Source of the DNA: an uncultured Bacteroidales bacterium
GTDB taxonomy: Bacteria; Bacteroidota; Bacteroidia; Bacteroidales; UBA12077
Assembly (NCBI GenBank): GCA_964504155.1
Contig: CAZDCZ010000005.1
Coordinates: forward strand, 1 to 53,114
Reading direction: 5' to 3'
Length of the DNA: 53,114 bases
The notes under the pieces were generated by a model. That model saw only the letters and a list, made by a program, of their open reading frames with translations, searched no databases and was not told the origin of the DNA. This document shows, one piece after another, positions 1-53,114 of this stretch. A program made the position numbers and the translations under genes. Each line of letters opens with the position of its first letter. Positions within the stretch are counted from its first letter, which is position 1.

Positions 1-118
1 AATTATATCATAAAATGCTTTTATTTTTACTTATAATCGAGTAAGTTTATATTTTGGGATATATATGCATTAGTTAGGCAAAATTAGGGTGCGAAATATA
101 AAATAAAAGGATACGAAA

Positions 119-1174
119 ATGAAAATAATTAGAAACACAATGCCTATTTCGGATTTTTATCAGAAGATGAAGTCCGGAGACTTAGTTATTAATAGAAGCT
201 ATCAACGTTCAAAAGGACTATGGCCAAATAATGCAAGAACATATTTCATTGATACAATTTTAAATGATTTTCCATTTCCAAAGGTTGTATTGAGAGATAT
301 TATGGATTTAAAGACAAGAAAAACAAAAAGAGAAATCATCGATGGGCAACAACGTTTAACTACAATTAGAGATTTTATTGATAACAAATATATGTTATCA
401 AGAGTAAGTAAAAAATTTAACGGAATGTATTTTGATGATTTAGATGAAATTAATCAATCTTCATTCTTATCTTATGAAGTGTCTGTGGATATTGTTATTT
501 CTGCATCAGAAGAAGAGATTTTAGAAATTTTCAGACGGATTAATTCATATACTTTACCGTTAAATACAGCGGAAAAAAGACACGCTACATATCAAGGAGA
601 GTTTAAATGGTTTATTAATGATTTAACTGACCTGATGACACCATTTTTTGAAAAATTTAAAGTTCTTACTTTAAGAGATATTTCAAGAATGATGGATGCT
701 GATTTGATAACGGAATGTTCACAAATAATAATAGAAGGGATACATAACCGTTCTTCCTCTAAATTAGAAGTTCTTTACAGAACGTATGATAAAGATTTTG
801 AAATTAAAGAAGAATTAAAAGAAAAACTTACAGAAAGTTATAATTTTATAAAAAACAATTTATCAGAGTTGTTTGAAACATTCTCAATTCCTTCTTATCA
901 ATTTTATACGTTTATTGGAGCATTAATTTTTAATAAATACGGAATACCTGATGAGAAAAATGATTTAAGTGATTATTCAACTATTAATTCATTCTCGAAC
1001 CTTAATGAGCGTGTTTTTCGAGAATTAAACATCCTTTTCAATGAATTAGATGAAAAGGATGAAAAGGGTAAATATATAGACTTTGTTAAAGCTTCTATTT
1101 CAACAACTCAAAGTTATAAGAATAGATTAACCCGAATAAAAACACTTATTTCAATTTTACAAAACAATGATTGA
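119..1174 (+). CDS. DUF262 (GmrS/ParB-like) domain protein, 351 aa, no obvious C-terminal HNH/DUF1524 domain
   Basis: DUF262 hallmarks: 'RSYQRSKGLW', 'FIDTILNDFPFP', 'EIIDGQQRLTTI', 'EIFRRINS...LNTAEKR'. Confidence 0.85.
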   Translation: MKIIRNTMPISDFYQKMKSGDLVINRSYQRSKGLWPNNARTYFIDTILNDFPFPKVVLRDIMDLKTRKTKREIIDGQQRLTTIRDFIDNKYMLSRVSKKFNGMYFDDLDEINQSSFLSYEVSVDIVISASEEEILEIFRRINSYTLPLNTAEKRHATYQGEFKWFINDLTDLMTPFFEKFKVLTLRDISRMMDADLITECSQIIIEGIHNRSSSKLEVLYRTYDKDFEIKEELKEKLTESYNFIKNNLSELFETFSIPSYQFYTFIGALIFNKYGIPDEKNDLSDYSTINSFSNLNERVFRELNILFNELDEKDEKGKYIDFVKASISTTQSYKNRLTRIKTLISILQNND

Positions 1175-1802
1175 TTTAAGACACAAAAAACAAAGAATAG
1201 TTCAGTCATTAGATAATTATCGACCTTTATACCAATCAACTTGGTCACCTGAAAGAAATAAATTATCATATACGGCTGGTGTATTGAATTCAATATGGAA
1301 TATTTGGAATAATTTTTGGCGGGAATATTGGATATCACATACAATAGGTGGTTTATATGTAAATGGTAGTCCCATTATTCCTATCCAAGCAAATTATTCA
1401 AAAGGGCAAGCTATATTCTTTTTGTTAATTAAAATTGGAAAACTGAAGCAGAGTAGATTAGGAGATAGTATAACAGGTACTCATCAAGAACCAACCTGGG
1501 GAGATATAATTATTATTGAGAAATTAGCGATTGAATTATTACAGTTTCATCCACATTTGCAACAATTACTAAATTTGATTGGTTATTACAGATTACAAGT
1601 TAAGCATTTCCAACAAATAAGAAATAGTTTCATTCATTTAAATAATGAAAATATTTCAAAATTGAACAATATTCAGAGTAGATATGTATTTAACTCATCA
1701 CAAAAACTTATTAATATATTAGAAGCAAATAAATTGGGAAGTAATGAAACTTGCTTTGAAGATTTAGTAGATAATATGAAAGGACTTGTTTTAAATATGT
1801 AA
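1167..1802 (+). CDS. Putative HEPN-domain protein (RxxxxH motif), 211 aa
   Basis: Start overlaps the DUF262 stop by 8 nt (ATGATTGA). Predicted helical, with 'QQIRNSFIH' (R-X4-H, nt 1620-1637) near the C-terminus. Confidence 0.6.
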   Translation: MIDLRHKKQRIVQSLDNYRPLYQSTWSPERNKLSYTAGVLNSIWNIWNNFWREYWISHTIGGLYVNGSPIIPIQANYSKGQAIFFLLIKIGKLKQSRLGDSITGTHQEPTWGDIIIIEKLAIELLQFHPHLQQLLNLIGYYRLQVKHFQQIRNSFIHLNNENISKLNNIQSRYVFNSSQKLINILEANKLGSNETCFEDLVDNMKGLVLNM

Positions 1803-1809
1803 TAACTGT

Positions 1810-1940
1810 GCCCAACAAAAAATATAGTGCATGCCGCAATTAGTTGTAAATATAAAAGTTATAGAACAAAATAAAGATTGTCGTAACCTGAAAAATAACT
1901 GTTTCAAACTGCGGCACGCACCATATTCAAACCGTTATTT
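1810..1940 (+). other. attC-like recombination site (imperfect inverted repeat)
   Basis: GCCCAAC (RYYYAAC) at 1810-1816, 8 nt after the ORF stop. Arms ATATAGTGCATGCCGCA (1822-1838) and TGCGGCACGCACCATAT (1910-1926) are 15/17 complementary. GTT core at 1934-1936. Total 131 bp. Confidence 0.6.
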
Positions 1941-1956
1941 ATAAAAATATACAATT

Positions 1957-2682
1957 ATGTTAAAAAGGTCTGATATATTTAAAGTTATTTTTATACTAGT
2001 TATTGTGTTTTCTTATACTAGTGTTACGGCTCAAAAAGATAAATTTGTGAGTCTTAGAAAACGAATGGTACGCGAACAAATTGTTGCTAGAGGAATTAAG
2101 TCTCCAAAATTAATTAAAGCAATGAATAAAGTTCCAAGGCATATGTTTATTCCCGATAATTATAAGTTAATGGCGTATGAAGATAGTCCATTACCAATTG
2201 GCAGAGGACAAACAATATCTCAGCCTTATATTGTTGCTCTTATGACCGATAAGCTTAAATTAAATAAGGATATGAAAGTTCTTGAGATAGGGACAGGTTC
2301 AGGATATCAGGCAGCTATTTTAGCAGAAATATGTAAAAGTGTTTATTCTATCGAGATAATAGAAGAATTAGCTAATAGAGCTAAGAACATTTTAGATACT
2401 TTAAATTATACTAATATTCATATTAAAATAGGTGATGGTTATAAAGGCTGGAAAAAATACGCTCCATACGATGCAATAATTGTTACATGTGCCCCTAATA
2501 ATATTCCAAATGCTTTAAAAAACCAATTATCCGAAGGAGGAAAAATGATTATTCCGGTGGGAGGAAGCATAGCTCAGGAATTAATTCTTTTAGAGAAGAA
2601 AAATGGAAAATTATTAAAGAAATTTGTGGCTCCTGTACGTTTTGTGCCTATGGTAAAAAATAACGGCAGAATCATTGATTAG
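1957..2682 (+). CDS. pcm: Protein-L-isoaspartate(D-aspartate) O-methyltransferase with N-terminal signal-peptide-like extension
   Basis: 'AYEDSPLPIGRGQTISQPYIVA', SAM motif 'VLEIGTGSGYQAAILA', 'APYDAIIVT', 'VRFVPM'. Confidence 0.93.
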   Translation: MLKRSDIFKVIFILVIVFSYTSVTAQKDKFVSLRKRMVREQIVARGIKSPKLIKAMNKVPRHMFIPDNYKLMAYEDSPLPIGRGQTISQPYIVALMTDKLKLNKDMKVLEIGTGSGYQAAILAEICKSVYSIEIIEELANRAKNILDTLNYTNIHIKIGDGYKGWKKYAPYDAIIVTCAPNNIPNALKNQLSEGGKMIIPVGGSIAQELILLEKKNGKLLKKFVAPVRFVPMVKNNGRIID

Positions 2683-2898
2683 AAAGGTTAATAAATAATT
2701 CTTAATCTAAAGAATATCCTAATCATTAAATATTATAGTTAGCTGCAAGCAGGAGAAACGAAACAGAATGATAAATTTGCTACAAGAAAATAAAGAATTA
2801 GAAAGCCACCGCACAAATTGCACGACTTGTTCCGATTTTTCGGAATTTATTTTTTTGTCGACACACAGGCTAATACAAAAAAAATAAAAGTACAACTA

Positions 2899-4299
2899 TT
2901 ATTTTGTAACTCTATCTGTTCGTTCTGTTTTTGCCGGTCTTTCAACTTTATTATTTTCTTCTTTTTGTTTTACTTTATTATTTATACTATTTGTAAAATT
3001 AAAAGCTGTACTATAAGCATTAAATTCAAATTTGCATTTTGTATTTTCAGAAGTAGAACCTTCATAGAGATGATTGTTATTTTCTATGATATTTGATTCC
3101 TTAATTTTAATTCTCTCTATTGGGAATTTTACACTGCCATATGTAGTTTTATACGATATCTTAAAATCGATATTTTTATCTAATTTAAGATTAACAGAAC
3201 CATATTTAAATTCTCCTGAGAAATTCTCGAATTTCGGTCCTGTAGTGCCGAAATTTAGTTTACTTGTGTAAACATTTCCCATATTTATTGATTTTCCAAT
3301 TGATGTAAATCTAATATTATCGTATTTCGATTCATCGCAAGAGAAACTTTCAACGGCGCCTAGTTTAATATCTGTATCATAAATATCAGATACTTCTAAA
3401 GTATTTACATTGTGGGCTTGTAAATTTGAGTATTTTGCAGAATAAGTAATTTTATTAATGTTTTTTGCCTTAATATCAGAATCATAAACATCAATTTTAA
3501 GTTCTTCGAAATTGCCTTCGTTTTCGAAATAAGAATATTTAGCCTGACCTATTAACAGTTTTGTTAAATTTTTCATTCTAAATTTGTCGTTATAAGATGT
3601 TGTAGCGATAGATTCAACATTATTAATATTAAATTCAGAATATTTCGAATTAGCAGAAAAAGTAATTATATCATTAACATTAATTTTGCAATTATACACG
3701 TCGAATTTAGCGGTTTTGCCTTTTCCAATATCGACCGAACTATATTTCATGTCGAAAACTCCGGTTCCAAAGCTAACAAGTGTAAGATTAACATCATATA
3801 GGTTAAAATTTATATTTCCTTTTAATGCTGCAATTTCAATAGTATTATATTTGCTTCGTAAGTTAAAAGCTACGCTTTCCGGAATCCAGAGAGTATATTT
3901 TACTTTATAATTAGCAATTTTAATTGATTTGCCGTTTACTAATGTTATTTTTTTTAGAAAGCCAATAGAAATAGTTTTAGTGGCCATGTCAGTTTCTATT
4001 TTTAAAGAATTAGAACTTTGCGATACTTCCGGGTTTTTAAATACCTGAATTAATTTCTCCTGATCTTCTTTATTTCCTCCTTCTATTATTATTTCTCCGA
4101 GAAGTTTTACTTCATCGTTTTTCCAGGTATTTATTTTTAAGTCGGTATCGTAACATGAAAAAGTAAATTTGCCGGTAGATTTTAATTTATACAATTTTTC
4201 AAACGATTCTTTTTGGTTATTGGCAATGCCCGGATTTATTGATGTTACAACAATAAGTATTGTAATAAATATTTTAGATATTTGTTTCACTGTTTTCAT
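2899..4299 (-). CDS. Exported beta-strand-repeat protein (DUF4097/adhesin-like) of an ECF sigma locus
   Basis: N-terminal signal peptide; repeated 'SKYS/AKYS...DVY..I' beta-rich units; overlaps the upstream anti-sigma-like gene. Confidence 0.55.
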   Translation of the reverse strand: MKTVKQISKIFITILIVVTSINPGIANNQKESFEKLYKLKSTGKFTFSCYDTDLKINTWKNDEVKLLGEIIIEGGNKEDQEKLIQVFKNPEVSQSSNSLKIETDMATKTISIGFLKKITLVNGKSIKIANYKVKYTLWIPESVAFNLRSKYNTIEIAALKGNINFNLYDVNLTLVSFGTGVFDMKYSSVDIGKGKTAKFDVYNCKINVNDIITFSANSKYSEFNINNVESIATTSYNDKFRMKNLTKLLIGQAKYSYFENEGNFEELKIDVYDSDIKAKNINKITYSAKYSNLQAHNVNTLEVSDIYDTDIKLGAVESFSCDESKYDNIRFTSIGKSINMGNVYTSKLNFGTTGPKFENFSGEFKYGSVNLKLDKNIDFKISYKTTYGSVKFPIERIKIKESNIIENNNHLYEGSTSENTKCKFEFNAYSTAFNFTNSINNKVKQKEENNKVERPAKTERTDRVTK

Positions 4300-4798
4300 A
4301 ATTTTTCTCCTTTTCTATTTCATTTAGCATTCTGTCTAATAGTCTAATTTTTTTATAATAAAGATCCATTAACGAATTTATTAATTTGGGATTGGGGCCA
4401 TTTCGTTTTAAATCAATTGAATATTGATTAATTAAAGTGTCAATATATTCGAGATCGTTAAAACTATTTGTTAACAAATATTTATTGTAATTAGTGCTTT
4501 GTAGAACTTTGTAGTAAGTTTTAATTTGTTTTTGTAATTGAATTTCTTGTTTTGCTAGTTTTGGGTCGATATTAGCTAATATTAATTGTTGATTATTACG
4601 TATAGATATTAATTGATATGAAATAACAGACAAAGCTAAAACAATAACAATAGAGGCTGCTATTTTAAAAACCATAAACCTATTAGTTTTCTTTTTATTG
4701 ATTATAGATTGTACTATTCCTGTCCATAAATAATCTTCATTAGGTGTTTCTACATCTAACTTGTGTCTGTTTTTACTTATATATTCATTAAAATTCAT
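4274..4798 (-). CDS. Putative anti-sigma factor-like single-pass membrane protein
   Basis: 'LDVETPNEDYLWTGI' followed by one TM helix ('IAASIVIVLALSVISY'); directly downstream of an ECF sigma gene. Confidence 0.65.
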   Translation of the reverse strand: MNFNEYISKNRHKLDVETPNEDYLWTGIVQSIINKKKTNRFMVFKIAASIVIVLALSVISYQLISIRNNQQLILANIDPKLAKQEIQLQKQIKTYYKVLQSTNYNKYLLTNSFNDLEYIDTLINQYSIDLKRNGPNPKLINSLMDLYYKKIRLLDRMLNEIEKEKNYENSETNI

Positions 4799-4870
4799 AT
4801 CTAATTAAAATTTAATTGTTTAAAGCATTTTGTTTAATTCGTATATTTAATGAATTAAGTGCTTTATATA

Positions 4871-5422
4871 TTATAATGTACTTATATGTTTGCATAATTT
4901 CTCTTTTAACAAGTGTTTTGCACGTTGATATTGAGATTTTGATGTTGACTCAGAAATTCCTAACATATTCGAAATTTCTTTGTGCTTATAACCTTCAAGT
5001 AAATAAAGGTTTAGAACAACTCTTGCTTTTTCCGGAAGAGTTTTTATTGTTTTATGCACTATTGCAGGATCGATATTCGGAAAATCTTCATTTGTATCAT
5101 CATCTGAAACAATTTGCATGTCATCAATATCAGAAAACAAATATTTCTTCTTTCTCAAGAAGGTAATTGAGTTATTAATAACAATCCGTTTTAACCATAA
5201 TCCAAAAGATGAATCGCCACGAAAATTCTCTAAATTATTAAAAGCCTTAATAAATGATTCTTGTATAATATCTTCTGCATCGTAATGGTTAGAAACCATT
5301 CTAATACACGTATTATACATTGTCTGTACATATAATTTATACAGACGGTACATCGATTGCTGATTGCCTTTGCAAGCAGTTTCAATTAATTTTTCTTGTA
5401 TTTCAATAATATTTTTACCCAA
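4871..5422 (-). CDS. RNA polymerase ECF-type sigma-70 factor
   Basis: Region 2 'DAEDIIQESFIKAF...FGLWLKRIVIN'; region 4 'LPEKARVVLNLYLLEGYKHKEISNMLGISESTSKSQ'. Confidence 0.92.
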   Translation of the reverse strand: MGKNIIEIQEKLIETACKGNQQSMYRLYKLYVQTMYNTCIRMVSNHYDAEDIIQESFIKAFNNLENFRGDSSFGLWLKRIVINNSITFLRKKKYLFSDIDDMQIVSDDDTNEDFPNIDPAIVHKTIKTLPEKARVVLNLYLLEGYKHKEISNMLGISESTSKSQYQRAKHLLKEKLCKHISTL

Positions 5423-5865
5423 ATCTTACTTATTTTACTTTATAGACAACACAAAATAGAAATAGTTGGAAAGATTACTACATATTTTAATGTTGATAAA
5501 CTAAAATTACAAATTTAGAAGGAGTTTAAAAATTTTTCGAATAGGATAGTTGTAATTAACTATATTTACTTGCATCCGAAACTTGATATTTTTGTTTAAT
5601 TGTTGAGTGCTTATTTGTTTATATTTATCTGTAAAATAATAATGTAGAATATTTTATTGAATTATTCAAATAATCAATTTAAACGAATAAAAAAGATTTT
5701 GAGTAATAATATATGAAAGTACTAATTTCGATAATAATATTGTAATACCTAATAACCAGATGTTTACAATAATGTAGAATTATTTTGAAACCTTACTTTT
5801 AGTATAATATTTATTACTGTTTTGAAACAGAATCCGATATTTTAAATTGTTTGATGCTAACGAAA

Positions 5866-6367
5866 TTAATATAGCTTTTTTAATATTTTATTTGCTCTAG
5901 ATTTGAATCCTGCCGAGTTTCTATTTATATGAGTTTCGAGAATGGCAATAAATTCAGGAAAATATTTTAAATTTTTATCTATTACTTACATACTGTGTAT
6001 TTTTACTGCAACAGGGATATCTGAATCCTGAATTTGATTAAAACATCTATCTAGAATCATTTCTAATTGATTTTCTGATAGTTGACAAACAAAAAGAATT
6101 TTTGTTAAATTACGACGCAAGGAATTATTATCTGTATTGTAAAAAATAGAGATAAGTGTATCGAGGTGAGGAGAAGCAATTTTGGGATGTTTGCAAATTA
6201 AAATTTCTAAAATCCAACAAGCACGAAATTTTAAGTAAGGAACATCACTGTATAGGAGTTTAATAACATTATTAACCAAATCTAAATTGTGCTCGATAAT
6301 ACTTAACTACATAATCTGTATTTCTTCGAGAGCATTCGGCAAGTAATTGATCTGAAAGAGTTTCCAT
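5866..6367 (-). pseudogene. Disrupted conserved hypothetical helical-repeat protein
   Basis: ATG at 6367 reads METLSDQLLAECSRRNTDYVV, then a frameshift near 6300 into IIEHNLDLVNNVIKLL... An in-frame TAA at 5986-5988 is followed by more plausible coding sequence (VIDKNLKYFPEF...KILKKLY*) to 5866. Confidence 0.6.
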
Positions 6368-6388
6368 GTAACTATATAAACAATAAAA

Positions 6389-6419
6389 TCAATCTGCTGA
6401 TTACTATACAGCAGATTGA
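6389..6419 (-). terminator. Hairpin, likely terminator of the 6433-7401 gene
   Basis: Perfect 11-bp inverted repeat TCAATCTGCTG / CAGCAGATTGA just past the stop codon. Confidence 0.55.
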
Positions 6420-6432
6420 AAAATATGAAAGT

Positions 6433-7401
6433 TTAAATATTCTTTCGTAATCCAAAAGCTACAGCTACATATCTGTTTCCAACAACATCGCTTTTATAAA
6501 CAGGTATTTTTACTTTAAGATAGGCTGATTGTAAGAAATTACTTATTGTTTCGAGTCCGTTGACTCCAAATGTATATTCAAGTTCGGTTGATATATCGCA
6601 TAAAATTACTGTAGATTGAAATAAGTCATCATCGAATTTGTAAGTAGGAGTGTTGTCGGAATAAATAGTTTCAATATCGTAATGTCCGCTACCAAAATAG
6701 TTTAATAAAGCAGCACCGCTAATGTGTAGTTCATCTAAAATAGGATAGTCATAATTTCCATTAATTGATAGTATTGAAGGACTTTTTATTCGGTTTGTCG
6801 ATTCTGAAGTTCTTCCGGCAAAAGTATATTTTGTTATTGTTTTGTTGTAAGTATTTAGTCGGTAATTAATTGATGCATAAAAAATTCCTTTATTAATCTT
6901 GCCGTTTACCGAAAAATTTGCTGTTACTCCAAATGATCCTGTTCCTAGAGGAATTGGAACATTATTTACTTCTTTTTCATCGTCTCCGGTAGGTAAGGTT
7001 ATCTCAAAAGACCCATTTGCCATAAATCCTTCCTTAATAAAATTTTGTTTTATATATGTTCCTCCAATGGTTAAATCGCCAATACCACGAGCTTTTTCAT
7101 TTAACGATTCTTTTTTCGTAATAATTGGTAAAAATGCATTAAATGTCCATGATTCAAGTTTTTTATTTTTATAATGAAATGGAATATTAAAACTGCTTAA
7201 TTTATGAGTTATAAGCATTTCTGTTCCAATACTAAAATTTTTGTCTGAAAGATAAAAATTGTTTATTTCTTGAGAAAATTCGGCATTAGTCGAAATTGTA
7301 TTTGATGGATCTTTTACAATATGATCGGCACCTTCTTCGTACTGAGCAAATAAGTTTGTTGCTAACAATGTACAGATAATTAAAATAAGTGTTTTTTTCA
7401 T
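6433..7401 (-). CDS. Exported outer-membrane beta-barrel/transporter-like protein (likely start 7401, not 7557)
   Basis: Signal peptide MKKTLILIICTLLATNLFA|Q; 'GIGDLTIG', 'LPTG', 'LGTGS' motifs; alternating-residue strands; C-terminal 'VAVAFGLRKNI'. Confidence 0.6.
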   Translation of the reverse strand: MKKTLILIICTLLATNLFAQYEEGADHIVKDPSNTISTNAEFSQEINNFYLSDKNFSIGTEMLITHKLSSFNIPFHYKNKKLESWTFNAFLPIITKKESLNEKARGIGDLTIGGTYIKQNFIKEGFMANGSFEITLPTGDDEKEVNNVPIPLGTGSFGVTANFSVNGKINKGIFYASINYRLNTYNKTITKYTFAGRTSESTNRIKSPSILSINGNYDYPILDELHISGAALLNYFGSGHYDIETIYSDNTPTYKFDDDLFQSTVILCDISTELEYTFGVNGLETISNFLQSAYLKVKIPVYKSDVVGNRYVAVAFGLRKNI

Positions 7402-7516
7402 GATAATAATGTTAGTGAATATTAATATAAATATAATACAATTTTTTGAATAATTAACTTGTTTAAAAATTCTTAAACTTATTATATTAACTGTCTTAGA
7501 ATCGAATATTTGAACC

Positions 7517-7561
7517 ATTTCTGTATAATTATCCGAATAAAGCAAATCGAAGTGCATTCTA
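7517..7561. repeat. Copy 1 of a ~45-bp imperfect direct repeat
   Basis: ATTTCTGTATAATTATCCGAATAAAGCAAATCGAAGTGCATTCTA differs from 8914-8957 by one indel and two substitutions. Confidence 0.85.
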
Positions 7562-7596
7562 TTTACCCGTAGGGCTAATTATAGTTTTTGCTGGCA

Positions 7597-7613
7597 ATGT
7601 CCTATAATGTACT
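7597..7613 (+). other. dif-like half site (XerC-type arm plus spacer; XerD arm degenerate)
   Basis: ATGTCCTATAA-TGTACT matches the left arm of the dif at 9045 (TTGTCCTATAA). Both are preceded by TTTGCTGG (7587-7594 and 9034-9041). Confidence 0.5.
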
Positions 7614-7633
7614 TGCATTATATTTAGATTAAT

Positions 7634-8089
7634 ATGAGTGAAAAGAAAGATATATTAATAAAAATATTAGAAATAAATGAGATTTCATTTAATAACAAAT
7701 CTCTTCCAATTCCAGTTGAAGAAGTTGAGTTTGGTAAAAATCTAGTATATGGACTTGGAATTAATTTGGATTTTGATTTTAAAAATGAAATTTTAAAACT
7801 AAAACTTTTATTAAACTATACGCTCAATGAGCTAAATGAATCAGTTTTACAGTTAGAAACTGAAATTGTTTTTCATATTAAAAATCTTAATAAGGCTATT
7901 GTACCAAATACTGAAGAGAAAGAAGTTAATATTAACGATGATCTGCTTTCAACTTTATTAGGTGTTAGTATTGGTTCTGCAAGGGGGATTCTTTCAACAA
8001 AAACAAAAGGCACATCTTTAGTTATATTTCCCTTACCAATTATAAATGTAAAGGAAGTTCTAAAGCAAATAAAAAATCAAAATAAGTAA
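7634..8089 (+). CDS. SecB-like chaperone (orphan)
   Basis: 151 aa; beta-rich N-half and C-terminal 'SIGSARGILSTKTKGTSLVIFPLPIINVKEVL', typical of SecB-like/TAC chaperones. Confidence 0.6.
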   Translation: MSEKKDILIKILEINEISFNNKSLPIPVEEVEFGKNLVYGLGINLDFDFKNEILKLKLLLNYTLNELNESVLQLETEIVFHIKNLNKAIVPNTEEKEVNINDDLLSTLLGVSIGSARGILSTKTKGTSLVIFPLPIINVKEVLKQIKNQNK

Positions 8090-8150
8090 TTGTACTTTTT
8101 TACAGTAAAATACTTCTTCTTTGTGTTTTAAAATTTAAGAATTGAATATT

Positions 8151-8281
8151 GAGTCCACTCCGAAAAGTTGCTAAGCGGTTAACTTTACAAAAAGGCTGAA
8201 AGTTATAAATCTGTACGTCAGTTTGTTATAAATCCGATATGCGGCTATAAATTTGACAACTTTAGTTTTCGGAGTAGTCTC
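8151..8281. mobile_element. 131-bp MITE-like element
   Basis: Terminal inverted repeats GAGTCCACTCCGAAAA (8151-8166) and TTTTCGGAGTAGTCTC (8266-8281), 14/16; AATATT flanks both sides (8145-8150, 8282-8287); no coding capacity. Confidence 0.7.
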
Positions 8282-8664
8282 AATATTTGAATGTAAACAT
8301 ACAAGATCGATTTGAAGCCTTCAAAAGAAAAATATTATCTTAATAAATAAACTCCACTAAATACGCCCAACACTTTGTTAAACTTGAATTAATGAAAGCT
8401 CGCTTAGAAGTCTTTCAAAATGAAAGTGCAAATATAAGGAGTTGCATTGGTACTATTTATGAAAGAAATGGAGCCTGTTTTATATTTAATTCCATATTTA
8501 ACACTTACAAAACCAGACGATTATATTTTCATCGAAAATGAGCAAAGCGATAGATTCAAACACCTGTCTAACTGGTAAATTAAGGTGTTTACAAAAGCAA
8601 TACCACAGTTAAACAAATACGCATTTGCTAATATGATTAAAAGCATTTCTTAAAAATAGCTAAT

Positions 8665-8692
8665 TCTGGGTAAATATAACATTATGTTAAAT
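8665..8692 (+). other. dif-like site with perfect XerD arm and degenerate XerC arm
   Basis: TTATGTTAAAT at 8682-8692, followed by AGAA as at 9062-9076. Confidence 0.5.
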
Positions 8693-8913
8693 AGAAAGTC
8701 AACATTAACCATAAAACACCATATTTCAGCTAAAACGGTTGTAACGCGTGAAGGAAGCTATTCCGTAGTTTTAGAGAATTTACAAAAAGAAGAAATAAAT
8801 TATTGGACAGCGTTGGCAATTATTTTTTAAAATTTATTTTGTAATATTTTACGTAAAAGAAATTTTACAAACAATTTTGGGTTTAGTCGAAGCGGCTATT
8901 TAAAATAATGATT

Positions 8914-8957
8914 ATTTCTGTATAATTTACGAATAACGCAAATCGAAGTGCATTCTA
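8914..8957. repeat. Copy 2 of the ~45-bp imperfect direct repeat
   Basis: ATTTCTGTATAATTTACGAATAACGCAAATCGAAGTGCATTCTA; followed by an inverted XerD-like arm. Confidence 0.85.
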
Positions 8958-8959
8958 AA

Positions 8960-8970
8960 CCTTAACATAA
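8960..8970 (-). other. Inverted XerD-like arm
   Basis: Reverse complement is TTATGTTAAGG (9/11 to TTATGTTAAAT); no recognisable XerC partner. Confidence 0.4.
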
Positions 8971-9044
8971 TTTCTGTCGTTCTTGTATAAAAGTCCAAGA
9001 ACTTAAATTATATTAAATACTGCGTATACACAATTTGCTGGTGT

Positions 9045-9072
9045 TTGTCCTATAATATATATTATGTTAAAT
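9045..9072 (+). other. dif site (XerC/XerD recombination site)
   Basis: TTGTCCTATAA-TATATA-TTATGTTAAAT: 11-6-11 layout. Right arm is identical to the E. coli XerD arm; spacer is 5/6 to E. coli TGTATA; left arm ends in ATAA. Confidence 0.8.
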
Positions 9073-9127
9073 AGAATATATTAAATAATAAGGGAGAACA
9101 TTTTTGTCCTCCCTTACTATTTAATTC

Positions 9128-10288
9128 TTATTCCAATTTTTTAATAATCTCATTATACTTGTCTATCATTTGTAAACGATAATATAAAGTTTTTAATGTA
9201 CTCATAATACTAACATCTTCAGGATGAAGTTCGTAAGCTTTTTCAATATAAGGTAATGATTCTTCAAATCTCTTATCTGCTATTTTTTTTGCTGCGTTAT
9301 ATTTTTTAGCATTTTTTATTTCATTTGCTTTATCGGTTAATGCAACAGCTTCGTTAAAAACCAATACTCCAAGATTATAATGAGCTTCAAAAAGATTATT
9401 GTCTAGTTCAAGGGCTTTTTTATAATACTCTTTCGCTTTTTCTGTTTTACCTAATTTATCGTATAAATGTGCTTCAGCAGAATAATATTGAGCATTAGTT
9501 GGGTCTTTTTCTTTGGCTACTTCTAAATATTTAAATGCTTCATCAACATTATCCGATTCTAATAAATAATAGTTAATTAAAGTAACTAACATATCATTAT
9601 TTCCGGGATATTTTTCGAATCCTTCTTGTAGAGTTTTAATTCCTTGTAAAGTGTCTCCGTTTAACATATAGCATTCTTTTAAAAGAATGAATGTATTGGC
9701 TTCTCCGTAGTTATATTTTTTTGCTTCATTATAATATTTAATAGCATTAGCATAATCCCCACATTTTTGTGCCGATAATGCAGCGTTAAATATCATGGCT
9801 GTATCAATTTCGCCATTATATAAAGGCATTTTTTTAACTTCTAAAGTTTTTTCAAAATATTTATAAGATTTAGCATAGTCTTTTGCATTATATGCATCAA
9901 TTCCAACCTGAGTAATATCATTAGCCATAGTAAATAATTGAGCATTAATGAAATTTTTAATAGTATTTCCTTCATCCATATCAAATGCTATTTTAAAATT
10001 ATCAAAAGCATCGATTAATGGTTGGTCGCTTAATTTCTTAAAATTTTCGTCTTCTGTTTTACTTATTGCTTTATATACCATACCTTTTCCATAGTATGTT
10101 TTAGCCCATAATTTTGTTTCAGGTAATTCTGTAGCTTTATTTACCGATTTAAGAGCTGTGTCAAGTTTAATGCCTTCTTCCGACCAACGAATAGCATTTG
10201 TAACTAAAACTTTGTCGCTACAACTACTAAAAAAAATAGTTATTATAGCTAATGACAGTAAAAAATTGATTTTTGCGAATCGTTTCAT
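9128..10288 (-). CDS. Tetratricopeptide repeat protein
   Basis: Multiple TPR units (e.g. 'AKEYYKKALELDNNLFEAHYNLGVL'); signal/lipoprotein-like N-terminus; downstream of gyrA. Confidence 0.85.
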   Translation of the reverse strand: MKRFAKINFLLSLAIITIFFSSCSDKVLVTNAIRWSEEGIKLDTALKSVNKATELPETKLWAKTYYGKGMVYKAISKTEDENFKKLSDQPLIDAFDNFKIAFDMDEGNTIKNFINAQLFTMANDITQVGIDAYNAKDYAKSYKYFEKTLEVKKMPLYNGEIDTAMIFNAALSAQKCGDYANAIKYYNEAKKYNYGEANTFILLKECYMLNGDTLQGIKTLQEGFEKYPGNNDMLVTLINYYLLESDNVDEAFKYLEVAKEKDPTNAQYYSAEAHLYDKLGKTEKAKEYYKKALELDNNLFEAHYNLGVLVFNEAVALTDKANEIKNAKKYNAAKKIADKRFEESLPYIEKAYELHPEDVSIMSTLKTLYYRLQMIDKYNEIIKKLE

Positions 10289-10368
10289 TGTTATTATTTT
10301 TTGTTATTAAATTTTATTTTTTCCAAAAATAGAATAATTATTGCAACAGTTCAAATACTTAGTAATAT

Positions 10369-12894
10369 TTATTCTAAATTATTATCTGTTGTTTCTTCGT
10401 TATTATTATTATCTGTTGTTTTTTCGTTTTCGATATTAATAATTTCTTCATCTTCATCGTCGCTAACATGAGTAACAGCAGCTATTGAATCATTTTTTTT
10501 GAGATTTATAAGTTTAACTCCCTGTGTAGCTCTACCTGTAATTCTAATATCAGCTATTTTCAATCGAATAGTAATTCCCGAACGGTTGATGATCATTATT
10601 TGACTCGATTCAGAAACTCCTTTGATAGCAATTAATTTTCCGGTTTTTTCATTAATATTAAATGTTTTAACGCCTTTACCTCCGCGTTTTATTGTTCGAT
10701 AAGCGTCTGTATTAGAGCGTTTTCCATATCCGTTTTCTGAAACAACAAGTATTTCGTCATCAATATCTTCTACCCATACCATGCCAATAACTTCGTCGTT
10801 TTCGTAACTTAATGTTATTCCACGAACACCTGTTCCTGTTCTTCCAATAGATCTTACATCTTTCTCGTTAAAACGAACAGCCTTTCCTTCACGAGATGCT
10901 ATAATAATATCGCTTTTCCCATTTGTAAGTTTGGCTTCTATTAACGAATCTCCTTCGCGTATTGTAATTGCATTAACGCCATTTTGTCGTGGACGAGAAT
11001 ATTGCTCTAAAGCAGTTTTTTTAACTACTCCTTTTTTAGAACACATAATAATGTAATTATTTTTTATATATTCATCATCATTAAGGTTTTTAACATTAAT
11101 GTATGCTTTAACTTTATCGTCTGATGCAATATTTAAGACATTTTGAATTGCACGACCTTTTGATGTTCGAGAGCCTTCAGGTATGTCGTAAACTTTTAGC
11201 CAAAAACATTTTCCTTGTTCTGTAAAGAATAGCATTGTATTATGCATAGAAGCAACATACATATGTTCTATAAAGTCTTTATCGCGAGTTGTACTTCCTT
11301 TAGAACCAACCCCTCCTCTATGCTGTGCTTTGAATTCGGAAAGCTTTGTTCTTTTTAAATATCCTAAATGCGATATTGTTATTACTACATCTTCATCAGC
11401 ATAGAAATCTTCCGGATTAAATTCTCCTTCATCTGGAACAATATCTGTTCTTCTTTCGTCTCCAAATTTTTCTTTTATTTCAATCAGCTCATCTTTAACA
11501 ACTTGCATTCTCAGAGAAATATCACTTAGAATATCTCTTAGATGAGCAATTAGTTTTTGCAATTCTGTATATTCGTCTTTAATTTTATCGCGTTCGAGAC
11601 CTGTGAGTTTTTGCAAACGCATATCAAGAATAGCTTTTGCTTGCAAGTCTGAAAGATTAAAATTTGACATAAGTCCATTCCTGGCTTCTTCCGGTGTTTT
11701 TGATGCACGAATAAGCTTAATTACTTCGTCAATATTGTCTAAAGCAATTAATAATCCTTTGAGTATATGAGACTTTTTTTCTGCTTGATTAAGTTCGAAT
11801 TGAGTTCTTCGTGTAACAACTTCGTGACGATGTTCTGCAAATTTCGAAATAATTTGTTTTAAATTAAGTAATCTTGGTCGACCTTTTACAAGGGCAATAT
11901 TGTTTACATTAAAAGTAGATTGTAATTGTGTGTATTTGAATAACTTATTTAAAACAACATTGGCTATAGCATCTCTTTTTAAATCGTAAACAATACGCAT
12001 ACCATTACGATCCGATTCATCATTCAAATTTGAAATACCATCGATTTTTTTATCGTTAATTAAATCGGCCGTTTTTTTAATCATATCGGCCTTATTTACC
12101 ATATATGGTATTTCTGTAACGATTAATCTTTCTCTCCCTGCAGAAGTTGTTTCTATTTCGGTTTTAGCTCTAAGAACAATTCGACCTCTACCTGTAAGAA
12201 AAGCATCTTTACATCCCTGAAAACCATATATAATACCTCCTGTCGGGAAATCCGGAGCTTTTAGAATGTCAGCTAGATCTTCTATCTCAATATCGTTATT
12301 ATTTATATAAGCTATTATTGCATCTATTGAGTCTGATAAGTTATGTGGAGGCATATTGGTAGCCATCCCTACTGCAATACCCGAAGCTCCATTAATTAAA
12401 AGCGTAGGAACTCTGGTTGGTAATACTGTTGGTTCTTTTAGTGTATCATCAAAATTTAATTTAAAATCAACAGTATCTTTCTCTAAATCGCGTAATGTTT
12501 CTTCTGAAATTTTTCTTAGTTTAGCCTCTGTATATCGCATTGCTGCAGGGCTGTCGCCGTCAACTGAACCGAAATTTCCTTGTCCGTTTACTAGCATATA
12601 TCGTAACGACCATGGTTGAGCCATTCTTACCATTGCTTCATATACCGAAGAATCGCCGTGTGGATGGTATTTACCTAACACCTCTCCTACAATTCTTGCA
12701 GATTTTTTAAATGGTTTGTTTGAGTATGTTCCTAATTCCGACATCCCGAATAACACTCTTCTATGTACAGGCTTTAATCCATCTCGCACATCAGGAAGTG
12801 CTCTTGATACAATTACCGACATTGAATAATCAATGTAGGACGATTTCATCTCCTCTTCAATATTTACTTTTATTATTTTTTCTCCTTCAGCCAT
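10369..12894 (-). CDS. gyrA: DNA gyrase subunit A
   Basis: '[16 protein letters not shown]', '[12 protein letters not shown]', catalytic 'AAMRYTE', GyrA-box 'QHRGGVG', C-terminal pinwheel repeats. Confidence 0.98.
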
Positions 12895-13211
12895 ATATTT
12901 GTAACTTTTATAATATCTGTTTAGAACAAAATATTGTTTTTAAAAACTACTAAATTAATTATTTATTATCGAACTTCTATAAGATTTGGGGATGATTTAT
13001 TAACAGTTTTAATTTATTTTTATGGAAATTAAAATTTGATAATCTTAATGTGGTATTATTTGTTGAATATCAAGGAGTTAAGGCTTGTGTTGTTTTGTGT
13101 ATTGAAATTGCTTATTATTAATATTTTTATATATTTTTTATGATTTTCTATCAATACATTAAATATTACTAATATTGGTTTTAACAGAATTCAAATATTG
13201 AACTTTTAATA

Positions 13212-13625
13212 TTAATATTGCTTCTTACGTGAAATTTTTTTTTCTGATTTAATACGTTTTTTTAATAGTCTTTTTTCTTTAGAACTTCTAGTTGGTTTTG
13301 TTGTTTTTCGTTTTTTTTGTCTTTTTAAAGATGTATTAATCAGACTAATAAAAATAGTTATTGTATTATTCTTATTTTTCAACTGACTTCTTTCAGTATC
13401 GCTTGTAATAATTAATTCTTTATTCTTCGATATTCTATTTGCTGATTTATACAGAATAATTTGTTTTTGTTCATTATTTAATGCTTTCGATTTAGGAATA
13501 TTAAATCGTAATTCAACTTTTGTTGATCTCCTATTAACATTCTGCCCTCCTTTTCCACTGCTGCTTGTAGCTGAAAACTCTAGTTCGTCGATTAATTTTT
13601 CAATACTAGTCTTATTTATATTCAT
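13212..13625 (-). CDS. arfB: Alternative ribosome-rescue peptidyl-tRNA hydrolase ArfB
   Basis: 'SSGKGGQNVNRRSTKVELRF' (GGQ), 'RSQLKNK', basic tail ending 'KSEKKISRKKQY'. Confidence 0.93.
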   Translation of the reverse strand: MNINKTSIEKLIDELEFSATSSSGKGGQNVNRRSTKVELRFNIPKSKALNNEQKQIILYKSANRISKNKELIITSDTERSQLKNKNNTITIFISLINTSLKRQKKRKTTKPTRSSKEKRLLKKRIKSEKKISRKKQY

Positions 13626-13690
13626 ATATATTTATATTATCTTTATCCATATAAATGGTATTCAAATTTATTAATTAAATTAAGTAAAAA

Positions 13691-14788
13691 ATGTATTGTA
13701 TGAAAATTTTAAAGAAAATTGAATTAAGTATTTTTTATCGATTAAATAAAATAATTATTTTTATTTGTTTTCTGCTTTTTCAAAACATTACAAATGCACA
13801 GAAGTTAATAATCAATCAAGAAATTAATTTGTTTGATTTTAATACATATTTATTTTATACATCTTCTGAATTAGCTAATAATAATCCTTATAATATTGGT
13901 AAATACGGAGGACAGAATTTATTCGATAAAGATAAGCAAACATGTTGGGCAGAAGGTGTTAAAGGAGATGGTGTTGGAGAATACATATTTATGGTAATTT
14001 CTAAAAATACTAAAGCTATTTCATTTATTAATGGATATGCAAAAAGTACTGAAATATATTATAAAAATAATAGAGTAAAAGATGTAGAAATTTCTTTATT
14101 TGCAGGCTATAATGAAGAAGGTCATGTAACAGAATTATATTCGTTTTATAATATATTTCCTATTACAAAACCCGTAGTTTACAGTTTAAATGATGATATT
14201 AATAGTCAGAAAATACAAACCTTATGGAATTGGGATGATATTATTGAAAAAGAAAAGAAAATATTTGAAAATCACTATAAAAGTAAGAAAAATGTAATAA
14301 AAAATTATTTTGTTAAAATTGTAATTTTAAGTGTTTATCATGGTTCTAAATACGATGATACATGTATTTCGGAAATAAATACATTAATAAAGAGTAATTT
14401 GTTATTATCATACAAATCTATTGATGTTAATGATGATGAAAATATTGTTTTTGGTATAAATAATGATACAAAAGATATTTTATTATCAGATACCAATTCA
14501 ATATTTCAGATTTTAGATAATACTCCGGATAATAATTGGATTATTTTATCTGTTTTACCTGCAAATGTTTCGTATGGAAGAGTAGAAACGCAAACTGTGT
14601 TATTTAATGTCCCACACAAAAAAATAATAAATTTTAATGATTTTATGCCTTTAGTACAAGATATCTATAACTTTGAGATTATTGAAAATGAAGTTTACAT
14701 TAATGTACTCAAGAAAAATGCTTTAGATATAGAAAGAGTATCAGTAAAAGAAATAGAGAATAAATATTTAATAGAAAATAAGCAATAA
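13691..14788 (+). CDS. Exported protein with a discoidin-like (NADase-type glycan-binding) domain
   Basis: 'NLFDKDKQTCWAEGVKGDGVGEYI', 'INGYAKS..IYYKNNRVK', 'ILSVYHGSKYDDTCISEI'; signal peptide ending TNA|Q. Start codon uncertain. Confidence 0.55.
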   Translation: MYCMKILKKIELSIFYRLNKIIIFICFLLFQNITNAQKLIINQEINLFDFNTYLFYTSSELANNNPYNIGKYGGQNLFDKDKQTCWAEGVKGDGVGEYIFMVISKNTKAISFINGYAKSTEIYYKNNRVKDVEISLFAGYNEEGHVTELYSFYNIFPITKPVVYSLNDDINSQKIQTLWNWDDIIEKEKKIFENHYKSKKNVIKNYFVKIVILSVYHGSKYDDTCISEINTLIKSNLLLSYKSIDVNDDENIVFGINNDTKDILLSDTNSIFQILDNTPDNNWIILSVLPANVSYGRVETQTVLFNVPHKKIINFNDFMPLVQDIYNFEIIENEVYINVLKKNALDIERVSVKEIENKYLIENKQ

Positions 14789-14886
14789 ATTATGCGATAA
14801 TTTTGTTTTAAAACAATAGTTATTTCTATGATTTATATATTTTTCTTATCTTTATCCGTCGGCAATAGAATAAAATAGATAAAAGC

Positions 14887-16971
14887 ATGAATAATAAATA
14901 TTTGAAATCAAGATTTTTAATATTTTCTTCTTTAGGTAAAATAAGTAAAACTTCTAATTTGGAAGAAAGAGAAGTTGCTTTACGTAAAGAATATGAAGAA
15001 TTCTCTACGTATAAAGAATCAGAAGAGTTTGATCATTTTATTAAATTAGAAGATTTTGTTAACTCTGATGAATTTCAGGAAATAAAAAAGAATATTAATT
15101 CTCAAAAATATAAAGATACTTCCGATTATATAAAAGAGTTAGAATATAATAGATTAAAAAAATCTAAATCAATAAGAACATATTATCAAGTTAAAGATTC
15201 TAAACTGCTGCAAGATTATAAAGTGTTTAAAGAGTCTGACACTCTTGCTAAATTTCAACAATTTGATTCTTTTTTTTCATCTGATAATTTTGTTGATTTT
15301 AAAAAAACACTAATCAACGAGAAAAAAGAAAAGACTCTTGAATATAAAAACGAGATAAAAAAATATCAGAATCTAAAGAAAAAATATAATTGGTTTTTCA
15401 AGTTCAGCGAATCGAAACAATTTGATGAGTTTAAAAAGTTTGAACAATCGGAAAAATTAAGTTATTATATAGAATTAGAAGACTATATTAACAAGCTTGA
15501 TTTAAGGCGTTTGAAAGAAGAAATTCAAAATAAAAAGCAAGAGAAAATAGATGAATTAAATAATATTAATTCAAAACTTAAAGAATTAAGAAAACAAGCT
15601 AAAAAAACCAAAAAAGGAGAAGAATTCTCTAATAAAGATGAATTACTAGAACTAAATAAATTAATAAAATCAGGAATACTAAAAAAAGAAATCAAGAAAA
15701 GAAATTTCGAAAATACCAGTGAATACGAAAAAATAGAAGAATTCAAAAAACTAAAGAAATCAAGTGAGATTAAAAAATACTATAAATTTAAAAATTCAGA
15801 AAAATTTAAAAATTACCTAGAACTTAACGAATCGCAAGAAATTAGTGAGTACTTAGAATTGGATTATTTTATTAATTCGAAAGAATTTGATGAAAAAATA
15901 AAATCAATTAAAGAAATAAATTTCGAGAATACCGAAGAATATAAACAACTTATCGAATATAAAGAATTAAAAAAATCATCGGAAATAAAACAATATTTTA
16001 AATTTATAAATTCAATTAAGTTTAAGATATATAGTAATTTAGAAGGTTCAGATGAAATAAGTAAGTTTGAAGAGGTAGAAAAGTACATTAATTCCGAAAA
16101 ATTTATTGAGCAAAAGAAATATATGCTTACAAAAAATAAATTTATATTATCGGAAGAGTATAAACAACTTGTTGAATATAATGACTTAAATAAATCGGGG
16201 AAAATAAAATGGTATCATAAATTAGTAAAATCTAACAAGTTTGACGAATTACTTAAATGGAAAGAAACCTTTTCTGACGAATTTAATTCAAAGACATTAG
16301 ATTCAGAAAAGTGGCTTACCTCCTATTTTTGGGGCGAGACATTATTAAACGATAGTTATGTTCAGGCTAACGATAAACATTTTTATACTAAAGGGAAAAA
16401 TATAAGTATTGACGATAGTGTTTTATCGATTTCGACACGAGAGGAAAGTGCTGAAGGAAAAATGTGGCATCCTCTACATGGGTTTGTTCCTAAGAAATTT
16501 GATTATACCACCGGCATAATTAATACCGGGCAAAGTTTTCGACAAAAATATGGTTTATTTAAAGCTAAGGTTAGAGTAAGTCATAATTATCCTGTATTTC
16601 ATGCGTTTTGGTTATTAGGCGACAAGAAAGTTCCGGAGATAGATGTATTTAAGTATCATGCTAAATCAAAATCGAAAATTCAAGTAGGTAATTATTGGGG
16701 AAATTCTTTTAACGAAAAGGAAATTGATAAAAAAATATCGAATATTAAAGGAAAAAATTTCTCGGATGATTATTATATTTATTCAATAGAATGGTCGCCG
16801 GAAAGAATTGTGTGGAGAATTAACGATGTTGTTGTTTCTGAACAATGTAATGGCGTGCCGCAAGAAGCTATGTATATTGTATTTTCTTCCGGAATAAATA
16901 AAAATTTAAATAATGGAACATTACCTGCTAAAATGGATATTGATTGGGTAAGAGTTTATCAAAAAGAATAA
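14887..16971 (+). CDS. GH16-like C-terminal domain fused to a long K/E/F/Y-rich helical repeat region
   Basis: C-terminal 'FDYTTGIINTG..FRQKYGLFKAKVR', 'HAFWLLG..VPEIDVFK', 'DYYIYSIEWSPERIVWRIND', 'MDIDWVRVYQ'; about 450 aa of imperfect repeats before it. Confidence 0.75.
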   Translation: MNNKYLKSRFLIFSSLGKISKTSNLEEREVALRKEYEEFSTYKESEEFDHFIKLEDFVNSDEFQEIKKNINSQKYKDTSDYIKELEYNRLKKSKSIRTYYQVKDSKLLQDYKVFKESDTLAKFQQFDSFFSSDNFVDFKKTLINEKKEKTLEYKNEIKKYQNLKKKYNWFFKFSESKQFDEFKKFEQSEKLSYYIELEDYINKLDLRRLKEEIQNKKQEKIDELNNINSKLKELRKQAKKTKKGEEFSNKDELLELNKLIKSGILKKEIKKRNFENTSEYEKIEEFKKLKKSSEIKKYYKFKNSEKFKNYLELNESQEISEYLELDYFINSKEFDEKIKSIKEINFENTEEYKQLIEYKELKKSSEIKQYFKFINSIKFKIYSNLEGSDEISKFEEVEKYINSEKFIEQKKYMLTKNKFILSEEYKQLVEYNDLNKSGKIKWYHKLVKSNKFDELLKWKETFSDEFNSKTLDSEKWLTSYFWGETLLNDSYVQANDKHFYTKGKNISIDDSVLSISTREESAEGKMWHPLHGFVPKKFDYTTGIINTGQSFRQKYGLFKAKVRVSHNYPVFHAFWLLGDKKVPEIDVFKYHAKSKSKIQVGNYWGNSFNEKEIDKKISNIKGKNFSDDYYIYSIEWSPERIVWRINDVVVSEQCNGVPQEAMYIVFSSGINKNLNNGTLPAKMDIDWVRVYQKE

Positions 16972-16980
16972 AAAAATAAC

Positions 16981-16988
16981 TAATTTTG
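16981..16988 (+). promoter_or_regulatory. Bacteroidota -7 promoter element upstream of clpC
   Basis: TAATTTTG matches TAnnTTTG, 36 nt before the ATG at 17025. Confidence 0.5.
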
Positions 16989-17024
16989 CAAATTGATTTT
17001 TTAAAAACAATAATATTTTTTTAC

Positions 17025-19556
17025 ATGGACGCAAAGTTTTCACAACGAATAAAAGATGTATTAATATATAGTAAAGAAGAAGCAATACGTCTTGGTAACT
17101 CATATATAGGCACAGAACATCTATTATTAGGAATTTTAAGAGATGGCGAAGGATTAGCAGTAGAGATTTTAGAAAAATCGAAAATAGACTTTTCTGAATT
17201 AAAAAAAGCTATTGAAAATAGAATTAAATCGGACGATTTAGTTACTGTAGAAAATATCGACAATATGCCTTTATTTAAAACCGCAGAGAGAGCTCTTAAA
17301 TTAGTTTATTTAGAGGCTAAATCGTTTAATACTACTACAATAAATACTGGTCATTTGTTATTAGCAATTTTGAAAGACGAGAATAATCTTGCAACTCAAA
17401 TGTTAGACGAACAACACATCGATTATTATACAGTAAAATCATATATGGAAAATAAGTTACCTAAACTTCGGGCAGATTTTGGCGAAGACGATGATGCCGA
17501 AATACCTTTTGAAAATAGTAAAAACAATCCTAAAGGAAGTGGAAGTGATGCTCCAAAAAGTAAATCGGAAACGCCCGTACTCGATAATTTTGGAATTGAC
17601 CTAACTAAAGCAGCCGAAGACGATGCCTTAGACCCTATTGTTGGTCGCGATAGAGAAATCGAAAGGTTAGCTCAAATTCTTAGTAGAAGAAAGAAAAATA
17701 ATCCTGTATTAATAGGAGAACCCGGAGTTGGGAAATCGGCTATTGTTGAAGGTTTAGCACTAAGAATTGTTAATAGAAAAGTTTCTAGAGTATTATTCGA
17801 CAAAAGGATTATTACTCTTGATTTGGCATCTGTTGTTGCCGGAACAAAATATCGTGGACAATTTGAAGAAAGAATGAAAGCTATTCTTAATGAATTGTCG
17901 AAAACAACAAATATTATTTTGTTTATTGATGAGATACATACTATTGTTGGCGCCGGAGGAGCAACAGGTTCTTTAGATGCAGCAAATATGCTGAAACCAT
18001 CTTTAGCAAGAGGAGAAATACAATGTATTGGAGCAACAACATTAGATGAATATCGTCAAAATATTGAAAAAGATGGTGCTTTAGAGAGAAGGTTTCAGAA
18101 GATAATTGTTAATCCTACCTCAGAAGAAGAAACCGTTGAAATATTACACAATATTAAACAACGGTACGAGGAGCATCATAATGTAAATTATACCGATGAT
18201 GCAATAAGTGCATGTGTATCGTTAACTATGCGTTATATTAGCGATAGGCATTTACCCGATAAAGCCATAGATGCTTTAGACGAGTCTGGTTCAAGAGTTC
18301 ATATTTCAAATATTAATGTTCCTCCAAAAATTATTAATCTAGAGAAAAAGATTGAAAAAGTAAGAAACGAAAAAATTAATGCTGTGAAGAATCAAAATTT
18401 TGAATCGGCAGCAAATTATCGCGATAATGAAAAACAACTTATCGATAGTCTTGAAAAGGAAAAGAAAAATTGGGAAAAAGATTTATTGAAAAATAGAGAA
18501 ACAGTATCTGAAGAAGAAGTTGCAGAAGTTATTGCAATGATGACAGGCGTTCCTGTTCAGAGAATAGCTCAATCGGAAGGTAAACGTTTATTAAAAATGG
18601 GTGACGAAATTAAAAAAAGAGTTGTAGGACAAGACGATGCTATAAAAAAAATAGTAAAATCGATACAGAGAAATCGTGCCGGATTGAAAGACCCAAATAA
18701 ACCTATTGGCTCGTTTATTTTTTTAGGTCCTACGGGTGTCGGAAAAACACAACTGGCAAAAATCCTTTCATTATTTTTATTTGATAGCATCGATAATTTA
18801 ATCCGTATGGATATGAGTGAATATATGGAAAAATTCTCTGTTTCGCGCCTTGTGGGAGCTCCTCCGGGATATATTGGTTACGAAGAAGGAGGACAATTAA
18901 CCGAAAAAGTGCGAAGAAAACCTTATTCTGTTGTCTTGCTTGATGAAATAGAAAAAGCACATCCTGATATTTTTCATATATTACTACAAATTTTAGACGA
19001 AGGTCAAATAACCGATAGTTTGGGTCGTAAAATCGATTTTAGGAATACTATAATCATTATGACATCGAATATTGGAAGCCGTCAATTGAAAGATTTTGGA
19101 CAAGGTGTAGGATTTTCTACAAAAGCAAAGCAAGATTCAGTAAAATCTAATACCCAAAGTGTTATCCAAAATGCGCTTAAAAGAACTTTTGCTCCTGAAT
19201 TTCTTAATAGATTAGACGATGTTGTAATATTTAATTCGTTAACTAAAGAAGACATTAATAAAATTATTGAAATAGAATTACTCGGTTTGTACGATAGAGT
19301 TATAAAACTAGGTTATAAAATTGAAATTACAGACGATGCTAAAGAGTTTATTGCTAATAAAGGATTCGATAGTCAGTTTGGTGCCAGACCCTTAAAAAGA
19401 GCGATACAAAAATATGTAGAAGACCCTATGGCCGAGATAATTATTAGAACAACTATTAAAGAAGGGGATTTATTATATGTTGAATTAAATAAAGAAAAAG
19501 ATAAAATTATTATTACACATAAAAAAATGGGGACAAAAGAAATAGAAAATAAATAA
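17025..19556 (+). CDS. clpC: ATP-dependent Clp protease ATP-binding subunit ClpC (likely start 17025)
   Basis: Clp-N repeats, two AAA+ modules ('GEPGVGKS', 'GPTGVGKT'), short UVR middle domain, 'GARPLKRAIQ'. Confidence 0.95.
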   Translation: MDAKFSQRIKDVLIYSKEEAIRLGNSYIGTEHLLLGILRDGEGLAVEILEKSKIDFSELKKAIENRIKSDDLVTVENIDNMPLFKTAERALKLVYLEAKSFNTTTINTGHLLLAILKDENNLATQMLDEQHIDYYTVKSYMENKLPKLRADFGEDDDAEIPFENSKNNPKGSGSDAPKSKSETPVLDNFGIDLTKAAEDDALDPIVGRDREIERLAQILSRRKKNNPVLIGEPGVGKSAIVEGLALRIVNRKVSRVLFDKRIITLDLASVVAGTKYRGQFEERMKAILNELSKTTNIILFIDEIHTIVGAGGATGSLDAANMLKPSLARGEIQCIGATTLDEYRQNIEKDGALERRFQKIIVNPTSEEETVEILHNIKQRYEEHHNVNYTDDAISACVSLTMRYISDRHLPDKAIDALDESGSRVHISNINVPPKIINLEKKIEKVRNEKINAVKNQNFESAANYRDNEKQLIDSLEKEKKNWEKDLLKNRETVSEEEVAEVIAMMTGVPVQRIAQSEGKRLLKMGDEIKKRVVGQDDAIKKIVKSIQRNRAGLKDPNKPIGSFIFLGPTGVGKTQLAKILSLFLFDSIDNLIRMDMSEYMEKFSVSRLVGAPPGYIGYEEGGQLTEKVRRKPYSVVLLDEIEKAHPDIFHILLQILDEGQITDSLGRKIDFRNTIIIMTSNIGSRQLKDFGQGVGFSTKAKQDSVKSNTQSVIQNALKRTFAPEFLNRLDDVVIFNSLTKEDINKIIEIELLGLYDRVIKLGYKIEITDDAKEFIANKGFDSQFGARPLKRAIQKYVEDPMAEIIIRTTIKEGDLLYVELNKEKDKIIITHKKMGTKEIENK

Positions 19557-19613
19557 TATTATTTATTTTCTAAAGAAAATATTGTCTAAAAAGTAAAGTT
19601 GCAAGTTTTTATA

Positions 19614-19674
19614 TGTCATATTGAGCAAAGTCGAAATATCTTATTTTTAAACTAATAGATATTTCGACTTTGCT
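19614..19674. repeat. REP-like palindrome between convergent clpC and rimO
   Basis: Perfect 18-bp inverted repeat AGCAAAGTCGAAATATCT (19624-19641) / AGATATTTCGACTTTGCT (19657-19674), preceded by TGTCATATTG. Confidence 0.6.
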
Positions 19675-19786
19675 ACTAATAACAATAATATGTGTAAGTA
19701 AAAAAGTTAGCTAAACCACTTTTTTTGCTAAATCAAAATCCAGAGAATAAAATATATTGTAAAGTTACTATAATACAGTTTTATAA

Positions 19787-21088
19787 TTAATTTATTATTT
19801 CTCCGAAGAGATCAAAATCGTCGGCAGAAGTAATTTTAACATTATAGAAATTTCCTGTTTCAACTTCCTGATTTTTAGTAATTAATACTTCATTATCAAC
19901 TTCCGGAGAATCGAATTCTGTACGACCAATAATAAACTCTTCATCAATACGATCGATAATAACTTTGAAAGTTTTTCCTATTTTTTTTGTATTAAGTTCG
20001 TGAGATATAGATTGTTGGAGATCCATAATTTTATTAGCTCTTTCCTGTTTTATTTCTTCAGGAACATTATCTTCAAAATTTTCTGCCGAGTATGTATTTT
20101 CTTCTTCGGAGTATGTAAATACACCTAAGCGTTCGAATTTTGCAAATTTTACGAATTCCATTAATTCATTAAAATCTTCTTCTGTTTCATCGGGATGACC
20201 AACTAGTAGAGTTGTTCTGAGAGAAATATTTGGTATTTTTTTTCTAAATAATTTTATTAATTCATAAGTTTTATCTTTCCCTATTCCACGACGCATATTT
20301 TTTAATACACTGTCGCTAATATGTTGAACCGGGATATCCAGATATTTACAAATATTTTCCTTTTTATTGATAACATCAATAACATTTTCAGGAAATTTCG
20401 ATGGAAAAGCATAATGTAAGCGTAGCCATTCTAAACCTTTAATATCTGATAGTTTTTCTATCAATTCGGCTAGTTTAAATTCATTATATATATCGTAACC
20501 ATAATACGATAAATCTTGAGCAATAAGAATAATTTCTTTAGCTCCATCTTTAACAAGGCGTTGAGTTTCTTCAACTAATACCTCAATCGATTTTGATTTA
20601 TGTTTACCTTTTATTAATGGAATAGCGCAAAAAGAACAAGATCTATCGCAACCATCAGAAATTTTTAGATATGCATAATGTTTGGGAGTTGTAATTGTTC
20701 TGACATTTTCTAGAGATTTATTGTATGATGAATCTAATGATTTAACTATTTTGGGAATGTCGTAAACGCCAAAAAAATTATCAGCAAATTTTATTTCGTT
20801 TTGTAATTCTTCTTTATATCGTTCCGCTAGGCAACCAAAAACAATAAGTTTTTCTAAATCACCATTTTTTCTTGCTTCCTCATATTGAAGAATCATTTCT
20901 ATAGATTCTTGTTTGGCATCGTTAATAAAACCACAAGTGTTAATTATAACAATATCATTATCGAGTCTGTCAGAGTCATGAACAATATCAAATTTATTTT
21001 CTTCGAGCTGCTTAATTAGATATTCAGAATCGACTAAATTCTTAGAACAGCCCATTGTAATAACATTTACTTTTTTCTTATTGTTCAT
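19787..21088 (-). CDS. rimO: Ribosomal protein S12 methylthiotransferase RimO
   Basis: 'GCSKNLVDSE', 'INTCGFI', radical-SAM 'CDRSCSFC', C-terminal TRAM 'GRTEFDSPEVDNEV'. Confidence 0.96.
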   Translation of the reverse strand: MNNKKKVNVITMGCSKNLVDSEYLIKQLEENKFDIVHDSDRLDNDIVIINTCGFINDAKQESIEMILQYEEARKNGDLEKLIVFGCLAERYKEELQNEIKFADNFFGVYDIPKIVKSLDSSYNKSLENVRTITTPKHYAYLKISDGCDRSCSFCAIPLIKGKHKSKSIEVLVEETQRLVKDGAKEIILIAQDLSYYGYDIYNEFKLAELIEKLSDIKGLEWLRLHYAFPSKFPENVIDVINKKENICKYLDIPVQHISDSVLKNMRRGIGKDKTYELIKLFRKKIPNISLRTTLLVGHPDETEEDFNELMEFVKFAKFERLGVFTYSEEENTYSAENFEDNVPEEIKQERANKIMDLQQSISHELNTKKIGKTFKVIIDRIDEEFIIGRTEFDSPEVDNEVLITKNQEVETGNFYNVKITSADDFDLFGEIIN

Positions 21089-21138
21089 TTTACTATTTAC
21101 TATTTACTATTTATTATTATTTATTGTTTGCTGAATAA

Positions 21139-22086
21139 TTAAATAAACAATGAATCGACAAATTCCGATTTATTAAAAATTTGCAAATCTTCTATTTTTT
21201 CACCAATTCCAATATACTTTACCGGAATTTTAAATTGGTCAGATATTCCTATTACTACACCTCCTTTAGCTGTTCCATCTAATTTAGTGAGAGCTAAGGC
21301 GTTTACATCGGTAACATTAATGAATTGTTTTGCTTGTTCAAAAGCATTTTGCCCTGTTGAACCATCAAGAACAAGAAGTATTTCATGAGGAGCATCAGGA
21401 ATAACTTTTTGCATTACTTTTTTTATTTTCCCTAATTCATTCATTAAGTTTATTTTATTATGTAATCGTCCGGCGGTATCAATAATAACAATATCTGCAT
21501 TATTTGCTTTTGCAGATGATAGTGCATCGAAAGCTACAGAAGCAGGATCAGAACCCATCTTTTGTTTAATAATAGGTACTCCTACACGATCTGCCCATAT
21601 TGTTAATTGGTCAACGGCAGCTGCTCGAAAGGTATCGGACGCTCCGAGGTAAACTTTCTTACCCATATTTTTAAATTGGTAAGCTAATTTACCAATAGTA
21701 GTAGTTTTTCCAACTCCATTAACTCCAACAACCATTATTACATAAGGTACATTTTCCGATGAGTATGAGATATCTATTTCATTAGTGTCATTTTCTATTA
21801 GTAAGGAAGAAATTTCTTCTTTTAAAATAATATTTAATTCATTAATGCCTAAATATCTATCTTTAGAAACTCTTTTTTCTATTCTTTCAATAATTTTTAT
21901 GGTGGTATTGACACCAACATCTGATGTAATAAGAATTTCTTCTAATTCATCGAGTACTGTATCGTCAACTTTTGATTTTCCAACAATTGTTCGAGAAAGC
22001 TTTTTAAAAATATTCTCTTTTGTTTTCTTTAAACCTTTATTTAATGTTGTTTTTTTATCTTTCGAAAAAACTCCTAATGTAGCCAT
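21139..22086 (-). CDS. ftsY: Signal recognition particle receptor FtsY (NG domain only)
   Basis: 'GVNGVGKTTTIGKLA', 'DTFRAAA', 'DTAGRLH', 'TKLDGTAKGG'. Confidence 0.97.
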   Translation of the reverse strand: MATLGVFSKDKKTTLNKGLKKTKENIFKKLSRTIVGKSKVDDTVLDELEEILITSDVGVNTTIKIIERIEKRVSKDRYLGINELNIILKEEISSLLIENDTNEIDISYSSENVPYVIMVVGVNGVGKTTTIGKLAYQFKNMGKKVYLGASDTFRAAAVDQLTIWADRVGVPIIKQKMGSDPASVAFDALSSAKANNADIVIIDTAGRLHNKINLMNELGKIKKVMQKVIPDAPHEILLVLDGSTGQNAFEQAKQFINVTDVNALALTKLDGTAKGGVVIGISDQFKIPVKYIGIGEKIEDLQIFNKSEFVDSLFI

Positions 22087-22160
22087 GCTAAACTTTATAT
22101 ATATAGTAAACAGATGATTTTCAGAGTATAAAATTAAGAAATATTACTTAATTTATTGAT

Positions 22161-22196
22161 AAAAAAAAGCTTTCTTTTTAAAGAAAGCTTTTTTTT
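22161..22196. terminator. Intrinsic terminator between DUF4295 and ftsY
   Basis: 16-bp perfect inverted repeat AAAAAAAAGCTTTCTT / AAGAAAGCTTTTTTTT with A/T tails. Confidence 0.7.
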
Positions 22197-22215
22197 AATA
22201 GTAAAATATTTTTTA

Positions 22216-22365
22216 TTATTTTGAGAAAAATTCTTTTATTTTTTCATTAACAATCATTCCTTCAGAAAAAGAGTGACCATTTGTTTCATTTTTCACCATT
22301 TTAATACATTTTGTATGCGTTCTTCCTGAACCTGTTTGCAATGATGCTACTGCTTTTTTAGCCAT
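22216..22365 (-). CDS. DUF4295 small protein (Bacteroidota ribosomal protein bL38), 49 aa, missing from the ORF track
   Basis: Translates MAKKAVASLQTGSGRTHTKCIKMVKNETNGHSFSEGMIVNEKIKEFFSK*; lies directly after rpmG. Confidence 0.8.
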   Translation of the reverse strand: MAKKAVASLQTGSGRTHTKCIKMVKNETNGHSFSEGMIVNEKIKEFFSK

Positions 22366-22377
22366 AATTCAATAGTA

Positions 22378-22560
22378 TTATTTAATTTCTTTATGAATAG
22401 TTACTTTTTTCAATATAGGATTATATTTCTTTAGTTCCATTCTTCCAGGTGTGTTCTTCTTATTTTTTGTTGTAATATATCTTGATGTTCCTGGAACACC
22501 TGACTGTTTATGTTCAGTACATTCTAATATTACTTGTATCCTATTTCCTTTTTTTGCCAT
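22378..22560 (-). CDS. rpmG: 50S ribosomal protein L33
   Basis: '[18 protein letters not shown]...[23 protein letters not shown]'. Confidence 0.97.
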
Positions 22561-22572
22561 TTCTTATCCCTC

Positions 22573-22821
22573 TTATGTGTTAAATGTTTTTAAAAATCCA
22601 TCTCTTTTAGCGTCTTCAAGGGCAACTTTTAAGCCTTTTTTATTTATTGTACGCATACCATTAGCTGACACTTTTAAAGTAATCCAACGGTCTTCTTCTT
22701 CGAAATAGAATCTACGTGTAGCTAGGTTAGGATAAAATTTTCTTTTTACATGTTTCTTCGAATGAGAAACATGATTTCCTACCATTACTTTTTTTCCAGT
22801 TATTTGACAAATTCTTGACAT
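22573..22821 (-). CDS. rpmB: 50S ribosomal protein L28
   Basis: 'MSRICQITGKKVMVGNHVSHSKKHVKRKFYPNL'. Confidence 0.97.
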   Translation of the reverse strand: MSRICQITGKKVMVGNHVSHSKKHVKRKFYPNLATRRFYFEEEDRWITLKVSANGMRTINKKGLKVALEDAKRDGFLKTFNT

Positions 22822-23223
22822 CGTTATATAATTTTTTTTTACTTTTTTCTCAAACAGGTTGCAAAATACGTGATTATTATTTAATAATTCAAATTATTGA
22901 ACAATTATTTTACAATATTGTTTGTTTTTTTTTGTTTTTTGTCTTTTTCAATGATTAAGACAGATAAAAATGAGTTTTATTCTAATAATTTCCCATTTTG
23001 AAATACTATGATATATTTGTTTTTATTTAATAATTCAAAATAGTTTTTTTAGAGCGAACAAAAATAGTATTTTTATTGGAGATAATTGCAATTTTCAAAA
23101 TAAATAAATCTTTCTTTATAATTACTTTAATTAAAGTATCGTAAGTATTACAATATAAGTATGTAATGCATATTTATTTATGTATAATATAATTTAGTAA
23201 TATCATATTAGAAAAAATGAGCA

Positions 23224-24465
23224 TTAAGTATTAATTATCATTTCTCGAAGCATATTTAACGCTTTAAGCGATGTTTTTTGAATATTTACTTCTCGATTGT
23301 TTTTGAATAAAAATTTTTTTGATATTGTTTTTTCTCTATTTGAAACAGCAATCCATATTGTACCAACAGGTTTTTCAGGTGTACCTCCACCCGGCCCTGC
23401 TATTCCGGATGTTGCAATTGAATAATCGGTGTCAAATTGCTTTCTTGCTCCTATGGCCATTTCTTCCACTACAACTTTACTTACGGCGCCGTATTGATTT
23501 ATATTACAGTTTTTTACGCTTAATATCTTTTGCTTAATAATATTTGAGTAGGCTACAATTCCTCCTGCAAAATAATTAGAACATCCCGGTACAGATGTAA
23601 TTAAACCAGCAATATTCCCTCCGCTACAACTCTCGGCAACACTTAGTGTTTTATTTCTTTTGCTTAATAAGTCTCCAATTTGTTTTTCAATAAACTCGTT
23701 ATTAGTACTAATAATATTTTTTGGAATCAGGGCAGATATTTTTTTTACTTCCGAGTTTATGATCGATATTATTTTATTCTCGTCTTTGCCTCTTGCACTT
23801 AAGCGTAATTTTACCATTCCCGGTGAAGGAAGATAAGCTAAAGAGATATCGGCATGTAAATTATTCTCCCACTGTTTTATTTTTTCTGCAAGTTCCGATT
23901 CCGGAATTCCTTGAGTAATAATATTTCTATGTACAATATAATTACCTGTAAACAGTTTTTTTAACTTAGGAATTACTTCGTTTACTATTATATCTTTCAT
24001 CTCAAAAGGCACACCTGGTAATGAGATATAAATTTTATTGTTTTCTTCGAACCACATTCCCGGAGCTGTGCCTAAATTGTTTTTTAATATTTTGCACGAT
24101 TCAGGTACTTCGGCTTGTTTAATGTTATTGTCGTTAATATTTACATTCTTAGCACTTAAAATAGCTTTAATATGACTTAAAACATTATGGTTCAAAATCA
24201 ATTTTGTTTTAAAATAATCTGCAAGACTTTGTTTTGTAATATCATCGTTTGTAGGGCCTAAACCTCCTGTAATAATTACAATTTTAGTGTTTGAGTCAAT
24301 ATTGCTGATTGATTGAAATATTGCATCTCTGGTATCGCTTATCGATGTAATTTTTGTAACATCAATACCAATATTATTTAATTGATTTCCAATAAAAGCC
24401 GAATTGCTATCAACAGTTTGACCAATTAATATTTCATCGCCAATTGTAATTATCTCTGCTTTCAT
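23224..24465 (-). CDS. cinA: Competence/damage-inducible protein A (MoCF-binding + PncC-like NMN deamidase domains)
   Basis: 'IITIGDEILIGQTVDSNS', 'TGGLGPTNDDIT', 'AESCSGG', 'TSGIAGPGGGTPEKPVG'. Confidence 0.93.
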   Translation of the reverse strand: MKAEIITIGDEILIGQTVDSNSAFIGNQLNNIGIDVTKITSISDTRDAIFQSISNIDSNTKIVIITGGLGPTNDDITKQSLADYFKTKLILNHNVLSHIKAILSAKNVNINDNNIKQAEVPESCKILKNNLGTAPGMWFEENNKIYISLPGVPFEMKDIIVNEVIPKLKKLFTGNYIVHRNIITQGIPESELAEKIKQWENNLHADISLAYLPSPGMVKLRLSARGKDENKIISIINSEVKKISALIPKNIISTNNEFIEKQIGDLLSKRNKTLSVAESCSGGNIAGLITSVPGCSNYFAGGIVAYSNIIKQKILSVKNCNINQYGAVSKVVVEEMAIGARKQFDTDYSIATSGIAGPGGGTPEKPVGTIWIAVSNREKTISKKFLFKNNREVNIQKTSLKALNMLREMIINT

Positions 24466-24531
24466 GTTTTAAATTTTTTATTGTTGATTTTTAGCTTTGT
24501 ACAACGATTTTTTTTGTTGGAAAACGAATAT

Positions 24532-25773
24532 TTAATTGTTAGTTATTTTGTCTAACGCTTCTATTCTCTTTAATAATGGTGGATGCGAATAATTAAAAAA
24601 CACATATAAAGGATGTGGTGTAAGGTTAGATAAATTATTTACCGATAGTTTTTTTAATGCATCTATTAATGAATTAGGATCTAAGTATTCTCCTGCAAAT
24701 TTATCGGCTTCGTATTCATTTTTACGTGAAAAAATATTCATTCCTAATCCTAAAATAGTCGAAATAGGACTATATAGTAATCCAAAGGCAACCAGACCTA
24801 AATGAAAACCTGTTTGTTCGGCACTCAAGGCTTCTGACAATGCAGGATTGCCAACAAGTAACGATAAAATATATAATGTTATTCCTGTTTGAAGAATAGA
24901 TAAAATTATTGATACTAAAGTGTGTTTCTTTTTGTAGTGACCAATCTCGTGAGCTAGTACTGCTGTTATCTCGTTATGTGTAAGTTTATCGAGAAGAGTA
25001 TCGAAAAGAATAATTTTTTTCTTTTTTCCTAAACCACTAAAATATGCATTTGCCTTAGTGCTTCTTTTCGAACCATCGATAATAAAAATATTATCGAGTG
25101 TATAATCTGTTTTTTTGCAGAAATTAAATATCGATTTCTTTAACTCTCCATCTTCAAGAGGTTTTAATTTATTAAATAATGGTACAATAAGACTAGTATA
25201 AAACATTGTCATAAAAATCATGAATACACTAATCAGTAACCAAGTATAAATCCAAAACATATCGGCAGTTAATTGATAAAACCATACTATTAACGATAAA
25301 ATTCCACCACCAATAATAGCAGCTATTACCCAGCCTTTTATTTTATCGAGAATAAAAGTTTTAGGTGTTGTTTTGTTAAAACCAAATTTGTCTTCGATAA
25401 CAAAGGTTTGATAAATAGAGAATGGAATGTTTATTATATCGGAAGCAAACATTATAATTCCGAAAAACAAAAGCGAAATAACTATAGAATTATCGGAAAT
25501 GCTTCTTGCAATATTATCGACAAAAGCAAAGCCCTTGAAATATAAGAATCCCAATATTAGTAGTAAATTAAACGTGCTTGTAAGAAAGCCAAATCGCTGA
25601 TTTATTTTATTGTATTTCTGAGATTTTGCGTATTTTTCTTCGCTGTATATTCCTTTTAATTTTTCGGGCAACTTACTGTTTCGTCTTGTAGAATTTAAGT
25701 AATCGAGTATCTGCTCAATTACATAATCGAATAATAGAAAGGCAATTATTAAGTAAAATATAATTTGATGCAT
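24532..25773 (-). CDS. M48 family (Ste24-like) membrane zinc metallopeptidase
   Basis: Multiple TM helices; 'DGSKRSTKANAYFSG', 'AVLAHEIGH', 'EYEADKFA', 'SHPPL'. Confidence 0.92.
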   Translation of the reverse strand: MHQIIFYLIIAFLLFDYVIEQILDYLNSTRRNSKLPEKLKGIYSEEKYAKSQKYNKINQRFGFLTSTFNLLLILGFLYFKGFAFVDNIARSISDNSIVISLLFFGIIMFASDIINIPFSIYQTFVIEDKFGFNKTTPKTFILDKIKGWVIAAIIGGGILSLIVWFYQLTADMFWIYTWLLISVFMIFMTMFYTSLIVPLFNKLKPLEDGELKKSIFNFCKKTDYTLDNIFIIDGSKRSTKANAYFSGLGKKKKIILFDTLLDKLTHNEITAVLAHEIGHYKKKHTLVSIILSILQTGITLYILSLLVGNPALSEALSAEQTGFHLGLVAFGLLYSPISTILGLGMNIFSRKNEYEADKFAGEYLDPNSLIDALKKLSVNNLSNLTPHPLYVFFNYSHPPLLKRIEALDKITNN

Positions 25774-25801
25774 AAAAATAAATAGTTTAGTTTTAAAACT
25801 A

Positions 25802-25809
25802 CAAAATTA
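25802..25809 (-). promoter_or_regulatory. Bacteroidota -7 promoter element upstream of the M48 peptidase
   Basis: Reverse complement TAATTTTG, 28 nt before the ATG. Confidence 0.45.
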
Positions 25810-26130
25810 CAATTTACAATTTATTATTTGCTATTTTTTTATCACTATTGTCTAACTAAATAAAAAAATGCTATATTATTAATTAGTAAAAATTAGTTAG
25901 CGGATAACTTTATTAAAAACCATGTAATTAGGGCTTTATTTTTCTCAGATATTAAAACTTTGAGCTATTTGCTGACTTTATGCACAAATACTAATTATTG
26001 AGTAAGAAGTATCAAAACTTATTAAAATATGGACATAGACTCAACAATTAAAATCAAACATTTATCATTAATAATTATATTAATATAAATGAATGTCCTT
26101 ATATTTACCCAACTATAGGAGTTATATTTT

Positions 26131-26221
26131 GAAAATCAATTTGTTTGCTCCGAACCCTAAAGGGAGCAAATTGATTTTCTTCACTCCCTTTAGGGATGGG
26201 GAAAATGAAGAAAATCAATTT
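26131..26221. repeat. Composite REP/BIME-like palindromic element
   Basis: GAAAATCAATTTG/CAAATTGATTTTC (26131-26143, 26167-26179); CCCTAAAGGGA/TCCCTTTAGGG (26155-26165, 26185-26195); AAATTGATTTTCTTC/GAAGAAAATCAATTT (26168-26182, 26207-26221). Confidence 0.65.
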
Positions 26222-26298
26222 CTGAATTAGGTAAGTACACCAGATAATTATATTAATTATATTTGTAATATAAAAATTAATAATCTAAAATATTAAAT

Positions 26299-28359
26299 AT
26301 GAAAAATACAGGTATTATATTATCATTAATTGTGCTATTGTTTACACAATGTACAAACCAGAATGATAAAAAAGCAAATGAGATAAAAAATATTAATGGA
26401 AATGTTATTATTGAAGTGCAAAATGCTCTGGTAGAGAAATATGGAGCAGAAAACGAAATGCTTATTAAAAAAGGGGTTGCTCATACAGCTTCATTATGGA
26501 GAGAATCTGATGGAGATGTTAAAAGTTTCGAAGAGTTTTGTATAAGTAATTACATTTCAGATGCTGATGAGAAGGATTTAGTATTTTTAAAAACATCTAA
26601 GAATTTAGAATCTCTTTGGGGACATAATAATAAAATAACTCTCGATTTGCAGGAAAATGTACATCTGGATAATGGTCCCTTACATAGTATCGATGGTATA
26701 TTTGCATCTTATAGTCCTAATGCTCATTTCTCAGAAGATTTTTACAATAATAAAATAGCCTTTATTATATCTTTAAACTTTCCTGTTTATTCTTTAGAAG
26801 AAAAAACTAAATTAGGAGAAGAATGGACATCAAAAGAATGGGCATATGCGCGTTTAGGCGATGTATTTACTTCTAGAGTGCCGGCTGAACTAAAACAAGC
26901 TGTTAGTAATGCAGAAACAAATGCCAGTATGTATATTGCCAATTATAATATTTATATGGGGCATATATTGAATAAAGATGGGAAAAAGATTTTTCCTGAA
27001 GATATGGTGCTCCTATCCCATTGGAATTTACGCGATGAGATAAAAGCAAATTATGCAAATAAAGAAAATGGTATAGAAAAACAAGAAATGATATATACTG
27101 TTATGAAACGCATAATTGATCAATCAATACCTGAGAAAATAATAAATTCAGGCGAGTATGAATGGAATCCTATTGACAATAAAATATATAGCAATAATGA
27201 TGAAGTAGAATTTGTGCCCGAACCTAATACTCGATATTTACAGATGCTTAATAATTTTAATGTTCTTAAGGCAGAAGATTCATATTTTCCGGTTCTCAAT
27301 ACATTTATAAAGCGAAAATTTTCGGGAGAAATGGAAATTCCACAATCTGAGGTTGAAGAATTGTTTAATGAATTTTTATTATCGCCTCAGGTTAAAAAAG
27401 TTGGAGAATTAATAAGTACGCGTTTAGGAAGAGACTTAAAACCTTTCGATATTTGGTATGATGGATTTAAAGCACGTAGTTCTATCTCTGAAGAAAAATT
27501 AAACTTAATAACTGAAACAAAATATCCTAATGCAATAGCATTAAACGATAATCTCGATGAATTATTAATGAAACTTGATTGGAGTAAAGAAAGAGCTGAT
27601 TTTATTGCCTCGAAAATCTCTGTTGATCCTGCACGTGGTTCGGGTCATGCATGGGGAGCACAAATGAAATCTGAAAAAGCTCATCTGAGAACAAGAATTC
27701 CTGAAAAAGGAATGAATTATAAAGGATATAATATTGCAATTCATGAATTCGGACATAATGTCGAGCAAACAATATCTTTACACGATGTAGATTATTATAT
27801 CTTGAATGGTGTTCCTAATACTGCATTTACCGAAGCGTTGGCATTTATCTTCCAAAAAAGAGATTTACAGTTGTTAGGTATCGAAGATAAAAATCCTGAT
27901 AAAGAATATCTTCAAACATTAGATGATTTTTGGTCGGTTTACGAAATTATGGGTGTATCGATGCTCGATATGAAAGTTTGGAAATGGTTATATGCAAATC
28001 CTGATGCTACCAAAGCTGAGTTAAAAGAAGCTGTTATGCGCATTTCTAAAGAAATATGGAATAAGTATTATGCCGAAGTATTTGGAAGTAAAGACGAGCC
28101 TATTTTGGCTATTTATTCGCATATGATAAGTTACCCTTTATACTTATCGGCATATCCTATTGGTCATTTAATTGATTTTCAGGTTGACCGGTATTTAAGC
28201 GGAAAAGTATTTGCAAACGAAGTTGAAAGAATATGGAGTCAAGGTAAATTAACTCCGCAAGTATGGATGAGAAAAGCTGTTGGAGTTGAACTTTCGAATA
28301 AACCTATTCTCGAAGCAACAGACGAAGCTTTAGAACATATTAGCCTAAGTTCGATGTAA
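26299..28359 (+). CDS. Uncharacterised lipoprotein with a gluzincin-type zinc-peptidase motif
   Basis: Lipobox-like 'LLFTQC'; 'AIHEFGH' (nt 27742-27756) and 'FTEALAF' Glu 26 residues after the second His. Confidence 0.65.
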   Translation: MKNTGIILSLIVLLFTQCTNQNDKKANEIKNINGNVIIEVQNALVEKYGAENEMLIKKGVAHTASLWRESDGDVKSFEEFCISNYISDADEKDLVFLKTSKNLESLWGHNNKITLDLQENVHLDNGPLHSIDGIFASYSPNAHFSEDFYNNKIAFIISLNFPVYSLEEKTKLGEEWTSKEWAYARLGDVFTSRVPAELKQAVSNAETNASMYIANYNIYMGHILNKDGKKIFPEDMVLLSHWNLRDEIKANYANKENGIEKQEMIYTVMKRIIDQSIPEKIINSGEYEWNPIDNKIYSNNDEVEFVPEPNTRYLQMLNNFNVLKAEDSYFPVLNTFIKRKFSGEMEIPQSEVEELFNEFLLSPQVKKVGELISTRLGRDLKPFDIWYDGFKARSSISEEKLNLITETKYPNAIALNDNLDELLMKLDWSKERADFIASKISVDPARGSGHAWGAQMKSEKAHLRTRIPEKGMNYKGYNIAIHEFGHNVEQTISLHDVDYYILNGVPNTAFTEALAFIFQKRDLQLLGIEDKNPDKEYLQTLDDFWSVYEIMGVSMLDMKVWKWLYANPDATKAELKEAVMRISKEIWNKYYAEVFGSKDEPILAIYSHMISYPLYLSAYPIGHLIDFQVDRYLSGKVFANEVERIWSQGKLTPQVWMRKAVGVELSNKPILEATDEALEHISLSSM

Positions 28360-28420
28360 AATTTGACACACAGAAAGCTTACATCGAACTAAGATTATTA
28401 AATAAGAAATTATTATATTT

Positions 28421-28455
28421 AAAAACCCGCATAGAATTTAATATGCGGGTTTTTT
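28421..28455. terminator. Bidirectional intrinsic terminator between convergent genes
   Basis: AAAAACCCGCATA-loop-TATGCGGGTTTTT. Confidence 0.8.
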
Positions 28456-28534
28456 ATTTGTCAATAAATAAATCGTTTACGAGAAGAATATTTTTTTTTT
28501 ATTGTTGTACAGTATTCGCTAGTGCCATTATTTT

Positions 28535-29560
28535 CTATAATTTGCTTTTTATCAGTTCAACAAAATTATTTATTTCTTCTTCGGTAGTATCGAAAGATGT
28601 CATCCAACGAACTTCAGATTTTGTTTCGTCCCAATCGTAGAAAAAGAATTCTTCTTTTAACTCCGGAATAATTTCTTTAGGTATAATTACAAATATTCCG
28701 TTTGCGTCAACTTTCTGAGTAATTTTTATTTGAGAAATAGTTTTGATTTTTGAAGCTAATAATTTTGCCATTATATTTGCATGTTTGGCATTTTCGTACC
28801 ATATGTCTTTAGAAAGATATCTATCGAATTGAGCCGAGATAAATCGCATTTTCGATGCTAACTGCATACCTTGTTTTCTAATGTATTTAAAATTTTCGCC
28901 TAAGCTTTTATCAAGAAAGATAATTGCTTCTCCATACATCATTCCATTTTTTGTACCTCCAAACGAAAGAATATCAACGCCTGCATCTGTTGTGAATTCT
29001 CTAAATTCTTGATTTAAACTAACAGCGGCGTTAGCTATTCTTGCTCCATCCATATGTAAATACATATTGTTTTTATGAGCATAATCGGCAATTTCTTTTA
29101 TTTCTTTTGCAGTATAAACTGTACCTAGTTCGCTTACTTGAGTTATAGAAATTATTTTTGGTTGAGAGTGATGTTCGAAGTTGATACCTTTCATTTGTGT
29201 TTTAATAAAATCTACAGTAAGTTTCCCATTGGGAGTTTCGACAGTTAGTAATTTAAAACCGTTAAATTTCTCGGGTGCACCACATTCGTCTTCGTTAATA
29301 TGAGCTGTTTCGGCACAAATAACCGAATTCCACGAACGTGTGGCTGCATTTAATCCTAATACATTTGCTGCGGTACCAATAAATACAAAGTAAACATCAA
29401 TATCGTTGCCAAAATGTTCTTTAAATTTTGCTATTGCTTTTTCGGTATAAATATCATCGCCGTAAGCAACTGTGTGTCCTATATTTGCATTATTAATTGC
29501 CTTCATTATTTCGGGATGTATTCCCGAATTGTTATCGCTTGCAAAACCACGTTTATTCAT
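28535..29560 (-). CDS. ltaE: Low-specificity L-threonine aldolase (likely start 29560)
   Basis: 'FASDNNSGIHPEIM', 'YLHMDGARIANA', PLP lysine in 'SFGGTKNGMMYGEA'. Confidence 0.9.
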   Translation of the reverse strand: MNKRGFASDNNSGIHPEIMKAINNANIGHTVAYGDDIYTEKAIAKFKEHFGNDIDVYFVFIGTAANVLGLNAATRSWNSVICAETAHINEDECGAPEKFNGFKLLTVETPNGKLTVDFIKTQMKGINFEHHSQPKIISITQVSELGTVYTAKEIKEIADYAHKNNMYLHMDGARIANAAVSLNQEFREFTTDAGVDILSFGGTKNGMMYGEAIIFLDKSLGENFKYIRKQGMQLASKMRFISAQFDRYLSKDIWYENAKHANIMAKLLASKIKTISQIKITQKVDANGIFVIIPKEIIPELKEEFFFYDWDETKSEVRWMTSFDTTEEEINNFVELIKSKL

Positions 29561-29663
29561 AATATATTTTGTTTTTGTATTTAGATACAAATGTATAATT
29601 TTTTAGATAATTAATATTTATTTGTACAATTACTAAAAATGCTAATATTTATATTTAATTTGT

Positions 29664-30470
29664 ATGTTCAAAAAAAATAAAAACATGAATAAAACAATAA
29701 GCTTTTATAGAAAATTTTACGATTTTATTCTTTCTAGAAGATATAATATGATTCTTAAAAATTATGAGGTATTAAAGACTGGTTCTCCTAAATTAATACT
29801 TCCAAACCATCAATCGCATATGGATCCTCAAATAATTGCGGTTAAAGTATATAAATACGTAGAATTTTCGCCTGTGTCTTCAGAACGACTTTTTTCTACC
29901 CCAATTATTGGTTATTTTTTAAAAAAACTGGGAGCAGTAAAAGTAAGCGATTTTCGTGCCGGAAATAAAGATCTTAATGTGTTAAATCATATAACCGAAA
30001 AAGTAAATGAAGCTCTAAGTAATGGTAAAAATATAATTATATTTCCATCGGGGAAGCTTACAAATAGTGGTTTAGAAAAAATTCAGAATAAACAAAGTGC
30101 GTATTCTGTAGTTTCAACAATGCCCGATAATGTTGAGGTTATTGGAGTGAGATTTCGAGGATTATGGGGAAGCATGTGGTCGAAAGCATGGGATGGTACT
30201 CGTCCCGAATTCTTGAAAACATTCTTAAAAGGATTTTTTTATTTTTTTGCTAATTTTATTTTTTTTATTCCGAAAAGAAAAGTAACAATTGAGTTCGAAA
30301 ATATTACTGTTGAAGCTAAACAGCATGTCCGAAAAGGAAGAAAAGAATTTAATACTTTTCTCGATAATTTCTATAATAAATATGGAGAAGAAAAACCTAT
30401 TTATATTAAACATTTCTTTTATGCTCCTAAGCTGAAAAAGACTTTGCCCGATAAAATTTCTAATCTGTAA
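29664..30470 (+). CDS. 1-acyl-sn-glycerol-3-phosphate acyltransferase (PlsC-like) domain protein
   Basis: 'PNHQSHMDP' (HxxxxD), 'IIIFPSGKL', 'GLWGSMWS'. Start could be 29685. Confidence 0.8.
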   Translation: MFKKNKNMNKTISFYRKFYDFILSRRYNMILKNYEVLKTGSPKLILPNHQSHMDPQIIAVKVYKYVEFSPVSSERLFSTPIIGYFLKKLGAVKVSDFRAGNKDLNVLNHITEKVNEALSNGKNIIIFPSGKLTNSGLEKIQNKQSAYSVVSTMPDNVEVIGVRFRGLWGSMWSKAWDGTRPEFLKTFLKGFFYFFANFIFFIPKRKVTIEFENITVEAKQHVRKGRKEFNTFLDNFYNKYGEEKPIYIKHFFYAPKLKKTLPDKISNL

Positions 30471-30666
30471 ATTAGTTGATAGAACAACTATATTTGTTAA
30501 GCTTTTTATTAAAAAATATTAATGAAAAAACAATTGTATATATTAATCCAAAAGTTGCCAGTAGGATTAATCGAAAAGTTACCAGTTTGAGACACAAAAA
30601 TACAATTATTTATCATGTCAATTGTTAGTTTTTGTTCAAACTCAGGTTTGATTTTTAAAAATCCCG

Positions 30667-30691
30667 CTAGCCCCGACATGTTGTCGGTGCT
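30667..30691 (+). repeat. REP hairpin upstream of the RAYT gene
   Basis: CTAGCCCCGACATGTTGTCGGTGCT; 20/25 to the copies at 31324 (reverse) and 53029, with a compensatory stem change. Confidence 0.75.
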
Positions 30692-30739
30692 TATTAACGG
30701 CAAATGTTCTGTGCTAAATACTTGTTGTTATTTTGATTT

Positions 30740-31302
30740 ATGTATGATAAATATAAGATAAGGATAAAGCATACTTTATAACAGTAATAACGGTTGGTTG
30801 GGTAGATGTATTTACTCGCCCAAATCATAAAAAACTTATAATTAATTCGTTGCAATATTGTATAAAGAATAAAGGCTTAATTGTTTTTGCCTATTGTTTA
30901 ATGCCAAGTCATTTACATACGATATGCAAGGCAGAAGGCAAAGTGTCTTTATCGGATGTTTTGCGCGATTTTAAGACATTCTCATCAAAAAATGTAATTA
31001 GTCAAATACAAGAAGAGCCCGAGAGCAGAAGAGAATTGATGTTAGAATATTTTTCAAAAGCATGTTTGCATCTGAAAAAAAAGCAAAATTATAAAGTTTG
31101 GTAAGATAGTAATCAGGCAAAAGAAATATTTAGCACTTCTTTTTTGTATTAGAAATTAGAATATATACATAATAATCCTGTTCAGGATTTAATAGTTGAA
31201 AAAGCAGAAGATTATTTATATAGTTCTGCAAGAAATTATGCAGAATTAGATAGTTTCTTCGATGTTTTTGTGCTAGATTATAAACCACTAATTCAAAATT
31301 AG
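30740..31302 (+). pseudogene. REP-associated tyrosine transposase (RAYT, HUH/Y1 family), disrupted
   Basis: 'AYFITVITVGWVDVFTR', HUH 'MPSHLH', 'LRDFKTFSSK', Y1 'KLEYIHNNPV', 'YLYSSARNY'. Frameshift near 30762; stops at 31102-31104 (TAA) and 31150-31152 (TAG). Confidence 0.88.
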
Positions 31303-31323
31303 AAATGATTGTTTTCTCCTGCT

Positions 31324-31348
31324 GGCACGGACAACATGTCCGCGCCAG
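31324..31348 (-). repeat. REP hairpin downstream of the RAYT gene (inverted relative to the upstream REP)
   Basis: Reverse complement CTGGCGCGGACATGTTGTCCGTGCC is identical (25/25) to 53029-53053. Confidence 0.85.
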
Positions 31349-31934
31349 GAGAAAGAGTCCTTTAACGGTATTACGTAAAGTGATGAGACTTTTTTTTTGC
31401 ACTCAGAAAAGGGTTCGAAAAAAATAGAAAGGTGTCAGCAATAAGCAAGTAGCTGTAATTGTTTCTGCCGACCGAAAAAACACAATAGATATAAATGTTG
31501 CTTGTTTAGGTAGAATTACAAAAGATAATATAATTCAGGCTATAGGAAATAAGGTTAAAGACAGAACAGTTTTGTGCACAGACGGTTATGTTAGCTATAA
31601 AGGATTTGCATTAGATAATTCAATTGAACATCGCGTATTAATAGCAGACTTAAAGCAATATGTAAAACAAAAGAAATATCACATTCAACATGTAAATTCA
31701 ATGCATAGCCGTATGAAAAATTAGATTGACAAGCAATTGCTTGGGTTTGCATCAAAATATTTACAGAATTATATTAATTGGTTTCATGTAAAAGAAAAAA
31801 TTACAGAATCTGAATTTATTGAAAGTATTATTGAATTAAGTGTTGCTAATACTAATGCAATAAAGGATTATAGAAGCATTGAAGAAAAGTATGCTAACTT
31901 GATGCATTTAGCATAGTTATTTTAAACTAGAGAC
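31349..31934 (+). mobile_element. IS1595-family remnant (3' half with right TIR)
   Basis: Near-identical to 35579-36201 except a 37-bp deletion between AGAAAGG repeats and a few SNPs; right TIR at 31915-31934. Confidence 0.9.
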
Positions 31935-32235
31935 AAGTATTCTTTTATATTTCTTTGAGCTAATCGCTCAATTTAGGTATTAATTTAAATTGTAAATATT
32001 CGCCAATGGATTTAGTGAAATTTCTAAAAGAAATTAAAAAGAATGATAATGAATTTTTTTTATAGATGATTTATGTAATGGTATTTGGAAAGTATTTTAT
32101 AGAATCGTATTTTTGGGATGCTTTAATGAAAATGAATTAAGAAATAAAGAAAAATCAATAAGGTTAGAAACTAATTTAGTGTAAAGTCTAATCTTTAACT
32201 TGTGTAAAGTATGTATTTTAACGAACATAGAAAAA

Positions 32236-33084
32236 ATGCTTAAATTTTTAAATAAACCTTACCCTTTCAACGATGATTTAAGATATAATGCTAAAATTAT
32301 TCTTTTTATAAGTCTGGGTGTTTTAGTTTTTCTGTTGATTTTTCAACCAATCGATTTTGCTACATGGTCAAAAAAGGAAATTTTTTATTTAGTTGCTGGT
32401 CTTGTCGCATCTACATTTCTAGTTCTTAGTGTAAATTTGATTATTATACCAATATTACTCCCTAAAATATTTTATAAAAATACATGGAATATAAAAAAAG
32501 AAATACTTTGGAATTTGTGGATACTTATTGCTATTTCAAGTAGCGATTTTTTATTTTACTCACAGATAGCTGGTATAATTGATATAAATTTTTTCGATAT
32601 TACTAAAATTTTGTTACTTGGATTACTTCCTGTTGCTGTTCTAATTACAATAAATCAAGAAAGGCTAGTACGTTTGCATTTGGTGTCAGCACAGCAATTA
32701 AATAAAAAATTACTTGAAAGCAAACAGCAGAATAATAATTTAATTTATTTTGAGTCAGACTATAAAAATGACATCCTCGTGATAAAAGCAGACTTGTTAA
32801 TTGCTATAAAATCTTCAGACAACTATATTGAAGTTTTTTACAAGAATGAAGGTCTGGTAAAAAAACAAATAATAAGAAGTTCTTTAAAGCGGGTTGAAGA
32901 ATTAATTAATAAATATGACTTTATTCTGCGTTGTCACAGAAGCTATATTGTTAATATTAACTTCATTAATGAAATACAGGGTAATCCGCAAGGATTTCAA
33001 CTTTTTATGGATAGCCTGAATTTTCCTGTATCTGTATCTCAAAAATACATTCATGAATTTAAAAACAAAATAAAACAGGCTTAA
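32236..33084 (+). CDS. Membrane protein with C-terminal LytTR DNA-binding domain (likely start 32236)
   Basis: Four TM helices, then 'AIKSSDNYIEVFY', 'FILRCHRSYIVN', 'PVSVSQKY'. Confidence 0.85.
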   Translation: MLKFLNKPYPFNDDLRYNAKIILFISLGVLVFLLIFQPIDFATWSKKEIFYLVAGLVASTFLVLSVNLIIIPILLPKIFYKNTWNIKKEILWNLWILIAISSSDFLFYSQIAGIIDINFFDITKILLLGLLPVAVLITINQERLVRLHLVSAQQLNKKLLESKQQNNNLIYFESDYKNDILVIKADLLIAIKSSDNYIEVFYKNEGLVKKQIIRSSLKRVEELINKYDFILRCHRSYIVNINFINEIQGNPQGFQLFMDSLNFPVSVSQKYIHEFKNKIKQA

Positions 33085-33183
33085 TCTTCACCCCTCTATA
33101 TTCTATTTTTATCCCTAAATTATTGTATTATCCCTATTTTCCTTTCATTTACCACCTTTTCTTTCAGCGAAATAATTCATTAC

Positions 33184-33191
33184 TAATTTTG
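33184..33191 (+). promoter_or_regulatory. Bacteroidota -7 promoter element immediately before the GT2 start codon
   Basis: TAATTTTG ends 4 nt before the ATG at 33196. Confidence 0.45.
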
Positions 33192-33195
33192 CAAG

Positions 33196-33896
33196 ATGAA
33201 TTTCAAAAAAAGTACGAATAAGAAAATAACGGCAATCATTTGTGCTTATAACGAAGAGAAAACAATTAGTGATGTTGTGTCAATTATGTGTGCGATTATT
33301 TTTTTGATGAAGTAATTGTAATAGAATGATTCAACAGATAAAACCGATGATATTTTGAATGAACTCAATAAAAATTACGAATTTAAATACATTAAATTTA
33401 AGGAAAATAAAGGTAAGGGTTTTGCAATGGCGATCGATATTGAAAATGCAAGCAGTGAAATTATAGTGTTTGTTGATGCCAATTTGTATAATTTAACAGA
33501 AGAACATTTATTTGAATTGAGAATACCATTAGTACACAAAAAAGCAGATATGATACTTGGACAAGCAACCGAAACATTAATTAACTACAGTATAAATCCT
33601 TTTAAATCGTTTACAGGTGAAAGAGCAGTATTAAAAAAAGACATATTGCCTATTGTCGATAAAATGAAAAATTCAAGATTTGGTATTGAAACACTAATAA
33701 ATCTTTATTACCAATCAGAAGGGAAAAAGTAAAGTATGTAATACTTAAAGATTTAAAACATCCTACAAAATTTGATAAAGTTTCTAAACAGCAAGCATTA
33801 AAAGAATTCGCTAAAGAGGGACATCAAATTGCTTTAACTTCATTTAAAAATTTTGATTTAATAACAAGTTCAATAAAAAATAAATTAATAATATGA
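33196..33896 (+). pseudogene. Glycosyltransferase family 2, frameshifted
   Basis: 'ITAIICAYNEEKTISDVV', 'FDEVIVI..DSTDKT', 'ENKGKGFAMA', 'IVFVDA', 'RFGIET' spread over different frames; the last frame's TGA overlaps the next ATG (ATGA). Confidence 0.8.
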
Positions 33897-34999
33897 AATC
33901 ATTAAAAATAGGAAATATAACATTAAAAGTTCCCATAATACAAGGAGGGATGGGAGTTGCTATTTCTTTATCAGGTTTAGCATCAGCTGTTGCAAACGAA
34001 GGCGGTATTGGTGTAATATCTGCCGTAGGTATAGGAATGACAGAACCTGACTATATAAAAAATTTTAGAAACGCTAATAAACGAGCACTAAGAAAAGAAA
34101 TAAGAAAAGCAAGAGAATTGTCTCCACACGGAGTAATTGGTGTAAACCTTATGGTAGCTGTATCTGATTTTGACGACTTACTTAAAGTTGCAATAGATGA
34201 AAAAATAGATGTTGTTTTCATTAGCGCAGGATTACCTTTGAAAAATCCTGTTAATCTTCCTGTTGAAGTGTTAGAAAATTCAGGAGTAAAAATAATTCCA
34301 AAAGTTTCTTCAGCAAGGGCAACAAATCTTATTTTTAAGTATTGGAGTAATAATTATAATCGAGTTCCTGACGGAATAGTTATAGAAGGACCTTTGGCAG
34401 GTGGTCATGAAGGATTTAGGAAAAATGATTTGATTAACCCTCAAATTAAATTATCTGATTTGATAGAAGAAACCGTCAAAGTATTAAAACCTTTTGAAGA
34501 AAAATTTGATAAAGAAATCCCTGTTATTGCGGCAGGTGGTATTTATACCGGTGATGATATATATAAAATAATGCAATCAGGTGCAAAAGCAGTTAAAATG
34601 GGAACTCGTTTTGTTCCCACTTTTGAATGTGATGCTGATGAAGAATTCAAGAAGTCATATATTTCGGCAAAAAAAGAAGATATTGGTATTATTGATAGTC
34701 CTGTTGGTCTACCTGCTCGAGTTATAAAAAATACGTTTGTTGAAGATATTATTAATGGAATAAAAAAACCCATTAATTGTCCTTGGAAATGTCTTAAAAC
34801 TTGTAATTATAAAGAAGTTTCATTTTGTATTGCACAAGCCTTATTTAATGCTGCTCAGGGAAAAATGGAAAAAGGTTTTGCATTTGCTGGAACTAATGCC
34901 TATTTAACAGAAGAAATTACCTCTGTAGAAAAGGTGTTTACTCAACTAAAAGATGAGTATCTTCAACAATATCGAGAAGAAATGATGATGAGTAAATAA
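33893..34999 (+). CDS. Nitronate monooxygenase/FabK-like FMN-dependent oxidoreductase
   Basis: 'PIIQGGMGVAIS', 'EGPLAGGHEG', 'PVIAAGGI', 'VKMGTRF', 'SPVGLPAR'. Confidence 0.88.
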   Translation: MKSLKIGNITLKVPIIQGGMGVAISLSGLASAVANEGGIGVISAVGIGMTEPDYIKNFRNANKRALRKEIRKARELSPHGVIGVNLMVAVSDFDDLLKVAIDEKIDVVFISAGLPLKNPVNLPVEVLENSGVKIIPKVSSARATNLIFKYWSNNYNRVPDGIVIEGPLAGGHEGFRKNDLINPQIKLSDLIEETVKVLKPFEEKFDKEIPVIAAGGIYTGDDIYKIMQSGAKAVKMGTRFVPTFECDADEEFKKSYISAKKEDIGIIDSPVGLPARVIKNTFVEDIINGIKKPINCPWKCLKTCNYKEVSFCIAQALFNAAQGKMEKGFAFAGTNAYLTEEITSVEKVFTQLKDEYLQQYREEMMMSK

Positions 35000-35127
35000 C
35001 TACTGTTGGTAACACCTAAAAATATAAAAGTTCTGTAGAGTAAGGTTTACTGCAGATTTTATATTCAACAAAAAAAATAGTACATTTGGTGAATAGTGCT
35101 AAAAATGAAGATGATAGCAACTGTTAA

Positions 35128-36201
35128 GGCTCTAGTTTAAAATAACTGTGTTTATTTTATTTTTTTACAGAAAAAAGAAATGAAATCATCATCTATTCAA
35201 AAATATTTTGTGAGTTTAAATCCAGATGAACAGGATAATTTATTATCAGAACACCAAAATGTAAAAGACACGTCAAGCTACGGATTATTGGAAAGGCATG
35301 TAAAACAATTAGACAATAAGCAAGGCACATGTCATCATTGCGGAAGTTTGCGATATAAAAAGAATGATAAAGATAAAAAAATGTGTGAATTGTAATAGGT
35401 GTTTACTGCATACATTGGAACATGGTTGGTACATATCCATAAGAAGCATTTATTAATTCCATATTTGAAATTAATGAAGCAGGGACAGAGTCTCGATAAA
35501 ATAAAAACAGAATTACACATAAATAAAAAAACGGCTTTCGACTGGCGACACAAAATCAATGTGTCTATTGCTGATATTGAGAAAGAGTCCTTTAACGGTA
35601 TTACGTAAAGTGATGAGACTTTTTTTTTGCACTCAGAAAAGGGTTCGAAAAAAACAGAAAGGAAAGCAAGAAAAAGAGGAAAGTCTGTAAAAAGAAAGGT
35701 GTCAGCAATAAGCAAGTAGCTGTAATTGTTTCTGCCGACCGAAAAAACACAATAGATATAAATGTTGCTTGTTTAGGTAGAATTACAAAAGATAATATAA
35801 TTCAGGCTATAGGAAATAAGGTTAAAGACAGAACAGTTTTGTGCACAGACGGTTATGTTAGCTATAAAGGATTTGCATTAGATAATTCAATTGAACATCG
35901 CGTATTAAGAGCAGACTTACAGCAATATGTAAAACAAAAGAAATATCACATTCAACATGTAAATTCAATGCATAGCCGTATGAAAAATTAGATTGACAAG
36001 CAATTGCTTGGGTTTGCATCAAAATATTTACAGAATTATATTAATTGGTTTCATGTAAAAGAAAAAATTACAGAATCTGAATTTATTGAAAGTATTATTG
36101 AATTAAGTGTTGCTAATACTAATGCAATAAAGGATTATAGAAGCATTGAAGAAAAGTATGCTAGCTTGATGCATTTAGCATAGTTATTTTAAACTAGAGC
36201 C
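35128..36201 (+). mobile_element. IS1595-family insertion sequence, full length, transposase disrupted
   Basis: Perfect 20-bp TIRs GGCTCTAGTTTAAAATAACT (35128-35147) and its reverse complement (36182-36201). Zn-finger 'CHHCGS', 'SDETFF', 'LCTDG', 'YHIQHVNSMH'. Frameshift near 35380, TAA 35606-35608, TAG 35989-35991. No matching 8-bp flanks. Confidence 0.92.
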
Positions 36202-37038
36202 AACTCATATTATAATTGGTTAAAAGTTAAGGGTTTGGATAAAACAAAGCCTTCTAAAAAAATCCTTAAAGAAAGAATTAATGCGGTTTTTGAAGAAAGT
36301 CGAGAAATATATGGAAGTTATAGAATTCAAACAATGCTTGAAAGAGAGAATTTAATTTATTCACGATCATATATAGGCTTGCTAATGAAAGAAATGGGCT
36401 TAATAAGTATCCTAAAAAGAAAATTCGTAGTTACAACAGATTCAAAACATTCATTTCCAATAGCAAAAAACGAATTGGACAGAGACTTTACCAGTTTAGA
36501 ACTAGGTAAAAAATGGGTGTCTGATATTACTTATATACGCGTTAAAGATAACTAGAATTATCTTACAACCATAATGGATCTTGCTGACAGAAAAATGTAG
36601 GATGGGCTTTAAGTGAAGATATGACAACTAAGAATACCGTTATGAAGGCTTGGTTATCAGCTCGTCAAAACAGAAATATTATTGAAGGATTGTTTTTCAT
36701 TCAGATAGATGGGTGCAGTATGCTTCCAATAAAATGACAAGCCTTTTTTCTTATAATAAAAAAATAACACAAAATATGAGTAGAAAAGGAAACTGTTGGG
36801 ATAATGCTGTAGCTGAAAGCTTTTTTAAGACTATTAAACATGAATGGTTGTATCGATTTAAGTTTAACTCTTACAAGCAATTATATAGATCTATTGAAGA
36901 TTATATTACATGGTATAATACTAAAAGAATTTATTCTAGTTTAGGGTATTTATCTCCTTTAGAAATGGAAATTAAATTAAGAGAAATTATTAAGAAAGCG
37001 GCTTAGTAAAAATAGTCACAAATTTATTAGGTATTCCA
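36202..37038 (+). mobile_element. IS3-family remnant (orfB with stops/frameshifts, right end intact, left part lost)
   Basis: 'SYYNWL', 'YGSYRI', 'WVSDITYIR', 'SRKGNCWDNAVAESFFKTIK', 'WYNTKRIYSSLGYLSP'; ends ...GGTATTCCA at 37038 (TG...CA termini). Confidence 0.85.
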
Positions 37039-37157
37039 AAAATTTAGATTGCAAATTATTTAAAAAAAATTAAATGCCATTCTAAACGAGTTTAAATTTT
37101 ATGACTTTTTAGAGAGGACTCAACACTAATTCTTCTATTTAGAAGATTTAAGAAAAT

Positions 37158-37187
37158 AAAAAAGGGACTCCTGCGGTCCCTTTTTTT
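37158..37187. terminator. Intrinsic terminator
   Basis: AAAAAAGGGAC-TCCTGCG-GTCCCTTTTTT, downstream of the 37231-38499 gene. Confidence 0.75.
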
Positions 37188-37230
37188 GCAGATACATGAT
37201 ACATCAAGTAGTGAAGCAGGAATATTTTTA

Positions 37231-38499
37231 TTAGTGGTTAATATTTATAGTACTTATTAATTCTATATTTTCTAAATCGGAATAATTATATTGATATAAA
37301 CCATTTTCTCCAATTAACATTAATACTTCGTTAAAAGGTATTACATCGAATGCGTGAATGTCGCTAAAACTTGCAATTTTATGCGATGAAATAGTTAAAG
37401 GATCGCTAGTATCATAAATTTTTAATCCTGCATCTCCATCACAAATAAATAAAGTATTATTATCTATACCTAAACCATGAGGATTAGTTAAACCATATGA
37501 TTTTAATAAAGTTGGCGATGAAAGATTGGCAATATTAATAACATCTAATCTGTTTGTTGTCCCTCCACAATTATTTCCCGAGCGTAAAGTAACATAAGCT
37601 AATGTATCAGCAACAACAACCGGATCACAACTTGTAATATGAGAATATTGCGATAGCTTTATCGGATTAATGGGGTCGCTAATATCATATATTAATAAAC
37701 CATTTTGTGAACCAATAAACAAATTGTTTTCATGTGGAAAAATTGTTTCAATATTCCACCCTACATAGCAAGTCGAAGTATTTATTATGTTACCGGAATT
37801 CGATATGTCAATAATATTTAAGAAAGAATTATCTATTGTAAATAAGTAATCATTATATATAGTAAATCTAGCCATCGAGCCTCCTACGCCAAAAGAACTG
37901 CCGGCACTACTCATACTATAACTTGACGATGAATTTGTCATAATACCATCAAATTTATAATCCAAATATATTGGATAGTTAGGAGTGTTAACTTCTTTTT
38001 CAATTTCTTTAATTTCCCAAGCAATCACAACTCCCTTGTCTCTATCAACTTCGTCGACGCGATAATTTTCGTCGTATGGAGGTAAAGTATAAGGAATAAT
38101 GTCTTCCAAACGATCTACTTCGCTAATATTTTGTAAATCTGAAATATCTAAAGCCACAATGTCAATATAACTATCTGCGTACAAAATATCGTCTTTTATT
38201 GCAATATCAACATTGCCGGGGATAGAAATAAATGCAATATTTTCAGGATTCGATGGGTCTGAATTATCAATTATATGAATTCCCTTCAAATACTCGTTAA
38301 TATAAAGATAATTGTTATAAAAATATATTTTTCCGGTATTTTCTAAGTCTCTTGTTTCAAGTGTTGTAATAGAACTTCGCAAATCTTCGTAAGAAAGATA
38401 TTGAGGCACATTTGCTTTGTACTTTTCAAAAACCTGATCTTCGCACGATTCAAAAGTGGCAAGAATTATTAATAAAATAATAGAAAATTTTAATTTCAT
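37231..38499 (-). CDS. LVIVD-repeat lipoprotein (likely start 38499)
   Basis: Lipobox 'TFESC'; repeats 'GIHIIDNSDPSNP', 'GLLIYDISDPINP', 'GLKIYDTSDP'; 'GVGGSMARF'. Confidence 0.85.
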   Translation of the reverse strand: MKLKFSIILLIILATFESCEDQVFEKYKANVPQYLSYEDLRSSITTLETRDLENTGKIYFYNNYLYINEYLKGIHIIDNSDPSNPENIAFISIPGNVDIAIKDDILYADSYIDIVALDISDLQNISEVDRLEDIIPYTLPPYDENYRVDEVDRDKGVVIAWEIKEIEKEVNTPNYPIYLDYKFDGIMTNSSSSYSMSSAGSSFGVGGSMARFTIYNDYLFTIDNSFLNIIDISNSGNIINTSTCYVGWNIETIFPHENNLFIGSQNGLLIYDISDPINPIKLSQYSHITSCDPVVVADTLAYVTLRSGNNCGGTTNRLDVINIANLSSPTLLKSYGLTNPHGLGIDNNTLFICDGDAGLKIYDTSDPLTISSHKIASFSDIHAFDVIPFNEVLMLIGENGLYQYNYSDLENIELISTININH

Positions 38500-38701
38500 A
38501 AAGCAAAGAGATTCCAAATTATATAATCAAACATATTTTATAGATGTATAATTATTTAAAATGGTTGCGTCGTTTAAATTAATTCTAATAAAATAATAGT
38601 TTTGAGGAAATTTACGCAACCAATTTGTTAAAATGTGCATCTTAACAAATAACATATTAAATATAATTCTCTTTAATTTTATAACTCCTAAAAAAACTAT
38701 T

Positions 38702-39475
38702 ATGTTTAGAAAAATAAGTATTATAAAAAGTTTAGTTATATTATTATTACTTGTTATTAGTACTAAACTATATGCTCAAATCGACAAAGTTGATGTTGTT
38801 TATTTAAAAAACGGAAGTATTATAAAGGGAGAAATTGTTGAAATTAAAACAGATAAATATGTAAAAATAAAAAGTTTATGCGATAATATTTGGGTTTTTA
38901 ATAATACTGATGTCTTAAAAATATTAAAAGAAGATAAAAAAGTAATTGTTGATTCAATCTCCGATTCCCAATTCAAAATAAATGGAGTATTTACTAATTT
39001 TAGCCTGGGATTTTTATATGGTACAGGTAACGAGAATAAGAATCCTCCTTTAAGTATTTTGGTTAGTGGAGGATACAATTTTAATAACAACTTTAGTATT
39101 GGTCTAGCTACCGGAGTTGAATTGCTCGATAATGCATTTGTTCCCGCAATGATTGATTTAAAATATTCTTTTGTAAATAGTAAAGTAAGTCATTTTATAT
39201 TTTTACAAAGTGGATACTCTTTTGTTATAGATGCTCAGAATGATGATATTTACTATTACAACGGTAATAACGAAAGAGAAAATCGGGGAGGTATAGTTAT
39301 TAGCCCCGGTTTTGGTATAAAGTGGAATTTAAATAAGAAAAATGCAATTGCTTTAAGTTTAGGTTATCGTTACCAACAAAATAATTATACATATATTGAT
39401 TATAATAATCAAGAAATTGAAAGATTGGTTAAGTATAATAGAATTTCAGTTAGTTTTGGATATTATTTTAAATAA
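38702..39475 (+). CDS. Outer-membrane beta-barrel protein (likely start 38702)
   Basis: Signal peptide ending LYA|Q; 'DVVYLKNGSIIKGEIVE' N-domain; terminal 'VSFGYYFK'. Confidence 0.7.
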   Translation: MFRKISIIKSLVILLLLVISTKLYAQIDKVDVVYLKNGSIIKGEIVEIKTDKYVKIKSLCDNIWVFNNTDVLKILKEDKKVIVDSISDSQFKINGVFTNFSLGFLYGTGNENKNPPLSILVSGGYNFNNNFSIGLATGVELLDNAFVPAMIDLKYSFVNSKVSHFIFLQSGYSFVIDAQNDDIYYYNGNNERENRGGIVISPGFGIKWNLNKKNAIALSLGYRYQQNNYTYIDYNNQEIERLVKYNRISVSFGYYFK

Positions 39476-39564
39476 AAATAATATTAAAATATTAATTTAA
39501 CTATTGACCTACTAATTAATAAAAACCAAAAGAGAAAATAATAGAATAATTATATTAAAAAATG

Positions 39565-39572
39565 TAATTTTG
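39565..39572 (+). promoter_or_regulatory. Bacteroidota -7 promoter element upstream of the TPR-comA cluster
   Basis: TAATTTTG, 26 nt before the ATG at 39599. Confidence 0.45.
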
Positions 39573-39598
39573 CTGCTTATTTTTAATAGAATTTTAAT

Positions 39599-41005
39599 AT
39601 GAGTGATACTTTTGATGATATATTTTGGGATGATGAAACATCGAACCTAATTGAGAAATACGAGAAAATGTTAGATGAAAATGCTGAATATTTTTTCGAC
39701 ATTTTCGAATTTGAAGATATTATTGACCATTATATATATGTAAAACAAAACGAAGATGCTTTACAAGTAATAGACTATGCTGATAAATTATATCCTTCAG
39801 AAATAAATTTTTCCATAAAAAAAGCACTTGTTTATATCGAACAAAAAGCACCAAATAAAGCATTAGAAACATTAGCATCTATTGAATTATTGGTAAACGG
39901 AGATGTTGATTTTTACTTAATAAAAGGAGAGGCTTTAGTTGGTATTGGAGAATCGCAAAAAGCTAGCGAAATATTTTATTCATTATTCGAAATATCCAAT
40001 GAAGATGATTATTCGAGTTATGCTATAGATATTTTTCAGATATTCGATAAGTATAATGAGCAGTTGCATGCTATAGAATTTTTGAAACTTGCATTTTCTT
40101 TCGATCCTGAAAATATCTCTCTTTTGCACTTTATTGCATATTGTTACGAGCATATCGGACAAAGTAAAAAATCTATTGCTTGTTACAAAGATTTCTTGAA
40201 TGAATATCCATTTTCTGACAATGCCTGGTTTAATCTAGGTATAATGTATTATAATCAAGAGAATTATGAAAAATCAATTGACGCTTTAGAATACGCAATT
40301 GCCATAAATCCCGATAGTATTATTGCTTATTTTCACTTAGCTAATGCCTATTTTGCAAACGATATGTTTAAAAAAGCAATTATTTATTACAAAGAGTTTC
40401 TTAAATACGAAGAAGATGATCCTATTGTTGAATATTATTTAGGACAATGCTATAATTTTCTTGGAAACAAAGACCTGGCACTTAAACATTACGAGAGATG
40501 TATTAAAGAAGATAAATCATATGCTTATGCATATTTCGAAATAGCAAAAAATTATGAACAAAATGACGAAAATGAAAAAGCTTTAAAAACAATAAGCAAT
40601 GCTATTGAGCTGGAGCCCGATAATGATGAATTTTATAATGTAAAAGGAATTATTTATTTTAACACAAATGAATTTAACCAAGCTGCAGAATTGTTCGAAA
40701 AAGCATTAGAAATAAATGCCTACGAAAAAGAATACATTATAAATTTGTCTGATACATATTTAAAATTAGAAGAATATAACAAAGTAATAGAATTATTTGA
40801 AGCTAAAAAAGAAATTCTTAACGACTCATTAATATATTTTAGATTAGCATCATGTTATTTGTTAATTAATAAAAAGCCTTTGGCAATAAGTAATTTCGAA
40901 AAAGGATTAAAGTTAAATTATTCAAATTATACAGAATTATTGTATCTTTACCCTGAAGCATTAAAAATTAAAGAAATTAAGAAGCTTCTGGAAAAATATA
41001 AATAA
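39599..41005 (+). CDS. Tetratricopeptide repeat protein
   Basis: Numerous TPR units ('NAWFNLGIMYY...AIAINP'); acidic N-terminus 'FFDIFEFEDIIDHY'. Confidence 0.88.
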   Translation: MSDTFDDIFWDDETSNLIEKYEKMLDENAEYFFDIFEFEDIIDHYIYVKQNEDALQVIDYADKLYPSEINFSIKKALVYIEQKAPNKALETLASIELLVNGDVDFYLIKGEALVGIGESQKASEIFYSLFEISNEDDYSSYAIDIFQIFDKYNEQLHAIEFLKLAFSFDPENISLLHFIAYCYEHIGQSKKSIACYKDFLNEYPFSDNAWFNLGIMYYNQENYEKSIDALEYAIAINPDSIIAYFHLANAYFANDMFKKAIIYYKEFLKYEEDDPIVEYYLGQCYNFLGNKDLALKHYERCIKEDKSYAYAYFEIAKNYEQNDENEKALKTISNAIELEPDNDEFYNVKGIIYFNTNEFNQAAELFEKALEINAYEKEYIINLSDTYLKLEEYNKVIELFEAKKEILNDSLIYFRLASCYLLINKKPLAISNFEKGLKLNYSNYTELLYLYPEALKIKEIKKLLEKYK

Positions 41006-41019
41006 AAAATATATCTATT

Positions 41020-41790
41020 ATGAATTTTGAATTACCCTATTTGCCCAATCGTACAAGTAAACCTAGAAAAAACGGAATAACCATGATGATGGATAAGGGA
41101 TTGAGCCTTAATCAGGTAGAAGACTTTGTCGAAGCATGTGGTGAGTTTACCGATGTTGTTAAATTTGGTTTTGGAACATCATTAATTACAAATAAGTTAG
41201 AAGAAAAACTTAAATTATATTGCGAAGCAGATATTACTCCATATTTTGGTGGTACTCTTTTCGAAATGTTTATTGTTCGTAATATGTTTGATGAGTATAG
41301 AAAATTACTCGATAAATATAATATGGAATTATGTGAAGTTTCTGATGGCTCAATGTCAATGCCACATAACGAAAAATTAGAATATATAAATAAACTATCA
41401 TCACAAGTAACTGTGCTTTCCGAAGTAGGGTCTAAAGATGCAAGTCTTATTATTCCTCCTGATGAATGGGTTTCACAAATGAAATCAGAATTAGAAGCAG
41501 GCTCTTGGAAAGTTATTGCCGAAGCACGAGAGAGTGGTACTATTGGGATATATAATAAAGATGGTTCTGCAAACATAGAATTAATCAATGATATTAAAAA
41601 TCACATTAATATGGATAATGTTCTTTGGGAAGCTCCATTAAAAAATCAACAAGTGTGGTTTATAAAAAATATGGGATTTGATGTGAATCTTGGAAATATT
41701 GCTTATGATGGAATTATTTCTCTTGAAGCATTAAGACAAGGATTACGTGGAGATACTTTTTTTGAATTCTTACCTGAGAATTTAAAATAA
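41020..41790 (+). CDS. comA: Phosphosulfolactate synthase (ComA family)
   Basis: 'GITMMMDKG', 'VKFGFGTS', 'EVSDGS', 'VLSEVGSK', 'VIAEARESG', 'WEAP', 'VNLGNI', 'LEALRQGLRGDT'. Confidence 0.92.
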   Translation: MNFELPYLPNRTSKPRKNGITMMMDKGLSLNQVEDFVEACGEFTDVVKFGFGTSLITNKLEEKLKLYCEADITPYFGGTLFEMFIVRNMFDEYRKLLDKYNMELCEVSDGSMSMPHNEKLEYINKLSSQVTVLSEVGSKDASLIIPPDEWVSQMKSELEAGSWKVIAEARESGTIGIYNKDGSANIELINDIKNHINMDNVLWEAPLKNQQVWFIKNMGFDVNLGNIAYDGIISLEALRQGLRGDTFFEFLPENLK

Positions 41791-41894
41791 AATACTGTTA
41801 AATTATTATTATTAAGCCTGTTAATAGACATCTAGCAGGCTTTCTATTTAAAATAAAACTTAGTTATTTAATTTATATACATTAAATAAAGCAT

Positions 41895-42821
41895 ATGTTT
41901 AAAAAATATTTTATTTCTTTCGTTAAAGGATTTGGAATGGGATCGGCAAATGTAATCCCCGGAGTATCAGGAGGAACAATAGCTCTTATTACAGGTATTT
42001 TCGAAAGAATAATTAATGCAGTAAAATCGTTTGATGGTGTTGCAATTAAATTGCTTTTTAATTGGGAAATTAAAAAATTAATAAAACATATAGATTTATA
42101 CTTTCTATTATCGGTATTTTTAGGAATGGTAGTTAGCATAATATCGTTTGCCCATGTACTCGATTATCTTTTTACAAACTTTCCAATATATATATGGGCG
42201 TATTTTTTTGGATTAATCCTTGCCTCAGTATATTTTGTGGGAAAAACAATAGAAAAGATTGATATAAGCGTTATAATAGCATTTATTATCGGAGCTAGTA
42301 TAGCAATTATAATTTCTATTCTAAATCCTGCAGAACAAAACGATTCATTTTTATATCTTGTTTTATGTGGAGTAATTGCTATTTGTAGTATGATACTTCC
42401 CGGACTTTCGGGCTCGTTTATATTAATATTGTTAGGGAATTACGAATTAGTTATGATTGATGCTGTAAATAATTTCGAAATAAAAATTTTACTTCCTGTA
42501 ATTATTGGTGCTGTTATTGGACTAATTTTGTTTTCTCATTTTTTATCATGGGTATATAAAAAATATAAAAATCAAACAATTTCTGTTTTAACAGGTTTTA
42601 TTCTTGGTTCTTTAAGTATTTTGTGGCCTTGGAAAAACGAAGTATATAAAATGGATAACTTTGGAAATTATGTTCTCAAAAATGGAGATAAAGTAATACA
42701 AAGCTATACTAAATATATTCCAGATTCATTTAATTTAGAAGTTATAATAGCTATTTCTCTTATGATTGTTGGAGTTGTAACAATATGTATAATAGAAAAA
42801 CTTGCACAACAAAAAAAATAG
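41895..42821 (+). CDS. DUF368 family membrane protein (undecaprenyl-phosphate translocase family)
   Basis: Two 'PGVSGG'/'PGLSGS' re-entrant motifs; 'GLILAS'; 'GFILGSL..LWPW'. Confidence 0.9.
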   Translation: MFKKYFISFVKGFGMGSANVIPGVSGGTIALITGIFERIINAVKSFDGVAIKLLFNWEIKKLIKHIDLYFLLSVFLGMVVSIISFAHVLDYLFTNFPIYIWAYFFGLILASVYFVGKTIEKIDISVIIAFIIGASIAIIISILNPAEQNDSFLYLVLCGVIAICSMILPGLSGSFILILLGNYELVMIDAVNNFEIKILLPVIIGAVIGLILFSHFLSWVYKKYKNQTISVLTGFILGSLSILWPWKNEVYKMDNFGNYVLKNGDKVIQSYTKYIPDSFNLEVIIAISLMIVGVVTICIIEKLAQQKK

Positions 42822-42835
42822 ATAAAGCAAAATTT

Positions 42836-43585
42836 ATGAAATTGTATGGACTTATTGGTAAATCGTTAGGGCATTCTTTTTCTGCCTTATATTTTAACGA
42901 GAAATTTAAAAAAGAAGGTATTACTAATTCACTATACAAACTTTATCAGCTAAATTTTATTGACGAAATTGTTTCGCTCCTAAAAAACAACAAGAAAATA
43001 TATGGTTTAAATGTTACAATACCTTATAAGCAAAACATTATTCCATTTTTAGATGAAATTGATATTGCTGCTAAAGAAATTGGAGCCGTTAATACTATAA
43101 AGATTAATTATTGCAATAATAAAACCTATTTAAAAGGATATAATACCGATTGCTCAGGATTTATACGTAGCATAAAACCGTTTTTGAACGATAGCAAAAT
43201 AAACGCACTGGTATTAGGAACAGGAGGAAGTTCTAAAGCTGTTCAATATGCACTGAAAGAGCTTGGAATAGAATTTTGTTTAGTGTCCCGAAAAAAAACA
43301 TCAGAAAAACAATTTTTATATAAAGAACTTACTAAAACTATTCTCGATTCTCATAGATTAATAATTAATACTACCCCTTTAGGAATGTTTCCAAATATTG
43401 ATGAATCTCCTGATATTCCGTATCAATTCATTACAGCTAAACATTTGCTGTACGATTTAATTTACAACCCAAAACAAACAGCTTTTCTTAAACAAGGAAT
43501 AAAGCATAATGCTCAAATTATTAACGGATTAGAAATGCTAAAATTTCAAGCTGATGATTCATGGAAAATATGGACAAGCAAATAA
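42836..43585 (+). CDS. aroE: Shikimate dehydrogenase (likely start 42836)
   Basis: 'GHSFS', 'GLNVTIPYKQ', 'GAVNT', 'GYNTD', 'LGTGGSSKAV', 'NTTPLGM', 'DLIYNP'. Confidence 0.94.
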   Translation: MKLYGLIGKSLGHSFSALYFNEKFKKEGITNSLYKLYQLNFIDEIVSLLKNNKKIYGLNVTIPYKQNIIPFLDEIDIAAKEIGAVNTIKINYCNNKTYLKGYNTDCSGFIRSIKPFLNDSKINALVLGTGGSSKAVQYALKELGIEFCLVSRKKTSEKQFLYKELTKTILDSHRLIINTTPLGMFPNIDESPDIPYQFITAKHLLYDLIYNPKQTAFLKQGIKHNAQIINGLEMLKFQADDSWKIWTSK

Positions 43586-43722
43586 AATTATAAGCAAACA
43601 TTGAATTATTTGTTGTGTAACACATTTATAGGCGATATATTTCCTAAGGAAAGGAAAAATGTTTCGCCAAATTTTGCTATCTTTAAACTTTATTTTCATA
43701 AACTATAAACAATTGATATACA

Positions 43723-44724
43723 ATGTATTTACTTGACGAAATAAAGAAAAAAGCAAAGAAACATAATAAGAAAATTGTTCTGCCTGAATCAACCGAAGAA
43801 AGAACTTTAAAAGCTGCCGATGAATTATTAGCAGAAGGTATTGCTCAAATAATATTAATTGGTGATACTAACGAAATATTAAACAAAGCGAAAGAGTTCT
43901 CACTCGTGAATATTGAAAAAGCTATCATTGTAAACCCTTTAAATCATGAGAAAAAAGATCATTATATTAATATGATGGTTGAACTTAGAAAAAATAAAGG
44001 ATTAACAAAAGAAGATGCTGCAAAACTTATTGAAGATCCTTTATACCTTGCAACATTAATGATAAAAAATGGAGATGCCGATGGAGAAGTTGCAGGCGCA
44101 CAAAATGCTACTGGAGATGTTTTAAGACCAGCATTTCAATACGTAAAAACTAAACCCGGAATTAGTGTTGTTTCCGGTGCTTTTATTATGATTCTTAAAG
44201 ATAAAGAATTTGGTGAAAATGGAATGCTAGTTTTTGCCGATTGTGCTGTTCATCCTAATCCTAATGCAAAAGAACTTGCCGAAATTGCCGTTGCAACTGC
44301 CGAAACAACAAAAGCAATTGCAGGTTTCGAACCAAAAGTTGCTATGTTGAGTTTTTCAACCAAAGGTAGTGCTAAACACGAAATGGTCGATAAAGTTGTT
44401 GAAGCAACTAGAATTGCTAAAGAAATGAATCCATCATTATTAATCGATGGAGAATTACAAGCTGATGCTGCAATTATTGAAGCTATTGGAAAGAAAAAAG
44501 CTCCCGACAGTAAAATTGCCGGACAAGCAAATGTATTAGTTTTTCCAACTCTCGAAACCGGAAATATTACATATAAACTTGTTCAACGATTGGCTCATGC
44601 TGAAGCTGTTGGTCCTGTTTTACAAGGTATGGCTGCACCAATTAATGACTTGTCTCGTGGTTGTTCTGTTAGCGATATTGTAAATCTTGTTGCTATTACT
44701 GCTAACCAAGCTGCAGGTGAATAA
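43723..44724 (+). CDS. pta: Phosphate acetyltransferase
   Basis: 'IVLPESTEER', 'FADCAVHPNP', 'LSFSTKGSA', 'DGELQADAA', 'INDLSRGCS'. Confidence 0.95.
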   Translation: MYLLDEIKKKAKKHNKKIVLPESTEERTLKAADELLAEGIAQIILIGDTNEILNKAKEFSLVNIEKAIIVNPLNHEKKDHYINMMVELRKNKGLTKEDAAKLIEDPLYLATLMIKNGDADGEVAGAQNATGDVLRPAFQYVKTKPGISVVSGAFIMILKDKEFGENGMLVFADCAVHPNPNAKELAEIAVATAETTKAIAGFEPKVAMLSFSTKGSAKHEMVDKVVEATRIAKEMNPSLLIDGELQADAAIIEAIGKKKAPDSKIAGQANVLVFPTLETGNITYKLVQRLAHAEAVGPVLQGMAAPINDLSRGCSVSDIVNLVAITANQAAGE

Positions 44725-44765
44725 TTTTAATTTTCTCTTAAAATAAATATAATAAAAAATAAAAA

Positions 44766-45974
44766 ATGAAAATACTTGTTTTAAACTGTGGAAGTTCGTC
44801 AATAAAATACCAATTATTAAATATGGACAATTCTGATAATTCTGATGTGTTAGCCTCAGGAATAATTGAAAGAATTGGTTTAGATGAAGGACAATTAAAA
44901 CACAAAACCTTCGATAATAGAAATTATTCTTTAACAACTCCTGTACCCAATCATACTAAAGGAATTGACTATATTCTCGAAGCATTATTGTCGGAAGAAT
45001 ATGGTGTAATAAAATCTGTTGAAGAAATTTCAGCTGTCGGACATAGAGTTGCTCATGGTGGACCATATTTCTCCGATAGTGTTCTTGTAACTGATGATGT
45101 AAAAGAAAAAATAAAAGAATGTATAGAATTAGCACCATTACATAATCCTGCTAACTTAAAAGGAATATTAGCAATGGAGAAAATTTTACCGGGAGTGTCT
45201 CAAGTTGCTGTATTCGATACATCTTTTCATCAAACAATGGAGCCAAAGGCATATCTTTACGGACTACCATATGAGTATTTCGAAAAATATAAAATCAGAA
45301 GATATGGTTTCCACGGAACTAGCCATAAATATGTTGCCGAGAAAGCTTGTAAATTAGCCGGATGGGATTGGAAAGATAAAAAAGTTATTTCGTGTCATCT
45401 TGGAAATGGAGCTTCTATCGATGCAATAGACCATGGTATATCTGTTGATACTTCGATGGGATTTACACCTGTTGCAGGTTTATTAATGGGAACAAGAGCC
45501 GGAAATATTGATCTTGGAGCTTTGCTTTATATTGCCGAAAAAGAAAATCTATCAATCAAAGAAACAAACGACTTAATTAACAAAAAAAGTGGTTTATTAG
45601 GAATATCCGGAGTATCTTCCGACATGCGCGATATAGAAAATGCAGCTGCAAATAATAATGAAAGAGCAAAAATAGCACTTGAAATGTTTGTGTATAGAGT
45701 AAAAAAATATATTGGATCTTATGCTGCTATTATGGGAGGTGTAGATTTAATACTATTTACCGGTGGTATTGGCGAAAATGGTTGCGAAACAAGAAGAGAT
45801 GTTTGTAAAGGTCTCGAATTTCTAGGGGTCGATTTCGATTTAGAAGCTAATAAAGGTAAACGAGGAATTGATTTTGAATTAACAAAAAAAGATTCTACAA
45901 CAAAAGTTTTTGTTGTAACTACAAACGAAGAATTAGTTATAGCTAAAGATACTCAGAGAATTGTTGGAGAATAA
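44766..45974 (+). CDS. ackA: Acetate kinase
   Basis: 'LVLNCGSSSIKYQL', 'GHRVAHGG', 'APLHNP', 'RRYGFHGTSH', 'HLGNGAS', 'FTGGIGEN'. Confidence 0.96.
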   Translation: MKILVLNCGSSSIKYQLLNMDNSDNSDVLASGIIERIGLDEGQLKHKTFDNRNYSLTTPVPNHTKGIDYILEALLSEEYGVIKSVEEISAVGHRVAHGGPYFSDSVLVTDDVKEKIKECIELAPLHNPANLKGILAMEKILPGVSQVAVFDTSFHQTMEPKAYLYGLPYEYFEKYKIRRYGFHGTSHKYVAEKACKLAGWDWKDKKVISCHLGNGASIDAIDHGISVDTSMGFTPVAGLLMGTRAGNIDLGALLYIAEKENLSIKETNDLINKKSGLLGISGVSSDMRDIENAAANNNERAKIALEMFVYRVKKYIGSYAAIMGGVDLILFTGGIGENGCETRRDVCKGLEFLGVDFDLEANKGKRGIDFELTKKDSTTKVFVVTTNEELVIAKDTQRIVGE

Positions 45975-45999
45975 ATAATAATAAATAAAATTATAATAA

Positions 46000-46896
46000 A
46001 TGATTTTAAAATCCTTAGACGAGTTAGTTACTCTTGCCAAAAGTAAAGAAACAAGAAGATTAGCTGTTGCAGCTGCCGATGATAAAGCAGTTCTTGAAGC
46101 AGTGAAAGCTGCTTATAAACAAGATATAATAGTTCCTGTTCTTGTTGGAAATAAAGAAAATATTAAGAAAATCTGTAAAAAAATAGATTTTGATATTAAA
46201 GATATAGATATCTATAATGAACTCGATCCTTCTAAATCATGTATTAAGGCAGTTTCTTTAATTAAAGAAAATAAGGCTGATATATTAATGAAAGGTTTAG
46301 TAAGTACTGCTCCATTACTAAAAGCAGTTTTAAATAAAGAGAATGGATTAAGAAAAGGTGCAACTCTTAGTCATTTTGCATACATAGAAACTCCATATTA
46401 TCATAAGTTAATTGGTATTACTGATGCTGCAATGAATATTGCTCCTGAATTAATGGAGAAAATAGATATTATTAATAACTCTGTAGATGCATTACATCTT
46501 TTAGGAATAGAAAATCCAAAAGTCGCTGTAGTAGGTCCTTTAGAAGTAGTAAATCCGAAAATCGAATCTACTACTCATGCTGCAATATTATCTATTATGA
46601 ACAAAAGAAAGCAAATTAATGGTTGTATTATTGATGGACCATTTGCTATAGATAATGCAGTTTCGAAAGAAGCTGCCGAACATAAAGGTATAATTAGCGA
46701 AGTAGCAGGTGATGCAGATATATTATTAGCTCCTGATTTGAATAGTGGTAATATTTTATATAAAACAATGATGTTTCTCGGTGGTAGTACCTCGGCTGCA
46801 GTTATTGTTGGAGCAAAAGTGCCAATAGTATTAACTTCAAGAGCCGATACCGATAAAAGTAAAATGATGTCGATTGCTCTTGCTGCCGCAATGTAG
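46000..46896 (+). CDS. ptb: Phosphate butyryltransferase (branched-chain phosphotransacylase)
   Basis: 'LMKGLVST', 'TDAAMNIAP', 'IIDGPFAIDNA', 'PIVLTSRAD'; short form without the Pta N-terminal extension. Confidence 0.9.
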   Translation: MILKSLDELVTLAKSKETRRLAVAAADDKAVLEAVKAAYKQDIIVPVLVGNKENIKKICKKIDFDIKDIDIYNELDPSKSCIKAVSLIKENKADILMKGLVSTAPLLKAVLNKENGLRKGATLSHFAYIETPYYHKLIGITDAAMNIAPELMEKIDIINNSVDALHLLGIENPKVAVVGPLEVVNPKIESTTHAAILSIMNKRKQINGCIIDGPFAIDNAVSKEAAEHKGIISEVAGDADILLAPDLNSGNILYKTMMFLGGSTSAAVIVGAKVPIVLTSRADTDKSKMMSIALAAAM

Positions 46897-46936
46897 AAAA
46901 TACATTGATTTTATTTATTAAATTAAAATTATTATT

Positions 46937-48013
46937 ATGGAAGAAAATTATATATTAGCAATAAATCCGGGATCAACATCTACGAAAATAGCGGTTTTTA
47001 ATAATACAAAATCAATATTTTTAAAGAATATAAAACATACAGCCGAAGAAATTAATAAATTCGAAAAAATTGTCGATCAATTCGAATTTCGAAAAAATAT
47101 TATTCTAAAAGAATTAGGCGAAGTAGATATCAATATTAATAAGATTGTAGCTGTTGTTGGTAGAGGAGGATTAGTAAAACCAATTGAATCGGGTATTTAT
47201 GAGGTTAATGAAGCAATGCTTACCGATTTAAAAGAAAGTAAATTAGGCGAACATGCAAGTAATCTTGGTGGTTTTATTGCCGACGATATTGCAAAATCAA
47301 TCCCTAATGCCAGAGCATTTATTACCGACCCTGTTGTTGTTGACGAAATGCAAGAAGAAGCTCGATATACAGGAAATGAAAAATTTGTTCGTCATTCAAT
47401 TTTCCATGCCCTAAATCAAAAAGCCGTAGCAAGAAAATATGCTAAATCTGTTGATAAAAAATACGAAGATTTAAATTTAATCATTGCTCATCTTGGTGGT
47501 GGAATATCTGTTGGAGCGCATCATAAAGGAAGAGTTATAGATGTTAACAATGCTTTAGATGGTGAAGGACCATTTTCTCCTGAAAGAACAGGAACACTAC
47601 CTGCAGGACAAGTTGCAAAACTTGCTTTTAGTGGAGAATATACTCATGCCGATATCAAGAAAATGATAAAAGGTGAAGGTGGACTTGTTTCTTATTTGGG
47701 AACTAACGATGCTTATGAAGTAGAAATGATGGTGAAAGATGGAAACAAAAAAGCAAAGATAGTTCAAGATGCTATGTCTTATCAGATAGCAAAAGAAATA
47801 GGAGCATTAGCCACAGTCTTAAAAGGAAAAGTTAATGCTATAATCTTAACTGGTGGAATAGCTTATAATCATATGTTAGTAGAATATGTTAAAGAAATGA
47901 CATCTTTTATTGCTCCGATGATTGTTTATCCGGGCGAAGACGAAATGGAAGCTTTAGCTATGAATGGATTAATGGTTATAAAAGGCGAAATAAATGCTAA
48001 AGAATATAAATAA
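46937..48013 (+). CDS. buk: Butyrate kinase
   Basis: 'INPGSTSTKIA', 'GRGG', 'HASNLG', 'HALNQKA', 'HLGGGISV', 'PFSPER', 'YPGEDEM'. Confidence 0.96.
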   Translation: MEENYILAINPGSTSTKIAVFNNTKSIFLKNIKHTAEEINKFEKIVDQFEFRKNIILKELGEVDININKIVAVVGRGGLVKPIESGIYEVNEAMLTDLKESKLGEHASNLGGFIADDIAKSIPNARAFITDPVVVDEMQEEARYTGNEKFVRHSIFHALNQKAVARKYAKSVDKKYEDLNLIIAHLGGGISVGAHHKGRVIDVNNALDGEGPFSPERTGTLPAGQVAKLAFSGEYTHADIKKMIKGEGGLVSYLGTNDAYEVEMMVKDGNKKAKIVQDAMSYQIAKEIGALATVLKGKVNAIILTGGIAYNHMLVEYVKEMTSFIAPMIVYPGEDEMEALAMNGLMVIKGEINAKEYK

Positions 48014-48035
48014 TCAATTTTAGATTATTATTTTT

Positions 48036-48071
48036 ACCCTTAGGTTTATTATTTTCCTAAGGGTTTTTTTT
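48036..48071 (+). terminator. Intrinsic terminator after buk
   Basis: ACCCTTAGG / CCTAAGGGT stem followed by an 8-T run. Confidence 0.7.
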
Positions 48072-48228
48072 GCTTTTTGCATTAACAGATTTATTTATAC
48101 AAAAACGAAGTGAATTATATGAACCGCAAAATGAACCTTAACAAAGTTAAATAACAATCAAATACAGAAAATATAAATTTCGTAATATCCAAATTTGGGC
48201 TTGTTAAAAAATTCAAAATTAAGATTAT

Positions 48229-48816
48229 ATGAGATTAAGTAAATACATAATTATAATATTAGTTTTTTTTTCTATATCAGTAAATGCATATTCCCAAAAA
48301 GAGGAAAATGAGAACACTAAGAATCTAAAAAACAAAATATTTTTTGGTGGCAGTTTTAGTCTGCAATTTGGTAGTATTACAGCAATAAATATAGATCCTG
48401 TGATTGGCATACGTCCAATCCCTCGTCTTTCAATGGGAATTGGAGGAAAATATCAATATTATAATAGCAGGAGTGATGTATTTAATAATTATGAAACACA
48501 TATTTTTGGAGGAAGCATCTTCTCGGAATATGTAATTATTAAAGATCTTAAAAATGTGTTACCTGTAAAAGTATTTGGAGGCTTATTTACTCATATTGAA
48601 TATGAAGCACTTAGTCTGGAATCGAAATATTTCGATATATCTAATACTAATATAGGAAAAGATAGATTTTGGTTAAATAGTTTTCTTCTTGGTGGAGGAT
48701 ATAATCAAAAAATAGGTAATAAATCATACATATATATATTAGTTTTGTGGAATGTTACCGAAACAATTAATACACCATATACAAATCCTATTTATAGAAT
48801 CGGATTTGTATTTTAA
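48229..48816 (+). CDS. Hypothetical exported beta-barrel-like protein
   Basis: Signal peptide ending AYS|Q; 'FFGGSFSLQFG'; terminal 'RIGFVF'. Confidence 0.6.
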   Translation: MRLSKYIIIILVFFSISVNAYSQKEENENTKNLKNKIFFGGSFSLQFGSITAINIDPVIGIRPIPRLSMGIGGKYQYYNSRSDVFNNYETHIFGGSIFSEYVIIKDLKNVLPVKVFGGLFTHIEYEALSLESKYFDISNTNIGKDRFWLNSFLLGGGYNQKIGNKSYIYILVLWNVTETINTPYTNPIYRIGFVF

Positions 48817-48850
48817 ATTTTATAAAAAAAAACAGTAATATTAATTATAT

Positions 48851-49243
48851 ATGAGTTTAAAAGATAAAATTCTTGTTGCCGATGACGATTTAATGATACA
48901 AAATATTATTCGAGAAGTACTCGATTATCATTACGAATTAGAATTTGCAAGCAATGGAGAAGAGGCTATTGAGATGGCTAATAAAACTATCCCCGATATT
49001 ATATTACTAGATATTATGATGCCTAAAGTAGATGGCTTTGATGTTTGCAAAAAAATACGGAAAGATACACAATTCGATAATACCATAATAATAATGATTA
49101 CAGCTTTATCCGATAGAGATTCAAAAGCAAAAGGATTAAAAATTGGCGCTGATGATTTTATTACAAAACCATTTAATCCGATGGAGCTTAAAGATAAAGT
49201 TAAATTATTATTGCGTTTGAAAAAACGTTTAAAAAACAATTAA
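48851..49243 (+). CDS. Stand-alone response regulator receiver protein
   Basis: 'ILVADDD', 'PDIILLDIMMPKVDGF', 'ADDFITKPF'; no output domain. Confidence 0.88.
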   Translation: MSLKDKILVADDDLMIQNIIREVLDYHYELEFASNGEEAIEMANKTIPDIILLDIMMPKVDGFDVCKKIRKDTQFDNTIIIMITALSDRDSKAKGLKIGADDFITKPFNPMELKDKVKLLLRLKKRLKNN

Positions 49244-49288
49244 GTATAAGCAGTAAATATTAGGTCTTACCTATCGAAAAATAAAAAA

Positions 49289-52216
49289 ATGCAGGCAATA
49301 TTTTCAGAACTAAAATCTCAATTAAAAGGAGATTTATTTACAGATAAAAAAACAAGGATATTATATTCTACCGATGCATCGGCTTATAAAGAAATGCCAA
49401 TAGCTGTTGCTCGTCCGAAAGATAATAATGACATAAAAGAATTATTAAAATTTGCTAAGCATAATAATCTTGCTCTTATTCCTAGAGGAGCAGGAACATC
49501 ATTAGCCGGGCAGGTTGTTGGTAGCGGAATAGTAGTTGATGTGTCGAAATATATGACCGAAATTATTGAACTTAATGAATCGGAAAGTTGGGTAAGAGTT
49601 CAACCGGGAGTAATACCCGATGAGTTAAATACTGCTCTTAAAGCTAAAAATTTATTTTTCGGGCCGGAAACATCAACATCAAACAGATGTGTTATTGGAG
49701 GGATGGTTGGGAATAATGCCTGCGGATTACACTCATTAATATATGGTTCGACTCGCGAACATACATTAGCTGTAAAAGCAATTCTTAGCGACGGTTCTGA
49801 AGTAGAGTTTAAAAATTTATCGAAAAAAGAATATGCAGAAAAACTCTTACTCGATTCTGCTGAAGGTAAAATATATAAGTATTTCGATAAGACATTAAAC
49901 AACAAAGAAAACCAAAACGAAATAAGAAACGAATATCCCGACAAATATTTAACACGAAGAAATACCGGTTATGCTGTTGATTTATTGTTAGATACCGAAA
50001 TCTTTTCCGATTCGAAAGAAAATTTCAATTTGTCGAAACTAATTTGTGGCTCGGAAGGAACCTTAGCCTTTATTACCGAGATAAAATTAAATTTAGTTGC
50101 TGCACCTCCCGAAAATATTGCTATTATAGCAGCTCATTTCAACACAAAAGAAGAAGCCTTTAAAGCTAATATTATTGCATTAAAACATATGCCCAGAGCA
50201 GTAGAATTAATGGATAATACAATTCTTGAACTTACTAAAGGCAATAAAGAACAATTAAAAAACAGATTCTTTGTGCAAGGAAATCCCGGAGCAATTTTAA
50301 TGATTGAGTTTGCATACGAGACAAAACAAGATATTGAAGAAAAATACCTGAATATAGTTAACGATTTAAAATCAGCTAACTATGGCTATTCTTTCCCAAT
50401 AATATATTCTCCCGATACAACAAAAGTGTGGGCACTTAGGAAAGCAGGACTTGGAGTATTGTCGAATTTGAAAGGCGATGGTAAACCTGTATCTGTAATT
50501 GAAGATACCGCTGTAAATCCTGAAGTATTGCCTGATTATATGGCCGATTTTCAAAAAATATTAGACCGATTAAACCTCAATTGTGTTTTTCATGCTCATA
50601 TTGCTACCGGAGAATTGCACCTTCGACCAATACTAAATTTAAAAGACTCTAACGATGTTGAGATGTTCCATACTATTGCACTTGAAGTTGCACAATTAGT
50701 TAAAAAATATAAAGGCTCATTAAGTGGCGAACATGGTGATGGCCGATTGCGTGGAGAGTTTATACCTATAATGATAGGAAATCGCAATTATAATATCTTA
50801 AAAGAAATTAAAAATCTTTTCGATCCGAATAATGTTTTTAATCCCGGCAAGATAATCGATGTTCCTGCAATGAATTCGAATCTACGTTACGAGAAAGATA
50901 AAAAAACAAGAGAAATAGAAACAATATTCGATTTTTCTAAGGTTGGAGGAATAGTTAGAGCAACAGAAAAATGTAATGGAAGTGCCGATTGTCGTAAGTC
51001 GGCAATTGCAGGAGGAACAATGTGTCCGAGTTATATGGCTACGCGCGACGAGCATAATGCAACTCGAGCAAGAGCAAATATATTACGAGAGTTTCTTACT
51101 AATTCGCCAAAAGATAACCCATTCGACCATAAAGAGATAAAAGAAACTATGGATCTTTGTCTTTCGTGTAAGGCTTGTAAATCAGAATGCCCATCGAGTG
51201 TTGATGTTGCTAAATTAAAAGCCGAATTCCTACAGCATTATTACGATAAGCATGGTATTCCCCTTCGAACACGAATGATTGCATATATAAGCAGCATTAA
51301 TAAACTAGCATCGATTGTGCCGGGGATATATAATCTTTTTATGAAAAATAAAATATTCGCGAGTATTGTAATGCGAATGCTAGGTTTTTCTCCAAAAAGA
51401 GATATGCCATTATTACATAAATATACTTTGAAAAAATATACTCGAAAATATATTAACGAATTAAAGACTAAAAATAAAAAAATAAAAAAAGTATATTTAT
51501 TTAACGACGAATTTACTAATTATAACGATACCGATATTGGAATAAAAGCAATACAATTATTAACTCAACTCGGTTATGATGTTGTTATTCCAAAACATGT
51601 TGAAAGCGGTCGTACTTTTCTCTCTAAAGGATTATTACGTATAGCAAAGAAAATTGCTAACAAAAATGTTGATTTTTTAAAAGATATAATTTCTGATGAT
51701 TGCCCGTTAATAGGTATCGAACCTTCTGCAATATTAGCTTTTCGCGACGAATACCCCGAATTAGTCGATAAACATTTAAAAGATGCTGCAAATTTATTAG
51801 CAAAGAATTCGTTTATGTTCGATGAGTTTATTGTTAAGGAAAAAAATATAAATAATATTTCTAGTAATCAATTTACCAAAGAAAGTCAAAAAATAAAACT
51901 TCATGGACATTGTCAACAAAAAGCCGTTGCTTCTACCGAACCAACAAAACAGATGCTTTCGATACCGGATAATTACGAAGTAGAAGAAATTCCTTCGGGA
52001 TGTTGTGGTATGGCAGGCTCTTTTGGTTTCGAGCAAGAACATTACGACTTATCGATGAAAATTGGAGAAATGGTGCTTTTCCCGGCTATTCGCAAAGCAT
52101 CTAAAGAAACTATTATTTCGGCACCCGGAACCAGTTGTCGCGAACAAATAAAAAACGGAACAGGCAAAAAAGCCTTGCATCCAATAGAAATAATGTACGA
52201 TGCTTTAAATATGTAA
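49289..52216 (+). CDS. FAD-binding/(Fe-S)-binding oxidoreductase (D-lactate dehydrogenase-like, YdiJ-type)
   Basis: 'PRGAGTSLAGQ', 'GGMVGNNACG', 'GEHGDGR', ferredoxin 'CLSCKACKSECP', CCG domain 'CCGMAGSFG'. Confidence 0.9.
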   Translation: MQAIFSELKSQLKGDLFTDKKTRILYSTDASAYKEMPIAVARPKDNNDIKELLKFAKHNNLALIPRGAGTSLAGQVVGSGIVVDVSKYMTEIIELNESESWVRVQPGVIPDELNTALKAKNLFFGPETSTSNRCVIGGMVGNNACGLHSLIYGSTREHTLAVKAILSDGSEVEFKNLSKKEYAEKLLLDSAEGKIYKYFDKTLNNKENQNEIRNEYPDKYLTRRNTGYAVDLLLDTEIFSDSKENFNLSKLICGSEGTLAFITEIKLNLVAAPPENIAIIAAHFNTKEEAFKANIIALKHMPRAVELMDNTILELTKGNKEQLKNRFFVQGNPGAILMIEFAYETKQDIEEKYLNIVNDLKSANYGYSFPIIYSPDTTKVWALRKAGLGVLSNLKGDGKPVSVIEDTAVNPEVLPDYMADFQKILDRLNLNCVFHAHIATGELHLRPILNLKDSNDVEMFHTIALEVAQLVKKYKGSLSGEHGDGRLRGEFIPIMIGNRNYNILKEIKNLFDPNNVFNPGKIIDVPAMNSNLRYEKDKKTREIETIFDFSKVGGIVRATEKCNGSADCRKSAIAGGTMCPSYMATRDEHNATRARANILREFLTNSPKDNPFDHKEIKETMDLCLSCKACKSECPSSVDVAKLKAEFLQHYYDKHGIPLRTRMIAYISSINKLASIVPGIYNLFMKNKIFASIVMRMLGFSPKRDMPLLHKYTLKKYTRKYINELKTKNKKIKKVYLFNDEFTNYNDTDIGIKAIQLLTQLGYDVVIPKHVESGRTFLSKGLLRIAKKIANKNVDFLKDIISDDCPLIGIEPSAILAFRDEYPELVDKHLKDAANLLAKNSFMFDEFIVKEKNINNISSNQFTKESQKIKLHGHCQQKAVASTEPTKQMLSIPDNYEVEEIPSGCCGMAGSFGFEQEHYDLSMKIGEMVLFPAIRKASKETIISAPGTSCREQIKNGTGKKALHPIEIMYDALNM

Positions 52217-52336
52217 AATAAATACCAGAGTATTAACTTTATTGAATAGGACACTGCAGGCTTAAACTACAAGATAAAAATTATTATAACTTTGTACGAA
52301 TAATTACAGATTGACAGAATAGATAATATTAAAATT

Positions 52337-52522
52337 ATGAGTAATGCAAAAATATCCATACGTTTTTTTGACGACCGCGAAGTACGAGCCGTTTGGGACG
52401 AACAAAACGCCAAGTGGAGGTTTAGTGTGTTAGATATTGTAGCTTTACTTACCGACAAAGACGACTACACCAAAACCCGCAACTATTGGAAATATCTTAA
52501 AGCCAAATTGAAAAAAAATTAA
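52337..52522 (+). pseudogene. Truncated N-terminal (BRO-N-like) fragment of a Fic-family protein
   Basis: 'SIRFFDDREVRAVWDEQNAKWRFSVLDIV...DDYTKTRNYWKYLKAKLKK' resembles the N-terminus of Bacteroidota Fic proteins; it stops after 61 aa with no HPF motif. TAACTTTG promoter box at 52287-52294. Confidence 0.6.
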
Positions 52523-52638
52523 CAATTATTTTATTGGATAAATAATTGTATTTTTATCGTTCAAACTGGTACACTTTTCAATTATTATAGTGGGTGCTTT
52601 TCAATTAATAAATACAAATGGGATTTGATTGAAAAATA

Positions 52639-52980
52639 ATGTCTAAAACTATATCATACAGAAAACACCTCTCAATATTCCTGATGATTGTATTTTTCAG
52701 CCCCTTGCTGATAAAAGCAACGCATTTTCTGTATGTACACCACGAGCATCATCATATTTCTTTTTCAGACAAACCGGAAGTTAATGAAAAACATAAAAAT
52801 TGCCCGATTTGTGCTTATGAATTTGTTGAATTCATTGATAATGAAAATCCGCAAAATACCTGCAAACCTGAATTCTTTTCAGATTACTATACTTTTCACA
52901 GTCAAAGTGAATGTATAATACTTCCCTTTTACTCATTCAATCTGCGAGCACCACCTGTTGATTTAGAGCATTTATTTTAA
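52639..52980 (+). CDS. Small DUF2946/CruR-like protein with TM helix, His cluster, CxxC and C-terminal RAPP motif
   Basis: 'HLSIFLMIVFFSPLL' TM; 'HHEHHH'; 'CPIC'; 'LRAPP' (nt 52945-52956), 7 residues before the stop. Confidence 0.65.
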   Translation: MSKTISYRKHLSIFLMIVFFSPLLIKATHFLYVHHEHHHISFSDKPEVNEKHKNCPICAYEFVEFIDNENPQNTCKPEFFSDYYTFHSQSECIILPFYSFNLRAPPVDLEHLF

Positions 52981-53028
52981 TTCATTAATTTATTAACAGG
53001 TCGTTGGTTTTGCTAAATAGTATTAACC

Positions 53029-53053
53029 CTGGCGCGGACATGTTGTCCGTGCC
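53029..53053 (+). repeat. REP hairpin, third copy
   Basis: Identical to the reverse complement of 31324-31348. Confidence 0.85.
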
Positions 53054-53059
53054 TTTATC

Positions 53060-53114
53060 GAAAACAATCATTTCTAATTTTGAATTAGTGGTTTATAATC
53101 TAGCACAAAAACAT
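53060..53114 (-). mobile_element. 3' end of a second RAYT copy, cut by the window edge
   Basis: 55/55 identical to the reverse complement of 31262-31316, including the RAYT stop codon (CTA at 53074-53076). Confidence 0.85.

Follow-up and report, generated by a model that had tools for sequence, protein, structure and literature searches.

Described systems

The attC sites of integrons have inverse AAC and GTT cores, cross over at G|TT and carry an imperfect stem with a bias towards folding on the bottom strand. Integron recombination of such folded single strands has so far been tied to one family of enzymes, the IntI integrases with their special domain. The further attC and cassette features against which the present locus was compared were drawn in part from PMC8618304 and PMC4889954. 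Bacteroidota are listed among the phyla with integrons in a review (PMC8618304), IntegronFinder 2.0 reports one complete integron within the Bacteroidetes, in Salinibacter ruber (10.1101/2022.02.28.482270), and a study of defence cassettes counts Bacteroidota among the clades in which earlier work had found no integrons (10.1101/2024.07.02.601686).

Among described systems the nearest is rAID-1 of gut Bacteroidales, in which a XerD-family recombinase accompanies co-oriented short orphan-immunity genes and intergenic repeats described as 'reminiscent of integrons'. Arrays of up to 31 genes have been reported, and a 2025 paper treats the mechanism of rAID-1 biogenesis as an open question. A literature search, which was incomplete and so may have missed an earlier description, found no account of the stem, wobble positions or crossover of the repeats discussed below, and nothing linking Persicobacter to integrons.

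The DNA analysed here, referred to as the window, is a stretch of 53,114 nt from an uncultured Bacteroidales bacterium (contig CAZDCZ010000005.1). Positions 1810-1940 of the window belong to an attC-like family of the Bacteroidota whose arrays are linked to a Xer-like recombinase, and are probably the recombination site of a cassette at 74-1934.

Anatomy of the site

The site and the stop codon preceding it comprise the following features, with the basis of each assignment in brackets.

1800-1802, plus strand: stop codon TAA of a 211-aa gene (sequence)
1810-1816, plus strand: R''-type core GCCCAAC (AAC invariant in the family alignment; the covariance match begins here)
1817-1820/21, plus strand: A-run spacer (sequence)
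1821-1841, minus strand: first stem arm, in top-strand coordinates, with A1826 and A1831 (inverted repeat and folding)
1842-1906, minus strand: variable loop, comparable to the variable terminal structure of attC (not conserved across the 27-site alignment)
1907-1927, minus strand: second stem arm, with C1917 and C1922 (inverted repeat and folding)
1928-1940, plus strand: spacer CAAACC and composite R' core GTTATTT (CGTT invariant in the repeat family)

The GCCCAAC behind the stop codon, the spacer after it, the 17-bp imperfect stem (1823-1839/1909-1925) and the GTT (1934-1936) closing a site of 131 nt had all been picked out in the initial annotation and are borne out here, the stem lying inside inverted-repeat arms of 21 nt each that are 86% complementary and separated by 65 nt. 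Also as first described, the stem is mismatched at two positions, A1826/C1922 and A1831/C1917: the top strand has A-C at each and the bottom strand G-T, the two A residues being read there as the T, and the two C residues as the G, of the wobbles. A third mismatch, A1839/C1909, falls outside the conserved stem. The window site has no bulged extrahelical bases, the stem being continuous in both the alignment and the model match.

Folding predictions differ between the strands. Folded as RNA, the minus strand reaches -42.3 kcal/mol (z -5.2, with none of 200 shuffled sequences as good) and the plus strand -26.0 kcal/mol (z -2.1); folded as DNA, the minus strand reaches -19.1 kcal/mol (z -3.8) versus -15.5 kcal/mol (z -2.0) for the plus strand. 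The covariance model described below finds one copy of the site in the 53-kb window and none in the 10 kb upstream, and a search of the window for a second copy of the stem arm found none. No Rfam family is matched at gathering thresholds over the whole window, and permissive thresholds applied to 1600-2200 return only chance scores of miRNA- or CRISPR-like models.

A family of repeats

Several metagenomes cover the stretch 1813-1937 at 5-100x the depth of its flanks. More than 100 contigs match this stretch at 90-99% identity with diverse flanks, and other loops are found between the same arms in metagenome contigs. A BLAST search against plasmids gave a 76% match on plasmid pPP2 of Persicobacter psychrovividus (NZ_AP025294.1), in a region of small, mostly hypothetical genes that all run in one direction. 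Here an nhmmer profile detects 127 repeats, or cassettes, in 103 kb; all share the strand of the genes, each gene or gene pair having one, and the spacing between them is 495-2528 bp. The profile of copies from Persicobacter and locus L023 matches window 1810-1936 from end to end (E = 1.1e-16).

The check by an attC-type covariance model that was suggested with the initial annotation was run with a family-specific model, R1, built solely from 25 Persicobacter repeats of less than 85% mutual identity, in bottom-strand orientation and with 20 pairs. R1 matches window 1810-1943 on the minus strand at full length and with no non-standard pair, at 104.5 bits and E = 2.2e-22; R1 E-values are rough, having been calibrated by a shortened procedure, and the bit score is far above that of other matches. 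This is the top R1 score among all loci searched.

The columns that never vary across 27 aligned sites are AACA at the 5' end and CGTT at the 3' end together with, inside the arms, a single A and two TA steps; the loop is not conserved. Compensatory changes occur at 13 of the 16 pairs of a 16-bp stem. The covariation score is 0.74, versus 0.14 in shuffled alignments (none of 500 reaches 0.74) and 0.06-0.11 in controls with pairing partners slid by one to three columns. Two stem positions, 5 nt apart, fail to form a standard pair in the top strand of 23 and 26 of the 27 sites, respectively, and form G-U in the bottom strand of 21 and 24. It is because these two fixed positions are G-U there that the bottom strand is better paired than the top (95.4% versus 84.7% of cells paired). 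The A-C mismatches of the window are these same two positions and therefore represent a conserved trait, so the asymmetry in favour of the bottom strand, remarked on at this one site in the initial annotation, is present throughout the family.

The presence of exactly one copy per gene, in uniform orientation across 103 kb, argues against a hairpin with no part in recombination, whether a MITE- or REP-like repeat, a terminator or the gene of a minus-strand small RNA, even though the high copy number evident from the metagenome depths and the position just after a stop codon would suit such an element. A minus-strand RNA would gain stability from the G-U pairs, and the fact that bottom-strand G-T pairing would also fit the structure of an antisense RNA counts against the recombination site reading; such an RNA, however, would require a promoter at each of the 127 cassettes, and no Rfam family is reached at the gathering score. 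Termination is not favoured by the lack of a T-run directly after the stem. Transposition as a MITE is difficult to reconcile with a repeat that moves with its upstream gene, forms no direct target duplications and has variable core nucleotides complementary to the start of its own cassette, as detailed below. The MITE, terminator and antisense RNA readings were rejected on these grounds of copy number and orientation, core complementarity, T-run, Rfam and promoters, and a role of this sort is extremely improbable.

Organisation of the cassettes

In 96 of 122 cases in the Persicobacter array, the four nucleotides that precede AAC match, as an exact reverse complement, the first four of the repeat's own cassette. 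When each repeat is instead compared with the bases immediately downstream of it, as a control, all four match in only 7 of 123. Complementarity extends to 9 of 9 nt in three successive cassettes of Ancylomarina. Duplicated Persicobacter cassettes have common sequence from the upstream (CC)GTT, through the gene, to their own GTT; in these, as in L030 (described below), the repeat travels together with the gene upstream of it. The unit is thus TTnnnn - gene - nnnnAAC - stem-loop - CCG, which is a circle opened at G|TT, as in integron cassettes.

The window contains one such unit, with the features listed here.

50-73, plus strand: left junction GGGATATATATGCATTAG, an attI/attG-like half-site upstream of the crossover (fourth variant; likeness to other junctions)
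73-79, plus strand: left core GTTAGGC, with the cassette starting at T74 (reverse complement of GCCCAAC at 6 of 7 positions)
74-1934, plus strand: mobile cassette of two genes and an attC-like site, 1861 bp (L030 alignment; alternative inserts)
119-1174, plus strand: DUF262/GmrSD_N (ParB-like nuclease) gene, encoding a candidate defence protein (Pfam PF03235; PADLOC NsnA)
1167-1802, plus strand: 211-aa partner gene, overlapping the DUF262 gene by 8 nt (translation)
1935-2682, plus strand: target-derived sequence and pcm (protein-L-isoaspartate O-methyltransferase), the right flank, outside the cassette (Pfam PCMT, E = 5e-69)

Extended complementarity between the cassette start and the sequence around the R'' core amounts to 11 of 14 positions (window 73-86 against the reverse complement of 1803-1816). 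The pairing at the window is therefore imperfect, at 6/7 over the core and 11/14 over the longer stretch, and this counts against its being a cassette of the same kind.

The DUF262 protein matches Pfam PF03235 (E = 1.2e-20) and PADLOC NsnA (E = 3.7e-33). Its 211-aa partner has no Pfam, PADLOC or NCBIfam match and is a putative HEPN-like protein, judged by its Rx4H motif (IRNSFIH) only; NCBIfam supplies no name for either cassette protein. The partner gene adjoins the DUF262 gene in every homologous locus examined, and the pair may constitute an anti-phage system. The cargo of the Persicobacter array includes the SUFU, DUF4272, DUF4279, DUF6678 and TPR families, with most proteins lacking a family match, and matches to anti-phage models come from just 1 or 2 of the 72 proteins scanned.

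Homologues of the DUF262 protein number in the hundreds and occur in many phyla. One of these, encoded by L030/L031 behind a peptidase gene in another genome, is 85% identical to the window protein. The DNA of window 60-1963 aligns with L030 at 80.8% identity, from approximately the left GTT to approximately the right GTT and with the repeat included; the L030 repeat is full (59.5 bits), and the sequence beyond both GTT points is unrelated to that of the window. The gene upstream of the L030 cassette was considered as a recombinase and rejected, as it encodes a C-terminal-processing peptidase. A 75% copy in L032 has a diverged repeat (34 bits), and an 87% copy in L029 lies inside an integrase/primase element with only an R''-like stub left. 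The initial annotation had named homologous loci with boundaries unrelated to the GTT as its refutation; in L030, the copy that retains the site, the boundaries follow the GTT. With a full-length family member at its end and GTT boundaries on both sides, its central proposal, that the defence pair is an integron-type cassette with an attC-like site in a member of the Bacteroidota, is upheld.

The recombinase associated with arrays

Just upstream of the Persicobacter array, and co-oriented with it, lies the gene for a 379-aa tyrosine recombinase, which is missing from the gene table of the plasmid because it spans the origin of the record. The protein contains the Phage_int_SAM_4 and Phage_integrase domains. 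It passes the NCBIfam model NF040815 'XerA/integron integrase' (226 bits versus a cut-off of 220) and fails TIGR02249, the integron integrase model (198 bits versus a cut-off of 265). Its best solved relative is archaeal XerA, to which the alignment is contiguous. Against VchIntIA the alignment falls into two blocks only, and the IntI-specific insertion is absent, as 26 residues stand where IntI4 has 68 (about 42 fewer). The recombinase family comprises more than 7500 proteins at E < 1e-40, of which those named to a taxon are from marine Bacteroidota, and is given the name 'site-specific tyrosine recombinase/integron integrase' by NCBI.

Similar arrangements occur elsewhere. In Ancylomarina (L033; JBTCHQ010000001) the recombinase is followed by four co-oriented sites of 58-96 bits, and in L036 an adjacent, co-oriented recombinase accompanies three sites. 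L035 and L036 encode an identical recombinase, and their sequences part right after ...CCACTTGTTA, a point with the appearance of an attI-type junction cut at GTT. In Paracrocinitomix (L034), too, small co-oriented genes follow a recombinase; neither the profile nor the model detects the repeat there, and its sites, if any, are too diverged for detection. It is adjacency in these arrays that points to a link between the recombinase and the sites.

Neither the 53-kb window nor the 10 kb preceding it encodes a tyrosine recombinase, as judged by phmmer and by a 120-member profile applied to ORFs of at least 80 aa, and phmmer and the family profile found none in any of the flanks examined. This agrees with the initial annotation in respect of the window, and the tyrosine recombinase that it suggested looking for further upstream is not present in the 10 kb covered.

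The properties of the array-linked enzyme bear on whether the site could be a classical attC site recombined by IntI, with the locus a CALIN or SALIN remnant of a true integron. The layout is that of attC, with an AAC core, spacer, imperfect stem with variable loop, second spacer and GTT core; the 131-nt length is within the attC range, the chain rule linking each core to its cassette and the bottom-strand bias are both present, and 'integron integrase' forms part of the NCBI name of the linked recombinase family. That recombinase nevertheless scores below the TIGR02249 cut-off, has XerA as its best solved relative and is encoded in the same orientation as the cassettes, while the stem lacks bulged extrahelical bases. 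As the linked recombinase is Xer-like and has no IntI insertion, the locus is not to be classed as a classical integron or CALIN, and a remnant of this type is very unlikely. An attC-like site served by a Xer-like recombinase remains the preferred explanation.

Variation at the insertion site

At least four alternative inserts, that of the window among them, occur between one and the same pair of genes, with an adenylate-kinase-like gene on the left and pcm on the right, and all join the pcm side at CCG|TTATTT. The L007 insert carries a split AAA_13 gene and an AAA_21/RloB pair, and a third type of insert is present in L009, an NCBI MAG. The window, L007 and L009 have sequence in common only from CCGTTATTTATAAAAATATACAATTATG, equivalent to window position 1932, onward. 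The right crossover is placed at G1934|T1935, with the variants alike only from CCGTTATTT onward. A fourth variant, from runs X4 and X5, is identical to the window sequence as far as ...GCATTAGTT (base 75) and departs from it thereafter. The inserts of L007, L009, L037 and this fourth variant replace exactly the segment 74-1934. In a sister species, with a GyrA 93% identical, a further insert ends in ...CCCGAAAACCG|TTATTTATAAAAATA at the same junction. Boundaries at CCG|TT are observed in five inserts.

Because the crossover falls within G|TT, the core GTTATTT is a composite of the G of the cassette and TTATTT of the target. The initial annotation was correct that these letters depart from GTTRRRY, but its interpretation of them as a mismatched R' core does not stand. 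The same is true of the reading frame noted a short way beyond the GTT: the distance holds, the next ATG being at 1957, 23 nt past the G, whereas the suggestion that it belongs to a promoterless cassette does not, for this frame is pcm (1957-2682), a housekeeping methyltransferase that is unchanged in all variants. The pcm protein is identical in contigs with other inserts; scans of genome and metagenome contigs based on pcm recovered only relatives of approximately 50% identity and are thus uninformative about the locus. The start of pcm lies 20 nt beyond the core in all variants, and its transcription therefore probably comes from the left flank and passes through the insert.

Different variants can coexist. 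In run X3 the window insert has a depth of 9.97 and the L007 insert one of 12.6, versus 22.4 for the shared flank, and many assemblies have contigs that break exactly at the insertion site. The left junction resembles those upstream of the first cassettes elsewhere, ...GATATAAACAAG|TT in Persicobacter and ...ATATAAACAAG|TT in L030, with the common pattern ATATA...A.AG|TT. Neither an empty site nor a circle junction was found in the contigs of 16 runs; this search used assembled contigs rather than reads, and as contigs drop rare forms it leaves absence unproven.

An alternative is that the locus is a relic, in which a cassette once arrived from an array and variants are now swapped by homologous recombination through the flanks, in the manner of other hotspots in defence islands. 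The variants have identical flanks, an ideal substrate for such exchange, no recombinase is found within 63 kb, and the insert ends of L007 and L009 are degenerate or unrecognisable as repeats: those of L007 and L037 match the covariance model weakly (17.3 bits), and that of L009 includes no recognisable repeat. In the 23 nt preceding the left GTT, L007 and the window also disagree at about 7 positions, something that would not be expected from a simple model of attI type. Swapping between flanks does not sit easily, however, with at least four unrelated inserts, and one in a sister species (GyrA 93%), ending at the same CCG|TT, with a variant that switches exactly after the left GTT, or with a window copy that is intact and the highest scoring of all. 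As every end is at CCG|TT and one switch is at the left GTT, each insert arrived by cutting at the core at least once. Exchange through the flanks is therefore an unlikely, though not negligible, account of the present variation, and insertion of cassettes at the core is favoured.

A model for cassette insertion

The proposed mechanism starts from the observed family membership, the covarying structure, the cassette logic, the boundaries and the strain polymorphism. Cassettes are circularly permuted units cut at G|TT, so that the TTnnnn at the start of each pairs with the nnnnAAC of that same cassette. In the site, the nnnnAAC and GTTnnnn cores flank the covarying stem, in which pairing is complete on the bottom strand alone. 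The cassette would exist, or have existed, as a circle, with its site folding on the bottom strand, and this strand may undergo recombination in its folded, single-stranded form. A member of the array-linked family of Xer-like recombinases would then cut at G|TT and join the circle to the double-stranded target ...TAG|TTATTT... upstream of pcm.

It is likely to be such a Xer-like enzyme that catalyses the reaction, and at this locus it would act in trans, encoded elsewhere than in the window and the 10 kb upstream. The circle junction expected from this scheme is ...CAAACCG|TTAGGCAAAA..., also written ...ATATTCAAACCG|TTAGGCAAAATTAGG..., and the expected empty site is ...GCATTAG|TTATTTATAAAA..., also written ...ATATGCATTAG|TTATTTATAAAAATA.... 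Landing of other cassettes at the same target would produce the observed polymorphism. Complete systems are those of Persicobacter, Ancylomarina and a TARA/ENA contig, with up to 127 head-to-tail cassettes downstream of the recombinase and in the same direction. A promoter in the left flank may drive both the cassette and pcm, and in such a through-transcript the hairpin would be less stable because of the A-C mismatches.

Comparison with known systems

The resemblance to integron attC sites is extensive. The AAC and CGTT of the inverse cores are invariant in 27 sites, their variable parts pair within the circular cassette in 96 of 122 cases, and five inserts have their boundaries at the G|TT crossover, with a composite core after each site. 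The site of approximately 130 nt (131 nt at the window, within the 57-141 nt of attC) has an imperfect stem (16 bp, 13 covarying pairs), a variable loop and a bottom-strand folding bias. As in integrons, each gene, mostly without a promoter, is followed by one site, and the co-oriented arrays can be very long. Unlike in attC, the asymmetry comes from two G-T wobbles 5 nt apart and not from bulged bases, extrahelical bases being absent; the spacers are 4 and 6 nt; and the conserved ...CCGTT and AACA reach beyond the canonical 7-mers. The recombinase also differs, being XerA/XerD-like, co-oriented and without the IntI insertion, and an IntI with the additional domain is found neither in the window, nor in the 10 kb upstream, nor as the array-linked recombinase. 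The system thus works like an integron, but lacks the IntI insertion and the extrahelical bases of classical integrons.

rAID-1 comes from the same phylum, and the Persicobacter cargo includes SUFU, DUF4272, DUF4279 and TPR families of immunity type. A co-oriented recombinase heads the arrays of Persicobacter, Ancylomarina and L036, and is not present at the window; the array of at least two co-oriented genes with motifs that characterises rAID-1 is likewise not found at the window but is represented by 127, 4 and 3 sites in the related arrays. These arrays, at up to 127 cassettes, exceed those reported for rAID-1. The rAID-1 recombinase (B. fragilis BF9343_RS08045) is likened to the present family by its description as XerD-like alone. 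The cargo of the window, in contrast to orphan immunity genes, is a nuclease/HEPN-type two-gene module (DUF262/GmrSD_N plus the Rx4H protein) that looks anti-phage, and its cassette, in a bacterium of marine vents, is solitary and has no recombinase close by. The window locus is accordingly not a rAID system, as it has no recombinase and a single site.

It is most like the SALIN/attG insertions (bioRxiv 10.1101/2022.09.11.507474), except that the target site is reused. As in these, a lone cassette and its site, linked to a CDS and with no other att site or integrase nearby, occupy a short GWT-type target, here TAG|TTA, although the definition of a SALIN presumes an attC of IntI type. SALIN insertions, by contrast, are driven by IntI and scattered over many sites, whereas here one position is reused by several cassettes and by a sister species, approximating to an attI without its integrase. 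Sedentary integrons (bioRxiv 10.1101/2024.07.02.601686) also carry compact defence systems as cassettes, but differ in having IntI of the Vibrio type, and matches to defence models are rare in the large array described here.

Taken further, these likenesses raise the question of a second kind of integron in the Bacteroidota, with a Xer-like recombinase, wobble-marked sites on the bottom strand, arrays of more than 100 cassettes and anti-phage cassettes that can also land at reusable sites far from any recombinase, and with rAID-1 as one branch; the chances of this being correct are about even. Were it so, strain-level polymorphism in defence within natural populations would arise from the landing of cassettes. 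In any event, the recombinase-associated arrays of Bacteroidota, whose cassettes can carry modules resembling phage defence, gain a concrete site model that is open to testing, made up of the cores, stem, two wobbles and crossover point. A chromosomal site that is reusable in wild populations also provides a candidate mechanism for defence hotspots with no visible mobile-element genes.

Host and distribution of the locus

The GyrA encoded by the window shares 90% and 77% identity with proteins named 'MAG: Bacteroidales bacterium' or 'MAG: Bacteroidota bacterium'. Nearly the whole locus is held by eight metagenome runs, three of which are unlabelled, and the runs holding the locus are mostly labelled as hydrothermal vent or marine sediment.

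Cassette array and repeat structure in Persicobacter

The largest of the arrays examined with repeats of the attC-like family is on the Persicobacter psychrovividus plasmid pPP2, for which the following features were located:

NZ_AP025294.1 about 302,500-403,500 (L025, L027 and L028, pieces of the plasmid): cassette array, ~103 kb, 127 sites
L025 49092-49592 joined to L026 3-686: array-linked tyrosine recombinase, spanning the record origin
L025 47054-46873: example of a ~182-nt repeat from the array

The recombinase does not appear in the plasmid gene table because its gene runs across the origin of the circular record. The protein is extended at the N-terminus by ~100 aa preceding the SAM-like domain. 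Several cassettes of the array are present in two or three copies each. The array directly adjoins a contractile-injection-system locus in which leucine-rich-repeat genes are numerous.

Of the 127 repeats, 55, representing 53 distinct sequences, form a long subclass of ~182 nt with a nested perfect hairpin, CCCAAGTTTTGAATCG...CAGATTCAAAACTTGGG, in the loop. Three of the four sites in the Ancylomarina array, which is also linked to a recombinase, are of this long kind.

Repeat sites associated with other insertions

The contig L007 carries an alternative insert between the flanks of the window cassette, and here a repeat is found in two pieces:

L007 7442-7488: 5' half of a repeat, after a split AAA_13 ATPase gene
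L007 9893-9980: matching 3' half, 2.4 kb from the 5' half, after an AAA_21/RloB gene pair

From this arrangement it looks as if the AAA_21/RloB pair sits inside an old repeat site. The AAA_13 gene itself (within 5238-7431) is probably disrupted, as it is represented by ORFs of 118 aa and 402 aa with ~630 nt between them.

In some metagenome contigs (runs X5, X8 and X12), the sequence ...AACCGT, behind window position 1934/1935, is followed by CAGACTGTCTAAAAACCC, which resembles the reverse complement of the insert end GGGGTTTTTAGACGGACTG abutting CCGTT in L009 (100-146), a contig with another alternative insert. In integrons, the GTT core is targeted by IS1111-attC elements and group IIC-attC introns; CAGACTGTCTAAAAACCC may similarly form the end of a further element with the GTT core as its target.

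On contig L029, a DUF262 gene 87% identical to the window copy is preceded by the degenerate 3' end of a repeat, CCACTTCTCATACAATTTACCTTT (5783-6000). Both are located within an integrase/primase element, and the degenerate end suggests the capture of a piece of an array by another mobile element.

Transcription of the cassette and pcm

One feature of the left flank, from the window locus L001, bears on transcription:

L001 9838-9875: perfect terminator-like hairpin, GACCTATATT...AATATAGGTC, then a T-run, just upstream of window base 1

This hairpin closes the adenylate-kinase-like gene, and with it in place the cassette and pcm could be transcribed only from a start within the ~130 nt between the hairpin and the left GTT. 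Neither tRNA genes nor Rfam families at gathering score were detected anywhere in the 53-kb window (1-53114), throughout which the G+C content is only 22-34%.

Follow-up and report, generated by a model that had tools for sequence, protein, structure and literature searches.

The closest described relatives of the locus reported here are found among the TnpA-Y1 proteins, which were split into subclasses by Quentin et al. 2018 (BMC Genomics 19:475, PMC6006769). [quoted passage not shown] 2017. Proteins of this subclass have a mean length of 179 aa, carry the motifs NH[LIV]H, WQ and YIH[QN]NP as well as a C-terminal SS, and are described as 'mostly present in Bacteroidetes' (PMC6006769, Table 1). 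The corresponding genes occur at about 1.8 copies per genome with an intragenomic identity of about 41%, they are flanked by 'atypical' structures devoid of GT[AG]G, and the residues contacting GTAG are reported as not conserved in their products (PMC6006769). The subclass 2.6 hairpins listed in Table S1 of the same work originate from Aequorivita (A. sublithincola; GCTAGCGCGAGCGTCCCGCTCGTG and GCTGGCGCGGGCGTCCCGCCCGTG), Flexibacter litoralis (CTGGCGCAAGGTTCTACCTTGTGC and CTAGCGCAAGATTCTATCTTGTGC), Spirosoma (S. linguale; GCTGGCGCGAGCATATGCTCGTGCC), Zobellia (Z. galactanivorans; GCTAGCGCTCGTTTGTAACGAGTGCCGT) and F. johnsoniae (GCACGGATTGCAAATCCGCGC).

REPtrons are usually described as not transposing as a unit (PMC6006769), and group 5 RAYTs as being without a high duplication rate. 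Published RAYT experiments cover groups 2 and 3 only, to which the E. coli and Stenotrophomonas REPtrons belong (Ton-Hoang 2012, Messing 2012, Corneloup 2021). In the RAYTs studied so far, as in the IS200/IS605 transposases, an irregularity of the hairpin stem is a recognition feature (Corneloup 2021). In the GTAG/CGTC scheme of Di Nocera et al. 2013, Bacteroidetes are placed under CGTC repeats only, and neither CTAG nor GCTA appears in the main text. The RepRanger 2025 paper adds nothing on the REP class of subclass 2.6.

Anatomy of the locus

The window, that is the whole stretch of 53,114 nt that was analysed, constitutes contig C5 of a Bacteroidales genome of 2.9 Mb (29.5% G+C, 142 contigs). 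Its placement with uncultured Bacteroidales follows from a housekeeping protein, which is up to 89% identical to those of MAGs of Bacteroidales and Lentimicrobiaceae. The feature under study is very probably a decayed 'REPtron'-like unit, in which a Bacteroidota RAYT lies between two inverted REPs whose feet point outward; its assignment to subclass 2.6 (Bertels group 5) is based on motifs, length, host and hairpins. The features of the window are listed below, where R1 designates the covariance model built from 48 copies of the REP.

30660..30692, + strand: left REP (R1 44 bits, E 1.8e-9)
30667-30690, + strand: left 24-mer hairpin, CTAGCCCCGACATGTTGTCGGTGC
30693..30739, + strand: leader from the left REP to the start codon, about 40 nt shorter than in other copies (DNA alignment)
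30740..31308, + strand: RAYT (TnpA-REP, Y1/HUH) pseudogene (translation, NCBIfam, Pfam, comparison with homologues and copies)
31323..31355, - strand: right REP, inverted, with its core hairpin at 31325-31345 (R1 40.5 bits, E 1.5e-8)
31325-31348, - strand: right 24-mer hairpin, CTGGCGCGGACATGTTGTCCGTGC, inverted relative to the left one
31349..31936, + strand: remnant of an IS1595-like transposase, C-terminal DDE part with its own stop (Pfam DDE_Tnp_IS1595, E 2e-8)
53022..53114, - strand: part of another copy of the unit, reaching the contig end (blastn, 93% identity over 88 nt to 31262-31349)

The RAYT gene begins with an ATG at 30740, and its main frame is read from 30757 onward. A deletion of 7 nt around 30755/30756 introduces a frameshift just after the start. 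Two in-frame stops follow, a TAA at 31102-31104 in place of an ancestral Q and a TAG at 31150-31152 in place of an ancestral E. An otherwise invariant Trp is replaced by Leu (ESRRE-L-ML), and a TGG-to-TAG change at 31300-31302 (ancestral W) truncates the frame two codons ahead of the ancestral stop. Despite these lesions, SHLH (the HUH motif) and YIHNNP (the Tyr motif) can still be read. Judged by its reading frame, the copy is dead. An alternative genetic code or a programmed read-through at the in-frame TAA and TAG codons was considered and rejected because the neighbouring genes end normally on TAA and TAG, because the frameshift and the loss of the invariant Trp are present in addition, and because intact homologues hold Q and E at the positions of the stops.

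The initial annotation had described one REP on each side of tnpA, inverted relative to each other. Both were recovered at these places, with model matches on opposite strands and arms that are 83% complementary. The left REP consists of the foot CCCGCT-A and a hairpin at 30670-30690 (GCCCCGACA TGT TGTCGGTGC), and carries a C at stem position 3 where the REP family has G. Its end, …GTCGGTGCTTATTAACGGCA, also stands before other genomic copies of the window-type RAYT. The stems of the two REPs differ by a compensatory swap of C-G for G-C (CCGAC/GTCGG vs CGGAC/GTCCG). When folded as ssDNA, both hairpins display a 3-nt loop. The right one reaches -16.9 kcal/mol (z -6.9 vs shuffled controls) and the left one -7.1 kcal/mol (z -2.7), the latter being less stable because of a C/T mismatch peculiar to the window copy.

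The degenerate pattern CTRGCnCnGACATGTTGTCnGTGC has three matches in the window, where 0.00 were expected from 100 shuffles. The third match, at 53029-53052, belongs to the copy at the contig end. The right-end REP of that copy (53022-53054, R1 40.7 bits) is read on the + strand, and the - strand contains the final codons of a further RAYT gene copy. The right REP of the unit itself also gives a weaker R1 match on the + strand, at 31315-31347. As a side observation, the palindrome of this REP is extended in the window copy to 31315-31352 (38 nt); a GCTG resembling a foot is present on the inner side as well, in a 'double-foot'-like arrangement. The inner side of the right REP in other copies is an unrelated cgataaag, as seen upon alignment with the right ends on C95, C14 and C45.

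Copies of the unit in the host genome

The genome contains 13 RAYT protein matches, all of which are broken or truncated with the exception of a diverged paralogue on contig C35. Relatives of the same family and order show 0-4 matches each, their full-length copies being mostly intact, and they carry one or two intact copies together with REP arrays. No intact RAYT of the window type was found in the host genome; several copies run off contig ends, so one may exist. The close copies are mutually 80-97% identical, occupy different loci and have unrelated flanks, and the REP feet on either side mark the limits of the homology among them.

The lesions of the window gene recur among the window-type copies in a nested pattern. 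The 7-nt deletion is common to five copies (C5, C95, C20, C117 and C105), a TAG to four (C5, C95, C14 and C72), the TAA to three (C5, C95 and C14) and the Trp-to-Leu replacement to two (C5 and C95). Since these common lesions are nested and stand at different loci, REP-bounded units appear to have spread after the inactivation of the gene.

Shorter derivatives are present as well, in the form of 14 inverted REP doublets. Five of them, of about 235 bp, have in common one internal deletion that leaves the start codon and about 45 first codons of the RAYT; eight others, of about 117 bp, contain an AT-rich spacer only. Flanks are distinct in both groups. As an observation apart, the 235-bp doublets (C17:25976-26221, C91:5620-5869, C13, C79 and C114) hold a 21-nt in-frame insertion inside the RAYT remnant, CTGCCAGCCGGCAAGACAGGC, which forms a small palindrome and recalls the REP insertions within tnpA described for subclass 2.4.

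The doublets resemble REPINs (Bertels & Rainey 2011) in that two inverted REPs form the unit that is copied. A strict REPIN reading was nevertheless ruled out by the fold: in the 117-bp doublets the two REPs have unlike stems and the spacer is not self-complementary, and the predicted structure of a 118-nt doublet consists of two separate local hairpins instead of one long hairpin. The doublets are therefore closer to BIMEs than to strict REPINs.

The copies and doublets might owe their distribution to homologous recombination, segmental duplication or gene conversion, with no RAYT-catalysed transposition of dead units being involved. Decayed IS elements abound in the genome, rearrangements at REP edges are evident from the IS1595 junction at 31348/31349, and gene conversion between similar copies could spread lesions and could thus lie behind part of the common-lesion pattern. 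However, segmental duplication would bring flanking DNA along, whereas homology halts here at the REP feet, between flanks that are unrelated. New loci are not made by gene conversion either, and five loci hold one identical internal deletion. We regard a spread by recombination alone as very unlikely.

The transposition of REP-bounded units, the reading that we retain, implies that spread after gene death was driven in trans, presumably by a different RAYT, since lost or missing from the assembly. Its simplest form is that any DNA enclosed by two outward-facing REPs may be mobilised in this manner, like an insertion sequence (IS) accompanied by its MITEs. Because the 235-bp doublets keep about 45 RAYT codons and full units spread after successive inactivating mutations, it is conceivable, if still tentative, that in subclass 2.6 the complete REP-gene-REP unit of a REPtron is able to move, and that REP doublets arise from such units by internal deletion. 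If this is true, one genome would hold a natural intermediate between an IS-like ancestor and REP or REPIN populations. Comparison of the flanks gave no consistent signal for exact termini, target-site duplications, a cleavage dinucleotide or a target preference.

The spread of the unit in many copies goes against the usual accounts cited above, which concern both the immobility of REPtrons as units and the low duplication of group 5. The portrait of a single-copy, stable, domesticated gene without unit transposition does not apply to this genome. With its 13 matches, its close copies and its MITE-like deletion derivatives, it differs in this respect from subclass 2.6 as published. What is unusual is local, namely that the unit has multiplied unusually often after the death of its gene. 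The genome thus documents REP-bounded units, dead RAYT genes and deletion derivatives included, that multiply like an IS with MITEs, which bears on the question of RAYTs as domesticated genes or still-selfish elements and on the origin of REP doublets.

Identity of the transposase

The window protein was scored as a read-through translation with X at the stops. It passed the curated cut-off of NCBIfam NF047646 (REP-associated tyrosine transposase; REP_Tyr_transpos) with 90.6 bits for a threshold of 80, and failed the IS200/IS605 equivalog NF033573 with 21 bits for a threshold of 55. Pfam returned the generic Y1_Tnp ('Transposase IS200 like') alone. More than 4000 homologues of about 190 aa were retrieved, mostly from Bacteroidota, and many of them are named 'REP element-mobilizing transposase RayT'. 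Among solved structures, a profile built from 20 intact homologues matched E. coli TnpA-REP (4ER8) best, with E 1.9e-4, and ranked it above the IS200-type chains. These 20 proteins are 188-191 aa long, with the consensus motifs [S/N]H[LI]H, VWQD, YIH[NQ]NP and YxxSSARNY, and the HUH histidines, WQ and the Tyr of YIH[NQ]NP are invariant among them. On the strength of these sequence comparisons the window gene belongs with the RAYTs, not with the IS200/IS605 TnpA genes, which upholds the RAYT association put forward in the initial annotation. The features described for subclass 2.6 are found again: a Bacteroidota host, a protein of about 180-190 aa with [N/S]H[LIV]H, WQ, YIH[QN]NP and a C-terminal SS, and a gene flanked by hairpins without GT[AG]G, of which more copies exist elsewhere in the genome.

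The locus might also be taken for an ordinary IS200/IS605 insertion sequence, with the hairpins as its subterminal left and right ends and the doublets as its MITEs. Such elements have in common with the present unit a Y1 HUH fold, hairpin ends, decay in multiple and highly similar copies and short non-autonomous derivatives, and the Pfam assignment is compatible with them. The ends of IS200/IS605 elements are read on one strand, whereas the end hairpins are here mutually inverted and not co-oriented. No tnpB was found in the 680-bp unit, the two equivalog models separate the protein from the IS200 family, and the one or two intact copies with REP arrays seen in the relatives are REPtron-like. 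The initial annotation had reserved this explanation for the case of a protein grouping with IS200/IS605 TnpA and of hairpins confined to element ends. The scores of the protein do not support such a grouping; the hairpins come half-way to that description in spirit, as most of them end units or deletion derivatives which are bounded by REPs and behave like an IS with its MITEs. An IS200/IS605 origin of the whole is very unlikely in our opinion.

The identification as a RAYT with its own REPs is further supported by its homologues. The same covariance model detected 78 REPs in 24 homologue loci from other genomes, including Flavobacterium, Lutibacter, Aquimarina, Saccharicrinis, Kaistella, Fulvivirga, Rikenellaceae, Cytophagales and one Ignavibacteriaceae MAG. 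The outward polarity seen in the window is observed in 66 of the 78 (34 upstream on the strand of the gene, +, and 32 downstream on the - strand), the 12 others being opposite, and 16 of the 24 loci carry both an upstream and a downstream REP. In these genomes, 43-120 nt usually separate the start codon from the end of the closest upstream REP (48 nt in the window), and the nearest downstream REP usually begins within about 50 nt of the stop (20 nt in the window). The REP family of the unit has neither GTAG nor CGTC, is dispersed in its genome and is kept beside homologous RAYTs across Bacteroidota.

Homologues below roughly 50% identity mostly lack the GCTR-type REP class. The paralogue of contig C35 (C35:23100-24050), 47% identical, has an uninterrupted frame with ATA where homologues start with ATG. 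It is bracketed by inverted hairpins of the GTAG…CTAC type (ttcggcGTAGCTTTCAGCTACgtc), of which about 4-5 exist in the genome. This pairing fits the rule that each RAYT lineage possesses its own REPs. A doublet of the GCTR class was also noticed just downstream of the paralogue.

REP family

The genome-wide collection of hairpin matches proposed in the initial annotation was carried out by pattern and model scans. It yielded a family of about 60 dispersed copies (64 covariance-model matches), from which a consensus was derived: cc-N-G-C-T-R-GCGCGGAnnTGnnnTCCG-[T/G]-GC-y. Model matches numbered 0-11 in each of 40 relatives. Open frames of at least 120 aa make up 87% of the genome, and 55 of 58 REP copies lie outside such frames. 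About 44 matches adjoin no RAYT remnant, and hairpins are more numerous than genes.

The stem covariation first noticed between the two REPs of the window proved to be real. Across 47 distinct genomic copies, the swapped pair is G-C in 31 and C-G in 9, and two-sided changes affect 5 of 9 pairs, or 6 when R10-Y32 is counted. Paired cells amount to 93-95%, vs 25-50% when the partners are slid; the former percentage is inflated by the filter used to collect the copies, which demanded most inner pairs, while the compensatory types are unaffected. One position of the stem, 13/29, escapes canonical pairing: G·T is found there in 34 distinct copies, a non-standard pair (G·G where read) in 13 and a Watson-Crick pair in none. 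A G stands opposite a T at the same place in about 95% of the 78 REPs from other genomes. The protection of this irregularity makes the two strands of a REP unequal.

The 5' tag was originally read as CTAG/CTGG. These letters are present in both window copies as read, but the CTRG register is wrong, as R and G pair in the stem and T is the only letter of the foot that is invariant across genomes. In the alignment of the family, G7, C8 and T9 of the foot are conserved. About 80% of the copies have A or G at position 10, which covaries with position 32 (G-C 16, A-T 13, C-G 2, unpaired 15), and G11 is the first invariant base of the stem. Elsewhere in Bacteroidota the foot takes the form GCTR or GATA, the latter in Flavobacterium. 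With R and the next G assigned to the stem, G-[C/A]-T-R is the more apt notation for the tag, and the alignments place it immediately 5' of a 10-bp stem. By analogy with what is thought of GTAG, the foot may act as a guide.

The initial annotation had presented these hairpins as a REP class of its own, a novelty that is not established since the Bacteroidota RAYT subclass and its non-GTAG hairpins were already catalogued. The subclass 2.6 hairpins of Table S1 (PMC6006769), with GCTAG, GCTGG, CTAG or CTGG, CGCG…CGTG and a 3-nt loop, are of the same class, and the 21-mer GCACGGATTGCAAATCCGCGC of F. johnsoniae, once reverse-complemented, is identical to one REP core in the present genome. A supplementary table and one paragraph of that work thus already document the REP class, the absence of GTAG from it and its ties to a clade of Bacteroidota RAYTs. 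The description of the class has been sharpened here: the foot is G-[C/A]-T-R, the stem has 10 bp and an invariant G·T that is not a Watson-Crick pair, and the loop is a 3-nt TGY. This provides predictions ready for the first biochemistry on a subclass 2.6 enzyme.

The E. coli and Stenotrophomonas REPtrons are similar in several respects: an HUH/Tyr protein of monomer type, a gene bracketed by REPs, REP hairpins in which a 5' foot and an irregularity of the stem are conserved, and inverted extragenic doublets of BIME-like appearance. They differ by their foot, GTAG instead of G-[C/A]-T-R, by the nature of the irregularity, an AA/GC bulge instead of a single G·T (or G·G), and by a REP copy number in the hundreds compared with about 60 here.

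A primary role of the hairpins in terminating transcription or stabilising the mRNA of neighbouring genes, with the transposase beside them by chance, is extremely unlikely: they are extragenic, and such secondary REP roles are known in other bacteria (background in Quentin et al. 2018, PMC6006769), but no T-run follows the window hairpins, one of these stands upstream of the gene with its foot outward, the same family recurs with the same polarity beside RAYT homologues across the phylum, and neither a conserved foot nor a G·T mismatch is a terminator feature.

Proposed mechanism

The process by which a RAYT may mobilise REP-bounded units can be briefly outlined as follows, by analogy with the enzymes of E. 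coli and Stenotrophomonas. The intact protein would be an HUH/Tyr endonuclease-ligase acting on ssDNA. Its substrate would be the hairpin form of the REP, recognised on one strand only, with the 5' foot G-[C/A]-T and the non-Watson-Crick G·T position of the stem as marks of that strand. A cut beside the hairpin followed by rejoining would then allow the DNA bounded by REPs to move. Whole units, as well as derivatives with internal deletions, would in this manner have been copied to many sites after the inactivation of the gene.

Surrounding elements

The remnant of the IS1595-like transposase abuts the right REP without any spacer; it lies outside the RAYT unit and marks its right edge. It is 93% identical to positions 35579-36203 of the window, within a fuller decayed copy at 35.1-36.2 kb, and the homology starts exactly at 31349 = 35579. 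The missing 5' half of the IS1595 element was not found on the other side of the RAYT unit, which indicates a deletion or rearrangement at the REP edge and not a simple insertion. The use of this junction as a pair of empty and filled sites was consequently rejected.

A number of minor observations were made in the course of the analysis. The interval 35100-37010 of the window holds a second decayed IS1595-like element, whose N- and C-terminal parts are in different frames and which is directly followed by ORFs resembling the integrase part of IS3-type elements, the whole forming a cluster of dead mobile elements. In the left flank of the unit, a 21-nt tandem direct repeat is found at 30542-30586 (ATTAATCCAAAAGTTGCCAGT / ATTAATCGAAAAGTTACCAGT). 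Part of this flank, 30567-30660, recurs on contig C32 at 5055-5151 (93%), and 30531-30639 recurs more weakly at 52508-52620 of the window (76%). At the scale of the assembly, 18 of 58 REPs are located within 600 nt of a contig end, and this clustering points to REP-bounded units as a main cause of assembly breaks. Finally, two intact-looking Y1 transposase genes of another type are present at C4:22394-22870 and C46:22615-23046; they encode proteins of about 207-216 aa with 'AWCLMPNHFHLMV', and each is adjoined by an ORF whose N-terminus may be Cas1-like.

Follow-up and report, generated by a model that had tools for sequence, protein, structure and literature searches.

An intact open reading frame (ORF), referred to here as the leader ORF and encoding the 113-amino-acid protein MSKTISYRKHLSIFLMIVFFSPLLIKATHFLYVHHEHHHISFSDKPEVNEKHKNCPICAYEFVEFIDNENPQNTCKPEFFSDYYTFHSQSECIILPFYSFNLRAPPVDLEHLF, was located near the 3' end of the window (the whole stretch of DNA analysed, 53,114 nucleotides long). 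A repeated sequence lies directly upstream from it, and the edge of a REP/RAYT element follows downstream (Table 1). In the initial annotation the product was described as carrying a hydrophobic helix, an HHEHHH cluster, a CPIC motif and an LRAPP sequence, and each of these was found where it had been placed.

Table 1. Features of the leader locus, in window coordinates.
Feature	Position	Strand	Description
Second repeat, directly upstream of the leader	52508..52620	.	Copies at C5:30531-30639 (76%), C1:1-54 (98%), C32, C61
Leader ORF	52639..52980	+	Intact, ATG start, 113 aa; CruR/CutF-like arrest-peptide candidate
N-terminal hydrophobic segment	52669..52719	+	Residues 11-27, LSIFLMIVFFSPLLIKA; preceded by K3/R8/K9
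His-rich segment H29-H39	52723..52755	+	THFLYVHHEHHH; includes HHEHHH (residues 34-39)
CPIC (C55, C58)	52801..52812	+	Residues 55-58; conserved CxxC whose cysteines are candidate metal ligands; R103 follows 44 residues on
RAPP codons (CGA GCA CCA CCT)	52945..52956	+	Residues 103-106; predicted to arrest the ribosome with P105 and P106 in the P and A sites, respectively
Long-range stem, 5' strand ACCTGTT (codons P105-V107)	52953..52959	+	Predicted from RNAalifold consensus, MFE folds of relatives and pair counts
Long-range stem, 3' strand AACAGGT	52995..53001	+	Predicted partner of ACCTGTT
Conserved intergenic hairpin 2	53003..53028	+	5' arm GTTGGTT, loop, 3' arm cut to AACC; based on L017, L018 and L062
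REP/RAYT repeat edge	53029..53114	-	REP hairpin CTGGCGCGGACATGTTGTCCGTGCC, then 3' flank of an IS200-like Y1 transposase gene; contig ends inside

The hydrophobic stretch of 15-17 residues follows a K/R-rich N-terminus and is a Sec signal peptide or a signal anchor; IKA/TH is a possible signal-peptidase site. The leader product is a small protein (below 150 amino acids) with an N-terminal Sec signal or hydrophobic helix, a CxxC motif in its mature part and a RAPP motif (residues 103-106 of 113) separated from the stop codon by seven residues. AlphaFold2, run with an alignment of 99 sequences, predicted a helix over residues 3-32, with pLDDT above 90 for residues 11-30. No confident fold was obtained beyond this N-terminal helix, where the chain was modelled as coil (pLDDT 51-78). 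Since the helix alone was predicted with confidence, spatial clustering of H29, H35, C55 and C58 is unproven.

More than 120 homologues were found, all of about 100-115 amino acids; the sets analysed were 25 close homologues and 100 representatives of clusters at 50% identity. The close set shows no variation at residues H29, H35, C55, C58, F100, R103, P105 and P106. Across 99 diverse members C55, R103, P105 and P106 are invariant, and C58, H29 and H35 are each conserved in at least 90%. The motif R-[AG]-P-P lies 1-11 residues from the C-terminus, mostly with a tail of 2-3 residues after PP, and occurs in 119 of 123 homologues, as RAPP in 104 and as RGPP in 15. The distance from CxxC to RAPP is 44 amino acids in 94 homologues and 43 in 11, so that the spacing is kept within 1-2 residues, and the sequence between the two motifs is poorly conserved across the family. 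The initial reading of the ORF depended on conservation of CxxC and RAPP among homologues, which held.

The RAPP codons vary synonymously among relatives (CGG GCG CCA CCT, AGG GCA CCG CCT, CGT GCC CCC CCC). Between the leader and L062, its nearest relative, the dN/dS ratio was 0.15, and within the clade it was 0.13-0.38; selection therefore acts on the peptide itself. A profile search detected family members in 81 of the 401 Bacteroidota genomes sampled (about 20%), often in several copies. In the whole 2.9-Mb genome from which the window derives, only two ORFs of 30-200 amino acids have R[AG]PP within their last 16 residues, and the second of them is a leader directly upstream of another TonB-dependent receptor gene. 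Among ORFs of at least 200 amino acids in the same genome RAPP/RGPP was observed 0 times against about 2 expected, a comparison uninformative as to depletion.

The genes following the leader were compared at 50 homologous loci: 20 near loci, 29 phylum-wide loci and L062. The initial annotation expected a TonB-dependent receptor or a metal transporter to follow the homologues; the next gene on the same strand encodes a TonB-dependent receptor in 45 of the 50, beginning 39-418 nt downstream. A receptor of 741-806 amino acids is present downstream at all 20 near loci; 19 of these are orthologous (63-100% identity to the reference receptors), and that of L032 is only about 30% identical. At the phylum-wide loci a TonB-dependent receptor gene is next in 24 of 29, and L062 also has one. 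The other downstream genes encode ABC ATPases (three loci) or a product that could not be identified (two loci), and no sec or yidC gene was found downstream of the leader at any of the 50. The window itself has no metal-homeostasis gene directly downstream on the same strand.

In the intact relatives a single orthologous receptor gene follows the leader at a distance of 54-355 nt, and the leader is the sole conserved neighbour of that gene. One carrier of the module is the cultivable Puteibacter caeruleilacunae JC036 (L026). A CorA-like gene occurs nearby in three Saccharicrinis genomes; nothing else emerged from the comparison of neighbours. The relatives' receptor is of the CarboxypepD_reg-Plug-barrel type. 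No His-rich or His/Cys-rich loops were found in it, and its scores against receptor families (the best being TonB-hemin, ZnuD and TonB-copper) were all below cut-off, so no substrate was assigned.

At the window the place of the receptor gene is taken by the REP/RAYT element. Its repeat begins exactly 48 nt after the leader stop codon, the distance at which the initial annotation had recognised a REP-RAYT copy. The genome contains at least 10 full or partial copies (C5:31262-31349, C45, C14, C95, C40 and others), many of them at contig ends. The REP palindrome CTGGCGCGGACATGTTGTCCGTGCC stands at the element edge in five copies, and an ORF at 30850-31104 matches Y1_Tnp (E 4.5e-6); a Y1 transposase gene, flanking palindromic REP hairpins and repetition in the genome are thus all present. 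Contig L062 provides a near-identical, uninterrupted "empty site", 93% identical to window positions 52622-53028. Beyond the end of homology it continues as AACTTAAAATATTATAACATT-ATG(receptor) where the window has REP, which places the insertion point 24 nt before the receptor start codon. For a simple insertion, the receptor-side sequence expected past the far REP is AACTTAAAATATT...ATG(receptor).

Alignment of upstream regions showed that the second repeat replaces a promoter-proximal block conserved in the intact relatives. An orthologous receptor was not found in the assembly (best tblastn match 33% identical, on C78), nor did blastn with the receptor start of L062 give any match; the assembly consists of 142 contigs with a minimum of 2514 bp, and this absence may reflect its incomplete, repeat-fragmented state. 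The initial annotation had suggested that the circuit may be interrupted. The insertion is evident from L062, and the damage is wider than was suggested, with the upstream block replaced and no orthologous receptor in the assembly. The window leader is probably orphaned, separated from its promoter region as well as from its receptor gene.

Alternatively, the leader could still control a receptor located beyond the RAYT copy that was merely left unassembled or unbinned, the circuit being displaced and not dead. An intact ORF with no relaxed constraint relative to L062 (omega 0.15) would suit this explanation, as would an assembly that breaks at the REP/RAYT family, with many copies at contig ends, and lacks contigs under about 2.5 kb. 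However, the conserved hairpin has lost part of its 3' arm to the insertion, several hundred nucleotides of element with a minus-strand transposase gene would separate the leader from any receptor, the upstream block was replaced too, and neither tblastn nor blastn detected a trace of the receptor. We consider a displaced but working circuit possible, though rather unlikely.

The initial annotation likened the leader to CruR and pointed to Pfam DUF2946. That assignment failed for the window protein, which had no match to DUF2946 at E<=10 and none to any other family in scans of Pfam and NCBIfam. Among the relatives, sub-threshold matches to DUF2946 were found in 13 of 99 (best E 0.0026). One of them, P0058, scored 15.7 bits against a cut-off of 23.7 and was collinear with PF11162 from CxxC to RAPP (residues 47-112 against positions 50-117 of the 117-position model). 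The gathering score of PF11162 (23.7 bits) was reached by none of the 99 members nor by the window protein, and a search of this genome with PF11162 gave no match. When the family was compared by hhalign with 13 DUF2946 sequences from the supplement of PMC12992588, only the N-terminal helix aligned, with 63% probability (F..P-L-L/I motif).

Weak matches to the NCBIfam model NF047702 ("LIC10965 family protein") were obtained for 24 of 99 members, P0058 being collinear over nearly the whole model; the best E value was 2.7e-4, the members checked scored 13.6-15.8 bits against a cut-off of 130 bits, and the window protein had no match. A search of 5.8 billion proteins with a profile of the 99-member alignment returned 44 matches, none with a Pfam domain and all named "hypothetical protein", so no bridge to DUF2946 was found. 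Because no match reaches the cut-off, membership in DUF2946 is not established, and it is the architecture alone that the two have in common. Leaders of this kind were catalogued in papers of 2022-2025, and the present family is either a branch of them that has not been curated or an analogue.

The shared architecture is extensive. CruR (Bp2923 of Bordetella pertussis, PF11162) is, like the leader, a small exported product of an upstream ORF with a conserved CxxC, and the spacing from CxxC to RAPP is fixed in both, at 45 amino acids in CruR (PMC9426467) and 44 in the leader family. DUF2946 leaders listed in PMC12992588 have CxxC-to-RAPP distances of 43-47 amino acids (mode 46) and tails of 1-9. 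The RAPP of CruR is 3 residues from the C-terminus, against 2-3 in most members of the leader family, and CruR, like the relatives' leaders, is directly upstream of a TonB-dependent transporter gene; a 3' part skewed to C over G is common to both. Arrest by CruR has been shown in vitro (PMC12992588). Unlike CruR, the leader family has two extra conserved histidines just after the signal helix, and its unit consists of two genes, without the third, PepSY_TM gene of the CruR unit. Its receptor is of the CarboxypepD_reg-Plug-barrel type and not an orthologue of CrtA, a predicted stem pairs its stall-site codons with the intergenic region, and its host is an A+T-rich member of the Bacteroidota.

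CutF of Rhodobacter capsulatus is likewise Sec-targeted; it has a Cys motif and, at its C-terminus, a Pro-rich stall site, and its stalling melts an mRNA stem-loop before the next gene; a list of 5,334 CutF-like proteins is 19-40% Bacteroidota, with TonB-like genes among the frequent neighbours (PMC9973294; bioRxiv 10.1101/2025.02.05.636593). In CutF, however, a CxxxC is combined with a proline-rich motif, the target is the exporter-side enzyme CutO, and copper induces stalling. The target of the leader family is an importer, and the opposite polarity is therefore expected.

The RAPP/RGPP upstream ORFs of Fujiwara, Chiba and colleagues also encode small secretory or membrane proteins with a C-terminal RAPP/RGPP (PMC12992588, PMC7897499, PMC10987492, PMC10951233). 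Arrest at RAPP/RGPP has been shown for ApdA/ApdP and CruR (PMC10951233, PMC12992588), and RAPP and RGPP are the strongest two of the arrest variants (PMC12992588). In that work a "TonB-related" RAPP/RGPP class is reported in all Gram-negative groups, and the list includes Bacteroidota examples before TonB-dependent receptors; among the list entries compared, none belongs to the leader family as judged by the motifs CPICAFEF and HFLYVHH. ApdA and ApdP regulate Sec/YidC genes, whereas the leader family precedes receptor genes.

We consider it likely that the leader is a cis-acting regulatory peptide of the CruR/CutF type, placed before a receptor in relatives and with its circuit broken in this genome. 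The N-terminal signal helix would bring the nascent chain to the membrane, the chain carrying four conserved candidate metal ligands, H29, H35, C55 and C58. By precedent, the ribosome would stall itself when P105 and P106 of RAPP occupy the P and A sites, and the 44-residue ruler would at that moment put CxxC just beyond the exit tunnel. If the part that has emerged then binds metal and folds co-translationally, the pulling force on the arrested chain could change. On sequence grounds Cu, Zn, Ni and Co are all candidates for the metal. We infer the polarity of CruR: without metal, arrest would occur and the receptor would be expressed; with metal, arrest would be released and the receptor would be off.

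In the clade of the window, a ribosome stalled on the leader would sit over the P-P-V codons (ACCTGTT), the predicted partner of the most conserved intergenic block, AACAGGT, which adjoins a hairpin located some 24 nt ahead of the receptor start codon. Since the stalled ribosome would cover the codons that pair with this block, coupling by an ermC/SecM-like refolding of the intergenic RNA appears most likely. In ErmCL/ermC and SecM/secA, as in this model, a ribosome arrested on the leader covers one strand of a stem and refolds the RNA at the start of the next gene. Initiation in Bacteroidota relies on unstructured A/U-rich leaders; for this reason the leader locus, unlike those two systems, has no Shine-Dalgarno element to unmask.

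Several predictions bear on this coupling. The block AACAG is invariant in 10 aligned, otherwise variable intergenic regions, and RNAalifold predicts a CCTGTT:AACAGG stem, the 5' strand of which would be covered by a ribosome arrested at RAPP. Pairing was found in 80% of cells, against 25-50% with slid partner columns. For intergenic complementarity the stall-site window takes ranks 1-4 out of 81 in L011, L015, L017, L018 and L028-30, but this ranking is confounded, since the RAPP codons are rich in G+C and the genome is rich in A+T. The 3' arm of hairpin 2 reads AACCAAC in the intact relatives, and the homology of the window to the intact locus stops within it, at position 53028. In L028-L030 the RNA has a 1:2 / 2:3 / 3:4-like arrangement.

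Over 37 loci the predicted accessibility of the receptor start rose from 0.46 to 0.52 on stalling (p 3e-4), whereas in the three closest full-length relatives, L015, L017 and L018, it fell; for the closest relatives the ermC-type prediction is weak and inconsistent. No compensatory support was obtained from a covariation test of the stem and hairpin, and comparison of complementarity indicated that the long-range stem is not general across the leader family. A scan of the leader-receptor region against Rfam identified no family.

The same arrest leader may instead be coupled as in CruR. The arrested ribosome would shield a C-rich rut site or block Rho from reaching RNA polymerase, and its metal-triggered release would let Rho terminate transcription in the intergenic region, the stem being incidental or a pause element. 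CruR, with a target gene of the same type, provides a precedent (PMC9426467). At all eight loci examined the leader is C-rich and G-poor in its final third, from CxxC to RAPP (C 22-33%, G 5-18%), but amino-acid composition alone can give such a skew of the coding strand. The genome contains rho (629 bits, above cut-off), no intrinsic terminator was found in the intergenic region, and unmasking of the start site is unsupported by the accessibility modelling in the closest relatives. Against Rho stand intergenic regions as short as 39-60 nt at some loci and the invariant block AACAG, complementary to the codons of the stall site, for which Rho offers no explanation. Protection from Rho is best regarded as a tentative alternative to the refolding of the intergenic RNA.

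It is improbable that the leader is instead a genuine small exported or membrane metal-binding protein, such as a periplasmic metallochaperone or a receptor partner, in which RAPP is a structural or targeting motif. Purifying selection along the whole peptide (dN/dS 0.13-0.38), conserved His and Cys ligands, a signal helix and the linkage to a receptor would all suit such a protein. Nevertheless, the sole invariant C-terminal feature is R-[AG]-P-P, switching only between the two strongest arrest variants (PMC12992588), and an arrest mechanism predicts just such a ruler, fixed at 44 residues and reaching to the very C-terminus. The region from CxxC to RAPP is poorly conserved and modelled as coil, and the CruR and CutF proteins are undetectable or rapidly degraded (PMC9426467, PMC9973294). 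Most improbable is an arrest peptide that monitors export or membrane insertion, as SecM, ApdA and ApdP do, with Sec pulling on the signal helix to relieve arrest: the N-terminal helix and C-terminal RAPP resemble ApdA/ApdP (PMC7897499, PMC10987492), but no sec or yidC gene follows the relatives, a TonB-dependent receptor follows in 45 of 50 loci, and the conserved two His and two Cys and the CxxC ruler would have no role.

The leader family is unnamed in Pfam, in NCBIfam and in the source annotations examined, and forms a compact leader-receptor module (45 of 50 loci). Metal-sensing arrest peptides such as CruR and CutF represent a recently discovered form of gene regulation by nascent chains. 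To our knowledge, experiments on them have to date all been carried out in Proteobacteria and Actinomycetota. The window copy adds a naturally occurring case in which rearrangement mediated by REP/RAYT and repeats has left a leader stranded; it matters mainly as a caveat for annotation.

Ligand site and stall site are separated by an unusually sharp ruler in the leader family, which offers a defined test system for how ligand binding outside the tunnel releases or reinforces arrest at RAPP, and for the coupling between such a switch and translation in a phylum without Shine-Dalgarno pairing. It also offers a route to the metal imported by abundant, uncharacterised receptors. More speculatively, and in our estimate doubtful, the family may be an independent or very divergent Bacteroidota branch of nascent-chain sensors, with a two-His, two-Cys site (H29, H35, C55, C58), kept 44 residues from RAPP, for a metal other than copper (zinc being the obvious candidate for these ligands) and an ermC-like switch on an importer, acting by RNA refolding suited to initiation without Shine-Dalgarno elements. 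If so, the Bacteroidota would have their first described nascent-peptide metal switch, present in about a fifth of their genomes.

The initial annotation described an ORF of 113 aa with a transmembrane helix, the motifs HHEHHH, CPIC and LRAPP and a 48-nt gap to a repeat, and every detail proved accurate. Contig C5, which is the whole window within an assembly of 142 contigs (2.9 Mb), ends 134 nt past the stop codon of this leader ORF, within a multi-copy repeat beginning at 53029, 48 nt past the stop.

Features of the leader locus and related elements (C, contigs of the same assembly; L, homologous loci)
Feature	Position	Strand	Details
Leader ORF	52639..52980	+	ATG start, 113 aa
Leader N-terminus	K3, R8, K9		basic residues
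Leader hydrophobic stretch	residues 11-27
Leader His-rich segment	residues 28-39		THFLYVHHEHHH
Leader CPIC	residues 55-58
Leader LRAPP	residues 102-106		then VDLEHLF and stop
61-aa ORF, MSNAKISIRFFDDREVRAVWDEQNAKWRFSVLDIV…	window 52337-52522	+	between FAD/Fe-S oxidase gene and leader; no Pfam match, E<=0.01
Second repeat, directly upstream of leader	window 52508-52620		replaces conserved upstream block
Copies of second repeat	C5:30531-30639; C1:1-54; C32:5056-5130; C61:3162-3205		C5, 76%, beside other RAYT; C1, 98%, contig start
Intact-looking RAYT copy	window ORF 30850-31104		matches Y1_Tnp
Second candidate leader	C24:18206-18580 = L063:1207-1581	+	124 aa, end LRGPPVFSAK
Receptor gene behind second candidate	L063:1736-4168		810 aa; CarbopepD_reg_2, Plug, barrel
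CorA-like divalent-cation channel gene	L021:7132-8058; L023:6998-7924; L025:7038-7964	same as receptor	PF01544, E 1e-48

A word-indexed search retrieved 25 homologues of the leader (49-91% identity), and phmmer, run exhaustively over 1.84 billion cluster representatives, yielded 100 clusters at E<1e-3, nearly all of 90-120 aa. Residues H29, H35, C55, C58, F100, R103, P105 and P106 are invariant in the close homologue set; in a 99-member alignment, with a mean column identity of 26%, C55, R103, P105 and P106 are invariant and M1, H29, H35 and C58 are at least 90% conserved. The predicted conservation of CxxC and RAPP was thus found: RAPP (104) or RGPP (15) is present in 119 of 123 homologues, at least two of the other four (P0024 and P0067) being not full-length family members, and the interval from CxxC to Arg is 44 residues for 94 of the sequences and 43 for another 11. 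The tail behind Pro-Pro is 2 or 3 residues long in 64 of the 123. Relatives spell the four RAPP residues with different synonymous codons (CGA GCA CCA CCT; CGG GCG CCA CCT; AGG GCA CCG CCT; CGT GCC CCC CCC) and pairwise dN/dS within the leader clade is 0.13-0.38. The peptide itself is therefore under selection, and the leader is a real, conserved gene. In an even sample of 401 Bacteroidota genomes (179 genera), the family profile matched 81, from 50 genera, and a single genome had up to four copies.

The gene predicted to follow the homologues, a TonB-dependent receptor, was located downstream at all 20 near loci (public assemblies, 18 distinct loci; Bacteroidales, Tenuifilaceae, Saccharicrinis, Prolixibacteraceae, Puteibacter and Lentimicrobiaceae), at 24 of 29 diverse loci of a phylum survey, and at L062, the contig of the closest homologue; the gaps were 54-355 nt (14 nt at L031, where the leader is deleted), 39-418 nt and 69 nt, respectively. 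In the other five survey loci the next gene codes for an ABC-transporter ATPase (three) or has no identification (two). Nineteen of the 20 near-locus receptors are orthologues of 741-752 aa with 63-100% identity to the reference receptors, and that of L032 has 806 aa and about 30% identity to them. The receptor domain order is CarboxypepD_reg, Plug, beta-barrel. Neighbours outside the pair are conserved between very close genomes only; leader and receptor are therefore a two-gene module.

Leader paralogues with tails …SLFALRAPPALF or …SLFALRAPPSLF occur at the survey loci L040, L052 and L060, with an ABC-transporter ATPase gene 222-281 nt downstream in place of a TonB-dependent receptor; each source genome has several leader-family paralogues. 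A natural leader deletion was observed in a Bacteroidales MAG (L031:4001-4107): only residues ~4-29 are left (…MIVFFSPLLIKATH, followed by SQL and a stop), joined to the intergenic hairpin's 3' arm (GCCAACTTTAAAAT). From the stop of this remnant to the receptor ATG there are 14 nt, and the receptor is intact and shares 83% identity with the L009 receptor.

Among all ORFs of 30-200 aa in the genome, only the window leader and one other have R[AG]PP within the last 16 residues. The second, on C24, is His-rich (HYH, HAH, HQH), with two hydrophobic segments and no CxxC; it looks unrelated to the window leader and is located 154 nt upstream of a TonB-dependent receptor gene. Within this size range, small ORFs with C-terminal RAPP or RGPP thus occur in this genome only as receptor-tied leaders.

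Locus L062, an 878-nt contig, carries a leader homologue 91% identical to that of the window, with the same four-residue-longer LEHLF tail, and its DNA is 93% identical to window 52622-53028. Past the equivalent of 53028, L062 runs AACTTAAAATATTATAACATT-ATG into the receptor gene, whereas the window runs CTGGCGCGGACATGTTGTCCGTGCC, the REP hairpin that borders a RAYT unit (a repeat with REP hairpins and an IS200-like Y1 transposase gene). The junction therefore places the RAYT element 24 nt before the expected receptor start, confirming the suspected interruption by a REP-RAYT copy. At least ten full or partial copies of this element were found, many at contig ends. Upstream, the window lacks the block conserved in L062, L015, L017, L018 and L016, and a second repeat takes its place; only 407 nt between the two repeats (52622-53028) are thus homologous to the intact locus.

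No receptor orthologue was detected in the assembly by tblastn (best identity 33%; minimum contig 2.5 kb, assembly broken at repeats), and the L062 receptor start gave no blastn match in it; the gene may be lost or merely unassembled. The window leader showed no decay relative to L062 (omega 0.15). Hence, any uncoupling would be recent or, the upstream stretch being a repeat, the connection between the leader and the remainder of C5 may be an assembly artefact. The window's copy of the leader is probably orphaned.

Compared with L015, L017 and L018, its closest full-length relatives, the window is missing ~30 nt, and so is L062 (window 52957-52980 versus L018:590-640). Within the missing segment lie the usual stop codon and, just behind it, a first hairpin, AGCAAT…ATTGCT; the deletion extends the post-RAPP tail from 3 to 7 residues (VDLEHLF).

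CruR is an exported DUF2946 protein with a CxxC and with RAPP three residues from its end, and the 45-residue spacing is kept to 1-2 residues in >2000 members; arrest at RAPP maintains expression of the downstream TonB-dependent transporter, and copper sensing via CxxC relieves arrest, allowing Rho-dependent termination (PMC9426467). In a PURE system the ribosome was shown to arrest with both Pro codons positioned at the P and A sites (PMC12992588). [quoted passage not shown]

The DUF2946 search proposed by the initial annotation failed at the curated threshold, the Pfam model (PF11162) giving no match to the window leader at E<=10. Among 99 relatives, 13 gave sub-threshold matches (best E 0.0026), which run collinearly with the model between CxxC and RAPP; for P0058, residues 47-112 aligned with positions 50-117 of the 117 of the model, at 15.7 bits versus a 23.7-bit cut-off. 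The NCBIfam LIC10965 family weakly matched 24 leader-family members, and one checked member was collinear over nearly the full model. Thirteen DUF2946-type leaders from the PMC12992588 supplementary list (12 annotated DUF2946, one 'hypothetical protein'), each preceding a TonB-dependent receptor or PepSY gene, have CxxC-to-RAPP spacings of 43-47 (mode 46) and tails of 1-9 residues. Profile-profile comparison of these 13 with the leader family aligned only the N-terminal helix, at 63% probability, where both sets have an F..P-L-L/I signature. The architecture is thus like that of CruR and CutF in every feature, with homology undemonstrated and curated DUF2946 membership failing; the family was therefore classed as CruR/CutF-like in working, not as a DUF2946 member.

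The N-terminal helix would guide the nascent chain to the Sec translocon, with a plausible signal-peptidase site between IKA and TH. With P105 in the P site, C55-C58 would be 47-50 residues from the peptidyl-transferase centre, just beyond the tunnel exit, and H29 and H35 70-76 residues from it. The sharp ruler suggests that the position of CxxC relative to the ribosome during arrest is what counts, as has been suggested for CruR. With an importer as the target, CruR polarity would be expected: the receptor expressed upon arrest, and expression turned off when metal releases it.

The intergenic region in the window's clade is variable except for the block TTAACAGGT and the hairpin behind it, which is GTTGGTT...AACCAAC in the closest relatives and ends ~20-27 nt before the receptor ATG; the RAYT insertion deprives its 3' arm of the last three bases. 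The sequences AACAGGT and ACCTGTT are reverse complements; the latter, codons P105(3rd base)-P106-V107, would lie under the footprint of a ribosome stalled at RAPP. The stem formed by these two strands was predicted by RNAalifold unprompted and appears in the MFE folds of most near loci; 80% of cells are paired, versus 25-50% with the partner columns slid, and no covariation was detected in it. At L011 and L028-L030 its 3' strand overlaps the 5' arm of the hairpin, whose 3' arm overlaps a hairpin around the receptor ATG, so that these predicted folds resemble the 1:2 / 2:3 / 3:4 layout of ermC. The stall-site window ranked 1-4 of 81 for intergenic complementarity in seven near loci, a ranking not seen across the wider leader family. 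Modelled accessibility of the receptor start rose modestly with a stalled ribosome, from 0.46 to 0.52 over 37 loci (p 3e-4 versus free RNA; p 0.014 versus a ribosome parked 30 nt upstream), and dropped in L015, L017 and L018. The alternative coupling would be a CruR-type Rho mechanism: the last third of the leader is C-rich and G-poor in 8 of 8 loci examined, the genome has a rho gene and no intrinsic terminator was seen in the intergenic region. For the window's clade, RNA refolding is somewhat more likely than Rho as the candidate coupling.

The segment coding for the CxxC-RAPP interval (nt 210-300 of the leader ORFs of L062, L018, L017, L015, L011, L028, L019 and L022) contains 22-33% C and 5-18% G in A+T-rich genomes, a skew resembling the C>G 'bubble' to which the rut region of Bordetella cruR was mapped.

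Regarding the metal, all receptor family scores were below cut-off: 158-177 bits for TonB-hemin (cut-off 317), 140 for ZnuD (950) and 76-77 for TonB-copper (472). The nearest solved structures by sequence, including ZnuD and OprC, match the N-terminal part of the receptor only (residues 9-299), and no His-rich loop was found in the receptor. A CorA-like gene behind the receptor, in three Saccharicrinis genomes only, weakly hints that the module handles a divalent metal. The two His and two Cys of the leader would fit either zinc or copper; AlphaFold2 gave no confident fold bringing the four together.

This kind of leader is already known from CruR, CutF and catalogued RAPP/RGPP upstream ORFs. 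Ozturk et al. 2023 listed 5,334 'CutF-like' proteins (signal peptide and a PP motif in the last 15 residues), 19% from Bacteroidota (40% after normalisation), with TonB-like genes among the commonest neighbours (PMC9973294), and a 2025 EMBO Journal study reported that upstream ORFs with RAPP/RGPP precede TonB-dependent receptor genes in every Gram-negative group (PMC12992588). The list of the latter study contains Bacteroidota entries, and a search of part of it gave no sequence of the window leader's family. The CruR-type interpretation is supported, with stalling, metal response and polarity inferred from precedent. The family, unnamed and without a Pfam or NCBIfam model, is widespread in Bacteroidota and has a very sharp ligand-to-stall ruler and additional invariant histidines.

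Follow-up and report, generated by a model that had tools for sequence, protein, structure and literature searches.

The window analyzed here, a stretch of 53,114 nucleotides from an uncultured Bacteroidales bacterium, contains a RAYT pseudogene that lies between two inverted REP hairpins, and it ends within a further copy of the same unit on the opposite strand (Table 1). The read-through translation of the pseudogene scores 98 bits with the NCBIfam model REP_Tyr_transpos (cutoff 80) and 29 bits with the Pfam model Y1_Tnp (cutoff 23). The NCBIfam model transpos_IS200 yields 21 bits, which is below its cutoff of 55. The motifs SHLH and EYIHNNP, representing the HUH motif and the region of the catalytic tyrosine, respectively, are kept in the translation. 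Judged by homology and by its local anatomy with inverted flanking REPs, the gene is a RAYT.

The full unit comprises about 0.69 kb and consists of a REP hairpin, a spacer, the RAYT pseudogene, a leader and an inverted REP. The stretch from REP to REP, which contains the pseudogene, has a length of about 633 nt. The left and right REPs are reverse complements of each other and share the same core. This core is present three times in the 53-kb window as compared to 0.24 occurrences expected from shuffled sequences, and none of the 100 shuffles reached three. All three cores are linked to a RAYT; the third one, at 30674-30686 and thus next to the opposite end of the gene, is a version with two mismatches. 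The intact homologue L104, which stems from another sample and shows 81% amino acid identity, is bordered by nearly the same REP.

The lesions of the pseudogene were called by comparison with two intact homologues of 191 amino acids, L104 and L105, to which its protein sequence is 81-83% identical. They are listed individually in Table 1; the ancestral stop codon of the gene is the TGA at 31306-08. Since long open reading frames (975 and 428 amino acids) are present elsewhere in the window, the standard genetic code is in use. Among the GTDB representative genomes, in which the species itself is absent, the best RAYT match is 58% identical, and no record was retrieved for the 67-amino acid ORF encoded by the RAYT allele of the window.

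Table 1. Features of the REP-RAYT-REP units and their surroundings in the window
Feature	Positions	Strand	Evidence and remarks
Left REP hairpin, A-linked unit, CCCGCTAGCCCCGACATGTTGTCGGTGC	30663..30690	+	inverted relative to the right REP; folds at -10.4 kcal/mol, z = -4.1; homology between units starts here
Leader, left REP to RAYT start	30691..30739	+	copy-specific
RAYT pseudogene	30740..31308	+	profile matches on read-through translation
Lesion 1	near 30763, near codon 9	+	7-nt deletion, frameshift
Lesion 2	31036-38	+	TGG>TTG (W->L)
Lesion 3	31102-04	+	CAA>TAA stop
Lesion 4	31150-52	+	GAA>TAG stop
Lesion 5	31300-02	+	TGG>TAG stop
55-nt stretch matched by the window end	31262..31316	+	repeat search and allele table
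Spacer TCCTGCT and right REP (31324-31349) of locus R_a	31317..31349	+	L098, L099, L003, L005; REP hairpin -13.1 kcal/mol, z = -5.6
Truncated IS1595-family pseudogene adjoining the REP	31350..31925	+	IS1595 profile, 156 bits
Segment B, 21.7 kb, bracketed by two inverted units	31350..53027	.	orientation relative to flank A opposite in L001
Right REP of locus R_b	53028..53053	-	inverted orientation; hairpin -10.8 kcal/mol, z = -5.0
R_b-specific spacer	53054..53059	-	TTTATC on the + strand, GATAAA on the gene strand
Final 55 nt of the RAYT pseudogene at R_b	53060..53114	-	includes TAG and the original TGA stop; contig end

The final 86 bases of the window represent the margin of another, genuine REP-RAYT-REP copy. 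A previous reading of this DNA from its sequence only (hereafter the sequence-only reading) had described the last 55 nt as a reverse-complement match to the 3' end of the RAYT gene. A repeat search of the window confirmed this match between 53060-53114 and 31262-31316 at 55 of 55 nt (100%). The adjacent REP, which had been given as 25 of 25 nt identical, is indeed identical; its extent has to be corrected, as the hairpin from 53028 to 53053 is the reverse complement of 31324-31349 over 26 of 26 nt. Also as described, the spacers between REP and RAYT are unalike at the two sites, with TCCTGCT at 31317-31323 (reverse complement AGCAGGA) as compared to TTTATC at 53054-53059. Outside of the REP the flanking sequences are unrelated (AGAAAGAG... 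versus the reverse complement of ...AGTATTAAC), and the claim that the similarity halts at the outer REP boundary holds, since the homology does not extend beyond the REP on either side. A unitig covering this junction (53045-53089) is present at single-copy depth in the runs X1-X7.

Assemblies of the same organism, a Bacteroidales-like bacterium, were found by exact-protein look-ups in hydrothermal-vent and marine-sediment metagenomes. In addition, a DNA scan of JGI metagenomes returned four loci, three of which were useful, L100 being a distant relative. L001, an ENA MEGAHIT contig of 48.7 kb, is 100% identical to positions 39289-53114 of the window. Past the window edge it contains the REP, TTTATC, the complete RAYT and the left REP, and it then enters the reverse complement of window positions 31349->22156, i.e. 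the acyltransferase flank, here designated flank A. The JGI contigs L008, L009 and L010 run from the gene for a 113-amino acid protein into the RAYT for 215-560 nt, and L008 and L009 match the window's RAYT copy for at least 215 nt. The match had been expected to end soon after the window edge in case the interpretation as a second copy was wrong. It carries on in L001 and L008-L010, and in two of these contigs (L001 and L010) it extends through the whole RAYT to the left REP, so that a second copy of full length is established.

L098 shows the order B-left (window 35254->31350), IS fragment, REP, TCCTGCT, full RAYT, left REP and flank C. Flank C is represented in L098 by 7 kb of new sequence that opens with the terminator of a Tsp45I-type DNA methyltransferase gene. 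Two loci are thereby resolved with both flanks, namely R_a, consisting of flank C, the unit and the IS1595 fragment with B-left, and R_b, consisting of the acyltransferase flank A, the unit and B-right. The similarity between R_a and R_b extends from CCCGCT in the left REP to ...GCGCCAGG in the right REP. Within the body, they differ at about 11-14 positions, including a private 2-bp deletion in R_a, and they also differ by their distinct spacers and by the rearranged leader of R_a, which shows a deletion and a tandem duplication when the window, L001 and L012-14 are aligned with L097/L098. In those assemblies where R_a keeps its own alleles, the final stretch that is identical between R_a and R_b before the spacers part is 31262-31316. 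Directly upstream of it, R_a reads ...CCTCAATG and R_b ...CTTCGATG.

In agreement with this, partial contigs that stem from two NCBI MAGs and from six or more additional samples contain either flank A (L012-14) or B-right (L008-10) with R_b alleles, or B-left (L003, L005, L099) or flank C (L097) with R_a alleles. In seven runs, the depth of flank C and of the two right-hand junction unitigs equals that of the window's unique single-copy DNA. Because of this equal single-copy depth, R_a and R_b are to be placed in one genome. Alleles are shuffled between the copies across samples; the R_a leader is, for instance, found with an R_b allele in X3, and R_b is found both with and without a 4-bp deletion, depending on the sample.

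In an alignment to the intact homologues L104 and L105, all five lesions turned out to be common to R_a and R_b. A check for the frameshift and the stop codons of the first copy in the second one, which had been proposed in the sequence-only reading, thus gave a positive result. Furthermore, the two internal stop codons are invariant across all copies in X5-X7 as judged by unitig depth, with no intact-codon variant in these runs. Private changes other than the 2-bp deletion of R_a are the 4-bp deletion together with a TAG>TAA change in L001 and L010, and the insertion of a G in L010, L012 and L013.

When the RAYT in the window is compared with both loci, it carries R_b-type alleles together with flank A at the discriminating sites up to 31261, and it has a GC combination of its own at 30903-04. 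Beyond the shared 55 nt, the window carries the spacer, the REP and the flank of R_a. In all other assemblies, the TCCTGCT junction, which is present at single-copy depth, is joined to a RAYT with R_a alleles and to flank C. These assemblies, two of them complete (L001, L098) and about ten partial, all fit the order C - R_a - B - R_b(inverted) - A(inverted). From this distribution of alleles, it appears quite probable that the first copy in the window is a chimeric thread in which the body of R_b has been joined to the spacer, REP and B-left flank of R_a. The segment 31262-31316 is then likely the point where the assembly path switched copies, and the body of the first copy and the window end probably stem from one and the same copy in the genome. 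R_a-specific sequence in the window would probably be restricted to 31317-31349. The k=31 unitigs (Logan) are too short to link base 31261 to the spacer at 31317, 56 nt away.

The path coming from B-right with its TTTATC spacer meets the TCCTGCT path at the first shared 55-mer, which is 53060-53114. A contig end 55 nt into the repeat would fit a break in a de Bruijn graph with k=55. The suggestion that the repeat may explain why the sequence ends here is borne out in this way, as the two spacer paths merge at the shared 55-mer. A 56-kb contig from P0241 is a longer version of the A-flank contig, and it likewise halts in the RAYT.

The IS1595 fragment that adjoins R_a begins at about position 400 of the insertion sequence and has a 37-nt internal deletion. 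Over 31350-31940, the window differs from seven of seven other assemblies at one common set of sites. Five of these assemblies span the fragment and show about 38 such differences, whereas L004 and L006 cover it in part and agree with the other five over that part. At the same time, the fragment shares 99-100% identity with the second IS copy within the window, at 35180-36190. In the 3.3 kb of unique DNA beside the fragment, only 0-3 sites differ. The IS fragment appears to have been overwritten by alleles of the second copy, and hence this assembler collapsed repeat variants, which likewise suggests that the contig was mis-threaded. The second copy itself is an IS1595-family transposase pseudogene (156 bits on read-through) with several stop codons and frameshifts. 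It is directly followed by remnants of an IS3-family transposase (36235-37006; HTH_21, rve_3/rve_2), so that the two form a nest of decayed insertion sequences. L002, a MAG contig (GCA_054000615.1), has a full-length IS1595 element at B-left without REP or RAYT. As the missing 5' part of the insertion sequence is absent from the other side of R_a, this locus did not arise by simple insertion into the IS.

The order seen in the window may alternatively be real, in which case recombination between the inverted 0.6-kb copies would have flipped the 21.7-kb segment B, and the window on the one hand and L001/L098 on the other would be natural isomers. Inverted repeats with about 98% identity at a distance of 21.7 kb are a classical substrate for inversion, the shuffling of alleles across samples indicates that the copies do recombine, and the contig end would look identical after such an event. 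However, the order is unique to the window, whereas the two complete and about ten partial contigs, which come from other samples and assemblers, fit the other order. Moreover, the exchange would have to be confined to the last 55 of about 590 nt of homology, as defined in assemblies where R_a keeps its own alleles, and the same contig demonstrably holds collapsed repeat sequence in its IS fragment. We consider an inversion to be somewhat unlikely for these reasons.

Two inverted units flank the 21.7-kb segment regardless of whether the window is chimeric or inverted. The GC skew tracks gene orientation and does not decide on the orientation of segment B. As a practical consequence, the 0.7-kb units break every short-read assembly of this organism, and in this contig they very probably led to an artificial inversion of 21.7 kb as well as to collapsed repeats. 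The gene order around 30.7-31.9 kb in the window is therefore not to be trusted.

The copy number of the unit was read from the depth of k=31 unitigs in X5-X7 and not from resolved loci. Single-copy depth in these runs is about 150x, 33x and 312x, respectively, and the unique flanks examined show no polymorphism, with only one fixed SNP. Unitigs of the window-identical RAYT body, both internal stop codons included, reach 3.4-5.7x single copy, and the right-junction variants together amount to about 7-8x. The exact R_b junction is present at 1.2-1.4x in X5 and X7 and at about 0.9x in X6, its one-mismatch variant at 4.0-4.2x and its two-mismatch variant at 0.7-1x single copy. The R_a junction is found at 0.8-1.3x. 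Additional flanks were detected at the outer REP boundaries, flank D at a right REP and flank E at a left REP. Thus, at least three loci are supported by distinct flanks, and the k=31 unitig depth in these runs, in each of which a single strain dominates, points to roughly 6-8 units per genome. The earlier statement that the unit is multi-copy is in line with these data, which comprise R_a and R_b, each resolved with both flanks, flanks D and E, and a depth of about 6-8 units.

REP unitigs have a depth of about 7-12x single copy as compared to about 4-8x for the gene. Since the depth of the REPs is about twice the number of units, there is no population of free REPs or REPINs. No REP without linkage to a RAYT was found in about 72 kb of sequence, i.e. 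the 53-kb window and about 19 kb of flank C.

Wherever a flank was seen, homology between the copies ends at the REPs, i.e. at flanks A, C and E on the left and at B-right, the IS fragment and flank D on the right. The same behaviour is found in relatives within this RAYT clade: L044 and L045, which belong to one long-read Bacteroidales MAG, are 99.3% identical over 692 nt and have their own bounding hairpins, and the pairs L017/L069 and L060/L079 show 99% and 96.7% identity, respectively. As the lesions of R_a and R_b are common to both and every copy has the two internal stops, the gene cannot have moved by itself after these lesions had occurred. We infer from the shared lesions that the unit multiplied after its transposase had died. 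Of the proposal that REP-tnpA-REP behaves as a multi-copy mobile unit, the multi-copy state and the REP boundaries are hence retained; with a dead gene, self-movement after the lesions is excluded, and any transposition would have had to occur in trans, unless the copies spread by recombination.

In such a process, the dead unit would be copied as a non-autonomous element, comparable to a very long REPIN with the dead gene as its spacer. A related Y1/HUH RAYT would probably have acted in trans by cutting at the REP hairpins and pasting single-stranded DNA. Gene conversion among the copies would shuffle the alleles afterwards, and the present-day copies would constitute only dispersed 0.7-kb homology. 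The involvement of a trans-acting enzyme is plausible because the pairing of REP and enzyme is conserved, the REP at L104 being nearly the same. An intact RAYT of this organism itself did not turn up; the closest intact proteins all stem from other samples, and their identity does not exceed 83%.

Taken together, we regard it as likely that the window contains members of a small, REP-bounded family of dead RAYTs that multiplied after inactivation, and that the contig was mis-threaded by this repeat. It is also conceivable, albeit rather doubtful at present, that we are dealing with an undomesticated RAYT lineage in which the whole cassette is mobile and the REPs are its ends only, a dead copy having been amplified to about 6-8 copies as a giant REPIN in trans. 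If true, this lineage would be a living intermediate between insertion sequences of the IS200/IS605 type and the arrangement of a single-copy RAYT plus REPINs.

The copies could also have arisen without transposition, by ordinary duplication or recombination of an intact or dead gene, with gene conversion homogenising them and spreading the lesions. Several observations are compatible with this. A clean pair of filled and empty sites was not found in the syntenic loci L108 and L111-114 or in L002. L108 (92% nucleotide identity) is without the unit, but its homology is lost at the stop codon of the acyltransferase gene and the downstream genes differ. In the few flanks available, no target duplication was seen at R_a or R_b and no target motif is shared, the left flanks reading ..AAAAT and ..CTTAA; neither an empty site nor a target motif nor an excision product has been seen. 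Alleles are shuffled among the copies, so that gene conversion could indeed spread lesions, and R_a adjoins a truncated IS rather than interrupting it cleanly. On the other hand, the halt of homology at the outer REPs at each flank seen is unexpected for segmental duplication, REP-bounded duplication recurs in three unrelated relatives, and 6-8 dispersed copies of 0.69 kb are hard to reach without a mobility mechanism. An origin without transposition is therefore improbable in our view, and we favor multiplication of the dead unit after inactivation. That the second copy is an assembly artefact and the genome holds a single RAYT only, as a stub of exactly 55 nt, typical for a k-mer overlap at contig ends, might insinuate, is practically ruled out and was already refuted by L001 and L098, because two distinct junctions of spacer and REP each occur at single-copy depth in seven runs and independent assemblies contain two complete units that have different flanks and are set apart by about 11-14 private differences.

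RAYTs are the textbook example of a domesticated single-copy transposase that spreads REP or REPIN sequences rather than itself. RAYT/TnpA_REP genes with flanking REPs have reportedly been described in E. coli and in Pseudomonas fluorescens SBW25, in work attributed to Nunvar in 2010, Bertels and Rainey in 2011 and Ton-Hoang in 2012. The unit described here resembles these systems in that a homologue of Y1 HUH transposases lies between two imperfect, GC-rich inverted hairpins and in that the REP is conserved together with the gene across species, as seen with L104. It differs from them in that the REPs are present at the ends of the unit only, without a dispersed REP/REPIN population, in that the gene is present in several near-identical copies rather than once, and in that the reading frame is not intact, both resolved copies being pseudogenes. 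Moreover, the host belongs to the Bacteroidales and not to the proteobacteria.

With IS200/IS605 elements such as IS608 and ISDra2, the unit shares a size of about 0.7 kb, a Y1 transposase gene, hairpins at both ends, and several near-identical copies at unrelated sites with homology that ends at the hairpins and without visible terminal duplication. In contrast to these elements, its protein scores below the cutoff of the IS200 model (21 as compared to 55 bits), its end hairpins are mutually inverted whereas the ends of IS200/IS605 elements lie on one strand, and the few flanks available here show no conserved target tetranucleotide. Like a REPIN, the unit is bounded by a pair of inverted REPs, does not encode a functional transposase and occurs in several copies. 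Unlike a REPIN, it has a spacer of about 633 nt, the dead RAYT, instead of tens of nt, its copy number is below ten instead of tens to hundreds, and no partner RAYT was found for it. In its behaviour, the unit thus resembles an element of the IS200/IS605 type or a REPIN of great length, but it belongs to neither class. It would be a useful case, found in nature, of mobilisation in trans and of those RAYTs that come closest to insertion sequences.

The statement in the sequence-only reading that RAYTs are usually single-copy is correct insofar as duplicates are rare; such duplicates are, however, already documented. Bertels et al. (2017, PMC5581495) report a copy with at least 95% identity on the same replicon for 7.7% of the RAYTs; for Group 1 the figure is 6.3%, with only about 12 occurrences of the flanking 16-mer. 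These duplicates resemble the units described here in the presence of near-identical copies on one genome, in a REP count in the order of ten and in their IS-like character. They differ from them in that the amplified copies analyzed here have inactivating lesions in common. Recent RAYT duplication with few REPs is therefore already on record, and the point added by our analysis is that lesions are common to the amplified copies.

Further repeats were observed in the vicinity of the units. One of them is about 110 nt long and has two copies in the window, at 52508-52618 on the plus strand and at about 30505-30625 on the minus strand, with 76% column identity. Both copies contain the exact 19-mer GATAAATAATTGTATTTTT and two tandem half-sites (..CTGGTAnCTTTTCnATTA..), and in the gene order of the other assemblies both adjoin R_b in the same orientation. 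The unitig depth of this element is 20-40x single copy in X1-X4. A search of the whole window with Rfam, the 110-nt element included, gave no match. At position 30657, a contig seen in several runs leaves flank A and continues with GAAGTGTAAAAGGACAAAA instead of the left REP (L015 4506-4524); this alternative junction has no match in the window or in the other loci analyzed.

A terminator-like hairpin repeat of 55 nt (AACACCTAAAAATATAAAAGTTCTGTAGAGYAAGGTYTRCTRCAG followed by a T-run) is located at 35011-35065 of the window, downstream of an NMO-family gene, and at 4605-4659 of L098, at the end of the methyltransferase gene next to R_a. Its depth of up to about 50x single copy in X7 identifies this repeat as the genome's truly abundant extragenic palindrome. 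A relationship of flank C and window positions 35011-35065 as paralogous segments was considered and rejected, as the similarity is due to this separate hairpin repeat. Flank C of R_a (L098 4632-11649; L101 1-7364) opens with a Tsp45I-type restriction-modification pair. When further contigs with flank C were sought by means of the methyltransferase, only restriction-modification genes with 89% identity from other organisms were retrieved. In these organisms, the 89%-identical Tsp45I-type pair lies in a defence island with GmrSD and SIR2+HerA.

On the side of flank A, an ORF of 686 amino acids at about 26071-28456 has no Pfam match and is absent from L108, which is otherwise collinear with the window from 19.8 to 30.5 kb. 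Five copies of a repeat of about 90 nt with 60-77% identity, apparently within a K/E-rich coding region, are present at 15121-16242. Segment B contains, at about 43700-48000 (L001 4435-8725), two consecutive tandem pairs of a phosphate acyltransferase (PTA_PTB) and an acetate/butyrate kinase gene.
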